Position numbers and translations under genes: made by a program. Shown piece after piece: positions 1 through 64,000 of a stretch of 64,000 nt of DNA. This DNA is from Heterodontus francisci (lineage: Eukaryota): positions 880,062 to 944,061 of the forward strand of contig NW_027141290.1 in the NCBI RefSeq assembly GCF_036365525.1, written 5' to 3'. Below the pieces are notes generated by a model, which saw nothing but the letters and a program-made list of their open reading frames with translations, ran no database searches and was not told where the DNA came from. The stretch's first letter is position 1; every line of letters begins with the position of its first letter.

Positions 1-209
1 CCACCTACCTATACTCGGGGCAATTTATAATGGCCAATTAATCTATCAACGTGCAAGTCTTTGGCATGTGGGAGGAAACCGGAACACCCGGAAGAAACCC
101 ACGCAGACACAGGGAGAACATGCAAATTCCGCACAGGCAGTACCCAGAATCGAACTCGGGTCCCTGGAGCTGTGAGGCTGCGGTGCTAACCGCTGCGCCA
201 CTGTGCCGC
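1..209 (-). mobile_element. tRNA-derived V-SINE (HE1-like), cut by window edge
   Basis: The reverse complement has a tRNA-like head (GGCACAGTGGCGCAGCGGTTAGC...GAGTTCGATTC) followed by a V-domain-like GGGTTTCTTCCGGGTGTTCCGGTTTCCTCCCACA. Same family as the full copy at 51564-51919. Confidence 0.85.
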
Positions 210-242
210 ACGTGAGTTTTTTAAAATTTCAATACTGTCCAG

Positions 243-381
243 CAGAGACTGACCGAGTGTGTCCGACCCAAACCCGAACTGGACCCGAGCCCGAAAGCTG
301 GAGCCGCAAGCTGGGCCCGAGCCGAGGCGGACACATGTGCTCGGGTCCCGCTCGGGTTGGACTCGGGTATCCAGGCCTCTC
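243..381. mobile_element. short palindromic MITE-like element (hAT-like ACCCGA motifs)
   Basis: ACCCGA motifs in the left half and TCGGGT motifs in the right half form an imperfect inverted repeat. It is absent at the paralogous position near 28050. No clear TSD. Confidence 0.45.
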
Positions 382-479
382 GTGTACATTCCACACAGTT
401 CCCGACTCCCGCTGAACTTCCCGCTATTCAATGTTAATCTCTGAACACATCTGCAGACTCGCTCCCAAACCTGGTGTTG

Positions 480-975
480 CTGCTGGAAGCAGATGTTTGT
501 TCACTTACCCCGGGACCCGGATGCCTCCATTCGCAGCTGATTTAAACAATCTTCCGCTCACTCACTGAATGGGGGTTTCAATTACTAGAGGACACGAGTT
601 CAAAGTGAAAGGGGAAAAGTTTATTGGGGATATGCGTGGAAAGTTCTTTACGCAGAGGGTGGTGGGCACCTGGAACGCATTGCCAGCGGAGGTGGTAGAT
701 GCGGGCACGATGGAGTCTTTTAAGATGTATCTAGACAGATACATGAATGGGCAGGAAGAAAAGAGATACAGAACCTTAGAAAATAGGCGACATTTTTAGA
801 GAGAGGATCTGGATCGGCGCAGGCTTGGAGGGCCGAAGGGCCTGTTCCTGTGCTGTAATTATCTTTGTTCTTTGTTCTTTGACGCTCAGAGACAGTGTTG
901 GGGGAGCATGCGCTCTTCTCCTCATGAGGACGCCTCCAGTGGGCGGCGCTATACCGCGCGTGCGCAGATCTCTGC
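480..975 (-). promoter_or_regulatory. CpG-rich promoter/first-exon module (copy 1), interrupted by a CR1 fragment
   Basis: Minus-strand GCGGAAG (ETS-like) and donor GG|GTAAGT at 508-503, plus GCATGCGC and GGGCGG motifs at 906-946. Homologous to 13040-13420 and 27990-28335. Confidence 0.5.
570..881 (+). mobile_element. young CR1 LINE 3' fragment (5'-truncated)
   Basis: Almost identical to 46140-46453 (GVSITRGHEFKVKGEKF...RRHF) and ends in a (TTGTTCT)n tail. The paralogous site near 28240 is empty. Confidence 0.93.
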
Positions 976-2529
976 AACGAAAATAAATGGGAACTTTCCC
1001 CATTTCACCCTCATCAATGTGTGAACAATGAAACTGAACATGGGGTTAGGGTGGAGGGAGGGTGGGGAGGGGTGGAGGGAATCTATAACCTAGAAAGCCG
1101 GGAGTTGATCCTATTTAGATGTTCAAATTGCCGTCTCTCCCTGCAGGGTGTTTGTTATTATTGAGACCCTCCTCTCAAAACAATCCGACAGAAACATGGG
1201 AGGAAGGAGGAAGCCGGTGTGTTTGCTGGGACCTTGTAGAATTCATTTCAGCCAGCAAAGGTTTGTCTAACTGGAGTGAAACCCGCGGTCAATGTGAGTA
1301 ATACCGAATGGCGATCTTCATCGTTTCATTCTAAACAAGAGAGACACGGAGCTGCCGCAATTATACCGGACACACAAACACAGTGACAATGGAGACCGTC
1401 CCAGAGTTTCAGCTCCCGGTTGTTAAATGTCCTCATGTACACAGTCTTTGCTGTGAATTTTCAGGGCTCAGCTGCCGATTTCTACTCCTGTATCCCTGAA
1501 GCACTCGGAACCAGGAGATCCTCGAACTCCCTATTGAAAGATTTATGGACAGGCATTTTTCCAGCCTTTGGTCCAGTCGATCATAACCTGCTGTTCAATC
1601 ATAGTATTATTCAAACAATTAATGTGAAAATCTGTTCACCACTCAGGCCTTGAACTCGGTTTGAGGAGATCAACTGCTAAAAGACTCAGCATCTTTCCAG
1701 ATATAGCAGCCAGAGCTGGATAGAGGGACTCAGGGTTTAATCTTGCACACACACAACAGAAGGAGTGACAGTCACACAGGGATGGGAAGTGATATCGTTT
1801 CTGTCGCCTGCTCACCCAACAGGCAGAGTTAGAGACTGATTAAACATCCAACCCACTGCAATTCAGTACAATGGAGGAATACAAAGGCTCTTCCACTCCA
1901 TCCTTCCCTCCCGTACACTCGGCAGATTGACAGCACAAGGCCTTTCAGGTATCATTTCCGTGAACAAGAGTTTCACTCCCATGATATTAAACAGAGAGTA
2001 TCAGATGTCTATTTTTCATCCTGGAAATACTCGGACTCACTCTGACACTTCTACCAGATTGTTTTGGCCAAATGAGGAGCCGCCCCTGCACCCGCTCTCC
2101 TGCCTTATTCAGACAACCTTCCAGTCTCAGCGTCACACACGTTACCAATAATTTGCTTTTGATCAATATGACGCAAAGATTGTTTGCAGCGCCAATCACT
2201 TAAATAATATTGCCAGTGATTTATACAAATATCCCATATTCTCGACATCACCATGATTCCAACCAGGCAGAATAGTGAGAGTGCAGGGAAAAAAAAATGT
2301 TTGCAAGAGATTATAAGAAAATATTAATGAGTAACAGTAGAGAGAAACAAAAATCACTGATAAATATACAAAAATGTAAAATGATAGTGCAAGAAATTGC
2401 GGAGCTTTTAGGGATAAAGAACGGAAATCTCCTTGTGTTGGAAAAGGTAATGAATGAGAGTGTTATATGTCTGTTCACAAAAGCAAGGATGAAGTTAATG
2501 TTCCAGTAGAGGAGAGGTACAGAGATATT

Positions 2530-3200
2530 GGACAGAATGAAAATAGACAGAAAGGAGGTTCTCAATAGATTGGGATCACTTCACGTTAATGACTCCAGAT
2601 AGAAAACATCCAGATTGCTGGGGGAGATAACAGAAATCCTGACGATAATGTTTGGATATTGAAGTAGTTCCAGTTGCCTGAAACAGTGCAAATGTTACAG
2701 TCCTGTTCTAGAAATGGGAAGGATAAAGCTGGTGACGACAGTCCATCAGTGGTCGAAAACAATTGGAGACAAGTGTCAAGGATCAAATGAACTTCAACTT
2801 GAAGAATGATGAGTTAATAAGGGACAAGCAGTACCGATTTGCTAAGGACAAATCATGTGCGACTAACCTGATTGAATTCTTGGGGTTGACTTTGCTGAAG
2901 TTAGTCGGATCGATATTGGATATCTGCTTTTTAAAAGGCATTCGATCAAGTAGTACATAACAGAGTTACACAGAAAATAGAAGTTCATGTTAAAAATTGA
3001 TACTGGTCTCCTGAGATGGTAGTTGGCTAAAGGATAGGAGACAGAGTGTCGTAGTGAACTGATGTCTTTTTAATGTGAAGAAGTATGCAGTCGGTGACAC
3101 AGAAATCTTTATAAACAACATTGCTTTCAAAGGACCATAATTTGGAAGTTTGAGGAGGACAAAATACATAGCAATGTTTGTAAATAGTAAAGAGCTGTAA
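2530..3200 (+). mobile_element. degraded CR1 RT fragment
   Basis: Translation LIRDKQYRFAKDKSCATNLIEF matches the CR1 QHGF...SCLTNLIEFF motif. AAGTTTGAGGAGGAC is a decayed KFADD. Confidence 0.75.
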
Positions 3201-3654
3201 GTTTCAGGTAGATTTTACCTGAACAGAGGTGAGACAGAGAATACCCAGCCTGTCTCACCTTGAGATTCCGGACCGAGATGGACCAACAAGGTATAGAGTC
3301 AAGTTCTGTGATCAAGTCAGAGAGTTTATTGGGCTTAACTAAGATGCACAAAGTTAATCCTTAGCAACAGCAATAAGTATACAGTAACACTCAGTACTGG
3401 TTCTTGCTTATGAGCTTGCTGGGACATGGACTTCTCTCCTTCTTCTTCTCTTGCTGTGTTGACCATAGTCTATCTTCTCCTTCTAAGTGTGCCAACAATG
3501 CTCTGTTCATCCCTTGCTAAGTGATGACATCCCCTATCACCCTTTATTTTACCATATTAGGTTCTGATTTGTTCCGATTATCCTAATTGGTTTAATCTAC
3601 ACACTTTACAGATGCTTCCTGTGTCTTTCACTTTTAGCAAGTATCCTTGTGTTC

Positions 3655-4075
3655 CTGGTTCGAGTCTCTCTCATCAGGGTAAACATCCTCTCAGTATCCA
3701 CCCGGCCAAGTGCTCTCAAGATCTTATGGATTTCAATAAGATCACTTCTCATTCTCCTTAACTCCATTGGATACAGGACAACCTGTCCAACCATTTCCCA
3801 GAAGATAACCCCTTCATTCCAGCGATCAGTCGAGTCAACCTTCTCTGAACTGCTTCTAATGCAATTTCTGTGCTTTCATCAGTAAGGAGACCAAAACTGT
3901 ACATAGTATTACAGATACAGTCTCACCAATACCCTGGACAACTGTAGCAAATCTTCCTTACTTTAATAGTCCATTCCCCTTGCAATAACTGACATCATTC
4001 CATTTGTCTTCCTAAACTCATGTTGCACGTGCATACTAACTTTTTGTGATTCATGCACCAGGATACCCAACTCTG
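3655..4075 (-). mobile_element. CR1 3' region fragment
   Basis: Minus-strand ORF LRRMRSDLIEIHKILRALGRVDTERMF matches the CR1 RRLRGDLIEVYKI motif. Confidence 0.8.
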
Positions 4076-4406
4076 TCGCGTTGTTTTACTGTCTGTTTCT
4101 TTTCCATGTTGACTCAGCACATCAGGAATGAAACGGCTGCAAATGATAATGTATTCGTGAGGGCCGATTCAAACCGAGTTGGAAGACAGTGGGGGATGTA
4201 GGACGAAATAAATGAAGCTGCAAGGAGTCAGATTTCATAATTCTTCCCGCCAAATTAGTTTTTTTTTTAAATCTTTGCCTTGTTTTGCTATCTGAAATTG
4301 GCGGGCTTTTTGAGTTCGATTACATTTCAGTTGCAGTTCAACCAATCAGGGCACAGCATTTCCCGCCGCCCTTTTATTTCGCAGAGCTGGTTTCAAACTT
4401 GACTGA

Positions 4407-5150
<744 letters not shown>

Positions 5151-6789
5151 TGCATATCACGTTAATCGATCATATAGCCTTACGACAGGGATGTAAAAAT
5201 ATCCCCCATATTGTATTATTTCACATTTTCTCACAAGTTCCAGATTCGCTTTTCCAATCCGACATCTATTCGGATTCATTCTCTGTCCTGTTTTAAAACA
5301 ATCTGTAACCGGCAGGAAAAAAGTCTCATTCACAACATTCTGTAACCGGATACATTTCAGATCAATGTTAAAAAAACGGATCTCGCATTATAAATTGGTA
5401 CGATTCGTGGGAGACAAAAGAGGAGTGTAGATTTTCAGTGTGAGGTGTTAAAGAGTGAGACTGAGGGTTCCGACACAACCGGGGTTTCTAAATAATGTAC
5501 TTATTAATTATTGAAACTAAACTTATGGAAGTCTGTGCCTTTCTCTTTGTTAGTGTCCGAAATGTGAATTTGGAGTTTAATCTGTACCTGTCAGTTTCTG
5601 CTATGGAAGGTTGTTTGATTTTGCCTCTGTACTTGTTAGTCAGTAATATGTTTGTGTAGCTTCACACTGCACATGTTAATTGATGGTAGGTGAGTCTGGT
5701 TTTCACTCGACATGTCAGTCTCTGGTTTGGAAGCCTCGACTGTATTCTGTACCTATCAGACTTCGACATATGAGGGTATGTTTTAACCTGTTCCTGCCAA
5801 TCTGTTTTATGTCAGTACTGTTTATTATCTGTATCTGTAAGTTTCTGATGAATGAATGTGGACTGTATCATATCCCTGTCAGTGATCATTAAGAGTTATT
5901 TTACACTGTAACTGCCAGTATCTGATATGTGAGTGTGGGTTGTGATCTGCATCTGCCTGTTTCTGGTATGTGACATGAGCATTGTTTTTACACTGTGTGT
6001 GTTAGCCTCACGTGTCAGAAGCTGGGTTTAATTGTACATCTCACTTTCTGCTGCATGATTGTGGAATTTCATCTGTAAATTTATTTTCTGATATGGGCGT
6101 GTGAATTTTATTCTGTGTGCCAATTTCTGGTATGTGATTGTGTGTTCTTTCTGTTCCTGTCAGTTTCTGACATGTGAATATGCATTTTCCTCTGTTCTGG
6201 TCAGTTACTGCAATGAAAGGCGCTCCTTTATTCTGTGCCTCTCAGTTTCTGGTCTGGAAGAAAGATTTTTATTCTTTACCTTTTGTATTCTGACAAGTGA
6301 ATGTGAGATCACCCTGTATCTGTCAGTTTGTGACATGTTACTGTGTCTTTTACTCTTCACCTGTCAGTTTCTGATATGTGAATGTGGATTTTATTCTGTA
6401 TCTGTCAGTTACTACAAAGCAAGTATGTATTTTATTCCGTACCTGTTTGTTTCCTGTAATTGATCGGAGCTTTTACTCTATATCTGTCAGTCTCTGGAAT
6501 GTGAATGTTGCTATTACTCTGTGTCTGTCTGCGTCAGATTTGTCAGCAAGTGTTTTAATTTCCTTTTCTGTTCCTGACACAAGAATGTGGATTTTACGAT
6601 GCATCTCTCAGTTACTGGTATGTGATTGTGGGTTTTATTCTGTGTCCACTAGCCTATGATTAGTGATTGTGGCTTGTGTCCTAGGCCTGTCACTATCTTG
6701 TTTCATATGCCCATTATTCTGTGCATGTTACTTTATGGGAAATGACTGCAGGATTTACACTTTTCCTGCCATATTACTACTATTGCTTC

Positions 6790-7365
6790 CAGAGCTGGTC
6801 AGAAGCCGGAAACTCTGTGGTTAGTAACTCACGTCCAAACTCCTTAAATACTTTCCACCACTGACAAGCCACAAGTCAGAAGTCTGATGGATTACTCCCC
6901 ACTTGCCTGGATGTATGCACCTCTAACAATACTCAAGAAACCCTATACCATCCAGGACAAAGCAGTAGGCTTGATTGGCTTACCATTCACCAGATTAACC
7001 ATTTACTCCCTCCACCACCAGTGCACAGTGTGTACCATCTACAAGACGTACTGCATCAACCAGAGGAAGCACCATGAAACCCACGGCATCTGCTACCAAG
7101 TAGAACATGGGCAGGAAACGTATGAGAACATGACCACCTGCAATTTCATCACCAGTTCATATGTCATCCTGGCTTGAAAAAATAACACCACTCCTGCATC
7201 ATCACTCAGTCCAAATTCTGCAACTCCCTACCGAACACCACTTTGGGTGTACCTACACTACAAAGACTGGAGGGAGCAAGAAAGCCACAAGACACCATGT
7301 TCTAAACGGCAATGAGGGATGGACAACTATTACTGGCCTTCCTCGAGATACTCACATCCCATAAA
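6790..7365 (+). mobile_element. non-LTR LINE 3' fragment (clade unresolved) inserted in satellite
   Basis: MDYSPLAWMYAPLTILKKPYTIQDKAVGLIG resembles the post-RT region of CR1/L2-group LINEs. Mirrored at 63148-63735. Confidence 0.7.
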
Positions 7366-7882
7366 CATACACTACAAATAATCAGAAAGGTGTGTATATG
7401 AATAACATTCGTTCTGTGTCTGTTCATCACTGGTACAGTATGAGTGTGGAAGTCATCCTCCATCTGTCAGTCTGAAAGACAGGATCTGTTTGTTTATCTT
7501 TAAAAAACAATGAAGGAACTCTTACACATCTAGATCTGTCCAACTATCTGTCCCTCTTTGTATGGTATGAGAGTGAGGGATTTATTCTTTATCTCAGAAT
7601 GTGGAATGTGACTGTGGGTTTTTCTCTGTATCTGTCAATTACTGATAAACACATATGGGCTTTCCACTGTCCCTGCCAACTTCTGATGTGAGTTTGGGTT
7701 TTATTATGTATCTATCAGCTTCTGGTATGTAAGTGTTGGTTTTGTAATGTACCTGTCAGTTTCTGCTGGAGTGAACAGTGGTTTTGGTTTGAATGTCTCA
7801 CTATCTGTTATGTGAGAATGAGCATTGTTTTGTACTTGTAAATTTCTGGAATAGCAGAAAGCTCTTTACATTGAACATAATA

Positions 7883-8089
7883 CAAAGCAAAATACTGTGA
7901 ATGCTGGAAATTAAAAAACAGAAAATGCTGTAAACACTCAGCAGGCTGCCAACATCTGTGGAGACAGAAACAGAGTTAACCTTTCAAGTCAATGGTCGTT
8001 CATCATTGATCTGAAATGTTAACTGTCTCCCTCTCTCCACAGGTGCTGCCAGACTTACAGAGTATTTCCAGCATTTTCTGCTTTCATTT
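7883..8089. mobile_element. Penelope-like terminal repeat pair in inverted orientation
   Basis: AAAGCAAAATACTG...GAGTTAAC followed by its reverse complement GTTAACTG...CCAGCATTTTCTG. Same family as 28376, 30750 and 31600. Confidence 0.65.
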
Positions 8090-11000
8090 ACACTGTACCT
8101 TCTTTATTCTGCCGAGTGAATGCGGGATCACTCTTCACCCTTTCATTTCTGATATCGGAATGTGGGTTTCACCCAGCATGTTGTCATTTACTGCAAAGCA
8201 AATATCTGTTTTATTCTGTACCTTTTTGTTTGTGGTAATTGATTGTGGATTTTAAATTGCATCTGTCAGTCTCTGTAATGTGAAAGCTGCCACTACTCTG
8301 TACTTGTCTGTGCATGATTTGTGAGTATATGTTTTACTTTCCCTGTCTGTTTCTGGCATGTGAATGTGGATTTTACCATGTCCCTCTGAGTTACTTTATG
8401 TGTATATGGGTTTTATTCTGTTTCTGCATGTCTCTGGTGAGTGTTACGTATTCCCTGTACCTATCAATATCACACTTGTCAGTATGGCCATTATTCTGTA
8501 CTTGTTGCTTTATGGTAGTGCTTTTCCTGTCAATCTCTGATATGCTACTATACATTTTATTCTGTACTTGTCAGATTCTGCGATGTGATATTGGCTTTTT
8601 TCTGTCTGTCTGTGTCTGGTATGTCATTATCAGTTTTACTGTGCACCTATTAGCTTCTGGTATTTGAGTAGGAGGTTCACATTGCATATTTCAATTTGTT
8701 CTGTGAATCTGCTTCGACCTTGAACGGACAGTTTCTATTCTGTGACTGTACTTTTAAAGGGTGATTGTTAATTTCTGCGGAATAGGTGTTCATTTTACTC
8801 TGTGCATGTCAATCTCTGCAATGGGAATTTGTGATTTATGCTGAATCTGCCATTTGTTTATCTTGATGGTGTGCTTAATTCTGTTCCTGTCAGTCTCTGT
8901 TAAAACTGTATTTTTTTCTGAATATTTGTCAGTCTCTGAAGTGTGAGTGTGGGATTTCCATTGTACCTGTAAGTTTCTAGTGTGAATGAGAGGTTTTTAA
9001 TTCTGTACATGGCAATTCCTGATAAACGAGCATGGGTTTTACTCTGTAACCCTCAGACTCTGGTCTTTGAGTTTGTGTCTTTCTTTCTTCTTGTTACCTG
9101 TCTGTTTCTGAAAAGTTGGTTTGAATTTTACTGTGCACCAGTTTCATTCTGATCGCCATTTGTGGGGTTTACTCTGCACCTCGCACTTTCTTATTGATTG
9201 AGTTTTATATCTGTACCAGTCAGTCTCTGGTATGTGCATCAAGATTTTACTCTACCTCAGTCTAACTCAGAATACTGAGTGCTGGTTTTTATCTGGTTTC
9301 GTTGTATTTTTCAGTATGGAACTGTACTTGTCACTTTCTGGTATGTGTGTATAGCTTTTATTTCATGGCTATCAGTTTCTGTTGTGTTTTTCTGTATTGG
9401 GTGCGGGGGGAGGGGGTGGGGGGTGGCACGGGGGTTTGCTTCATGCCTGTCAGTTTCTGGTATGTTAGTGCAGTTTTATTCTTTTATCGTGGGTGAGTGT
9501 TTTTTTTCACTTCTTTTGCTGCATTATTCAGTTTCTTGGATACGGGTGCAAGTTTCACTCTTTCTCTCTCAAGCCCCAGTCTGCATTTTATCTCTGTCAG
9601 TTTCTGATTTTGAGTGTGGGTTTATCTGTATCTGTCACTTTGTTTCATGTGAGAAACATCTTATTCTGTATCTTTCAGTTTCTGATGTTTGTTTGTGTGT
9701 CTTGAACTTGTGCCCCTCAGTTTATTGCATGTGAATGTGGGTTTGACTGTTAATCTAACACTTTCTTGCTTTGAGTGGTGTTCACTCTTTATCTTTGATT
9801 GTCCGGTTTGTAAATTTAAGTTTTAACCTGTGCATTTAAATTTCTAATGTGCAGGTATGATTTTTAACCTGTCTATGTCACGGTCTGGTATACAAGTACG
9901 TTTTTCAGTCTGGCTTTTGAGTCTGGATTGCACACCACATCTCTGCATTCTCTAGAATGTGAGTGCGATTTTTAATCTGTACATGGCAATTTCTGACATG
10001 TGCCTGTGAGGTTTACTTTGTACATTTCATTCTCTGGTCTGTGACTGCTGAATTTATTCTGCATCTGTCAGTTTATGTTATGTGAGTGTGTTGCAGTCTG
10101 TATCTGTCAGTATCTGGTTTATAAATCTTCTTAATGATGTGTGTGTTTTATTCTGTATCTGTCAGAGTGTGAAGTGCAAGTGTTGGGTTTTCTTTGTGTC
10201 TGTCAGTTATGGATGAGAGATATTCACTCTCTGACAGTAAATGTCTTGGAATTCACTGTGGATTTCACTCTGTGTCTGTCAGTCTCTGGTAGTTGAGTGT
10301 GGCTTTTATACTGCATTTGCTATTTTCTGATATGTAAATGTTGATTTTAATCTTTACCTGTTAGTTTCTAGTATGCGAGTCTGGGTGTCAAACTTATCTG
10401 TCAGTTTCTCATATGTGAGGGAGGCAGTTATCCTGCACCTGTTACTTTCCGAAATGTGTGAAGGTTTTTATCTTTCCCTGTCAGTTTCTGGAATGTGATT
10501 GTGGCCTTTGTTCTGTCCCTATCTGTTTCTGTGAATGGAATGTGGGTTCTGTTCCCGTCAGTTTCTGGTATGTGATTGTGGGTTTGTTCTGTATCTTTCA
10601 ATCTTTGGAATTTGATGATGTACTTTCTGCAGCACCTTTTAGCTTCTGTTAAGTGAATGAGAGGTTAAATCTGCACCTGTCCATTGATAGTATATGAATG
10701 TTTATTTTACTCTGTACCTGTCAGTTTATGGAACATGAAGGTGTTCCCGCCCCAACCTGCCAACTTCCAATATGTGATTGTTGTTTTATTCTATACCTGC
10801 CATTTTCTGTATATAATTCTGTTTTTTGATCTTTACCTGTCAGTTTCTGTTACTTGAGTGATTTTTACTTTGTACCAGTTGGTTTCTGGTATGTGTCCCT
10901 TTTAAGCTGTACCTGTAAAGTTAAGATATAACAGTGTGGGTTTATTCTGTATCTTTCAAACTCTAGTGTGAGATGGAGCTTTTCTCTGAATCTTTCTATT

Positions 11001-11414
11001 TTTGGTCTGTGTGTTTTAATCTGCAGCGTAGAGTCCCTGACAGGTGTGTGTGCACATTTTCTTTTGATCTGCAGCTATCAACGTCTACTACACAATTATG
11101 TGTGTTATTCCTATCATTCAATTTCTCTTATTGGAGAATTGATTTTCCTTTGTCCCTCTCAGTCTCTGGTATGTGTCCACGTGTTTTACGTGGTAAGTGT
11201 CTGTCTCTGTTAGGTGACTCTGGTGTTATTCTCTATCTGACAGTCTCTTGCATGTGAGTGGTTTTATTTTCTTCTCTGTAGCTGTCAGTCTCCCTTCTGT
11301 GACCGGAGGTTTTAATCTTTACTTTAACTCTTTTATAATTTGTAAATGTGAATTTCACTCTGTGTCTGTCTGTTTACAGTATAGGAATGTGTTTATTTTC
11401 TTTTAATCATCAAT

Positions 11415-11918
11415 TTCATAAAATCATCGAACGCTTAAGGCACGGAAAGAGGCCGCTTCTTCTAATCCCACCTTCCAGGAATGGTCGTGGACCCTGCAGC
11501 TTATGGCACTTGAGGTGCCTTGCCAGAGTACTTCTGAATCAATTGAGGGTCCCTGCCTCAACTATCCTTTCAGGCAGTGAGTTCCAGACCCCTAACACCC
11601 TCTGAGTGATTTTCTTTCCCTCATCTCCCCTCTAATTTTTCTCCCAATCACTTTAAATCTCTGGCCTTCGTCACTGACCTCTTTGTTAAGATGAATAGAC
11701 CCTTCACCTCCACTCTGTCCAGGTCCATCAAAATTCGATACATTTCAATCAGCTCTCCCCTCAGCCTTCACTGTTCCAAAGAGAATAATCCCAGCCTATC
11801 CAATCTTTCCTCACAGCTGCATTTTTCCAGCCCTGGCATCATCCAAATAAATATCCTCTTTACCCTCTCTCGTGCAGTTACATCATTTCTGTAATGAGGT
11901 GACCAGAGCTGCACACAG
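11415..11918 (-). mobile_element. CR1 3' fragment
   Basis: The minus strand has CAGCTCTGGTCACCTCATTAC (QFWSPHY-like) and AGGCTGAGGGGAGAGCTGATTGAAATG (RLRGDLIE-like). Mirrored at 58087-58590. Confidence 0.8.
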
Positions 11919-12001
11919 TTTCAGGTATGTGAGGGTGAGATTCACTCTCTATCTTACTGTCTCCAGGATGTGTCCCTCTTGTGAGATTGATATCGTGCCT
12001 T

Positions 12002-12580
12002 TCAATCTGACCGTGTGTGTGCTTTTGAACTGAGATTGATGTACCTAACATTCAGCAGTACAGAATTGGAATGGATAGGACACAATGTCTGTCTCTTCTG
12101 TTTTGTTTGATTGCTGGATTGAAAATGTGTCTCTGAACTTGGGATCAGTGAGAGTTTGACTACTTCTGCTCCATGTGACTCTGGAATTAACAGATGGCTT
12201 CTGGGAGTAATAACAAACCTACTCTGTGTTGCAAGGAGCTGACTGCACATTTCCTTGTGCCTGGGAAGCATCACATTCATTCTGTTCCCTTGAAGGATTT
12301 GCCGACAGAAAGGAAGAACAATATATCTTGTAACTGAAGATCAGTGGAGGTGGAAGCTAGAAAAGAGATTAATGTAACATTTCAATTAATAATCATTATG
12401 AATAACCACAAATACTCACCAGAAATACAAAGAATGTCAGTGTCTGATTTCACTGCAGATCTCAGCATCTGCTGACCAGGTGTTTTGGCCGATTTACAAC
12501 AATTTAGTGACATCCAGAAACAAGCCAACATCTGCACTGCTCCAAGATTGCGAATAACTGAGTGATGTTTGTGCAGATCA
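12002..12580 (-). other. putative exons of a non-coding or unknown transcript
   Basis: Donor TG|GTGAGT at 12419. Segment 12002-12310 is homologous to 23955-24330, which has a consensus acceptor. A 92-aa ORF with no recognisable domain is open in both arms. Confidence 0.4.
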
Positions 12581-12606
12581 GGTTTCTATTTCCATCTGAC
12601 ATTATA

Positions 12607-12920
12607 ACATAAGAACCTAAGAAGTAGGAGCAGGAATAGGCCATTCAGCCTCTCGAGTCTGATCCGCCATTCAATAAGATCATGGCTGATCTGATCCTGG
12701 CTTCAGCTCCATTATCCTGCCTGCTCCCAGAACACATTACTCCCATGGAGATCAAAAGTTTAACTCATCCTTGAATATATTTAACAACCCAGCCTCCAGT
12801 GCTCTCTGAGGTAGAGAATCCCAAAGATGACTGACGCTTTGAGAGAAGAAATTCCTCCTTACCTCCGTCTAAAATGGGAGACTCCTTATTCTGAAACTGT
12901 GCAGCCTGGATCTTGATTCC
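12607..12920 (-). mobile_element. CR1 3' UTR fragment
   Basis: ACATAAGAACCTAAGAAGTAGGAGCAGGAATAGGCCATTCAGCC is the reverse complement of a CR1 3' hairpin and tail. Confidence 0.75.
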
Positions 12921-13039
12921 ACTATTCACTGCACACTCACAGTAAACAGCGTGAAACAGGAGTTAAACCACCAACATGTATTACAGAACTGAGGCGAGAA
13001 ACAGCAAAGATTTTCAACAGCAGCTTATTCACGTTCTGT

Positions 13040-13420
13040 CTCACTTACCCAGTGCACACACACAGGCCGAGAAAGGCCTCTCCATTCCGCCGCTCACTCC
13101 ATGTTGCGGGATCAGTTCATCCTCCACATTGCCTCTCACAAACAGCCCGCGACTCCCCCTGTTCTTGCTCCGGAGTCAATGGCGATCTCTGATCCAGACT
13201 GCGGACAGGGTCCCAAAGCAATGTGCTGCTGGAAGCAGATTGCTGTTTACTGCCTTACCCCGAGGCTGTAATATCTCCATTCTCTCTGTTAAAAACAAAC
13301 TCTTTCCGCTCACTGAACAAATGGCGTTCAACAGATTTGCTGGCGGAGGGGAGCACACATGCGTACATTCGCTCATTCACAATCACTGGTGGGGGCGGTG
13401 CTGTACCGCGCATGCGCCTC
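13040..13420 (-). promoter_or_regulatory. CpG-rich promoter/first-exon module (copy 2)
   Basis: NRF1 palindrome GCGCATGCGC at 13408-13417, GC box at 13391-13398, minus-strand CGCCATTT (YY1-like) near 13320, and donors GTAAGG (13258), GTAAGT (13048), GTGAGT (12940). Confidence 0.6.
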
Positions 13421-13954
13421 ATTCGGCAATGGTTTGAAAAACAAAAATCAATCGGAACTTTCTCCAGTTCAGTTTTATCTGATTTTGAGCAATGGAACCG
13501 GGACTGTGGGCAAGATTAGAGAAGGTTTCCAGCTGGGAGATTACCCTTTTACCAAGCTCAACTTGAGATCATTCTCTGCAATATGTTTGCTGTTCATTCG
13601 CTCGAATTCTCAAAGTGATCCTCCGAGGGAGGCGATGTGTTTACAGGAATGGCGCAGGAGTAAATATCTGACAGTTACAGTCACAGATCAATTTAATCAG
13701 ATTGAAACTGTCTGTCACTGAGAGTCAGAGCGAAGGGTTTGAGCTGAAAGATTACAGAGAGTTGAACAGGGCAGAGAAAGTTACACTTGGGACATTGTAT
13801 GCCTCACTCTCTGACACTTTCCCGGACTGTGTGATTAATAATGTGTCTTCCTCTGGCACTATATCAGTGAGAGATGAGAATGTAACGTCTGTTTCCCCAG
13901 GCGTATCTTTCGAGATAAAAACGAATCTTACATTTCAGTCTACAGCTCAATAAT

Positions 13955-14985
13955 TACAGGCCACTCAGTCTAACCTCAGTAGTGGGCAAATTATTGAAAT
14001 CTATTCTGAGAGACAAGATAAACTGTCACTTAGAAAGGCACATACAAACTGAGTTGAATTTTAAAAAGGATTATAGATGAGGGTAGTGCAGTTGATGGAT
14101 TCTGCATGAATTTTAGCTTTTGACAAGGTCCCAAAATACAGAATCTTTAAAAAATAAAATCTCATGGGATCCAGGGAAATGCAGCAAGGTGGATGCAAAA
14201 TTGGCTCAGTGGCAGGAAACAAAGAGTAATTGTTGACGGCTGCTTTTGAGACTGGAGGGCTGTTTCCAGTGGTTTTCCGCAGGGCTCTATAATGGGTCCC
14301 CTGTTTTGTTGATGATCTATATAAACAATGTGGACATAAATGTTGAGGGACACAATCAAGAAGTTTGCAGACGACACCAATATTGGCCGTGTGGTAGATA
14401 GCGAAGAGGATTGCTGTGGACTGGAGGAAGATGTTTATGGTCTGGTCAGAAGGGCAGAAAAGTGGCAAATAGAATTCACTCCACAGAAGTGTGACGTGAT
14501 GCACTTGGGGAGGTCAAACAATGCAAAGGAATACACGATTAATGGGAAAATACTGAGAGGTGCAGAGGAGGTGAGGGACCTTGGAGTAAATGTCCACGGA
14601 TCCCTGAAGGTAACAGGGTAGGGTGATAATATGGTTAAGAAGACTTATGGAATCCTTTCCTTTATTGGCCGAGATATAGAATATAAGAGGAGGAAGGTTA
14701 TGCTGGAACTTTGTCATCATTGGTTAGGCCAGAACTTGAGTTCTGTGTGCAGTTCTGGTCACCTCAGTACAGAAAGTATGTAACTGCAGTAGAGAGGGTA
14801 CAGAGGAGATTTACGAGGATGTTGCCGGGACTGAGAAAAGCAGCTATGAGGAAAGATTGGAAAGACTGTGGTTGTTCTCCTTGGAACAGAGAAGGCTGAC
14901 GGGAGATCTGATTGAAATGTATAAAATTTTGAAGGCCTGGATAGAGTGGAGCTGAAGTGTCTATTTACCTCAGCAGAGAGATCAA
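13955..14985 (+). mobile_element. degraded CR1 RT segment
   Basis: KKFADDTNIGRVV, KCDVMHLGRSN and VRPELEFCVQFWSPQYRK, with frameshifts. Confidence 0.92.
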
Positions 14986-15605
14986 AACCTGTCCTGGGAA
15001 CTCTACATTTAACGAACAGTTCGGCATGAGAATGTGTAGATGTGAATATTGTCTAAGAGCGAGTGTATTAAAGGTGCTGGCGGGTTAGTCTAAGGTCACT
15101 GTGTTTGTGGGACCGGACTCATCGACGGATTTCCGAGTCCCTCTTGTGTCAAGTAACAAGATTTTCCAGTCAAAGAAGCACATTGATCCCCTTCTCATTC
15201 CCAAAGTGGGAATTCAGTGTAGTTTCTTTGTTTATTTCAAGATTTCAGTCAAAATGTAGAGAACATGTAAGCTATCGGGAGAAAGAGCGCCATCAGTGCA
15301 GCAATAAAACGGGTTTCAGTCAAAAATGGAGTCTTTACTTCAAGTGCAAACTTTTGGATAGCAAGCATTCTGATGTCAGGGACAGGAAGGATCTAGTCTG
15401 GGATTCTACAGTACCCGAATTTCAGTGGAATCGGAGAGTTTAGGCCCAGAGAGAAAAACAGAGAGGCAGCAGGAGCCGGAAGCTGACAGCAGGTTGTCTC
15501 CGCCCCCGTCCGCTCACTGCCTTTAAGTTGCTCAGTGTCGCCACCACCGGCTTCATTTCTGACCCAGTTCTGACTGACAGAGAGAAGTTGTGCAGAGTCT
15601 CGGAC

Positions 15606-16283
15606 ATGACCGATACAGCAGGCGCCGAAACGGCTCCTCCAGTCGCCGCCGCTGAAGTCAAGACTCCCAAGAAGAAGAAAGCGGCTCCCCGGAACAGGTC
15701 AGCCGGACCCACGTTGAGCGAGAAGATCCTCAAGATTGTGGCGGATTGCTCCGAAAGCAAGGGGACCTCACTGCCCGTCATAAAGAAGGCTCTGGGTCGG
15801 AGCGGTGTGGATGTGGGGAAGTTCAGGAAATCAAGCAAAGTATCAGGAGGAATGTGAACAAAGGTGCACAGCAGCGGAACGGGCGCCTCCGGCTCCTTCA
15901 GAATCCCGAAGCAGGGAACCAAGGGAAATGTGGGAAAGAAAGTGAAGTCAGGAGCAGGCTAAAAACCTTTAGTGAAGAAAACAGCTGGCAAGAAAGTGAC
16001 AGCAGAGAAATCAGCAGCCAAGAAATTACCAGTCAAGAAACTAGCAGCCAAGGAATCGGCAGCGAAGAAAGCAGCAGGCAAGAAAGTGAACAGCAAGAAG
16101 GTGGCAACGCCAAAGAAATCCCCAGAGCAGAAAGCAGCGCTTCCGAGAAAGTCTACTGTGAAGAAGGCCAAAAAACCCAAGAGTGCCAAGGGCGGAAAGG
16201 CGATCAAGAAAGTTCAATCATCAAGGGGCAAGACCAAGCCGAAAGCAGCAAAGGCTCAGAAAGCAGTCCCTGGAAAGAAGTGA
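15606..16283 (+). pseudogene. H1: histone H1 pseudogene (frameshifted in globular domain)
   Basis: MTDTAGAETAPP...KKKKAAPR, GASGSFRI and a K/A/P-rich tail. A 4-nt deletion near 15828 relative to the right-arm copy, with further indels. TG box at 15100 and GC box near 15500 upstream. Confidence 0.93.
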
Positions 16284-16319
16284 AACTGCACGGGAAAGTT
16301 GTAGACATCTGAACCCAAA

Positions 16320-16360
16320 GGCTCTTTTCAGAGCCACCCAGTTCTCTCAGGAAAGAGCTG
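16320..16360 (+). terminator. histone 3' stem-loop and downstream element (H1)
   Basis: GGCTCTTTTCAGAGCC ACCCA followed by purine-rich GGAAAGAGCTG. Confidence 0.95.
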
Positions 16361-16984
16361 TTCCCCCGATCAAATGATCCCTGTCCCGCCGCCGTGTGCA
16401 CATTTCACAGAGAAATGATGGGAAGTAAATGCAGGATCCCTGGTGACTCGCTGACATTCACGACACTCAGCCCTTCCCCCACTCTCTGTAACAAAACAGA
16501 GGGGCCTCACTGTAACTGGGGATCTGTACGGTACATTCTCAGTTCATGCTCGTTTCACTAATTCAGAGTGAGAGGGTCTATCACAGGAATACTGGCGAGA
16601 AACCCGCGTCACAACTCAAACACCAATACATGAGTTTCTCTAATTCAGCTGGGGTAAGGTGTTAGTAAAATACTCAATCCGTCTGGGAGGGGAGGTGTGT
16701 GGAAACGGGTTGACTTGTGATCGGAAGCACAGTACTTAGGCGGGTAGATGACCAACTTTTCATTGCAACAGATCCTTATTTAACAGCTGCGGGTTTCTGT
16801 TATCTTTGACTATAAAGGCCGAGTCTGGAAGTTTTGTGCTGGGCTCTGTTGTTGAGAGTTTTTTTTTTGAATTGGTGGTTCGAGCAAGTGGGAGGCGGTG
16901 CTGGAGGATGAAAGACATTTCTCTGCTCTGTCTGTCACTCAGTTTCCTCTCCGCCCCGCCTCTCACTCTCTGTCACATTCTCAG

Positions 16985-17010
16985 TCAGGTCCGGGCGGGC
17001 TGTATAAAAA
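16985..17010 (+). promoter_or_regulatory. H4 promoter (GGTCC H4 box, GC box, TATA)
   Basis: TCAGGTCCGGGCGGGCTGTATAAAA about 50 nt upstream of the H4 coding remnant. Confidence 0.75.
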
Positions 17011-17058
17011 CGGCAGCAGAAACAGCTCGTTTCTCATTCAGCAGTGATTTGAGTGAAG

Positions 17059-17531
<473 letters not shown>

Positions 17532-18016
17532 TAAGTTTACATATCACTGAAATTTCACTGTCTTTTTTTCTTCATTATTTATCGAACACGTCATGAATTA
17601 AACGGCTGCATTTGATAATTTATACGTCAGGGTCTGAACTGCCGGCACGAAGCGGGATTTACTGCCGTTATTGTAAGAAATGACTGGCGCTTTCTTCCCG
17701 CCATAGACCACTGTTCCAACTGTGTTGCAAGACACAGAGGGGGACTCTAGGACGAAAGAAATAAAGCTACAAGGAGTGAGATTTTATAATTGTCCCCGCC
17801 AAATTAGGTGTTTTTTAATCTTTGCCTTGTTTGCTCATCGGAAATTGGCGGGCTTTTTGAAATTGATTAAATTTCAGTTTCAGTTACAGTTCAACCAATC
17901 AGTGCACAGCATTTCCCGCCGCTCTTTTACTTCCCGGAGCTGGTTTCAAACTTGACTGATGGACGGGGCTGCATCCAATCACAACACAAGGGCGGTCCCT
18001 CTACTGTCTTAAATAG

Positions 18017-18505
<489 letters not shown>

Positions 18506-18527
18506 GTTTGGCATCAAATAACACAAC

Positions 18528-18570
18528 GGCTCTTTTAAGAGCCACCAAATCGGCAAAACAAAGAACAGCG
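18528..18570 (+). terminator. histone 3' stem-loop and downstream element (H3)
   Basis: GGCTCTTTTAAGAGCC ACCA at 18528-18547, followed by CAAAGAACAG. Confidence 0.93.
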
Positions 18571-18724
18571 ATCTCCTGTTGTCGATTCCAGCAGAGAAAA
18601 CTGTGGTCTAGAGCAGATCACTTTATTGGAGAGCCTATCATTTTGCAAAAGCTTTTGTTGTGCTTAAACGGTAGATTTGTTAAAATGTCACAAGAGGCGA
18701 GCAGTTAAATGCCCGAATCCTAGT

Positions 18725-19065
18725 AGGGAGAAGGCTGAGGGGAGATCTGATTGAAATGTACAACATTTTGGCGGGTCTGGAGAGAGTGGAGGTGAAGAGT
18801 CTTAGCAGAGAGGTCAGTGACTATGGGCCATATGTTTAAAGTGATTGGTAGAAAAATTAGAGGGCAAACGAGGATTTTATTTTCACCTTGAGGGTGGTGG
18901 GAGTCTGGAACTCACTGCCTGAAAGGGTAGTTGAGGCAGAGACCCCCAATTCATTCAAAAGGAATCTGGATATGCATCTGAAGTGTTGTAATCTGCAGGG
19001 CGACGGACTGAATGCTGGACGGTGGGATTAGAATAGGTGGGTCGTTTTTCGGCCGACACCCACAC
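18725..19065 (+). mobile_element. CR1 3' fragment between convergent H3 and H2A
   Basis: AGGCTGAGGGGAGATCTGATTGAAATG and TGGAACTCACTGCCTGAAAGGGTAG (WNSLPERV). Mirrored at about 51020-51365. Confidence 0.85.
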
Positions 19066-19168
19066 GATGGGGCAAGTGCCCTCTTTCTATCCCAACACAA
19101 AGCAGCGCTAGCATTATAAAATTGCCGCCTCTCAGACAGCAAGCAGCCCTTGAACAGATAAAGTGGGT

Positions 19169-19184
19169 GGCTCTGAAAAGAGCC
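19169..19184 (-). terminator. histone 3' stem-loop (H2A)
   Basis: Reverse complement is GGCTCTTTTCAGAGCC followed by ACCCA. Confidence 0.95.
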
Positions 19185-19199
19185 TTTGGGTTCGCAGAT

Positions 19200-19604
19200 T
19201 TATGTCAGGCTGCTTCTCTTGCTCTTTGTGCTCGGAGCGCTGGTTTTCTTGGGTAGCAGCACGGCCTGGATATTAGGCAGCACAACGCCCTGAGCGATGG
19301 TCACCCCTCCCAGCAGCCTGGTGAGCTCCTCGTCGTTGCGGACTGCCAGCTGGAGGTGTCTGGGGATGATGCGGGTCTTCTTGTTGTCCCGGGCCGCGTT
19401 GCCGGCCAGCTCGAGGATTTCAGCTGTCAGATACTCGAGCACAGCAGCCAGATAAACCGGGGCTCCGGCACCCACACGCTCAGCATCGTTCCCCTTTTTA
19501 AGGAACCTGTGAACACGGCCCACCGGGAGCTGCATTCCAGCCCGGGAGGAGCGAGACTTGGCCTTGGACCGAGCTTTACCACCGGTCTTCCCTCTTCCAG
19601 ACAT
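19200..19604 (-). pseudogene. H2A: histone H2A gene, open frame but probably pseudogene (5-aa read-through)
   Basis: [16 protein letters not shown]...LLPKKT with L23M, F25L, L33F, Y39D, N94T and G106V. TGA>AGA at 19217-19215 relative to the right arm. TATAAATA and CCAAT boxes upstream. Confidence 0.9.
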
Positions 19605-20549
19605 TTCCACAATCTGACAAACACTTTCAGGAAGAATGCTGAGAACCGCCCACAATGGTCCTATTTATACCTTCGGGAGGAATGGTGTCGGCGGCACTGG
19701 TGATTGGTCACTCAGCACTGGGTGTCATTGTACTCTTCATGTGACCAATCAGAGAGCTGCTGAATTCACCAATCCGGAGACGCCAAGGAGATGAGGGCGG
19801 AAAATAACGGAGCGAAATTGTCAGACTGTAAACGATTTTTCAAATTTGAAAAGCCCGCCAATATATTTGTAAAACACAGAGCGGCTTCAATATAGATCAT
19901 CACATTTTCTGGTAACTTGGTTTTACCGCAAATATTTTAAAATCTTTTTCATATTGTATTATTCTGCATGTGGTAACAATTCCAGATTCGCTTTCACATT
20001 CCGCCATCTATTCGGGTTCACTCTCTATCCTTTTTGAAACTTTCTATAACCAGCGGACAGAAAGCCTCTTTCACAGCATTCTGTAACCATTTCAGCTCAA
20101 TGTTCCTAATGATACCGCATCACTGATTATAGATTGATCCCTATTATTAGTGAGAGACAACAGCGGAGCGTATAATCTTAGTGTCAGGTGTCAAAGAGTG
20201 AGACTGAGGGTTCCCACACCACCGGGGTTTCTAGATAATGTGCTGATTACTTACTGAGGACAAACTTGATCTCGGGATATGAGTGACTGAGAAATGATGC
20301 ATGTGCGTTAAATCAGATTTTATTATCGAAATACAGCAAAGGGGCCGAAAATGACCGAGTCCGTGAACAAAGCTCACAAATGGTCAGTAATTAATGATCG
20401 GGACATTATTAAGTAGAGACAGGAAGATCGCACGGGCAGTGAAACTGAATGAACCAGAATCTGTGGGATTAAAACAGAGATCACAAAGGCAGTTGGAAAA
20501 TACTTGGTAAAAATATCAAAACAAATTGATATTATAGAGATAATGTTGT

Positions 20550-20760
20550 AGCTTTTTGAGAGACGTGGTGGGTGGCTCTTAAAGTTCGGAACTCGCATTT
20601 TATACACATCACCAGAGCTCTATGTTCATGAAGGATGGGGTGAAAACCGTGTTCGTGATTGGCTGGTTTACAATGAAGTCAATTCTTGAGATTCTGTATT
20701 TATCTGATTGGGTATCTAAAGTAACCAATCAAATTTAGTGCTCGGCGAAGCCACAACATT
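20550..20760 (-). pseudogene. histone gene ghost, probably H2B: promoter fused to 3' half of stem-loop, no CDS
   Basis: The minus strand has CCAAT boxes, CCTTCATGAACATAG (decayed octamer-like H2B box), TATAAAA, 14 nt, then TTTAAGAGCCACCCA...CAAAAAGC. Confidence 0.7.
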
Positions 20761-20768
20761 TCGCCGCT

Positions 20769-21320
20769 GTCAGCTCATCCATTGCTTTTGCCTGTCACCT
20801 ATCCACCGATATCCCTGACTTTCTCACTCCCTCTGTTACTGTCTCTTCAACTGTTTCAGTTCTGTTGGCACCAGCCTGTCACCTTTTTCATTCTGCACGG
20901 ATCATTCCTCCGCACTTCAGCTTACTCACAGAAGACAAGGTGGCCGAGTGATTAAAACGATGAACTGCTAATCTGTTGTGATCTGCATGCATGGGTTTGT
21001 ATTCCATACTCCTTGTTTCTGAATGTTTAAAATAAGAGCACCGTCTTCGTGTTCCATTCGAGTGCGCTGGTTCTTTCTAAACAAGAAATACAGATGTGTA
21101 AAATAAACACAGTGACGGTGTTGTACTGGAGTATTGTATCCAGTTCTGCTCATTTGAGGGTAAAGAGGAGATTTATCAGAATGTGTGAAGTCGGTAGAGA
21201 TGGGTTTGTTCTGCATTGAATCATCAACATTGAAACAGTTGAAGAGGAAGTAGTAGAGGGAGTCAGAAATTCAGGGATATTGGTGGATAGGTGACAGGCA
21301 AGATCAGTGGACGAGCTGAC
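20769..21320. repeat. about 90-bp inverted repeats flanking the tRNA-Ser pseudogene
   Basis: 20769-20858 (GTCAGCTC...CAACTGTTTCA) is the reverse complement of 21231-21320 (TGAAACAGTTG...GAGCTGAC) with scattered mismatches. Confidence 0.85.
20934..21017 (+). pseudogene. tRNA-Ser(GCT) pseudogene
   Basis: GACAAGGTGGCCGAGTGATTAAAACGATGAACTGCTAATCTG... aligns to vertebrate tRNA-Ser-GCT. B box decayed to GGTTTGTATTCC. Confidence 0.85.
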
Positions 21321-21349
21321 TAAAGGGAGATTTACTACAAGCGTGAAAC

Positions 21350-21668
21350 ATCATGACAAGTGAGACAAGGAAGAACAGTTCCCATTAGCTCATTGTACAA
21401 GGACATAGTGACAGAAATTGAGGATTTTGGGCAGGAGATTTGGTGCGAACACGGAGTGAGTGGTTTGGCACTTACTTCCCACAAGGGTGCTGGAAGTAGA
21501 GACAATCAATTACTTCAAGAGATTATTTACTCAGCATTTGAAGGAATTAAACTTGCAGAGCTACAGGGATCGACCGGTGGAGTGAGTGTGACTGGATTGC
21601 ACTGTGGAGAGCTGTCATGGACTCGATGGGCCAAATAGCCTCCTTCGGTGTCTGTAAATAACTCTATG
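21350..21668 (+). mobile_element. old CR1 3' fragment
   Basis: Ends in GATGGGCCAAATAGCCTCCTTCGGTGTCTGTAAATAACTCTATG, a CR1 3' hairpin and tail. Confidence 0.65.
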
Positions 21669-22224
21669 TTTAGTATTAGTTTCAGACTGAAAGCTGATCA
21701 GTTTAAAGGCTATTTTAAATCTATATTTATTCAAAAAATGATAAATTTCTGGGAGACGTACATGGATGATGAGAATCATTTTATAAATTGCATTGACTTG
21801 TTCAGTTTTAAAACTGTTTTTTTTTGTATTTTGTCTGTGTTTAGCTTGTACTCTGTTCCCATCAGTTCCTGGTCTGTGAGTGTGGGTTTACCTCATTTTA
21901 TTTCATTCTCTGTTATCTGAGTGTGGGTTCAATATTTACCCAGAGCACCGTTTGTGAACTGAACTTTACCTATCTCCCTTTTTATTATTATTTAACAAAG
22001 ATCTGCACACTCTTGTTTCTGACTGAGAACTCATTTATTAGTTTAAAGGACATGTCTTCTTTAACATAAATTTCATTGAAAGAAAATTGAACTTCAGCAT
22101 TGTGGGAGACGCACAGGGATGATGAGAGTCTTTTGTAAGTTTTAATTTGGAAATCACATTGATCATTTTTAAGTTATAAAATGAAGCTGCATGATACCAG
22201 AATTGAGGTCTGACCTGAAGCAGA

Positions 22225-22279
22225 GAACCCATGTCAACTGCTTGGAAGGCAGATATTCTCAGCACTATACCAACATCAC
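22225..22279 (-). pseudogene. tRNA-Gly(TCC) remnant, 3'-truncated
   Basis: Minus strand GTGATGTTGGTATAGTGCTGAGAATATCTGCCTTCCAAGCAGTTGACATGGGTTC. Mirrored at 48062-48116. Confidence 0.75.
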
Positions 22280-22772
22280 TCTGTGAGTTTAACGTACGTA
22301 AATGAGTACATTATTCTGTAACATTTATTTTCTGTTCTGTGACTATGTCTGGTTCCAGTTCATCATGTCAGCCTCTGGTACTCTGTATGAGGTAGGATTA
22401 ATGTGGACTATGTCAGTTTCTGGTACTGCCTATGAGTGTGAATATATTTCTGTATCCATCAGTCTCTCAAATTGAATGTGAGTGTGGATTAATTCATTTA
22501 TCATCCGTCTCCGCATCTGACAGTGAGAATGTGATTCATTCAGTATCTCTCTGTCTCTGGTATTGTTTGTGAATGTGTTGCTTATTCTGTGTTTTTCTGT
22601 GACTGGTAGAGTTTGTGAGTGTGGCATTCATTCTGTACCTGTTAGGAAAATTATTGAATGGCATTGTGGACTCAGTGTTTTTTAGGCACTCCAACTCGAT
22701 GTGAATCAGATTTGTACTGTGTCTGTCGGTTTCACCTCATGTAATTGAGTGTGGGATTCATTATATAGCTGT

Positions 22773-23058
22773 NNNNNNNNNNNNNNNNNNNNNNNNNNNN
22801 NNNNNNNNNNNNNNNNNNNNNNNNNNNNNNNNNNNNNNNNNNNNNNNNNNNNNNNNNNNNNNNNNNNNNNNNNNNNNNNNNNNNNNNNNNNNNNNNNNNN
22901 NNNNNNNNNNNNNNNNNNNNNNNNNNNNNNNNNNNNNNNNNNNNNNNNNNNNNNNNNNNNNNNNNNNNNNNNNNNNNNNNNNNNNNNNNNNNNNNNNNNN
23001 NNNNNNNNNNNNNNNNNNNNNNNNNNNNNNNNNNNNNNNNNNNNNNNNNNNNNNNNNN
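22773..23058. other. assembly gap (286 N)
   Basis: Run of N. Confidence 1.
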
Positions 23059-23954
23059 ATCTACAAGGCAGTAAAGGGTTATTGGGACAGCCAGGAAAGT
23101 GAAGTTAAACACAGTCAGATCAGCCATGATCATATTAAATGGCAGAGTAATGTGGAGAGGCCACATGGCCTACTCTTGGTCATATTTGTTATGTTCTTAT
23201 GATCTTCTCTTACTTGACATGATTGTGGGCCACATTCTGTATCTTTAAATAACTGGTCCTGTGTGTCAATGTAGGTTCATTCTGAATTTGACAGTCTCTG
23301 GTACAGAATGTGTGTTTGCAATTCATTCCTTATGTATCTGCCTCTGGGGGAGTGTGCAAGTGTGAGATTAATTCTGTATCAGCCAGCATCCGTACTGTGT
23401 ATGCATGTTGGACCCATTCAGTATATGTAAGTTATGGGTACTGTGTCTGTATATGTGATTCATTCTCCATCCATTCGGCTCTGGTACCCTGTTTCAGTGT
23501 CGGATTCAATTTGCATCTATGTGTCTCTGTGTTGTATGTGTCTGTGTGATCCTACTGTATCCTGTATTTAATATGTACCTCAAGCATTCTGTTGGCTACT
23601 GTTTCATATTTTTGTGTATCAATATTTGTCCCTTGTGTTTAATTTAAAATATGGATTAACTATTTCATCGCTGCCTGTTTTATTCAATTCTCGTACATGA
23701 GTTGTGAATTGGTATCCAATTCATAGTTCTTCCAAATTAACTGTGAGTGTTAATCTTTCAATCTGATACATGAACTGGTATGGACAGTCAAATTTCTTTG
23801 TATTGTAAAAACATAGAATGAATACTGTATGTTTCTGTCTGACCCATAGTGAAATGTTTGGAATTGTTTGAACTGTGTAACTCAGTTAAAATTGTGGGGC
23901 ACCTGTTGGGACTTATTCTCTAGCTTTCAATCAGGTAAATTTTGCCTGTTCTAG

Positions 23955-24330
23955 TTAAGATATCTTATTTGAAATATAGTCAAATTGACAGAGTGTATTT
24001 AAATCTGATAATGAGTGTGATTTTAGACTGGGGTTGATGTATCTACCAGTCAGCTGCAGTGAAAGAGAAACAACTTCAATCTTTCCTGCTCTGCTTGACT
24101 GTTGGATTGAAAATGTGTCTCTTGATCTTGGGATCAGTGTGGGTCTGACTACTTCTTTTGTTTGTTGCAGTGGAAAAGATGAGCTGGCTGTGTCACTGTG
24201 CTTTGTGAGTGACACTGTATCTACCTACTGTGTGTTGGAACAAGCTGGCTGCTCTTTTCCTTGTGTCCAGGAGTCAGGACTTTCATTCTGGCTCCTTCAA
24301 ATGTTTGCCTGCAGGAAGAAAAAGTAATTC
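23955..24330 (-). other. putative exon with consensus splice acceptor, paralog of 12002-12310
   Basis: Minus strand TACTTTTTCTTCCTGCAG|GCAAAC (exon starts at 24308). It then encodes MKVLTPGHKEKSSQLVPTHSR, which aligns to MNVMLPRHKEMCSQLLATQSR. Confidence 0.45.
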
Positions 24331-24356
24331 TTAGACTTGAAGAAAGGTCAGTGAGA

Positions 24357-27300
24357 AGAATCACAGAATAATTACAGTGCAGAAGGAGGCCATTTGGCCC
24401 ATCGTGTTTGCACCGGTTCTCTGAAAGAGCAACTCCCTCAATTCCATTCCCCTGCCTTCTCTATATGACCCTGCAAATTCTTCCCTTTCATACAACTGTC
24501 TAATTCCCTTTTGAATACTTCGGTCAAACCTGCCTCCACCAAATTCTCAGGCAGTGCATTCCAGACCTTAACCACTCGCTGCATGAAAAAGGTTTTCCTC
24601 ATGTACCTTTTGCTTTTCTTATCAAATACTTTAAATTTGTGCCCTCTCGTTCTCGATCCTCTCATGAGTAGGAATTGTTACTCTCTATCTGCTCTACCCA
24701 GACCCCTCATGATTTTGAATCCCTCTATCAGATCACCTCTCAGTCTTCTCTTCCCCAAGTCAAACAGTCCTAACTTCTCCAATCTATCTTCATAACTGAA
24801 ATTTCTCATCCCTGGAACCATACTTGCAAAGTTTCTCTGTACTCTCTCTGATGCCCTCAGGACTTTCCTCATGTGAGGTGCCCAGAATTGGACATAACAC
24901 TCCAGCTGAGGCTGAATTAGTGTATTACAGAAGTTCAACATAACTTCCTTGCTCTTGTACTTTATTCCACTATGAATGAAGCCTCGGATGCTGTATGTTT
25001 TATTAAACACATTCTTAACCTGTCCTGACACTTTCAATGATTTATGCACAGACACACCTCAGTCCCTTTGCTCCTGCACCCCCTTTAGAATTGTACCTTT
25101 TATTTTATATAACTCCTCCATGTTCTTACTACCAAAATGAATCACCTCACATTTCTTTGCATTGAACTTCATCTGCCACCGGGCTGTCCATTCCACCAAC
25201 TTGTCTATGTCCTTTTATAGTTCGACACTATCCACCTCACGTTTCAAAATGCTTCCAAGTTTCGTATCATTTGCATACTTTGAACTTGTGCACCAAGGTC
25301 TCGGAGATTAACCTATATCAGCCAAAGCTGGGGTCCAAACACTGATCCCTGGAAAACTCCATCACAAGCTTCGTCCAGCCAAAAAATCATCCATTATCCA
25401 CTGCTCTTTGTTTCCTGTCACTCAGGCAATTTCGTATCTCGTTGCGACCGTCCATTTTATTGCACGAACTACATGTTTGATCACAAGTCTGTTGTGTGGC
25501 ACTGTATCAAACGCCTTTTGAAAGTCCATGTACACCACATCAACAGCATTGCCCTCATCAACCCTCTTTGTTACCTCCTCAAAAGACTTCAGCAATTTGC
25601 TTAAACATGATTTTCCCTGAAGAAATCCATGCTGCCTTTCCTTAATTAACTCACATTTAAAGTCATAGAGTTCTACAGCACATAAATAGGACCTTCGGCC
25701 CATCATGTACATGCCGGCCATCAAGTACCTAAGTATTCTAATCCCATTTTCCAGCACTTGGCCAGTATCCCTGTGTGCTATGGCAGTTCAAATGTTCATC
25801 CAAATACTTCTTGAATGTTGTGAGGGTTTCTGCCTCTACCATCTCTTCAGACAGTGTGATCTACATTTCAACCATCTTCTGGGTGAAAATATTTTTCCTC
25901 AAAGCCCCTTTAAACCTCCTGTTCCTTACCTTAAATCTATGTCCCCTGATTATTGACATCTCTGCTCAAGGGGAAAAAAAATCTATCCTATCTATGCTCC
26001 TCTTAATTTTGTTTCCCTCAATCAGGTCCCTCCTCAGCCTTTTCTGCTTTAATAGTAGCTGTGACTATTGATTTTGCACCTAATAAATTTTTCTCGATCT
26101 TTTCCCAACACTGAATTTAAACTAACAGGCCTGTAGTTGATTGGCTTATATTTACACCCTTTTTTGAACAAGCGTGTAACCTTTGCAATTCGGTAGTCCT
26201 TTAGTACCACCCCCGAGTCTAAGGAAGAGTGAAAAATTATGGCCAGATCCTCTGTGATTTCCACCCTCACTTCCCTCAGTTTTCTTAGATGCATCTCATC
26301 TGGCTCTGGTGCTTTATCCACTTTACGTACAGACAGACTATCTAATATTTCTTCTTTATCAATTTTAAAACCCTTTAATATCTGACTTATCTCCTCTTTC
26401 AACATTACCAAGGAAGAAGATGCAACCCAGCCAAAGACAGATGCAAAGTATTCCTTTAATACCACAGCTATGCCCTCTGCCTCCATTTGAAAATCCACGT
26501 TCTGGTCCCTAATCGGCCGCACTCCTCCTTTTACCACCTTTTTACTATTTATATGCTTATAGAAAACGTTGGGATTTCCTTTACTGCTCGCTGGCAATCT
26601 CATTTCATGTTCTCCCATTGCTTCTCTTATTTGTTTTTTCACTTCCCCTCTGGACCATCTATATTCAGCCTGGTTCATACTAATATTTTCTACCTGGCAT
26701 CTCTGAGAAGCACACTTTTTCTTCTTTATCTTAAACTCTACTTCTTTTGCCATCCAATGAGTTCTGGGTTTGTTTGTTTTAATTTTCCGCTTCAAGGGAA
26801 CATTCATCGACTGTGCCTGAACTATCTCTTCTTTGAAGGTAACCCAATGTTCATCGACCTGTTTTACTGCCAGCTTTAGACTCCAATTTATTCGCCCCAG
26901 CTCCATCCTTACCCCGTTGAAGTTGACTTTCCCCCAGTTAATTATTCGTACCTTGGACTACTCTTTGTCCTTTTCCATAGTCAACCTAAACCGTATGATA
27001 CAATGATCACTATCCCTTAAATGCACTCCTTATGATACTTGATCCACTTGGTCCACCTCATTCCGAAGAACCAGGTCCAACAGTGCCTCCTTTATCGTTG
27101 GACTAGCAACATACTGTTGTAGAAAATTTTCCTGAACATACTCTCGGAAATCTTGCCCCACACTGCCCTTTACACTACTATTATGCCAGTCTATGTTTGG
27201 ATAATTAAACTCTCCCATTATAACTACCCTACAATTTTTGCACCGTGCTGTAATTTCCTTGCAAATTTGTTTTTCCATGCCCTACCCACTAGCTGGTGGC

Positions 27301-27770
27301 CTATAGACAACACCGAGCAATGTATCTGCAGCTTTTTTGTTCCTTAGCTCGAGCTAAATTGATTCTGTCCTCGACCCCTCTGGGACATCCTTTTTCTCCA
27401 GCACTGAAATACTCTCCTTAATCAAAACTGACACCCCTCCCCCTTTATTTCCTTTCATGTTTTCCCTGAACAACTTGTATCCAGGAATATTTAACACCCA
27501 GTCCTGTCCTTCTTTGAGCCAGGTCTCTGTCAGAGCCTATTTTTCATCTTATTTCCACATGACAATCTCCGCCTGTACCTCACCAGTCTTATTAACCACA
27601 CTCCGTGTGTTCACATACATGTACCCTGATTCAGACTGTATTACTTTCTCTCTTATTCTGACCCCACCTGATAGCCTATTATTCCCTACTGTTGTGTTAT
27701 CAGTCTCGCCCAGTGTTCTGTGCATCTCGGTATCCCTCTCTAATACCTGCAGCTGGTTCCCACACCCCTG
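24357..27770 (-). mobile_element. near full-length decayed CR1 ORF2 (APE endonuclease + RT)
   Basis: MYVNTRSVVNK, VVIMGEFNYPNIDW, INYRPVSLNSVLGK, QHGFLQGKSCL, DVVYMDFQKAFDTVPH and RRLRGDLIE, with many stops and frameshifts. Confidence 0.95.
25661..26050 (-). mobile_element. CR1 3' fragment nested in the larger CR1
   Basis: Interrupts the host reading between KINSH and KCELIKERQHGF, and carries its own 3' hairpin and tail near 25665-25705. Confidence 0.8.
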
Positions 27771-27989
27771 ACAATTAAATGACATGATACAAAAGTGATC
27801 AATGCAATCTTTTCAATAATCATCATTATGAACAATCGGAAACTGAAAACCAGCAACTTAAACAGTGTCTGTCTCCTGTAGCACTCTGCTTCTGCTTGCC
27901 ACCTGTTTGCAGCGGTTGTGCAACAGTTTGTCAGATTCAGAAACAACCTATGCCCCTCACCGCTCCATGAATCGGACTTCCCGATGAAG

Positions 27990-28335
27990 TAGTGACGTCT
28001 CCCTTCCCGCCTGCTCACTCCATGTTCCGAGACCAGCTTCTGCTCCACAGTGCACATTGCAAACAGTCCCCGACTCCAGCTGAACTTCCCCGCTGTTCAA
28101 TGCTAATCTCTGAGCACATCGACATAAGCTCCCAAACCTGGTGTTGCTGCAGCAAGCAGATGCTGTTTGTTCACTGACCCCGGGAACCAGATGTTTCCTT
28201 TCGCCGCTGATCTAAACAATCTTCCGCTCAATCGGTGAATGGAGCTCACAGGCAGAGCTGGGGAAGGAGTGCGCATGCCGTCTTCGCCTCATGATGACGT
28301 CATAGTGGGCTGCGTTACATCGCGCGTGCGCAGAT
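27990..28335 (-). promoter_or_regulatory. CpG-rich promoter/first-exon module (copy 3)
   Basis: CRE palindrome ATGACGTCAT at 28294-28303, TGCGCATGC at 28270, and minus-strand GCGGAAG. Homologous to 13080-13320 and 390-570. Confidence 0.55.
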
Positions 28336-28375
28336 CTCTGCAACAATTCAGCTTCAAAACTCAATGGGAACTTTG

Positions 28376-28500
28376 GTCACTGACCCGAAACGTTAACTCT
28401 GCTTCTCTTTCCACAAATGCTGCCAGACCTACTGAGTGGTTCCAGCATTTCTTGTTTTCATTTCAGATTTCCAGCATCCGCAGTATTTTGCTTTTATTTG
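28376..28500 (+). mobile_element. Penelope-like terminal repeat insertion with TSD
   Basis: Flanked by GGGAACTT on both sides (10-bp CAAAGTTCCC in the mirror at 47075 and 47211). Empty site in the paralog near 990. Confidence 0.75.
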
Positions 28501-29534
28501 AGGGAACTTAGCCCATTTCACACTCATCAATGTCTGAACAATGAAACTGAACATGGGATCTGAATGGAGGGAGGGTGGGGAGGGGTGGAGGGAATCGATA
28601 ACCGAGAAAGCCGGGAGCTGATCCCATTTAGATGTTCAAATTGCCGTCTGTCCCTGCAGGGTGTTTGTTATTATTGAGACCCTCCTCTCAAAAAAATCGG
28701 ACAGAAATATGGGAGGAAGGAGGGAGTCGGTGTGTTTGCTGGGACCTTGTAGAATTAATTTCAGTCAGCAAAGGTTTCTCTAACCGGAGTGAAACACGCA
28801 GTCAATGTGAGTAATACCGAATGGCGATCTTCATCGTTTCATTCCAAACAAGAGAGACACGGAGCTGCCGCGATTATACCGGACACACAAACACAGTGAC
28901 AATAGAGCCCAACCCAGAGTTTCAGCTCCCGGTTGTTAAATGTCTTCATGTACACAGTCTTTGCTGTGAATCTCTGGGGTTAGTTGCCGATGCCGAGCCC
29001 TGTATCCCTGAAACACTCGGAAGCAGGAGATCCTCACACTCCATTTTGAAAGATTTATGGACAGGAATTTATCCAAACTTTGGCTGAGTCAATCATAACC
29101 TGCTGTTCAATCATAGTACTATTCAAACAATTAATGAGACATTCTGTTCACTACTCGGGTCCTGAACTCGGTTTGAGCAGATCAAAAAGTGAAAGGTTCA
29201 GCATTTTTCCAGATGTAACAGACAGAGCTGGATAGAGGGACTCAGGGCTAATCCTGCACACACAGGGCAGTTTGAGTGACAGTCACACAGGGACGGGAAA
29301 TGGTCTCGATTCCGTTGCCTACTCACCCAACAAGGACAGTTCGGGACTGACTAAACATCCAACTCACTATAATTCAGTACTGGAGAAAGACAGAGGCTTG
29401 TCCACTCCATCTTTCCTTACTGTATCTGGGACATCATGTAAGGGAAAGTGTTCCAATGCCTCTCACTCTCAGACAGCAACTGATATGTGTTCAGACAGTC
29501 AGTGTTAGTCATTCACTTACCATGAATAGGCGTC

Positions 29535-29895
29535 TCTCCAAGAACCTGTAAATCCAATATCCCGAAGCAGCTGTTCTACTCAGAACTTGGTCATGGTAAG
29601 AGAACCCCAGGAGGACAGTGGAAAAACTTCAGAGATGTCCTCAAATCATCCCTCATTTGGGAAGACATTGTAATCTTCAGGGATATTTGTCAGGAACATG
29701 CAAAGGCGAACTCGACGCAGCGAAGGCAGCACCCACACCTCCGATGCAGTGATTTACCTGACCCTTCCAGCACCACCTGTCCCTGATGTGACAGAGTCTG
29801 CAGATCATGCATTGGACTTATCAGCCATTTCATAACCCATCAAACTGGAGTGGAAAAAAGTCATCCCTGATAGTGAGGGACTGTCTGAGATGGAA
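29535..29895 (+). mobile_element. old RTE-clade LINE 3' fragment
   Basis: Translates as IPKQLFYSELGHGKRTPGGQWKNFRDVLKSSL followed by a decayed terminal CDRVCRSCIGLISH zinc motif. Mirrored at about 42850-43200. Confidence 0.8.
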
Positions 29896-30749
29896 GAGAA
29901 TAAATAGGTCAAAATAATGATCAGCAATAATAATGAACTGGATAGGGAGGAGATCGAGAGTAGGGAGATAGAATAGGGAGGGGAAGTGGCCTGTGACGTT
30001 TATATAATGTAACACATTGACAGAGATCCTGTCCTATTTGGGTAAAGACTTATTCAAGATAGAAAAATGTAAACTACTCTCTCGCTGACATAGTGTACCA
30101 GAGACAACCTCTCTATTATTTCCAAACACAAAACTGGGCCAGATTATGAACAAATACGGTATTTCACACTGAACAACTTTTACCTGTTGGACTCTCTGCA
30201 CATTCGCAGGACAAGGCCATTCAGATATATTTTCAGTCACTAAGAGATTCATTCTGATGACATGAAGCAGAGACTCTCAGATGTTTAACTTTCATCCCTC
30301 AAACACTCGAACTCACTTTTACATTTCTACGAGATCCGTTTGGCCAGGTTAGGAGCCGCCCACTCACCCCTTCCTCCGCTTTATTCCGACCATCTTCCAG
30401 TCTCACTGTCACACACGTTAACATTAATTTGCTTTTGATCAATATAATTCAAAGGTTGTTTGCAGCGCCAATCATTGAAATAATGATGACAGTGATTTGT
30501 ACAAAACATCCCATATCGAGCCTATCACCGTGATTGCAACCAGACAGAATAGCGAGAGTGCAGGTGGGAAGCGAAACAAGTTTATAAGAGACAGTATGAG
30601 AAAATATTAAAGGGTAAAACCAAAGGAAATCAATAATCATTTATAAACAAATAACATTTCAAATGACAGTGCAAAAAATTGTGCTTTGTTTATGGGCAAA
30701 GAAAGAAACGCCCATGTGATGGGAAAGGTAATGAAAAGGTGTAATAATA

Positions 30750-30955
30750 TAAAAGCAAAATACTGCAGATGCTGGAAATCTGAAGTAAAAACAAGAAATG
30801 CTGGAACCACTCAGCAGGTCTGGCAGCATCTGTGGAAAGAGAAGCAGAGTTAACGTTCCGATGAAGGGTCACTGACCCGAAACGTTAACTCTGCTTCTCT
30901 TTCCACAGATGCTGCCAGACCTGCTGAGTGATTCCAGCATTTCTTGTTTTTGTTC
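30750..30955. mobile_element. Penelope-like hairpin element with hammerhead-like core in its loop
   Basis: About 70-bp near-perfect inverted arms around CCGATGAAGGGTCACTGACCCGAAACG, with an imperfect ATGAAA(A/T)GGTGT duplication. Absent from the right arm near 42020. Confidence 0.75.
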
Positions 30956-31484
30956 ATGAAATGGTGTGTTATATGTATGTTCACAAAAGAAAGGGGTGAA
31001 GTTAATATCCCGATATAGGAGGGGTGCAGAGTTATTGGATAGGATGAAAAAGTTCTGGATAGGTTGACATCTCTTTAAGTTAATAAGTCCAGAAAGGAAG
31101 TATCCCAAATTACTGAGGGACATACCAGAAGCTCAGAGCAAAATCCTTGAATATGGAAGATGTGCCAGGTGACTGAAGGATTACATTACCGTTCTGGAAA
31201 GGAGAAGGAAAAATCTGGTAACAAAGACCATTATTTTTGACATCAGTGGTGAATTAATAAAGGACAACCAGTACGGATTTGCTGAGGGCACATCATGTGC
31301 AACTAACATGAATGAATACTTGTGGTTGAAGTTACTGAAGGTAATTCAGTAATTATTGGATATATGCTCTTCCAAAGGCATTCGATCAAGTAGTGAATAA
31401 CAGACTTACATGGAGAATAGAAATCCATGTAAAAAATTGACCCTGGCATCCTGAGATGGTAGTTGGTTAAAGGATAGGAGGTTA

Positions 31485-31720
31485 TTCTGTGACCTTGTCT
31501 TATTTACACCTTCTCCTTTGTTATCTCTTGCCCCACCCCCACTTTACTTGATAATAACCTTTTACAATTCTAATATTTGCTCGTTCTGAAGTAGGGTCAC
31601 TGACCTGAAACGTTAACTCTGCTTCTATCTCCAAAGATGCTGCCAGACCTGCTGAGTATTTCCAGCATTTCTTGTTTTTATTTCAGATTTCCTGCATCCG
31701 CAGTATTTGGCTTTTATTTT
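31485..31720 (+). mobile_element. Penelope-like terminal segment
   Basis: Pyrimidine-rich tract followed by CTGAAGTAGGGTCACTGACCTGAAACGTTAACTC...CCAGCATTTC. Mirrored at 41260-41500. Confidence 0.65.
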
Positions 31721-33447
31721 AGAGTTTAGTAGTTAACTGATCCTTTCTGCTGACTGGGCAGAACTATGCAGCGGGGTGACGCAGAAAACTGTACGAAGAA
31801 CATTAATTCGATAGGGCCGACAATGTCGAAGTTTGAGGATGACAGAATACATAGCAATGTGTGCAAATAGTAAAGAGCTGTAAGTTTCAGGTAGATGTTA
31901 CCTGAACAGAGGTGAGACAGAGAATACCCAACCCGTCTCACCTTTAGATTCCTGACCAAGATAGACCTGCAAGGTACAAACTCAAGTTATGTGACCAAGT
32001 CAGAGAGTTTATTAGGCTTAACTAAGATGGACAAAGTTAATACTTAACAATGGTAATAGACATGCAGCAACACACAACACCCGTTCTTGTTTCTGTGCTT
32101 GCTGCGGCACGGACTTCTCTCCTTCTTCATCCCTTGCTGTGTTTTCTTGACTGTATTCTATCTTCTCCTTTTAAATACCAACGATCTTCTGTTGACCCCT
32201 GTCTAAGTGTGATGACGATGTCCTGTAACACCCTTTCTTTTATCCTTTTTGTGGTGCAAGGATGTTACCATATTAGTTTTGAATTGTTCTAAGTGTCCTA
32301 ATTGGTCCAGGTTGACATCATTGTTTGACACTAGTTAGTTAATAGTTGAATCTACACACATTACAGATGCTTCCCGATTCTTTCTATTTTAGCAAAGATC
32401 CTAAAGGTTACATTCTTGCTGATCCCAGACATTTTTTTCTTTAATTCTGCCTTTATCTCTTCTCTCTCCCTGCAAGGAGTGCTGGTGTCTCTCCCATTGT
32501 TCTCACACAAAGGTTTAAACAAAGTATAGCCTTGAAAACAAATTTCATAATAAAGCAAGCAACAGATCAAACAGACTTCAATATATTGATGTACAAAGCA
32601 TATCATTAATCCGATTATTTTAGTTGTTCTTATTTGTCACAAACGTAAAATATGTCACGGTCCATCGCCCCCACATTGTGGATCCCCCTCCAGCTACATG
32701 ACTTGCCCTTTTTTTCCTATGGCTACGTGCATCTTCCACACTGACACCACTCTCAACATGACATTTTGACGTAGTTCAGTGAAGATGACCGTCATGCTTT
32801 ACAATCCAACCTTGACATTGCAGTTCTTGCACAAATGTAAGCCATGAAAATACTCTAAACTTTACACAGCGGTGAGCAGTGTTCAGGTGATACAGAAAAT
32901 CTGGTGCGTTGGGCAGAGACAATCATTTGATCTATCAAAGACTCTTGATGTTATGCTCCTATCTATACTACTTACAACACAACTATTCTTTTGTTATTGA
33001 AAAGCTTGGATAGATGGCTCTGGGTTGTGTTATCTAAGTAAGTGGTTGTTCTCCTGACAGCAATGTGGATTGAGGGGAAATTTGATACAGGCTTAGGTAA
33101 GTTAGACAAGGAGAATCTGTTCCCATTAGTTGATGGTACAAGGACTAGGAGACACAGATTGATGGTTTTGGTAAAGAGATGCAGGGAAATATGAGGAAGC
33201 ACTTTTTGTTTTACCTGCTGCAACTGTCTGTGCACAAGTGTGGTGGAAGCAGAGACAATCAATGATTTCAATAGGAAATTGGAGAAACACTTGAAGGAAA
33301 CAAACTTGCTCCAGGGCGACGCTGATCAAGCAGGAGAATGAATCTGATTGGATGATGAGAATATTTTATCAACTTCAATTCTGTCAAAGCTTTGAAATTT
33401 TTCGTTTGTAAAATACTGCAACATAAAGTAAACCTGCATCTTCGGAT

Positions 33448-33519
33448 TGCGATGGTCAGGAAACGAACCCAGACCCACTGCTTGGAAGGTAGCTACGCTC
33501 ACCACTGCACCACCATCGC
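33448..33519 (-). pseudogene. tRNA-Gly(TCC)-like, probable pseudogene (copy 1)
   Basis: 72 nt with acceptor stem GCGATGG/CCATCGC and anticodon TCC. Mismatches in the anticodon and T stems, T loop TTCGTTT. Confidence 0.85.
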
Positions 33520-35526
33520 TTACTGCAATGCATTTTCCGGCGTTTTGATTAATAGAATGCTGTACAATGATTTCAACCTGTCGCAGCAATACGTTCATGT
33601 CAATAAAAACACAACACTATGAATGCTGGAAATCTGAAATAAAAACAGACAGTGCTGCAAATATTCTGATCAAAGGTCACTCACCTGAAACGTTAACTCT
33701 GCTTCTCTCGACACAAATGCTGCCAGACCTGCTCAGTATTTCCAACATTTCTTGTTTTTATTTCAGATTTCCAGCATCCGCAGTATTTTGCTTTTATTTT
33801 AGAGTTTAGCAGTGAACTGATCCTTTTTGCTTACTGGGCAGAAGTATGCAGTGGAGGGACGCAGAAAACTGTACGAAAAATAATGTTTTTAACGGGCCCA
33901 CAATTTCGAAGTTTGAGGAGGACAAAATACATAGCAATGTATGCATATAGTAAAGAGCTGTACGTTTCAAGAAGATGATCCCTGAACAGAGGTGAGACAG
34001 AGAATACCCAAACCGTCTCACCTTTAGATTCCTGACCAAGATAGACCTACAAGGTACAAACTCAAGTTATGTGACCAAGTCAGAGAGTTTATTAGGTTTA
34101 ACTAAGATGTACAAAGTTAATACTTAACAATGGTAATAGATATGCAGTAACGCACAACACCCGTTCTTGTTTCTGTGCTTGCTTCGGCACGGACTTCTCT
34201 CCTTCTTCTTCAATTGCTGTGTTTTCTTAACTGTATTCTATATTCTCCTTTTAAGTACAACGATCTTCTGTTGACCCCTGTCTAAGTGTGATGACGATGT
34301 CCTGTAACACCCTTTCTTTTATCCTTTTTGTGGTGCAAGGATGTTACCATATTAGTTTTGAATTGTTCTAAGTGTCCTAATTGGTCCAGGTTGACATCAT
34401 TGTTTGACACTTGTTAGTTAATGGTTGAATCTACACACATTACAGATGTTTCCCGATTCTTTCTATTTTAGCAAAGATCCTAAAGGTTACATTCTTGCTG
34501 ATCCCAGACATTTTTTCTTTAATTCTGCCTTTATCTAATCTCACTCCCTGCAAGGAGTGCTGGTGACTCTCCCATTGTTCTCACACAAAGGTTTAAACAA
34601 AGGATAGCCTTGAAAACACATTTCGTACTAAAGCAAGCAACAGATCAAACAGACTTCAATATATTGATGTGCAAAGCATATCATTAATCCTATTATTTTA
34701 GTTGTTCTTATTTGTCACAAACGTAAAATATGTCACGGTCCATCGCCCCCACATTGTGGATCCCCCTCCAGCTACATGACTTGCCCTTTTTTTCCTATGG
34801 CTACGTGCATCTTCCACACTGACAACACTCTCAACATGACATTTTGACGTAGTTCAGTGAAGATGACCGTCATGCTTTACAATCCAACCTTGACATTGCA
34901 GTTCTTGCATAAATGTAAGCCATGAAAATACTCTAAACTTTACACAGCGGTGAGCAGTGTTCAGGTGATACAGAAAATCTGGTGCGTTCGGCAGAGACAA
35001 TCAGTTGATCTATCAAATTCTCTTGATGTTATGCTCCTATCTATACTACTTACAACACAACTATTCTTTTGTTATTGAAAAGCTTGGATAGATGGCTCTG
35101 GATTGTGTTATCTAAGTAAGTGGTTGTTCTCCTTACAGAAATGTGGATTGAGGGGAAATTTGATACAGGTGTCGGTAAGTTGGACAAGGAGAACCTGTTG
35201 CCATTAGTTGATGGTACAAGGACTAGGAGACACAGATTGATGGTTTGGGGAAAGAGATGCAGGGAAATGTGAGGAAGCACATTTTGTTATAACTGCTGCA
35301 ACTGTCTGTCCACAAGTGTGGTGGAAGCAGAGACAATCAATGATTTCAATAGGAAATTGGAGAAACACTTGAAGGAAACTAACCTGCTCCAGGGCGAAGC
35401 TGATCAAGCAGGAGAATGAATCTGATTGGATGATGAGAATATTTTATCAACTTCAATTCTGTCAAGGCTTTGAAATCTTTTCGTTTGCAAAATATTGCAA
35501 CATCAAGTAAACATGCAATTTTAGAT

Positions 35527-35598
35527 TGAGATGGTCGGGAATCGAACCAAGGTCAACTGCGTGGAAGCTAGCTATGCTCACCACTATACCACCATCGC
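35527..35598 (-). pseudogene. tRNA-Gly(TCC)-like, probable pseudogene (copy 2)
   Basis: 72 nt with intact A box and GGTTCGATTCC B box. The anticodon stem is broken (GCTAG/GCAGT). Confidence 0.85.
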
Positions 35599-37610
35599 TT
35601 ACTGCGCTATGTCTTTCCGGCGTTTTGATTAATAGAATGCTGTACAAAGATTTCAACTTGCAGCTGAGCAATCCGTTCATGTCCATAAAAACACAATACT
35701 GTGAATGCTGGAAATCTGAAATAAAAACAGACAGTGCTGCAAATATTCTGATCAAAGGTCACTCACCTGAAACGTTAACTGTGTTTCTCTCTGCACAGAT
35801 GCTGCCAGACCTGCTGAGTATTTCCAGCATTTCTTGTTTTTATTTCAGATTTCCAGCATCCGCAGCATTTTGCTTTTATTTTAGAGTTTCGTAGTGAACT
35901 GATCCTTTTTGCTTACTGGGCAGAACTATGCAGTGAGGTGACGCAGAAAACTGCATGGAGAACAATGTTTTTAACGGGCCCACAATTTCGAAGTTTGAGG
36001 AGGACAAAATACATAGCAATGTATGCATATAGTAAAGAGCTGTAAGTTTCAGGTAGATGTTACCTGAACAGAGGTGAGACAGAGAATACACAACCCGTCT
36101 CACCTTTAGATTCCTGACCCAGATAGACCTAAAAGGTACAAACTCAAGTTATGTGACCAAGTCAGAGAGTTTATTAGGCTTAACTAAGATGGACAAAGTT
36201 AATACTTAACAATGGTAATAGAAATTCAGTAACGCACAACACCCGTTCTTGTTTCTGTGCTTGCTGCGGCACGGACTTCTCTCCTTCTTCATCCCTTGCT
36301 GTGTTTTCTTGACTGTATTCTATCTTCTCCCTTTAAATACCAACGATCTTCTGTTGACCCCTGTCTAAGTGTGATGACGATGTCCTGTAACACCCTTTCT
36401 TTTAACCTTTTTGTGGTGCAAGGATGTTACCATATTAGTTTTGAATTGTTCTAAGTGTCCTAATTGGTCCAGGTTGACATCATTGTTTGACACTAGTTAG
36501 TTAATAGTTGAATCTACACACATTACAGATGCTTCCCGATTCTTTCTATTTTAGCAAAGATCCTAAAGGTTACATTCTTGCTGATCCCAGACATTTTTTT
36601 ATTTAATTCTGCCTTTATCTCTTCTCTCTCCCTGCAAGGAGCGCTGGTGTCTCTCCCATTGTTCTCACACAAAGGTTTAAACAAAGTATAGCCTTGAAAA
36701 CAAATTTCGTAATAAATCAAGCAACAGATCAAACAGACTTCAATATATTGATGTACAAAGCATATCATTAATCCTATTATTTTAGTTGTTCTTATTTGTC
36801 AGAAACGTAAAATATGTCACGGTCCATCGCCCCCACATTGTGGATCCCCCTCCAGCTACATGACTTGCCTTTTTTTTCCTTTGGCTACGTGCATCTTCCA
36901 CACTGACACCACTCTCTACATGACATTTTGACGTAGTTCAGTGAAGATGACCGTCATGCTTTACAATCCAACCTTGACATTGCAGTTCTTGCATAAATGT
37001 AAGCCATGAAAATACTCTAAACTTTACACAGCGGTGAGCAGTGTTCAGGTGATACAGAAAATCTGGTGCGTTGGGCAGAGACAATCAGTTGATCTATCAA
37101 AGTCTCTTGCTGTTATGCTCCTATCTATACTTCTGACAACACAACAATTCTTTTGTTATTGAAAAGCTTGTATAGATGGCTCTGGATTGTGTTATCTAAG
37201 GAAGTGGTTGTTCTCCTTCCAGCAATGTGGATTGAGGGGAAATTTGATACAGGTGTCGGTAAGCTAGACAGGGAGAACCTGTTTCCATTAGCTGATGGTA
37301 CAAGGACAAGGAGACACAGATTGACGGTTTTGGGAAAGAGATGCAGGGAAATGTGAGGAAGCACTTTTTGTCATACCTGCTGCAACTGTCTGTTCACAAG
37401 AGTGGTGGAAGCAGAGACAATCAATGATTTCAATAGGAAATTGGAGAAACACTTGAAGGAAACAAACTTGCTCCAGGGCGACGCTGATCAAGCAGGAGAA
37501 TGAATCTGATTGGATGATGAGAATATTTTATCAACTTCAATTCTGTCAAGGCTTTGAAACTTTTTCGTTTGTAAAATACTGCAACAGAAAGTAAACCTGC
37601 AATTTAAGAT

Positions 37611-37682
37611 TGCGATGGTCGGGAATCGAAGCCAGGCCAACTGCTTAAAAGGCAGCTCCGCTCACCACTATACCACCATCGC
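37611..37682 (-). pseudogene. tRNA-Gly body with TTT anticodon, probable pseudogene (copy 3)
   Basis: GCTGC CT TTT AA GCAGT anticodon arm with a perfect acceptor stem. D and T stems are damaged. Confidence 0.85.
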
Positions 37683-39689
37683 TTACGGCACTGAGCACCT
37701 CCGGCGTTTTGATTAATAGAATGCTGTACAATGATTTCAACTTGCAGCTGAGCAATGCGTTCATGTTCATAAAAACACAACATTGTGAATGCTGGAAATC
37801 TGAAATAAAAACAGACAGTGTTGCAAATATTCTGATCAAAGGTCACTCACCTGAAACGTTAACTGTGTTTCTCTCTACACAGATGCTGCCAGACCTGCTG
37901 AGTATTTCCAGCATTTCTTGTTTTTATTTCAGATTTCCAGCATCCGCAGCATTTTGATTTTATTTTAGAGTTTCGTTGTGAGCTGATCCTTTTTGCTTAA
38001 TGGCAGAACTATGCAGTGAGGTGACGCAGAAAACTGTACGGAGAACAATGTTTTTAACGGGCCCACAATTTCGAAGTTTGAGGAGGACAAAATACATAGC
38101 AATATATGCATATAGTAAAGAGCTGTAAGTTTCAGGTAGATGTTACGTGAACAGAGGTGAGACAGAGAATACACAACCCGTCTCACCTTTAGATTCCTGA
38201 CCAAGATAGATCTACAAGGTACAAACTCAAGTTATGTGACCAAGTCAGAGAGTTTATTAGGCTTAACTAAGATGTACAAAGTTAATACTTAACAATGGAA
38301 ATAGATATGCAGCGACACACAACACCCGTTCTTGTTTCTGTGCTTGCTGCGGCACGGACTTCTCTTCTTCTTCATCCCTTGCTGTGTTTTCTTGACTGTA
38401 TTCTGTCTTCTCCTTTTAAGTACCAACGATCTTCTATTGACCCCTGTCTAAGTGTGATGACGATGTCCTGTAACACCCTTTCTTTTATCCTTTTTGTGGT
38501 GCAAGAATGTTACCATATTAGTTTTGAATTGTTCTAAGTGTCCTAATTGGTCCAGGTTGACATCATTGTTTGACACTAGTTAGTTAATAGTTGAATCTAC
38601 ACACATTACAGATGCTTCCAGATTCTTTCTACTTTAGCAAAGATCCTAAAGGTTACATTCTTGCTGATCCCAGACATTTTTTTCTTTAATTCTGCCTTTA
38701 TCTCTTCTCTCTCCCTGCAAGGAGTGCTGGTGTCTCTCCCATTGTTCTCACACAAAGGTTTAAACAAAGTATAGCCTTGAAAACAAATTTCATAATAAAG
38801 CAAGCAACAGATCAAACAGACTTCAATCTATTGATGTACAAAGCACATCATTAATCCTATTATTTTCGTTGTTCTTATTTGTCACAAACGTAAAATATGT
38901 CACGGTCCATCGCCCCCACATTGTGGATCCCTCTCCAGCTACATGACTTGCCCTTTTTTTCCTATGGCTACGTGCATCTTCCACACCACTCTCAACATGA
39001 CCTTTTGACGTAGTTCAGTGAAGATGACCGTCATGCTTTACAATCCAACCTTGACATTGTAGTTCTTGCATAAATGTAAGCCATGAAAATACTCCAAACT
39101 TTACACAGCGGTGAGCAGTGTTCAGGTGATACAGAAAATCTGGTGCGTTGGGCAGAGACAATCAGTTGATCTATCAAAGTCTCTTGATGTTATGCTCCTG
39201 TCTATACTACTTACAGCACAACTATTCTTTTGTTATTCAAAAGCTTGGATAGATGGCTCTGGATTGTGTTATCTAAGTAAGTGGTTGTTCTCCTTACAGC
39301 AATGTGGATTGAGGGGAAATTTGATGCAGGTGTAGGTAAGTTAGATAAGGAGAACCTGTTCACATTAGTTGATGGTACAAGGACTAGGAGACACAGATTG
39401 ATGGTTTTGGGAAAGAGATGCAGGGAAATGTAAGGAAGCACTTTTTGTTATACCTGCTGCAACTGTCTGTCCACAAGTGTGGTGGAAGCAGTGAAAATCA
39501 ATGATTTCAATAGGAAATTGGAGAAACACTTGAATGAAACAAACTTGCTGCAGGGCGACGCCGATCAAGCAGGAGAATGAAGCTGATTGGATGATGAGAA
39601 TATTTTATCAACTTCTATTCTGCAATGGCTTTGACATTTTTTTCCTTTGTAAAACATTGCAACATAAATTTGACCTGCGATTGGACATT

Positions 39690-39800
39690 GCGGTGACCAA
39701 GCACAACAGCTCCTTGCAGATCTCCACAATGTACCAAAATAAAGCATCAAGCACATCGGCTCTTTTAGGATCCACTGACAGAGTCTCTGAAAGAATCGAT
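39690..39800 (+). pseudogene. H2B: histone H2B C-terminal fragment with decayed stem-loop
   Basis: GCG GTG ACC AAG CAC AAC AGC TCC (AVTKHNSS versus H2B AVTKYTSS), then GGCTCTTTTAGGATCC at 39758-39773 and GAAAGA downstream. Confidence 0.75.
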
Positions 39801-39929
39801 TTACTGCAGTTATTTGAATACCAACAGCTGAAGGTAACTTCGAGATCTCCGACAGGAACGTTCATGGATCGGTTCGATCATTGCGTCATTTTTTAATTCC
39901 CTGCCTTAAAATAACTACCGGCCAATGAT

Positions 39930-40770
39930 CTGTATTGTATCTGTCAGTTCCTAGTATGTGAATGTTGATTTTACTCTGCACCTGTCAGTTCCTGGTATGT
40001 AAATGTTGATTTTACTCTGCACCTGTCAGTTCCTGGTATGTGAATGTTGATTTTACTCTGTACCTGTCAGTTCCTGGTATGTGAATGTTGATTTTACTCT
40101 GTCCCTGTCAGTTCCTGGTATGTGAATGTTGATTTTACTCTGCACCTGTCAATTCCTGGTATGTGAATGTTGATTTTGCTCTGCACCTGTCAGTTACTGG
40201 TATGTGAATGTTGGTTTTACTCTGTACCTGTCAATTCCTGGTATGTGAATGTTGATTTTACTCTGCACCTGTCAGTTCCTGGTATGTGAATGTTGGTTTT
40301 ACTCTGTAACTGTCAATTCCTGGTATGTGAATGTTGATTTTACTCTGTACCTGTCAGTTCCTGGTATGTGAATGCTGACTTTACTCTGCACCTGTCAGTT
40401 CCTGGTATGTGAATGTTGGTTTTACTCTGTACCTGTCAATTCCTGGTATGTGAATGTTGATTTTACTCTGCACCTGTCAGTTCCTGGCATGTGAATGTTG
40501 ATTTTACTCTGCACCTGTCAGTTCCTGGTATGTGAATGTTGATTTTACTCTGTACCTGTCAGTTCCTGGTATGTGAATGTTGATTTTACTCTGTACCTGT
40601 CAGTTCCTGGTATGTGAATGTTGATTTTACTCTGTACCTGTCAGTTCCTGGTATGTGAATGTTGATTTTACTCTGTACCTGTCAGTTTCTGGTGTATGAA
40701 CGTTGCTTTTACTCTATGTCTGTCAGTTCCTGGTTTGTGAATGTTGATTTTACTCTGTATCTGTCAGTTT
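39930..40770 (+). repeat. young homogeneous 41-bp minisatellite (about 20.5 copies)
   Basis: Unit GTTGATTTTACTCTG(T/C)ACCTGTCAGTTCCTGGTATGTGAAT with an exact 41-bp period (39980, 40021, 40062, 40103...). Confidence 0.98.
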
Positions 40771-43615
40771 GTGCAATGGGAGGGGCCAATAGAAGATCGT
40801 TAGCGCTTAGAAGGAGAAGGTAGAACACAGTCAAGAAAAAACAGCAAAGGAAGAAGAAGGAGAGAAGTCCGTGCCGCAGCAAGTACAGAAACAAGAATGG
40901 GTGTTGTGTTTTACTGAATATCTATTGCCTTGTTAAGTATTAACTTTGTGCATCTTAGTTAAACCTAATGAACTCTCTGACTTGGTCACATAACTTGAGT
41001 TTGTACCTTGTAGGTCTATCTTGGTCAGGAATCTAAAGGTGCGATGGCTTGGGTATTCTCTGTCTCACCTCTGTTCAGGTGACATCGACCTGAAACTTAC
41101 AGCTCTTTACCATTTGCATGCATTGCTATGTATTTTGTCCTCCTCAAACGTCGACATTGTGCGCCCGATAAAAACATTGTTCTTCGTACAGTTTTCTGCG
41201 TCACTCCACTGCATAGTTCTGTCCCAGTAAGCAAAAAGGATCAGTTCACGACTAAACTCTAAAATAAAAGCAAAATACTGCGGATGCTGGAAATCTGAAA
41301 TAAAAACAAGAAATGCTGGAAATACTCAGCAGGTCTGGCAGCATCTGTGGAGAGCGAAGCAGAGTTAACATTTCAGGTCGGTGACCTTACTTCAGAACGA
41401 GCAAATATTAGAATTGTAAAAGGTTATAAGCAAGTAAAGTGGGGGTGGGGGAAGAGATAACAAAAGAGAAGGTGTAAATAGGACAAGGTCACAGAATAGC
41501 CTCCTATCCTTTAACCAACTATCATCTCAGGATACCAGTGTCAATTTTAACATGCATTTCTATTCTCCATGTAAGTCTGTTATTCACTACTTGATTGAAT
41601 GCCTTTGGAAGAGCATATATCCAAGAATTACTGTACTACCTTCAGTAACTTCAACCACAAGAATTCAATGATGTTAGTCGCACATGATTTTTCCTGAACA
41701 AATCCGTCCTGGTTGTCCTTTATTAATTCACCACTGTTGTCAAAAATAATGGTCTTTGTTACCAGATATTTCCTTCTCCTTTCCAGAACAGGAGTGTAAT
41801 CCATCAGTCACCTGGCACACCTTCCATATTCAAAGAGTTTGCTCAGAGCTTCTGGTATCTCACTCAGTAATATGGGATACTTCCTTTCTGGACTTATTAA
41901 CTTAAAGAGATGTCAACCTATCCAGAACTTTTTCATCCTATCCAATAACTCTGCACCCCTCTTCTCCCGTGATATTAACTTAACCCTTTTCTTTTGTGAA
42001 CATACATATAACACACTATTTCATTACCTTTTCCTTCACATAAGCGTTTCTTTCTTTATCCATAAACAAAGCCCAATTTTTTGCACTGTCATTTGAATTT
42101 TTGTTTCTTGATAAATGGTTATTGATTTCCTTTTTGTTTCCCCATTAATATTTTCTCATACTGTCTCTTATAAACTTGTTTCCCTTCCCAACTGCACTCT
42201 CACTATTCCGCCCGGTTGGAATCATGGTGATCGGGTGGATATTGGATATTTTGTACAATTCACTGCCATTATTATTTCAATGATTGGCGCTGCAAACAAC
42301 CTTTGAATTATCTTGATCAAAAGCAAATTAATGGTACTGTGTGTGACAGTGAGACTGGAAGATGGTCGGAATAAAGCGGAGGAAGGGGTGAGGGGGCGGC
42401 TCCTAAACTGGCCAAACGGATCTCGTAGAAGTGTCAAAGTGAATCCGAGTGTTTGAGGGATGAAAGTTATAGTCTCTGCTTAATGTCATCAGAATGAATC
42501 TCTTAGTGACTGAAAATATATCTGAATGGCCTTGTCCTGCGAATCTGCATAGAGTCCAACAGGTAAATGTGGTTCAGTGAGAAATATAGTATTTGTTTAC
42601 AATCTGGCCCTGCTTTGAGTTTGGAAATAATAGAGAGGTTGTCTCTGGTACAAAATGTCAGCGAGAGAGTAGTTTACATTTTTCTATCTTGAATAAGTCT
42701 TTACCCAAATAGGACAGGATCTCTGTCAATGTGTTTCATTATATAAACGTCACAGGCCACTTCCCCTCCCTATTCTATCTCCCTGCTCTCGATCTCCTCC
42801 CTATCCAGTTCATTATTAATGCTGATCATTATATTGGCCTATTTATTCTCTTTCATCTCAGACAGTCCCTCGGGATCAAGGATGACTTTTTTCCACTCCA
42901 GTTTGATGTGTTCTGAAATGGCTGATAAGTACAATGCATGATCTGCAGACTCTGTCTCATCAGGGACAGGTGGTGCTGGAAGGGTCAGGTAAATGACTGC
43001 TTTGGCGGTGTGGGTGCTGCCTTCGCTGCGTCGAGTTCGCATTTGCATGCTCCTGACAAATATCCCTGAAGAGTACAATGTCTTCCCAAATGAGGGATGA
43101 TTTGAGGACATCTTGATGTGTTTCCACTGTCCACCTGGGGTTCTCCTACCACGACCAAGTTCTGAGTAGAGCAGCTGCTTCGGGATATTGGATTTACAGG
43201 TTCTTAGAGAGTCGCCTATTCATGGTAAGTGAAAGACTAACACTGACTGTCTCAACACATGTCAGTTGTTGTCTGCGAGTGCGAGGCACTGGAACACTTT
43301 CCCTTACAGAATGTCCCAGATAAAGTAAGGAAAGATGGAGTGGACAAGCCTCTGTCATTCTCCATACTGAATTATAGTGAGTTGGATGTTTAGGCAGTCC
43401 AAAACTGTCCTTGTTGGGTGAGTAGGCAACGGAATCGAGATCAGTTCCCGTCCCTGTGTGACTGTCACTCAAACTGCCCTGTGTGTGCAGGATTAACCCT
43501 GAGTCCCTCTATCGAGCTCTGTCTGCTATATCTGGAAAAGTGCTGAACTTTTCACTTGTTGGTCTGCTCAGACTGAGTTCAAGGCCTCAGTAGTGAACAG
43601 AATGTCTCATTAATT

Positions 43616-46453
43616 ATTGCTATTAGTTATTGCTATTACTGAGAGTTATTGCTATTACTGAGACTTGGTTGAGGGAAGGGCATGATTGGCAACTAAATAT
43701 CCCAGGATATCGATGCTTCAGGCGGGATAGAGAGGGAGGTAAAAGGGGTGGAGGAGTTGCATTACTGGTCAAAGAGGATATCACAGCTGTGCTGAAGGAG
43801 GGCACTATGGAGGACTCGAGCAGTGAGGCAATATGGACAGAACTCAGAAATAGGAAGGGTGCGGTAACAATGTTGGGGCTGTACTATAGGCCTCCCAACA
43901 GCGAGCGTGAGATAGAGGGACAAATATGTAAACAGATTATGGAAAGATGTAGGAGCAACAGGGTGGTGGTGATAGGAGATTTTAATTTTCCCAACATTGA
44001 CTGGGATTCGCTTAGTGTTAGAGGTCCAGATGGAGCAGAATTTGTAAGGAGCATCCAGGAGGGTTTTCTAGAGCAGTATGTAAATAGTCCAACTCGGGAA
44101 GGGGCCATACTGGACCTGGTGTTGGGGAATGAGCCCGGCCAGGTTGTTGAAGTTTCAGTAGGGGACTACTTTGGGAATAGTGATCACAATTCCGTAAGCT
44201 TTAAAATACTCATGGACAAAGACGAGAGTGATCCTAAAGGAAGAGTGCTAAATTGGGGGAAGGCCAACTATACCAAAATTCGGCAGGAGCTGGAAAATGT
44301 AGATTGGGAGCAGCTGTTTGAAGGTAAATCCACATGTGATATGTGGGAGGCTTTTAAAGAGAGGTTGATTAGCGTGCAGGAGAGAAATGTTCCTGTGAAA
44401 ATGAGGGATAGAAATGGCAATATTAGGGAACCATGGATGACAGGTGAAATTGTGAGAGTAGCTAAGAGGAAAAAGGAAGCATACATAAGGTCTAGGCGGC
44501 TGATGAAAGACGAAGCTTTGAAAGAATATCGGGAATGTAGGACCAATCTGAAACGAGGAATTAAGAGGGCTAAAAGGGGTCATGAAATATCTTTAGCAAA
44601 CAGGGTTAAGGAAAATCTCAAAGCCTTTTATTCATATATAAGGAGAAAGAGGGTAACTTGAGAAAGGATTGGCCCACTAAAGGACAAAGGAGGAATGTTA
44701 TGCTTGGACTCAGAGAAAATGGGGGAGATTCTAAACGAGTACTTTGCATCGGTATTCACCGAGGAGAGGGACATGATGGATGTTGAGGTTAGGAACAGAT
44801 GTTTGATTACTCTGGGTCAAGTCGGCATAAGGAGGGAGGAAGTGTTGGGTATTCTAAAGGGCATTAAGGTGGACAAGTCCCCAGGTCCGGATGGGATCTA
44901 TCCCAGGTTACTGAGGGAAGCGAGAGAGGAAATAGCTGGGGCCTTAACAGATATCTTTGCAGCATCCTTAAACACGGGTGAGGTCCCGGAGGACTGGAGA
45001 ATTGCTAATGTTGTCCCCTTGTTTAAGAAGGGTAGCAGGGATAATCCAGGTAATTATAGACCGGTGAGCCTGACGTCAGTGGTAGGGAAGCTGCTGGAGA
45101 AGATACTGAGGGATAGGATCTATTCCCATTTGGAAGAAAATGGGCTCATCAGTGATAGGCAGCATGGTTTTGTGCAGGGAAGGTCATGTCTTACCAACTT
45201 AATAGAATTCTTTGAGGAAGTGACAAAGTTGATTGATGAGGGAAGGGCTGTCGATGTCATATACATGGACTTCAGTAAGGCGTTTGATAAGGTTCCCCAT
45301 GGCAGGCTGATGGAGAAAGTGAAGGCGCTTGGGGTCCAAGGTGTACTAGCTAGATGGATAAAGAACTGGCTGGGCAACAGGAGACAGAGAGTAGCAGTGG
45401 AAGGGAGTTTCTCAAAATGGAGACGTGTGACCAGTGGTGTTCCACAGGGATCCGTGCTGGGACCACTGTTGTTTGTGATATACATTAATGATTTGGAGGA
45501 AAGTATAGGTGGACTGCTTAGCAAGTTTGCAGACGACACTAAGATTGGTGGAGTAGCAGATAGTGAAGGGGACTGTCAGAGAATACAGCAGCATATAGAT
45601 AGATTGGAGAGTTGGGCAGAGAAATGGCAGATGGAGTTCAATCAGGGCAAATGCGAGGTGATGCATTTTGGAAGATCCAATTCAAGAGTGAACTATACAG
45701 TAAATGGAAAAGTCCTGGGGAAAATTGATGTCCAGAGAGATTTGGGTGTTCAGGTCCACTGTTCCCTGAAGGTGGCAACGCAGGTAAATAGAGTGGTCAA
45801 GAAGGCATACGGCATGCTTTCCTTCATCGGACGGGGCATTGAGTACAAGAGTTGGCAGGTCATGTTACAGTTGTATAGGACTTTGGTTCGGCCACATTTG
45901 GAATACTGCGTACAGTTCTGGTCGCCACATTATCAAAAGGATGTGGATGCTTTGGAGAGGGTGCAGAGGAGGTTCACCAGGATGTTGCCTGGTATGGAGG
46001 GCGCTAGCTATGAAGAGAGGTTGAGTAGATTAGGATTATTTTCATTAGAAAGACGGAGGTTGAGGGGAGACCTGATTGAGGTGTACAAAATCATGAGAGG
46101 TGTAGACAGGGTGGATAGCAAGAGGCTTTTTCCCAGAGTGGGGGTTTCAATTACTAGAGGACACGAGTTCAAAGTGAAAGGGGAAAAGTTTAGGGGGGAT
46201 ATGCGTGGAAAGTTCTTTACGCAGAGGGTGGTGGGCACCTGGAACGCATTGCCAGCGGAGGTGGTAGATGCGGGCACGATGGAGTCTTTTAAGATGTATC
46301 TAGACAGATACATGAATGGGCAGGAAGAAAAGAGATACAGAACCTTAGAAAATAGGCGACATTTTTAGAGAGAGGATCTGGATCGGCGCAGGCTTGGAGG
46401 GCCAAAGGGCCTGTTCCTGTGCTGTAATTATCTTTGTTCTTTGTTCTTTGTTC
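43616..46453 (+). mobile_element. young CR1 LINE, 5'-truncated in endonuclease domain, ORF2 with a single nonsense codon
   Basis: ORFs 43630-44661 (ITETWL, GDFNFPNIDW, GNSDHN) and 44695-46368 (GVPQGSVLGPLLF, KFADD) are in the same frame, split by TGA at 44659. (TTGTTCT)n tail, TSD TTAATT at 43610 and 46454, empty site near 29131. Confidence 0.97.
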
Positions 46454-47084
46454 TTAATTCCTTAAATAATACTATGATTGAACAGCAGGTTATGATCGAC
46501 TCAGCCAAAGTTTGTAAAAATTCCTGTCAATAAATCTTCCAAAAGGGAGTGTGAGGATCTCCTGGTTCCGAGTGTCTAAGGGATACAGGACGAGGAATCA
46601 GCAACTAACCCCAGAGATTCACAGTAAAGACTGTGTAAATGAGGACATTTAACAACCGGGAGCTGAAACTCTGGGACGGGCTCTATTGTCACTGTGTTTG
46701 TGTGTCCGGTATAATCGCGGCAGGTCCGTGTCTCTTGTTTAGAATGAAACGATGAAGATCGCCATTCCGTATTACACACATTGACCGCGGGTTTCACTCC
46801 GGTTAGACAAACCTTTGCTGACTGAAATTAATTCTTCAAGGTCCTACCAAACACACCGGCTCCCTCCTTCCTCCCATGTTTCTGTCGGATTGTTTTGAGA
46901 GGAGAGTTTGTATAATAACAAACACCCTCCAGGGAGAGGCGGCAATTTGAACATCTAAATGGGATCAGCTCCCGGCTTTCTAGGTTATAGATTCCCTGCA
47001 CCCCTCCCCACCCTCCCTCCACCCTAACCCCATGTTCAGTTTCATTGTTCAGACATTGATGAGGGTGAAATGGGCAAAGTTCCC

Positions 47085-47211
47085 TTAAATAAAAGCAAAA
47101 TACTGCGGATGCTGGAAATCTGAAATAAAAACAAGAAATGCTGGAACCACTCAGCAGGTCTGGCAGCATCTGTGGAAAGAGAAGCAGAGTTAACGTTTCA
47201 GATCAGTGACC
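47085..47211 (-). mobile_element. Penelope-like terminal repeat (mirror of 28376-28500)
   Basis: Flanked by a CAAAGTTCCC direct repeat. Confidence 0.75.
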
Positions 47212-47249
47212 AAAGTTCCCATTGAGTTTTGAAGCTGAATTGTTGCAGA

Positions 47250-47373
47250 GATCTGCGCACGCGCGATATAACCCAGCCCACTATGACGTCATCATGAGGC
47301 GAAGACGGCATGCGCACCCCTCCCCCAGCTGTGCCTGTGAGCGCCATTCACCGAGTGAGTGGAAGATTGTTTA
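47250..47373 (+). promoter_or_regulatory. truncated promoter module (mirror of 28211-28335)
   Basis: ATGACGTCAT at 47283-47292 and GCATGCGCA. The downstream exon and donor are removed by the 5-kb deletion. Confidence 0.5.
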
Positions 47374-48061
47374 GTCATGTCAAGCAGGAGAAGATCTTAA
47401 GAACATAACAAAGATGACCAAGAGTAGATTATTTGACCTCTCCACCCTACTCTGCCATTTAATATGATCATGGCTGATGTAATTGTGCTCAACTTGACTT
47501 TCCTGGCTGTCCCAAGAACGATTTACTGCCTTGCGGATCAAAAATCTATCTATCACAGCCATGGACTAACAGTTATATAATGCACCCCACACTCAATTAC
47601 ATGACGTGAAACAGATGGACACAGTACAAATCTGATTCACATCGATTAGGAGTGCCTAAAAAACACTGAATCCACAATGCCATTCAATAATATTTCCTTA
47701 CAGGTACAGAATGAATGCCACACTCACAAACTCTACCAGTCACAGAAAAACACAGAATAAGCAACACATTCACAAACAATACCAGAGACACAGAGATACT
47801 GAATGAATCACATTCTCACTGTCAGTTGCGGAATGGATGAAAAATGAACTAATCCACACTCACATTCTGTTTGAGAGACTGATGGATGCAGAAATATATT
47901 CACACTCACAGGCAGTACCAGAAACTGACATACAGCACATGAATCCTACCTCATACAGAGTACCAGAGGCTGACATGATGAACTGGAACCAGACATAGTC
48001 GCATAACAGAAAATAAATGTTACAGAATAATGTACTCATTTAGATACGTCAAACTCACATA

Positions 48062-48116
48062 GTGTTGGTGGTATAATGCTGAGAATATCTGCTTTCCAAG
48101 CAGTTGACCTGAGTTC
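48062..48116 (+). pseudogene. tRNA-Gly(TCC) remnant
   Basis: GTGTTGGTGGTATAATGCTGAGAATATCTGCTTTCCAAGCAGTTGACCTGAGTTC. Confidence 0.75.
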
Positions 48117-49023
48117 TCTACTGCAGGTTAGACCTCAATTCTGGTATAATGCAGCTTCATTTTATAACTTAAAAATGATCAATGTGATTTCCAAATTAAA
48201 ACTTACAAAAGACTCTCATCATCCATGTGCATCTCCCACAATGCTGAACTTCAATTTTCTTTCAACGAAATTTATGTTGAAGAAGACATGTCCTCTAAAC
48301 TAATAAATGAGTTCACAGTCAGAAACAAGAGTGTGCAGATCTTTGTTAAATAATAATAAAAAGGGAGATAGGTAAAGTTCAATTCACACACGGTGCTCTG
48401 GGTAAAGATTGAACCTACATTCAGATAACAGAGAATGAATTAATGTAAGGTAAACTCACACTCACAGACCAGGAACTGACGGGGACAGAGTACAAACTAC
48501 ACACAGACAAAATATTTTAAAAAAACAGTTTTAAAACCGAACAAGTCAATGCAATTTATAAAATGATTCTCATCATCCATGTACGTCTCCCGTAAATTTA
48601 TCATTTTTTGAATAAATATAGATTTAAAATAGCCTTTAAACTGATCAGTTTTCAGTCAGAAACTAATAGTAAACATAGAGTTATTCACAGCACCGAAGGA
48701 GGATATTTGGCCCATCGAGTCCATGACAGCTCTCCACAGTGCAATCCAATCACACTCACTCCACCGCTCGATCCCTGTAGCTCTGCAAGTTTAATTCCTT
48801 CAAATGCTGTGTCAATAATCTCTTGAATAATTGATTGTCTCTACTTCCAGCTCCCTTGTGGGAAGTGACTTCCAGATCATCACCACTCACTCCGTGTTCA
48901 CCCGACATCTCCTGCCCAAAATACTCAATTTCAGTCACTATGTCCTTGTACAATGAGCTAATGGGAAGTGTTTTTCCTTGTCTCACTTGTCATGATGTTT
49001 CACACTTGATGTAAATGTCCCTT

Positions 49024-49580
49024 CAGTCAGCTCGTCCACTGATCTTGCCTGTCACCTTTCCACCAATATGCCTGACTTTCTGACTCCCTCTACTACTGTC
49101 TCTTCAACTGTTTCAATGTTGTTGACTCAATGGAGAACAAACCCATCTCTATCGACTTCACACATTCTGATAAATCTACTCTGTACCCTCAAATAACCAG
49201 AACTGGATGCAATACTCCACTACAACACTGTCACTGTGCTTATTTTACACATCCGTATTTCTTGCTTTGAAAGAAGCAGCGAACTCGAATGGAACACGAA
49301 GCCGGTGCTCTTATTTTAAACATTCAGAAACAAGGAATATGGAATTCAAACCCACGCATGCAGAGCACAACAGATTTGCAGTTCATCGTTTTTATCACTC
49401 GGCCACCTTGTCTTCTGTGAGTAAGCTGAAGTGCGGAGGAATGATCCGTGCAGAATGAAAAAGGTGACGGGCTGGTGCCAGCAAAACTGAAACAGTTGAA
49501 GAGAGAGTAGCAGAGGGAGTGAGAAAGTCAGGGATATCGGTGGATAGGTGACAGGCAAGAGCAATGGACTGAGCTGACTG
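49024..49580. repeat. about 90-bp inverted repeats flanking tRNA-Ser pseudogene (mirror)
   Basis: 49024-49115 versus 49488-49580. Confidence 0.85.
49329..49412 (-). pseudogene. tRNA-Ser pseudogene (anticodon GCT>GCA)
   Basis: Mirror of 20934-21017. The anticodon loop reads CT GCA AA. Confidence 0.85.
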
Positions 49581-49609
49581 CTGTGAAATGTTGTGGCTTC
49601 GCAGAACAC

Positions 49610-49800
49610 TAAATTTGATTGGTTATCTAAAGTAAGCAATCAGATAAATACAGAACCTCAAGAATTGACTTCATTGTAAACCAGCCAATCACGAACATGG
49701 TTTTCACCCATCCTTCATTAACATAGATCTCTGGGGATGTGTATAAACTGCGAGTTCCGAATTTAAGAGCCACCCACAACGTCTCTCAAAAAGCTACAAC
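49610..49800 (+). pseudogene. histone gene ghost, probably H2B (mirror)
   Basis: CCAATC, CCTTCATTAACATAG, TATAAA, then TTTAAGAGCCACCCA and CAAAAAGC. Confidence 0.7.
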
Positions 49801-50745
49801 ATTATCTCTATAATATCAATTTGTTTTGATATTTTTAGCAAGTGACTTGTATTTTCTAAATGCCTTTGTGATCTCTGTTTTAATCCCACAGATTCTGGTT
49901 AACACAGTTTCACTGCCCGTGCGATCTTCCTGTCTCTACTTAATAATGTCCCGATCATTAATTACTGACCATTTGTGAGCTTTGTTAATGGACGCGTTCA
50001 TATTCGGCCCCTTTGCTATATTTCGATAATAAAATCTGATTGAACGCACAGGCATCATTTCTCACTCACTCATATCCCGAGATCAAGTTTGTCCTCAATA
50101 AGTAATCAGCACATTATCTAGAAACCCCGGTGGTGTGGGAACCCTCAGTCTCACTCTTTGACACCTGACACTAAGATTATAAACTCCGCTGTTGTCTCTC
50201 ACCAATAGGGATCAGTCTATAATCAGCGATGCAGTATCATTAGGAACATTGAGCTGAAATGGTTACAGAATGCTGTGAAAGAGGCTTTCTGTCCGCTGGT
50301 TATACAATGTTTCAAAAAGGATAGAGAGTGAACTCGAATCGATGGCGGAATGTGAAAGCCAATCTGGAAATTGTTACCACATGTAGAATAATACAATATA
50401 AAAAAGATTTTAAAATATTTGCGGTAAAACCAAGTTACCTAAAAATGTGATGATCTATATTGAAGCCGCTCTGTGTTTTACAAATATATTGGCGGGATTT
50501 TCACATTTGAAAACTCGTTTGCAGTCTTACAATTTCGCGCCGTTATTTTCCGCCCTCATCTCCTTGGCGTTTCTGGATTGGTGAATTCAGCCACTCTCTG
50601 ATTGGTCACATGAAGAGTACAATGTCACCCAATGCAGAGTGACAAATCACCAGTGCCCCCGACACCATTCCTCTCGAAGGTATAAATGGGACTATTGTGG
50701 GCGGTTCTCAACATTCTTCCTGAAAGTATTTGTCAGATTGTGGAA

Positions 50746-50924
50746 ATGTCTGGAAGAGGGAAGACCGGTGGTAAAGCTCGGTCCAAGGCCAAGTCTCGCT
50801 CCTCCCGGGCTGGACTGCAGTTCCCTGTGGGCCGTGTTCCCCAAGAAAACCACCGCTCGGAGCACCAAGAGCAAGTGAAGCGGCCTGACTTAAATCTGCG
50901 AACCCAAAGGCTCTTTTCAGAGCC
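50746..50924 (+). pseudogene. H2A: histone H2A pseudogene with 257-nt internal deletion, stem-loop intact
   Basis: MSGRGKTGG...FPVGRV joined out of frame to [15 protein letters not shown] at 50876 and GGCTCTTTTCAGAGCC at 50909-50924. Confidence 0.95.
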
Positions 50925-51563
50925 ACCCACTTTGTCTGTTAAAAGGCTGCTTGCTGTCTGAGAAGGCAATTTTTTAATGCTGGCGCTGCTTTGTATTGGC
51001 CTACAACGAGGGCACTTGCTCCATCGTGTATGTCCCGGCCGAAAAACGGCCCACCTATTCTCATCCCACCTTCCAGCATTCAGACCGTCGCCCTGCAGAT
51101 TACAGCACTTAAGATGCATATCCAGATTCCTTTTGAATGAGTTGGGGGTCTCTGCCTCAACTACCCTTCCAGGCAGTGAGTTCCAGACCACCACCACCCT
51201 CTGGGTGAAAATAAAATTCTCGTTTTCCTCTAATTTTTCTACCTATCACTTTAAACATATGCCGCACAGTCACTGAACTCTCTGCTAAGACTCTTCACCT
51301 CCACTCTCTCCAGGCTCGCCAAAATTTTGCACATTTCAATCAGAACTCCCCTCAGCCTTCTCAGTACTGGATTCGGGCATTTAGCTGCTCGCCTCTGGCG
51401 ATATTTGTCAGGGATTTTAGCAAATCTACCGTTTATGCAAACGAAAGCTTTTACACAATGATCGGCTCTCTAATAAAATGATCTGCTCTAAACCACATTT
51501 CTCTGACAACAGGAGATCGCAGATCTTTGTTTTGCCGATTTGGTGGCTGTTAAAAGAGATGTT

Positions 51564-51919
51564 TAGTTTAGTTTTGTTTAGAGATACAGCACTGAAACAG
51601 GCCCTTCGGCCCACCGAGTCTGTGCCGACCATCAACCACCCATTTATACTAATCCTGCACTAATTCCATATTCCAACTACATCCCCACCTGTCCCTATAT
51701 TTCCCTACCACCTACCTATACTAGGGGCAATTGCTAATGGCCAATTTACCTATCAACCTGCAAGTCTTTGGCATGTGGGAGGAAACCGGAGCACCCGGAG
51801 GAAACCCACGCAGACACAGGGAGAACTTGCAAACTCCACACAGGCAGCACCCAGAATTGAACCCGGGTCGCTGGAGCTGTGAGTCTGCAATGCTAACCAC
51901 TGCACCACTGTGCCGCCCC
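51564..51919 (-). mobile_element. full-length V-SINE (HE1-like) inserted in H3 3' UTR
   Basis: tRNA head GGGGCGGCACAGTGGTGCAGTGGTTAGC...GGGTTCAATTC, V domain, CR1-like tail GGGCCGAAGGGCCTGTT and (CTAAA)n. Candidate TSD ATGTT at 51559 and 51920. Confidence 0.92.
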
Positions 51920-51951
51920 ATGTTGTGTTATTTGATGCCAATCTCAGATCA

Positions 51952-52431
<480 letters not shown>

Positions 52432-53031
52432 CTATTTAAGACAGTGGAGGGACCGCCCTTGTGTTGTGATTGGATGCAGCCCCGTCCATCAGTCAGTTTG
52501 AAATCAGCTCCGGGAAGTCAAAGGGCGGCGGGAAATGCTGTGCACTGATTGGTTGAACTGTAACTGAAACTGAAATTTTATCAATTTCAAAAAGGCCGCC
52601 AATTTCAGATGAGCAAACAAGGCAAAGATTAAAAAGCACCTAATTTGGCGGGAACAATTATAAAATCTCACTCCTTGTACGTTTATTTCTTTCCTCCGAG
52701 ATCCCCCTCTGTGTTTTACAACACAGTTTGAATAGTTTTCTCTGGCGGGAATAAAGCGCCAGTCATTACTTACTATAACGGCAGTAAATTCCGCTTCGTG
52801 CCGGCAGTTCAGACCCTCAGGAATAAATTATCAAATGCAAACGTTTAATTCATGACGCGTTCGATAAATAATGAAGAGAAAAAGACAGTGAAATTTATGT
52901 GACATGTAAATTTACTGAGAGAAGGTAATGATGTATAAAAGCCTTTCTTGATAAAGATAAACAATATTCAGATAACTTGATCTTATTAATTCAAGTTGCC
53001 ATGTCACTGCTCTCTCTGTGAGTCTTTGGGT

Positions 53032-53047
53032 GGCTCTTAGAAGAGCC
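53032..53047 (-). terminator. histone 3' stem-loop (H4)
   Basis: Reverse complement is GGCTCTTCTAAGAGCC ACCCA, followed by CAGAGAGAGCAG. Confidence 0.93.
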
Positions 53048-53076
53048 TTTGTGTTTGGTACAAAGGGTGGATTTGT

Positions 53077-53397
<321 letters not shown>

Positions 53398-54127
53398 TCA
53401 CTCAACTCGTTGCTGAATGAGAAACGAGCTGTTTCTGCTGCCTTTTTTATGCAGCTCGCCCGGACCTGACTGAAAAACGGGCAGAGAGTGAGAGGCAGGG
53501 CAGGTAGGAAATTGAGTGACAGACAGAGCTGTGAAATGTCTTTCATCCTCCAGCTCCGCCTCCCACTTGCTTCAACCGCCAATTCAAAAACAAAACTCTC
53601 AACAATAGAGCTCAGCACAAAACTTCCAGACTCGGCCTTTATAGTCAAAGATAACAGAAACCCGGAGCTGTCAAATAAGGATCTATAACAATTAAAAGTT
53701 GATCATCTACCCGCCTAAGCACAGTGCTTCCGATCACAAGTCAACCCGTTTCCACACACCTCCCCTCCCAGACGGATTGAGTATTTTGCTAACACCTTAC
53801 CCCAGCTGAATTAGAGAAACTCATGTATTGGGGTTTGAGTTGTGACGCGGGAATTCTCGCCAGTATTCCTGTGTTAGACCCTCTCACTCTGAATTAGTGA
53901 AAGGAGCATGAACTGAGACTGTACCGAACATATCCCCAGTTGCAGTGAGGACGGGACATCCCTCTGTTTAGTTGCAGAGAGTGGGGGAAGGGCTGAGTGC
54001 AATGTATGTCAGCGAGTCACCAGGGATCCTGTATTTACTTCCCATCATTTCTATGTGAAATGTGCACACGGCGGCGGGACAGGGATCATTTGATAGGGGG
54101 ATCAGCTCTTTCCTGAGAAATGTGGGT

Positions 54128-54143
54128 GGCTCTGAAAAGAGCC
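54128..54143 (-). terminator. histone 3' stem-loop (H1)
   Basis: Reverse complement is GGCTCTTTTCAGAGCC, followed by GGAAAGAGCTG. Confidence 0.95.
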
Positions 54144-54179
54144 TTTGGGTTCAGATGTCTGCAAGTTTCCCGTGCAGTT

Positions 54180-54862
54180 TCACTTCTTTCCAGGGGCTGC
54201 TTTCTGAGCCTTTGCTGCTTTCGGCTTGGTCTTGCCCCTTGATGATTGAACTTTCTTGAGCACCTTTCCGCACTCTTGGGTTTTTTGGCCTTCTTCACAG
54301 GAGACTTTTTCGGAAGCGCTGCTTACTTCGCTGGGGATTTCTTTGGCGTTGCCGCCTTCTTGCTGGTCACTTTCTTGCCTGCTGCTTTCTTCGCTGCCGA
54401 TTTCTTGGCTGCTAGTTCCTTGACTGGTAATTTCTTGGCTGCTGATTTCTTTGCTGTCACTTTCTTGCCAGCTGTTTTCTTCACGAAAGTTTTTTTGCCT
54501 GCTCCTGACTTGACTTTCTTTCCCACATTTCCCTTGGTTCCCTGCTTCGGGATTCTGAAGGAGCCGGAGGCGCCCGTTCCATTGCACTGCACCAGGGAGC
54601 CTTTATTCACATTCCTCCTGATACTTTGCTTGATTTGGGTCCTGTACTTCCCCACATCCACACCGCTCCGACCCAGACCCTTCTTTATGGCGGGCAGTGA
54701 GGTCCCCTTGCGATCGGAGCAATCCGCCACAATCTTGAGGATCTTCTCGCTCAACGTGGGACCGGCTGACTTGTTCCGGGGAGCCGCTTTCTTCTTCTTA
54801 GGAGTCTTGACTTCAGCGGCGGCGGCTGGAGGAGCCGTTTCGGCGCCTGCTGTATCGGTCAT
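54180..54862 (-). pseudogene. H1: histone H1 with premature stop (179-aa ORF, 54862-54323)
   Basis: Intact N-tail and globular domain (GSLVQCNGTGASGSFRI). AAA>TAA at 54325, then a 10-nt deletion. Original TGA at 54182-54180. Confidence 0.9.
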
Positions 54863-55439
54863 GTCCGGGACTCTGCACAAATTCTCTCTGTCAGTCAGAA
54901 CTGGGTCAGAAATGAAGCCGGTGGGGGCGGCACAGAGCAACTTAAAGGCAGTGAGCGGACGGGGGCGGAGACAACCTGCTGTTTCTCTCTGGTCCTAAAC
55001 TCTCCAATTCCACTGAAATTCGGGTACTGCAAAATCCCAGACTAGATCCTTCCTGTCTCTAACATCAGAATGCTTGCTGTCGAAAAGTTTGTACTTGAAG
55101 TAAAGACTCCATTTTTGACTGAAACCCGTTTTATTGCTGCACTGATGGCGCTCTCTCCCCCGATCACTGACATGTTCTCCACTTTTGGACTGAAATCTTG
55201 AAATCAACAAAGAAACTACACTGAATTCCCACTTTGGGGATGAGAAGGGGAGCAATGTGGTTCTTTGACTGGAAAATCTTTTTATTTTACACAGGAGGGA
55301 CTCGGACTCGGACCCACAAACACAGTGACATTAGACTAACCCGTCAGCACCTTTAATACACTCTGTCCTACACAATATTCACATCTACACATTTTCATGT
55401 CGAACTGTTCGCTAAATGTAGAGTTCCCAGGACAGGTTT

Positions 55440-56465
55440 TGATCTCTCTGCTGAGGTCAATAGACCCTTCAGCTCTACTCTATCCAGGCCGTTCAACATT
55501 TTATACATTTCAATCAAATCTCCCGTCAGCCTTCTCTGTTCCAAGGAGAACAACCACAGTCTTTCCAATCTTTCCTCATAGCTGCATTATTCAGTCCCAG
55601 CAACATCCTCGTAAATCTCCTCTGTACCCTCTCTGGTGCAGTTACATCCTTTCTGTAATGAGGTGACCAGAACTGCACACAGGACTCAAGTTGTGGCCTA
55701 ACCAATGATGATAAAGTTCCAGCATAACCTTCCTCCTCATATATTCTATACCTCAGCTAATAAAGGCATGGATTCCATATGTCTATTAACCATATTACCG
55801 CACTGCCCTGTCACCTTCAGGGATCTGTGGACATTTACTCCAAGGTCCCTCACCTCCTCTGCACCTCTCAGTATTTTCTCATTAATCGTGTATTCCTTTG
55901 CATTGTTTGACCTCCCCAAGTGCATCACGTCACACTTCTCCGGGTTGAATTCTATGCACCACTTTTCTACCCTTCTGACCTGACCATAAACATCTTCCTC
56001 TAGTCCACAGCAATCCTCCTCTCTATCTACCACACGGCCAATATTGGTGTCGTCTGTAAACTTCTTGATCGTGTCCCTCAACATTTATGTCCAACTTGTT
56101 CATATAGATCATCAACAAAACAGGGGACCCATTACTGAGCCCTGGGGAAAACCACTGGAAGCAGCCCTCCAGTCTCAAAAGCAGCCGTCAACAATTACTC
56201 TGCGTTTCCTTCCACTGAGGCAATTTTGCATCCAACTTGCTGCATTTCCCTGGATCCCATTAAATTTTATTTTATAAAGAGTCTGCCTTTTGGGGGCCTG
56301 TCAAAAGCTAAAATTCATGTCGAATCCATCAACTGCACTACCCTGATCTGTCATCCTTTTAAAAATTCAATTCAGTTGGCACGTGCCTTTCTAAGTGACA
56401 GTTTATCTTGTCTCAGAATATATTTCAATAATTTACCCACTGCTGAGGTTAGACTGACTGGCCTG
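55440..56465 (-). mobile_element. degraded CR1 RT segment (mirror of 13955-14985)
   Basis: KKFTDDTNIGRVV and FNPEKCDVMHLGRSN. Confidence 0.92.
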
Positions 56466-56824
56466 TAATTATTGAGTTTTAGGCTGAACTGTAAGATTCG
56501 TTTTATCTCGAAAGATCCGCCTGGGGAAACAGACGTTACAATCTGATTAAATTGATCTGTGACTGTAACTATCAGATATTAACTCCTGCCCCATTCCGGC
56601 AAACACATCGACTCTCTCGGAGGTTCACTTTGAGAATTCGAGCTAATGAACAGCAAACATAGTGCAGAGAATGATCTCAAGTTGAGCTTGGTAAAGGGTT
56701 CATCTCCCAGCTGGAAACCTTCTCTAATCTTGCCCACAGTCCCGGTTCCATTGCTCAAAATCAGATAAAACTGAACTGGAGAAAGTTCCGATTGATTATT
56801 GTTGTTCAAACTGTTGCCGAATGA

Positions 56825-57310
56825 AGCACATGCGCGGTACAGCCCCGCCTCCACCGGTGATTGTGAATGAGCGAACGAGCGCATGCGCGCTCCCCTACTC
56901 CAGCAAATCTGTTGAACACCATTTACTCAGTGAGCGGTAAGAGTTTGTTTTTAACAGAGGGAATGGAGATATTGCAGCCTAGGGGTAAGGCAGTAAACAG
57001 CAATCTGCTTCCAGCAGCACATTGCTTTGGGATCCTGTCCGCAGTCTGGACCAGAGATCTCCATTGACTCCGGGGCAAGTTCAGGGAGAGTCGCGGGCTG
57101 TTTGTGAGAGGCACTGTGGAGGATGAACTGATCCCGGAACATGGAGTGAGCGGCGGAATGGAGAGGCCTTTCCCGGCCTGTGTGTGCACTAGGTAAGTGA
57201 GACCGAACGTGAATAAGCTGCTGTTGAAAATCTTTTCTGTTTCTCGCCTCAGTTCTGTAATACATGTTCGTGGTTTAACTCCTGTTTCACGCTGTTTACT
57301 GTGAGTGTAC
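56825..57310 (+). promoter_or_regulatory. CpG-rich promoter/first-exon module (mirror of 12935-13420)
   Basis: GCGCATGCGC at 56879-56888, CCCCGCC, and donors GG|GTAAGG near 56985, AG|GTAAGT near 57193, GTGAGT at 57301. Confidence 0.6.
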
Positions 57311-57421
57311 CTTTCAAGTGTTCACCTGCCTCGGCTCAACTATCACCAGTAACCTGTCTGTAGATGCAGAAATCAACAAGTGCATGGGTAAGGCTTCCAC
57401 TGCTATGTCCAGACTGGCCAA
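57310..57421 (+). mobile_element. internal RTE-clade RT fragment
   Basis: FTCLGSTITSNLSVDAEINKCMGKASTAMSRL matches the RTE/BovB FTYLGS...EINxRIGKA motif. It has no 3' tail and replaces left-arm 12581-12932. Confidence 0.8.
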
Positions 57422-58086
57422 ATCTGATCTGCACAAACATCACTCAGGTAATCGCAATCTTGGAAGAGTGCAGATGTTGGCTTGTTTCTGGATGTCACTA
57501 AATTGTTGTAAATCGGTTAAAACACCTGATCAGCAGATGCTGAGATCTGCAGTGAAATCAGACACTGACATTCTTTGTATTTCTGGTGAGTATTTGTGGT
57601 TAGTAATAATGATTATTAATTGAAATGTTACATTAATCTCTTTTCTAGCTTCCACCTCAACTGATCTTCAGTTACAAGATATATTATTCTTCCTTTCTGT
57701 CGGCAAATACTTCCAGGGAACAAAATGAATGTGATGATTCCCAGGCACAAGGAAATGTGCAGTCAGCTCCTTGCAACACAGAGTAGGTTTGTTATCACTC
57801 CCAGAGGCCATCAGTTAATTCCAGAGTCACATGGAGCAGAAATAGTCAAACTCTCACTGATCCCAAGTTCAGAGACACATTTTCAATCCAGCAATCAAAC
57901 AAAGCAGAAGAGACAGACATTGTTTCGAATCCATTCCAATTCTGTACTGCTGAAAGTTAGGTGCCTCAATCTCAATTCAAAAGCACACCCACGATCAAAT
58001 TGAAAGACACCATATCAATCTCACAAGAGGGACACATCCTGGAGACAGTAAAATAGAGAGTGAATCTCACCCTCACATACCTGAAA

Positions 58087-58590
58087 CTGTGTGCAGTTCT
58101 GGTCACCTAATTACAGAAAGAATGTAACTGGACTGGAGTGTGTTCAGAGGAGATTTATTTGGATGTTGCCAGGGCTGGAAAAATGCAGCTGTGTGGAAAG
58201 ATTGGATAGGCTGCGGTTTTTCTCTTTGGAACAATGAAGGCTGAGGGGAGATCTGATTGAAATCTACAGAATTTTGAGGGACCTGGACAGTTTGGAGGTG
58301 AAGGGTCTATTCACATTAACAGAGAGGTCAGTGACGAAGGCCAGAGATTTAAAGTGATTGGTAGAAAAATTAGAGGGGAGATGAGGGAAAGAAAATCACC
58401 CAGAGGGTGTTGGGGGTCTGGAACTCACTGCCTGAAAGGATAGTTGAGGCAGGAACCCTCAACTAATTCAGAAGTACTCTGGCAAGGCACCTCAAATGCC
58501 GTCAACTGCAGGGTTCCGGACCAAATCCTGGAAGGTGGGATTAGAACAAGTGGCCTCTTTCCGTGCCTTAAACTTTCTATGATTCTATGG
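58087..58590 (+). mobile_element. CR1 3' fragment (mirror of 11415-11918)
   Basis: TGTGTGCAGTTCTGGTCACC and AGGCTGAGGGGAGATCTGATTGAA. Confidence 0.8.
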
Positions 58591-58599
58591 AATTGATGA

Positions 58600-61500
58600 T
58601 TAAACAGACAGACACAGAGTGAAATTCACAATTACAAATTATTAAAGAGTTAAAGTAAAGATTAAAACCTCCAGCCACAGAAGGGAGACTGACAGCTACA
58701 GTGAAGAAAATAAAACCACTCACATGCAAGAGACTGCAGATAGAAAATAACACCAGAGTCCCCTAACAGAGACAGACAGTTACCACGTAAAACACATGGA
58801 CACATACCAGAGACTGAGAGGGACAAAGGAAAATCAATTCTCCAAAAAGAGAAATTGAATGAGAGGAATAACACACATACTTGTGTAGTAGACATTGATA
58901 GCTGCAGAACAAAAGAAAATGTGCACACACACCTATCAGGAACTGTAAGCTGCAGATTAAAACACACAGACCAAAAATAGAAAGGTTCAGAGAAAAGCCC
59001 CATATCACACACTCGAGTTTGAAAGATACAGAATAAATCCACACTGTTATATATTAACTTTACAGGTGCAGCTTAACAGTGACACTCACATACCAGAAAC
59101 CAACTGGTGCAAAGGAAAACTCACTCAAGTAACAGAAACTGACAGGTAAAGATCAAAAACCATAATTATATACAGAAAATGGCAGGTATAGAATAAAACA
59201 ACAATCACATATTGGAAGTTGGCAGGTGGGGGGGCGGGGGGGGGGACACCTGCATGTTCCATAAACTGACAGGTACAGAGTAAAATAAACATTCATATAC
59301 TATCAATGGACAGGTGCAGATTTAACCCCTCATTCAATTAACAGAAGCTGAAAGGTGCTCACTCAAATTCCAAAATTGAAAGATACAGAATAAACCCACA
59401 TTCACACACCAGATACTGACAGGAACAGAACCCACATGCCACTCACAGAAACAGATAGGGACAGAACAAAGGCCACAATCACATACCAGAAACTGACAGG
59501 GAAAGATAAAAACCTTCACACATTTCAGAAAGTAACAGGTGCAGGATAACTGCCTCCCTCACATATGAGAAACTGACAGATATAGATTGACACCCAGACT
59601 CGCATACCAGAAAATAACAGGTAAAGATTAAAATCTACATTTACATATCAGAAAATAGCAACTGCAGTATAAAAGCCACACTCAACTAGCAGAGACTGAC
59701 AGACACAGAGTGAAATCCACAGTGAATTCCAAGAAATTTACTGTTAGAGAGTGAAAATCTCTCATCCATAACTGACAGACACTAAGAAAACCCAACACTT
59801 GCACTTCACACTCTGACAGACGCAGAATAAAACACACACATAATTAAGAAGATTTATAAACCAGATACTGACAGATACAGACTAAAACTCAATGTCACTT
59901 AACATAAACTGACAGATGCAGAATAAATTCAGCAGTCACAGACCAGAGAATGAAATGTACAAAGTAAACCTCACAGACACATGTCAGAAATTGCCATGTA
60001 CAGATTAAAAATCATACTCACATTCTAGAGAATGTAGAGATGTGGTGTACAATCCAGACTCAAAAGCCAGACTAAAAATCGTACTTGTATACCAGACCGT
60101 GACATAGACAGGTTAAAAACCATAAGTGCACATTAGAAATTTAAATGCACAGGTTAAAACTTAAATTTACAAACCAGACAATCAAAGATAAAGAGTGAAC
60201 ACCACTCATATACAAGAAAGTGTTCGATTAACAGTCAAACCCACATTCACATGCAGTAAAGTGAGGGGCACAAGTTCAAGAAACACAAACAAACATCAGA
60301 AACTGAAAGATACAGAATAAGATGTTTCTCACATAAAACAAAGTGCCAGATACAGACAAACCCACACTCAAAATCAGAAACTGACAGAGATAAACTGTAG
60401 ACTAGGGATTGAGAGAGAAAGAGTGAAACTTACACCCGTGTCCAAGAACCTGAATAATACAGCAAAAGAAGTGAAAAAAAACACTCACCCACGATAAAAG
60501 AATAAAACTGCACTAACACACCAGAAACTGACAGGCATGAAGCAAACCCCCGTGCCACCCCCCACCCCCTCCCCCCGCACCCAATACAGAAAAACACAAC
60601 AGAAACTGACAGCCATGAAATAAAAGCTACACACACATACCAGAAAGTGACAAGTACAGTTCCATACTGAAAAATACAAGGAAACAAGATAAAAACCAAC
60701 ACTCACGATTCTGAGTTAGACTGAGGTAGAGTAAAATCTTGATGCAAATACCAGAGACTGACTGGTACAGATATAAAACTCAATCAATAAGAAAGTGCGA
60801 GGTGCAGAGTAAACCCCACAAATGGGGATCAGAATGAAACTGGTACAAAGTAAAATTCAAACCAACTTTTCAGAAACAGACAGGTAACAAGAAGAAAGAA
60901 AGACACAACCTCAAAGACCAGAGTATGAGGGTTACAGAGTAAAACCCATGCTCGTTTATCAGGAATTGCCATGTACAGAATTAAAAACCTCTCATTCACA
61001 CTAGAAACTTACAGGTACCAAGGAAATCCCACACTCACACTTCAGAGACTGACAAATATTCAGAAAAAATACCGTTTTAACAGAGATTGACAGGAACAGA
61101 ATTAAGCACACCATCAAGATAAACAAATGGCAGATTCAGCATAAATCACAAATTCCCATTGCAGAGATTGACATGCACAGAGTAAAATGAACACCTATTC
61201 CGCAGAAATTAACAATCACCCTTTAAAAGTACAGTCACAGAATAGAAACTGTCCGTTCAAGGTCGAAGCAGATTCACAGAACAAATTGAAATATACAGTG
61301 TGAACCTCCTACTCAAACACCAGAAGCTAATAGGTACACAGTAAAAAGTAAAACTGATAATGACATACCAGACACAGACAGACAGAAAAAAGCCAATATC
61401 ACGTAGCAGAATCTGACAAATACAGAATAAAATGTATAGTAGCAGATCAGATATTGACAGGAAAAGCACTACCATAAAGCAACAAGTACAGAATAATGGC

Positions 61501-64000
61501 CATACTGACAAGTGTGATATTGATAGCTCCAACACAGAAGTCCTTGAAGCGGCCAACATCCCCAGCTTATACACACTACTGAGTCAGCGGCGCTTGAGAT
61601 GGCTTGGCCATGTGAGCCGCATGGAAGATGGCAGGATCCCCAAAGACACATTGTACAGCGAGCTCGCCACTGGTATCAGACCCACCGGCCGTCCATGTCT
61701 CCGTTATAAAGACGTCTGCAAACGCGACATGAAATCGTGTGACATTGATCACAAGTCGTGGGAGTCAGTTGCCAGCATTCGCCAGAGCTGGCGGGCAGCC
61801 ATAAAGACAGGGCTAAATTGTGGCGAGTCGAAGAGACTTAGTAGTTGGCAGGAAAAAAGACAGAGGCGCAAGGGGAGAGCCAACTGTGCAACAGCCCCAA
61901 CAAACAAATTTCTCTGCAGCACCTGTGGAAGAGCCTGTTACTCCAGAATTGGCCTTTATAGCCACTCCAGGCGCTGCTTCACAAACCACTGACCACCTCC
62001 AGGCGCGTATCCATTGTCTCTCGAGATAAGGAGGCCCAAAAGAAGGATATTGATAGGTACAGGGAAAACGTTACACTCACCAGAGACATGCAGAAACAGA
62101 ATAAAACCCACATACAGATAAAGTAACTCAGAGGTACACAGTAAAATCCACATTCACATGCCAGAAACAGACAGGGAAAGTAAAACATATCCTCACAAAT
62201 CATGCACAGACAAGTACAGAGTAATAGCGGCATTCACATTACAGAGACTGACAGATGCAGGGTAAAATCCACAATCAATTACCACAAACAAAAAGGTACA
62301 GAATAAAGCAGATATTTCCTTTGCAGTAAATGACAACATGCTGGGTAAAATCCACATTCCCATATCAGAAATGAAAGGGTGAAGAGTGATCCCACATTCA
62401 CTCGCCAGAATAAAGAAGGTACAGTGTAAATGAAAGCAGAAAATGCTGGAAATACTCTGCAAGTCTGGCAGCACCTATGGAGAGAGGGAGACAGTTAAAA
62501 GTTCAGAACAATGATGAACGGCCATTGACCTGAAAGGTTAACTCTGTTTCTGTCTCCACAGATGTTGGCAGGCCTGCTGAGTGTTTTACAGCATTTTCTG
62601 TTTTTTAATTTCCAGCATTCACAGTATTTTGCTTAGTATTATGTTCAATGTAAAGAGCTTTCATCTATTCCAGAAATTTACAAGTACAAAACAATGCTCA
62701 TTCTCACATAACAGATAGTGAGACATTCAAAACAAAACCACTGTTCACTTCAGCAGAAACTGACAGGTACATTACAAAACCAACACTTACATACCAGAAG
62801 CTGATAGATGCATAATAAAACCCACACTCACATCAGAAGTTGGCAGGTACAGTGGAAACCCCATATGTGTTTATCAGATACAGAGAAAAACCCACAGTCA
62901 CATTCCACATTCTGGGATAAAGAATAAATCCCTCACTCTCATACTATACAAAGAGGGACAGATAGTTGGACAGATCGAGATGTGTAAGAGTTTCTTCATT
63001 GTTTTTTAAATATAAACAAACAGATCATGTCTTTCAGACTGACAGATGGAGGATGACTTCCACACTCATACTGTACCAGTGATGAACAGACACAGAACGA
63101 ATGCTATTCATATGCACACCTTTATGATTATTTGTAGTGTATGTTTATGGGATGTGAGCATCTCCAGGAAGGCCAGTAATAGTTGTCCATCCCTCATTGC
63201 CATTTAGAAGATAGTGTCTTGTGGCCTTCTTGCTCCCTCCAGTCTTTGTAGTGTAGGTACACCCAAAGTGGTGTTAGGTAGGGAGTTGCAGAATTTGGAC
63301 TGAATGATGATGCAGGAATGGTGTTATTTTTCCAAGCCAGGATGACATATGAACTGGTGATGACATTGCAGGTGGTCATGTTCTCATACGTTTCCTGCCC
63401 ATGTTCTACTTTGTAGCAGATGTCGTGGGTTTGGCAGGTGCTGTTTCATGGTGCTTCCTCTGGTTGATGCAGTACGTCTTGTAGATGGTACACACTGTGC
63501 ACTGGTGGTGGAGGGAGTAAATGGTTAAGCTGGTGAATGGTAAGCCAATCAAGCCTACTGCTTTGTCCTGGATGGTATAGGGTTTCTTGAGTATTGTTAG
63601 AGGTGCATACATCCAGGCAAGTGGGGAGTAATCCATCAGACCTCTGACTTGTGGCTTGTCAGTGGTGGAAAGTCTTTAAGGAGTTTGGACGTGAGTTACT
63701 AACCACAGAGTTTCCGGCTTCTGAGCAGCTCTGGAAGCCATAGTGGTAATATGGCAGGAAAAGTGTAAATCCTGCAGTCATTTCCCATAAAGTAACATGC
63801 ACAGAATAATGGGCAGATGAAACAAGATAATGACAGGCCGAGGACACAAGCCACAATCACTAATCATAGGCTTGTGGACACAGAATAAAACCCACAATCA
63901 CATACCAGTAACTGAGAGATGCATCGTAAAAGCCACATTCATATGTCAGGAACAGAAAGGGAAAGTAAAAACACTTGCTGACAAATCTGACGCAGACAGA
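58600..64000 (-). repeat. ancient degenerate 41-bp satellite array (mirror of 6524-11400)
   Basis: Recurrent CACATACCAGAAACTGACAGGTACAGA(G/A)TAAAA. Contains the mirrored Penelope-like pair (about 62427-62635) and LINE (about 63148-63735). Confidence 0.88.
61527..62045 (+). mobile_element. young RTE-clade LINE 3' fragment with 11-bp TSD
   Basis: RRLRWLGHVSRMEDGRIPKDTLYSEL...CSTCGRACYSRIGLYSHSRRC. TSD GATATTGATAG at 61516 and 62046. Empty site CTATCAATATC at 8461-8471. Confidence 0.95.

Follow-up and report, generated by a model that had tools for sequence, protein, structure and literature searches.

The stretch of Heterodontus francisci DNA analysed here (the window; 64,000 nucleotides, contig NW_027141290.1 of assembly GCF_036365525.1, positions 880,062 to 944,061) carries five homologous modules rich in CpG, close to the sites given in the initial annotation, with CpG observed/expected ratios of 0.71-0.88 vs 0.46 for the 64-kb window. 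These copies are not independent, however, as they belong to two promoter families, A and B, that were spread via a large inverted duplication. This duplication pairs 6524-23222 with 64000-47375 (identity 87-95%) and, in a further part, 28212-32200 with 47374-40781 (identity about 92%). Co-duplication of the modules with the histone block, which had also been proposed, was confirmed. The full chain of promoter, exons and array was found only at 13k and 57k, the 28k copy being rearranged with a 46-bp variant of the array. No LTR-type terminal direct repeats were detected around the unit by self-BLAST, its ends sharing just 11-22 nt matches (E at least 0.11). The promoters and the exons associated with them are as follows.

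13331..13440, minus: family A CpG-rich promoter with NRF1-type and GC-box motifs; ETS/YY1-like motifs just downstream
13049..13330, minus: exon 1, donor at 13048
12558..13048, minus: intron 1, GT-AG; dispersed-repeat insertion at about 12586-12932, absent in the other arm
12420..12557, minus: exon 2, 138 nt, from contig records 23 and 28 and sequence comparison
12303..12419, minus: intron 2, 117 nt, with GT donor, branch-point-like CTGAT and, in this genome, a CG acceptor
11930..12302, minus: exon 3, unique head, with a non-coding pattern
11460..11929, unstranded: LINE fragment, presumably CR1, separating the exon-3 head from the array; it matches 14743-14984, which belongs to an RT-type LINE remnant
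56803..57192, plus: second-arm promoter with exon 1, whose donor is at 57193
57448..57585, plus: second-arm exon 2
57703..58075, plus: second-arm exon-3 head
27850..28350, minus: family B promoter, CRE-type; exon-1 and exon-2 homologues contiguous, exon-2 donor degenerate
23984..24308, minus: family B exon-3 head, predicted CAG acceptor; upstream intron filled by a LINE
47212..47374, plus: family B promoter truncated before the first donor, without donor or exon, followed by a dispersed repeat and a 46-bp array (47570-48520)
382..990, minus: family B promoter with partial exon 1, interrupted at 567-881 by a 315-bp LINE 3' piece (98.7% to 46136-46450)

The motif names (NRF1, GC-box, ETS/YY1-like and CRE) are presumed assignments, some of them taken over from the initial annotation. 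A shared motif set had been ascribed to the modules; the exact GCGCATGCGC was detected in two of the five, and the CRE octamer in two others. The one-sided enrichment of splice donors held in direction, with eight sense against no antisense donors at a threshold of 8 bits (our own matrix; background 0.94 per kb per strand), but donors of at least 8 bits occur in just three of the five modules, and seven of the eight lie in one duplicated pair. The exon homology of the 28k copy gave a local score of 172, against a maximum of 89 in 1000 shuffles.

Splicing was examined at the 13k copy, by comparison with contigs from four of seven small-share runs. Two joints fall on predicted donors and acceptors of the minus-strand unit. 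The joint 12550-13056 was observed in contigs of runs X4 and X5 (side 132); of the 12 letters between its sides, five close exon 1 and seven open exon 2, a register that places GT-AG at 13048 and 12558-12559. The joint 12301-12419 was found in the same two runs (side 83 in X4, side 20 in X5); only one of its three possible registers begins with GT, and that one ends at the CG of the window. Exons are thus joined at canonical sites in two of the four runs, apart from the second acceptor that reads CG here. Both runs, whose contents are likely RNA by our guess, come from one sample of one study of organism B, probably a related species. In run X2, from organism A and another study, a contig match ends at 13048 with 28 letters unplaced. 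The joints could also derive from a processed DNA copy. The donors predicted at 13048 and 12419 both coincide with these joints. At least one contig skips the third, at 13258, since record 16 of X2 spans 13048-13295. Toward the start side, contigs extend up to 13295, and we infer that transcription starts near 13320, as the initial annotation had suggested. Depth upstream of the promoter (13352-13900) was low in all four runs; this is no evidence, because contig depth cannot rank parts.

The exon-3 heads were correctly described as homologous: 11930-12302 is 94% identical to 57703-58075 and 68% identical to 23984-24308. The acceptor is likewise CG in the two arms, and CAG at 24308; in all three copies a branch-point-like CTGAY precedes it by about 42 nt. 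Alternative AG sites lie 26-56 nt upstream of the CG and also within 14 nt downstream, so that the copies which the initial annotation suspected to be dead might still be spliced. The internal exon at 12420-12557, complete with its acceptor at 12558-12559, had been overlooked.

No conserved coding frame was detected in the spliced unit, in agreement with its earlier description as non-coding. The 92-codon ORF in the exon-3 head is not constrained: it showed 12 non-synonymous vs 3 synonymous codon changes, and many of the indels separating this head from the 24k copy are not in threes. Three profile-search matches to the 92-aa ORF were rejected: all are singleton proteins with internal repeats, and each stretch scores weakly. 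These results bear on the possibility that the promoter and exons 1-2 form the non-coding 5' part of a multicopy family of protein-coding genes (for instance zinc-finger), whose intact paralogues would splice to a coding exon and to which the array would be incidental. Housekeeping-type CpG promoters with short non-coding exons are suited to such genes, human zinc-finger genes and beta-satellite offer a parallel, and the contig joints covered here are 15 of 138. The joint observed leads, however, to an exon-3 head with no coding signal; the exon-2 and exon-3 frames have no credible protein relative in near or longer classes, and none of the 48 ORFs listed looks zinc-finger-like by eye. We regard such a family as unlikely. 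The remaining joints among these 15 were set aside, being located in dispersed repeats.

Beyond the exons lie the following arrays.

5540..11400, minus: old array of 101 monomers of 41 bp, on average 68% identical to their consensus, with two repeat insertions
58600..64000, plus: second-arm 41-bp array, 75 monomer matches, extending past the window end
21830..23700, minus: related, more decayed array of 46-bp period, with an assembly gap at 22773-23058
39936..40769, unstranded: young 41-bp array, homogeneous, with 20 copies (92% matches)

The 41-bp satellite had been proposed to follow each exon in a fixed orientation. This was borne out at 5540-11400, where all 101 monomers share one orientation (vs 0.3 in shuffles), but behind 24k the array period is 46 bp and just seven monomer matches occur in 1.7 kb. 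The young array lacks both promoter module and exon, and therefore module, exon and 41-mer do not always co-occur. Contigs of 513-1577 nt were placed on 7125-11443 at roughly 91% identity, and array and exon sequences are present in the same runs. Among the 32 pieces listed (14731 more exist), none bridges 11460-11929, between exon 3 and the array. Beyond exon 3, the RNA likely runs on through the A/C-rich strand of the array, and the old array would then form the body of the last exon. The monomer 20-mer was not found in a scan of viral sequences; a 20-mer of the three exon-3 heads gave one metagenome contig, whose 21-nt match was discarded as chance.

Satellite RNA at histone clusters has hitherto been explained as read-through from histone promoters. 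Internal satellite tracts of amphibian clusters are transcribed in this manner (PMC11602149, PMC5615363), as reported for oocytes, with precedent in Notophthalmus and Xenopus (PMC11602149). Since the contigs carry no strand, the array RNA could likewise be the G/T-rich strand, read from histone-side promoters and unrelated to the spliced exons, and an H2B-like 3' remnant and a degenerate stem-loop do precede the young array at a distance of about 170 bp. At the present locus, in contrast, a separate CpG promoter and spliced exons face the array from the other side, and read-through leaves the joints unexplained; we consider it very unlikely.

The layout of promoter, joined short exons and array thus points to a likely non-coding RNA gene family in the histone cluster. 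As a tentative choice, held at less than even confidence, we favour a spliced lncRNA family resembling hsr-omega, whose last exon, filled with repeats, would serve as a protein-binding platform. The CpG promoter would drive a transcript in which two short exons are joined to a third that extends through about 100 decayed 41-bp repeats, and the product would be an unstructured A/C-rich RNA offering many sites to RNA-processing proteins. The old array has a G+C content of 39%, and on its presumed sense strand 46 hexamers of the poly(A)-signal type occur within 5.0 kb, vs 1 on the opposite strand, with GU-rich words almost absent. From this combination, binding of 3'-end factors without efficient cleavage is predicted, and CA-binding hnRNPs would also be bound. 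The hexamer enrichment is no proof of selection, because every word contained in a repeat unit will be more frequent than in shuffles. CA words and m6A (DRACH) sites are as frequent as dinucleotide composition predicts, and their apparent enrichment was dropped after it vanished against dinucleotide shuffles.

A functionless transcript is nearly as likely as the hsr-omega-like platform. Here a self-maintaining CpG promoter and old exons would have been copied with a decaying histone block, and polymerase would simply run on downstream. Between the two arms, exons diverge by 6.0% at non-CpG-prone sites vs 6.8% in controls (p=0.56), and no extra exon conservation was found, although constraint would be hard to detect from just two duplicates of recent origin. 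The array diverges by 4.3%, but the repeat insertions inside it are likewise low (2.9% and 4.3%), indicating that the low divergence is regional; selection on the array was therefore rejected. Three of the five modules are broken or rearranged, array and promoter are also found apart, and the CG acceptor is shared by both arms amid damaged neighbours. All nine histone copies translated look damaged, and the statement that the array is followed by H2B/H2A could not be upheld, as no intact H2B and no H2B reading frame was present among the 48 ORFs of at least 90 aa. The copies within the window are probably decaying family members. Against a functionless origin, the common order of parts, the branch-point-like motif and the array orientation persist across two families about 24% diverged, and precise joints in organism B are matched by a contig end in organism A. 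CpG is kept in all five promoters.

The favoured platform was compared with known repeat-bearing RNAs. The hsr-omega gene consists of two exons and carries about 10 kb of 280-nt repeats that serve as protein-binding sites, together with ultraconserved junctions, a conserved short ORF (ORF-omega), mir-4951 and synteny in Drosophila (10.1101/695486; PMC7151548). It shares with the present unit short 5' exons with an intron, a non-coding nature and, as predicted here, a long tandem array at the 3' end (10.1101/695486). The present unit differs in having three exons, 41-nt monomers at 68% and several copies in a histone cluster, and possesses neither a conserved ORF nor an Rfam miRNA. The likeness would be one of working, and no homology is claimed. 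Firre, PNCTR, HSATIII, meiRNA and NORAD also carry many copies of short motifs on one RNA; their binders are known and several have known nuclear bodies (PMC7151548, PMC5750707). An architectural RNA, as defined in one review, is one whose depletion disrupts a body or whose tethering builds one (PMC5750707). The chicken LL2R array is transcribed, as predicted here, on a single strand from an upstream promoter, although that promoter is described as a retrotransposon's, and in the LL2R array donor sites are abundant and poly(A) signals scarce (10.64898/2026.03.19.712899); the present array follows spliced exons and its presumed sense strand is rich in poly(A) hexamers. Chicken PO41 and CNM share the 41-bp period and transcription. 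PO41 is 63% G+C, mostly subtelomeric and read on both strands (PMC4301066, PMC3091757), whereas the present array, compared by description, is less G+C-rich and lies behind its own spliced exons.

We found no earlier description of this unit in the literature searched. A separate promoter and precisely joined exons face a satellite in more than one copy, with matching sequence in the runs of two other organisms. Should the RNA be continuous and nuclear, the hsr-omega design would have a vertebrate equivalent, located among histone genes, and its defined junctions would allow direct RT-PCR, FISH and knock-down; if neutral, the locus is a clear example of segmental duplication producing spliced repeat RNAs. 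A further-reaching proposal, which we consider improbable, is that such units are lineage-wide architectural lncRNAs in histone and tRNA clusters, the last exon holding cleavage factors near histone genes as a decoy or reservoir. That exon would present poly(A)-signal hexamers by the dozen, with no GU elements downstream of them, and the RNA would be a dedicated histone-locus scaffold distinct from histone pre-mRNA.

Small-RNA functions were also considered. All eight segments folded at shuffle level (z -1.2 to +1.6), and no Rfam family matched the unit at gathering level, the best loose match (E=2.2) lying on the opposite strand. The unit thus showed neither a hairpin nor an Rfam small-RNA family as in miRNA or snoRNA host genes, and a role as hairpin-type small-RNA precursor is disfavoured. 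A translated repeat ORF was rejected as well: in the young array, each of the six frames meets a stop within 40 codons. A piRNA-type precursor, whose small RNAs would silence dispersed 41-bp arrays and the LINE pieces carried along, would suit a long last exon with satellite and retroelement fragments and would resemble a proposal for chicken tandem repeats (PMC11602149). The lack of hairpins and Rfam families is a weak objection, because piRNA production needs no hairpin; the single orientation of the arrays within the unit also speaks against such a precursor, and we find this role quite unlikely. A candidate C/D snoRNA in intron 2 was dropped, as Rfam returned nothing and its CTGA is better read as the branch point.

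The unit read on the minus strand from a predicted start near 13320 probably represents a real spliced gene family, likely non-coding and repeat-bearing, within the histone cluster; its function is a prediction. Its parts, and the relatives mentioned below, are as follows.

13331-13440, minus strand, promoter (13k module)
13049-13330, minus strand, exon 1
12420-12557, minus strand, exon 2
11930-12302, minus strand, head of exon 3
5540-11400, minus strand, 41-bp array
23984-24308, minus strand, family B homologue of the exon-3 head (24k copy)
58600-64000, plus strand, array of the second arm of the inverted duplication, behind the 57k promoter and exons

A run search gave seven small-share sequencing runs from two organisms and two studies, none recorded as RNA though presumably of it. 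Contigs of four of the seven (X1, X2, X4 and X5) were compared with 5400-13900 at 80% likeness, the acceptor at 24308 lying outside this stretch. Among the 15 joints listed of 138, at least two were located in the unique part of the unit; X4 and X5, from a single sample of organism B, each have both of them, whereas X1 and X2 have neither. For the joint 12550-13056, the shorter side was 132 letters in each of X4 and X5, and the 12 letters in between comprise five from the end of exon 1 and seven from the start of exon 2, indicating GT at 13048 and AG at 12558-12559. For the joint 12301-12419, X4 has 83 letters on the shorter side but X5 only 20; among three possible registers, a GT start was found only in 12303-12419, which ends in CG, where the initial annotation had noted CG at the acceptor. 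The CG is not necessarily fatal, because other AG sites lie nearby (26, 33 and 56 nt upstream, others within 14 nt downstream), and as judged from the sequence the copies carrying it may still be alive. A contig of X2 (organism A, separate study) matches 13048-13295 with 28 unplaced letters beyond donor 13048, and fits the same splice with the donor at 13258 read through. The splice sites predicted beforehand were thus borne out by joints in contigs of another organism, and these joints may also come from a processed DNA copy. The match of the X4 spliced contig ends at 13229 (minus), on the G of a CAG located 30 nt beyond donor 13258; the 27 unplaced letters left over reflect either one more exon upstream or clipping of the contig end. 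The match of the X5 contig continues to 13242.

All five promoter modules are homologous and CpG-rich as first described (CpG observed/expected 0.71-0.88 vs 0.46 in the window), but they make fewer independent copies: family A is a single duplicated pair (13k and 57k), and family B consists of 28k, its mirror 47k, and 380-990. Two of the motifs claimed for the module were each confined to two of the five, the exact NRF1-type decamer to both A copies and the CRE octamer to 28k and 47k. On their sense strand the five modules carry 1, 4, 0, 0 and 3 donors of 8 bits or more, scored with a matrix of donor-site frequencies, and on the antisense strand none (window background 0.94 per kb per strand). 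With seven of the eight donors in the A pair, the proposed one-sidedness is by itself weak. The 47k module stops short of its first donor, and 380-990 is interrupted by a LINE 3' piece (567-881) 98.7% identical to 46136-46450. At 28k the exon-1 homologue directly adjoins that of exon 2, whose donor is degenerate, and a LINE occupies the intron that follows.

By iterated profile, 101 monomers in a single orientation were detected in 5540-11400 (0.3 in shuffles; mean 68% identity to their own consensus). The second-arm array gave 75, the arrays behind 24k and 47k, whose period is 46 bp, gave 7 and 3, and two control stretches, one of 9 kb and one of 6 kb, gave none. Neither a promoter nor an exon lies near the young homogeneous array at 39936-40769 (20 copies), and the monomer is still amplifying separately from the gene unit. 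This array is preceded, at a distance of about 170 bp, by an H2B-like 3' remnant whose stem-loop is degenerate (39690-39790). X4 and X5 have contigs, 513 to 1577 nt long, that match 7125-11443 at roughly 91% identity. The contigs are strandless, and none of the 32 pieces listed (a further 14731 fell outside the listing) bridges the LINE fragment 11460-11929; that the transcript runs from exon 3 into the array is thus an inference. Past 5548, 404 letters of an X1 contig are unlike the window, so the neighbour of the array differs in that copy. Histone read-through alone, as described for amphibian satellite transcripts at histone loci (PMC11602149, PMC5615363, PMC12046345, PMC2114352), is a very improbable source of array RNA. 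In X2, X4 and X5 alike, the contigs that match DNA homologous to the H2A upstream region (5400-5514) have a high summed depth.

Promoter and exons could instead be the 5' exons of a coding family, which we consider unlikely. A 92-codon ORF lies in exon 3; between arms, 12 non-synonymous and 3 synonymous codons were observed, with changes of 6/5/5 across codon positions, and its 24k copy carries many indels not in threes. Exons of the spliced models hold only short ORFs. No protein relatives were detected in word-index searches of the unit's frames, in Pfam for seven frames or in the Atlas search, and three profile-search matches were rejected as repeat-inflated. Within the unit there is no Rfam family, around it no terminal repeats, and all eight folded stretches were no more stable than shuffles.

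The unit may also be a functionless transcribed relic, an alternative nearly as probable as the leading reading given below. With sites prone to CpG decay left aside, the exons of the two arms differ by 6.0%, the introns by 2.8% (177 sites) and the array by 4.3%, the value for controls being 6.8%; no selection on the unit was detected in this comparison. Repeat insertions within the array are as little diverged as the array itself, indicating a regional effect, and selection on the array was accordingly rejected. Despite a divergence of about 24%, families A and B have kept the same order, the place of the acceptor, the orientation of the array and a branch-point-like motif at -42/-43; layout, rather than sequence constraint, is what persists. 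Within the exon-3 head, about 60 nt with a 20-nt invariant core (12100-12160 and 24090-24150) are kept far above the 68% between-family average, and this stretch does not fold.

Our leading but tentative reading is that the unit RNA is a protein-binding platform. The inferred sense strand of the array is 40% A and 21% C, unstructured and poor in UG words. Over 5.0 kb it has 46 hexamers of the poly(A)-signal type; the opposite strand has 1 and dinucleotide shuffles have 12.9, although any repeat enriches all its own words. Cleavage requires a downstream GU-rich element. The array RNA would therefore offer many predicted binding sites to 3'-end factors and to CA-binding hnRNPs, yet be poorly cleaved. 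A piRNA-type precursor is a quite improbable reading of the same transcript. On the plus (G/T-rich) strand of 5540-11400, each monomer resembles a 6-nt exon placed between an acceptor and a donor-like GTATGT, and UGAAUG words are abundant; antisense RNA would be dense in predicted splicing-factor sites.

Drosophila hsr-omega likewise has short exons, an intron and a long tandem array (10.1101/695486; PMC7151548); the layout of the unit works like that of hsr-omega, but the unit is not a member. Architectural RNA status requires localisation and depletion tests (PMC5750707). The LL2R repeat has many donor sites and few poly(A) signals (10.64898/2026.03.19.712899), PO41 has only the period in common with the array (PMC4301066, PMC3091757), and the 46-bp shark Y satellite (PMC11406177) is unlike it by eye. 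No description of the unit was found in literature judged mostly by title or abstract start, with few subscription papers; it may stand in genome annotations as an unnamed ncRNA model.

The proposal of a spliced non-coding unit stands for its splice sites and, probably, its non-coding nature; independent copies are fewer, the histone link is looser and function is not supported. The order of array then H2B/H2A is kept only loosely: H2A is at 19200-19604 and its upstream DNA recurs at 4885-5514, and near 20582 stand a TATA-like box and half a stem-loop that have no coding frame. A short peptide at 39690-39713, which we take to be the H2B end, has no Pfam match. At 20560-20760 (minus), mirrored near 49600-49790 (plus), a histone-type promoter with CCAAT and TATA-like boxes is joined directly to half a stem-loop; this is a histone gene with its entire coding part deleted.

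The window holds a vertebrate histone gene cluster, probably from a cartilaginous fish to judge by its repeat types, together with LINE pieces, one assembly gap and tRNA genes that sit in 2.1-kb repeats. Self-BLAST revealed one large inverted duplication, pairing 6524-23222 with 64000-47375 (87-95% identity) and 28212-32200 with 47374-40781 (about 92%). All nine translated histone copies are damaged by frameshift, truncation, lost start or changes at residues presumed invariant, and the cluster is therefore a decaying duplicate. The LINE at 43618-46454 is RT-type and near-intact (557-aa ORF with Pfam RVT_1), and the 98.7% identity of its 3' end to the piece at 567-881 indicates recent activity of its family. 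About four tandem units of 2.08 kb (94% identity) occupy 31584-39690, two with ARAGORN tRNA calls of different anticodons (33448-33519 Gly, 37611-37682 Lys). The outer part of the duplication (6524-11400 vs 64000-58600) is about 4% diverged and further in about 7%, repeats included, reflecting either gene conversion or a younger copy.
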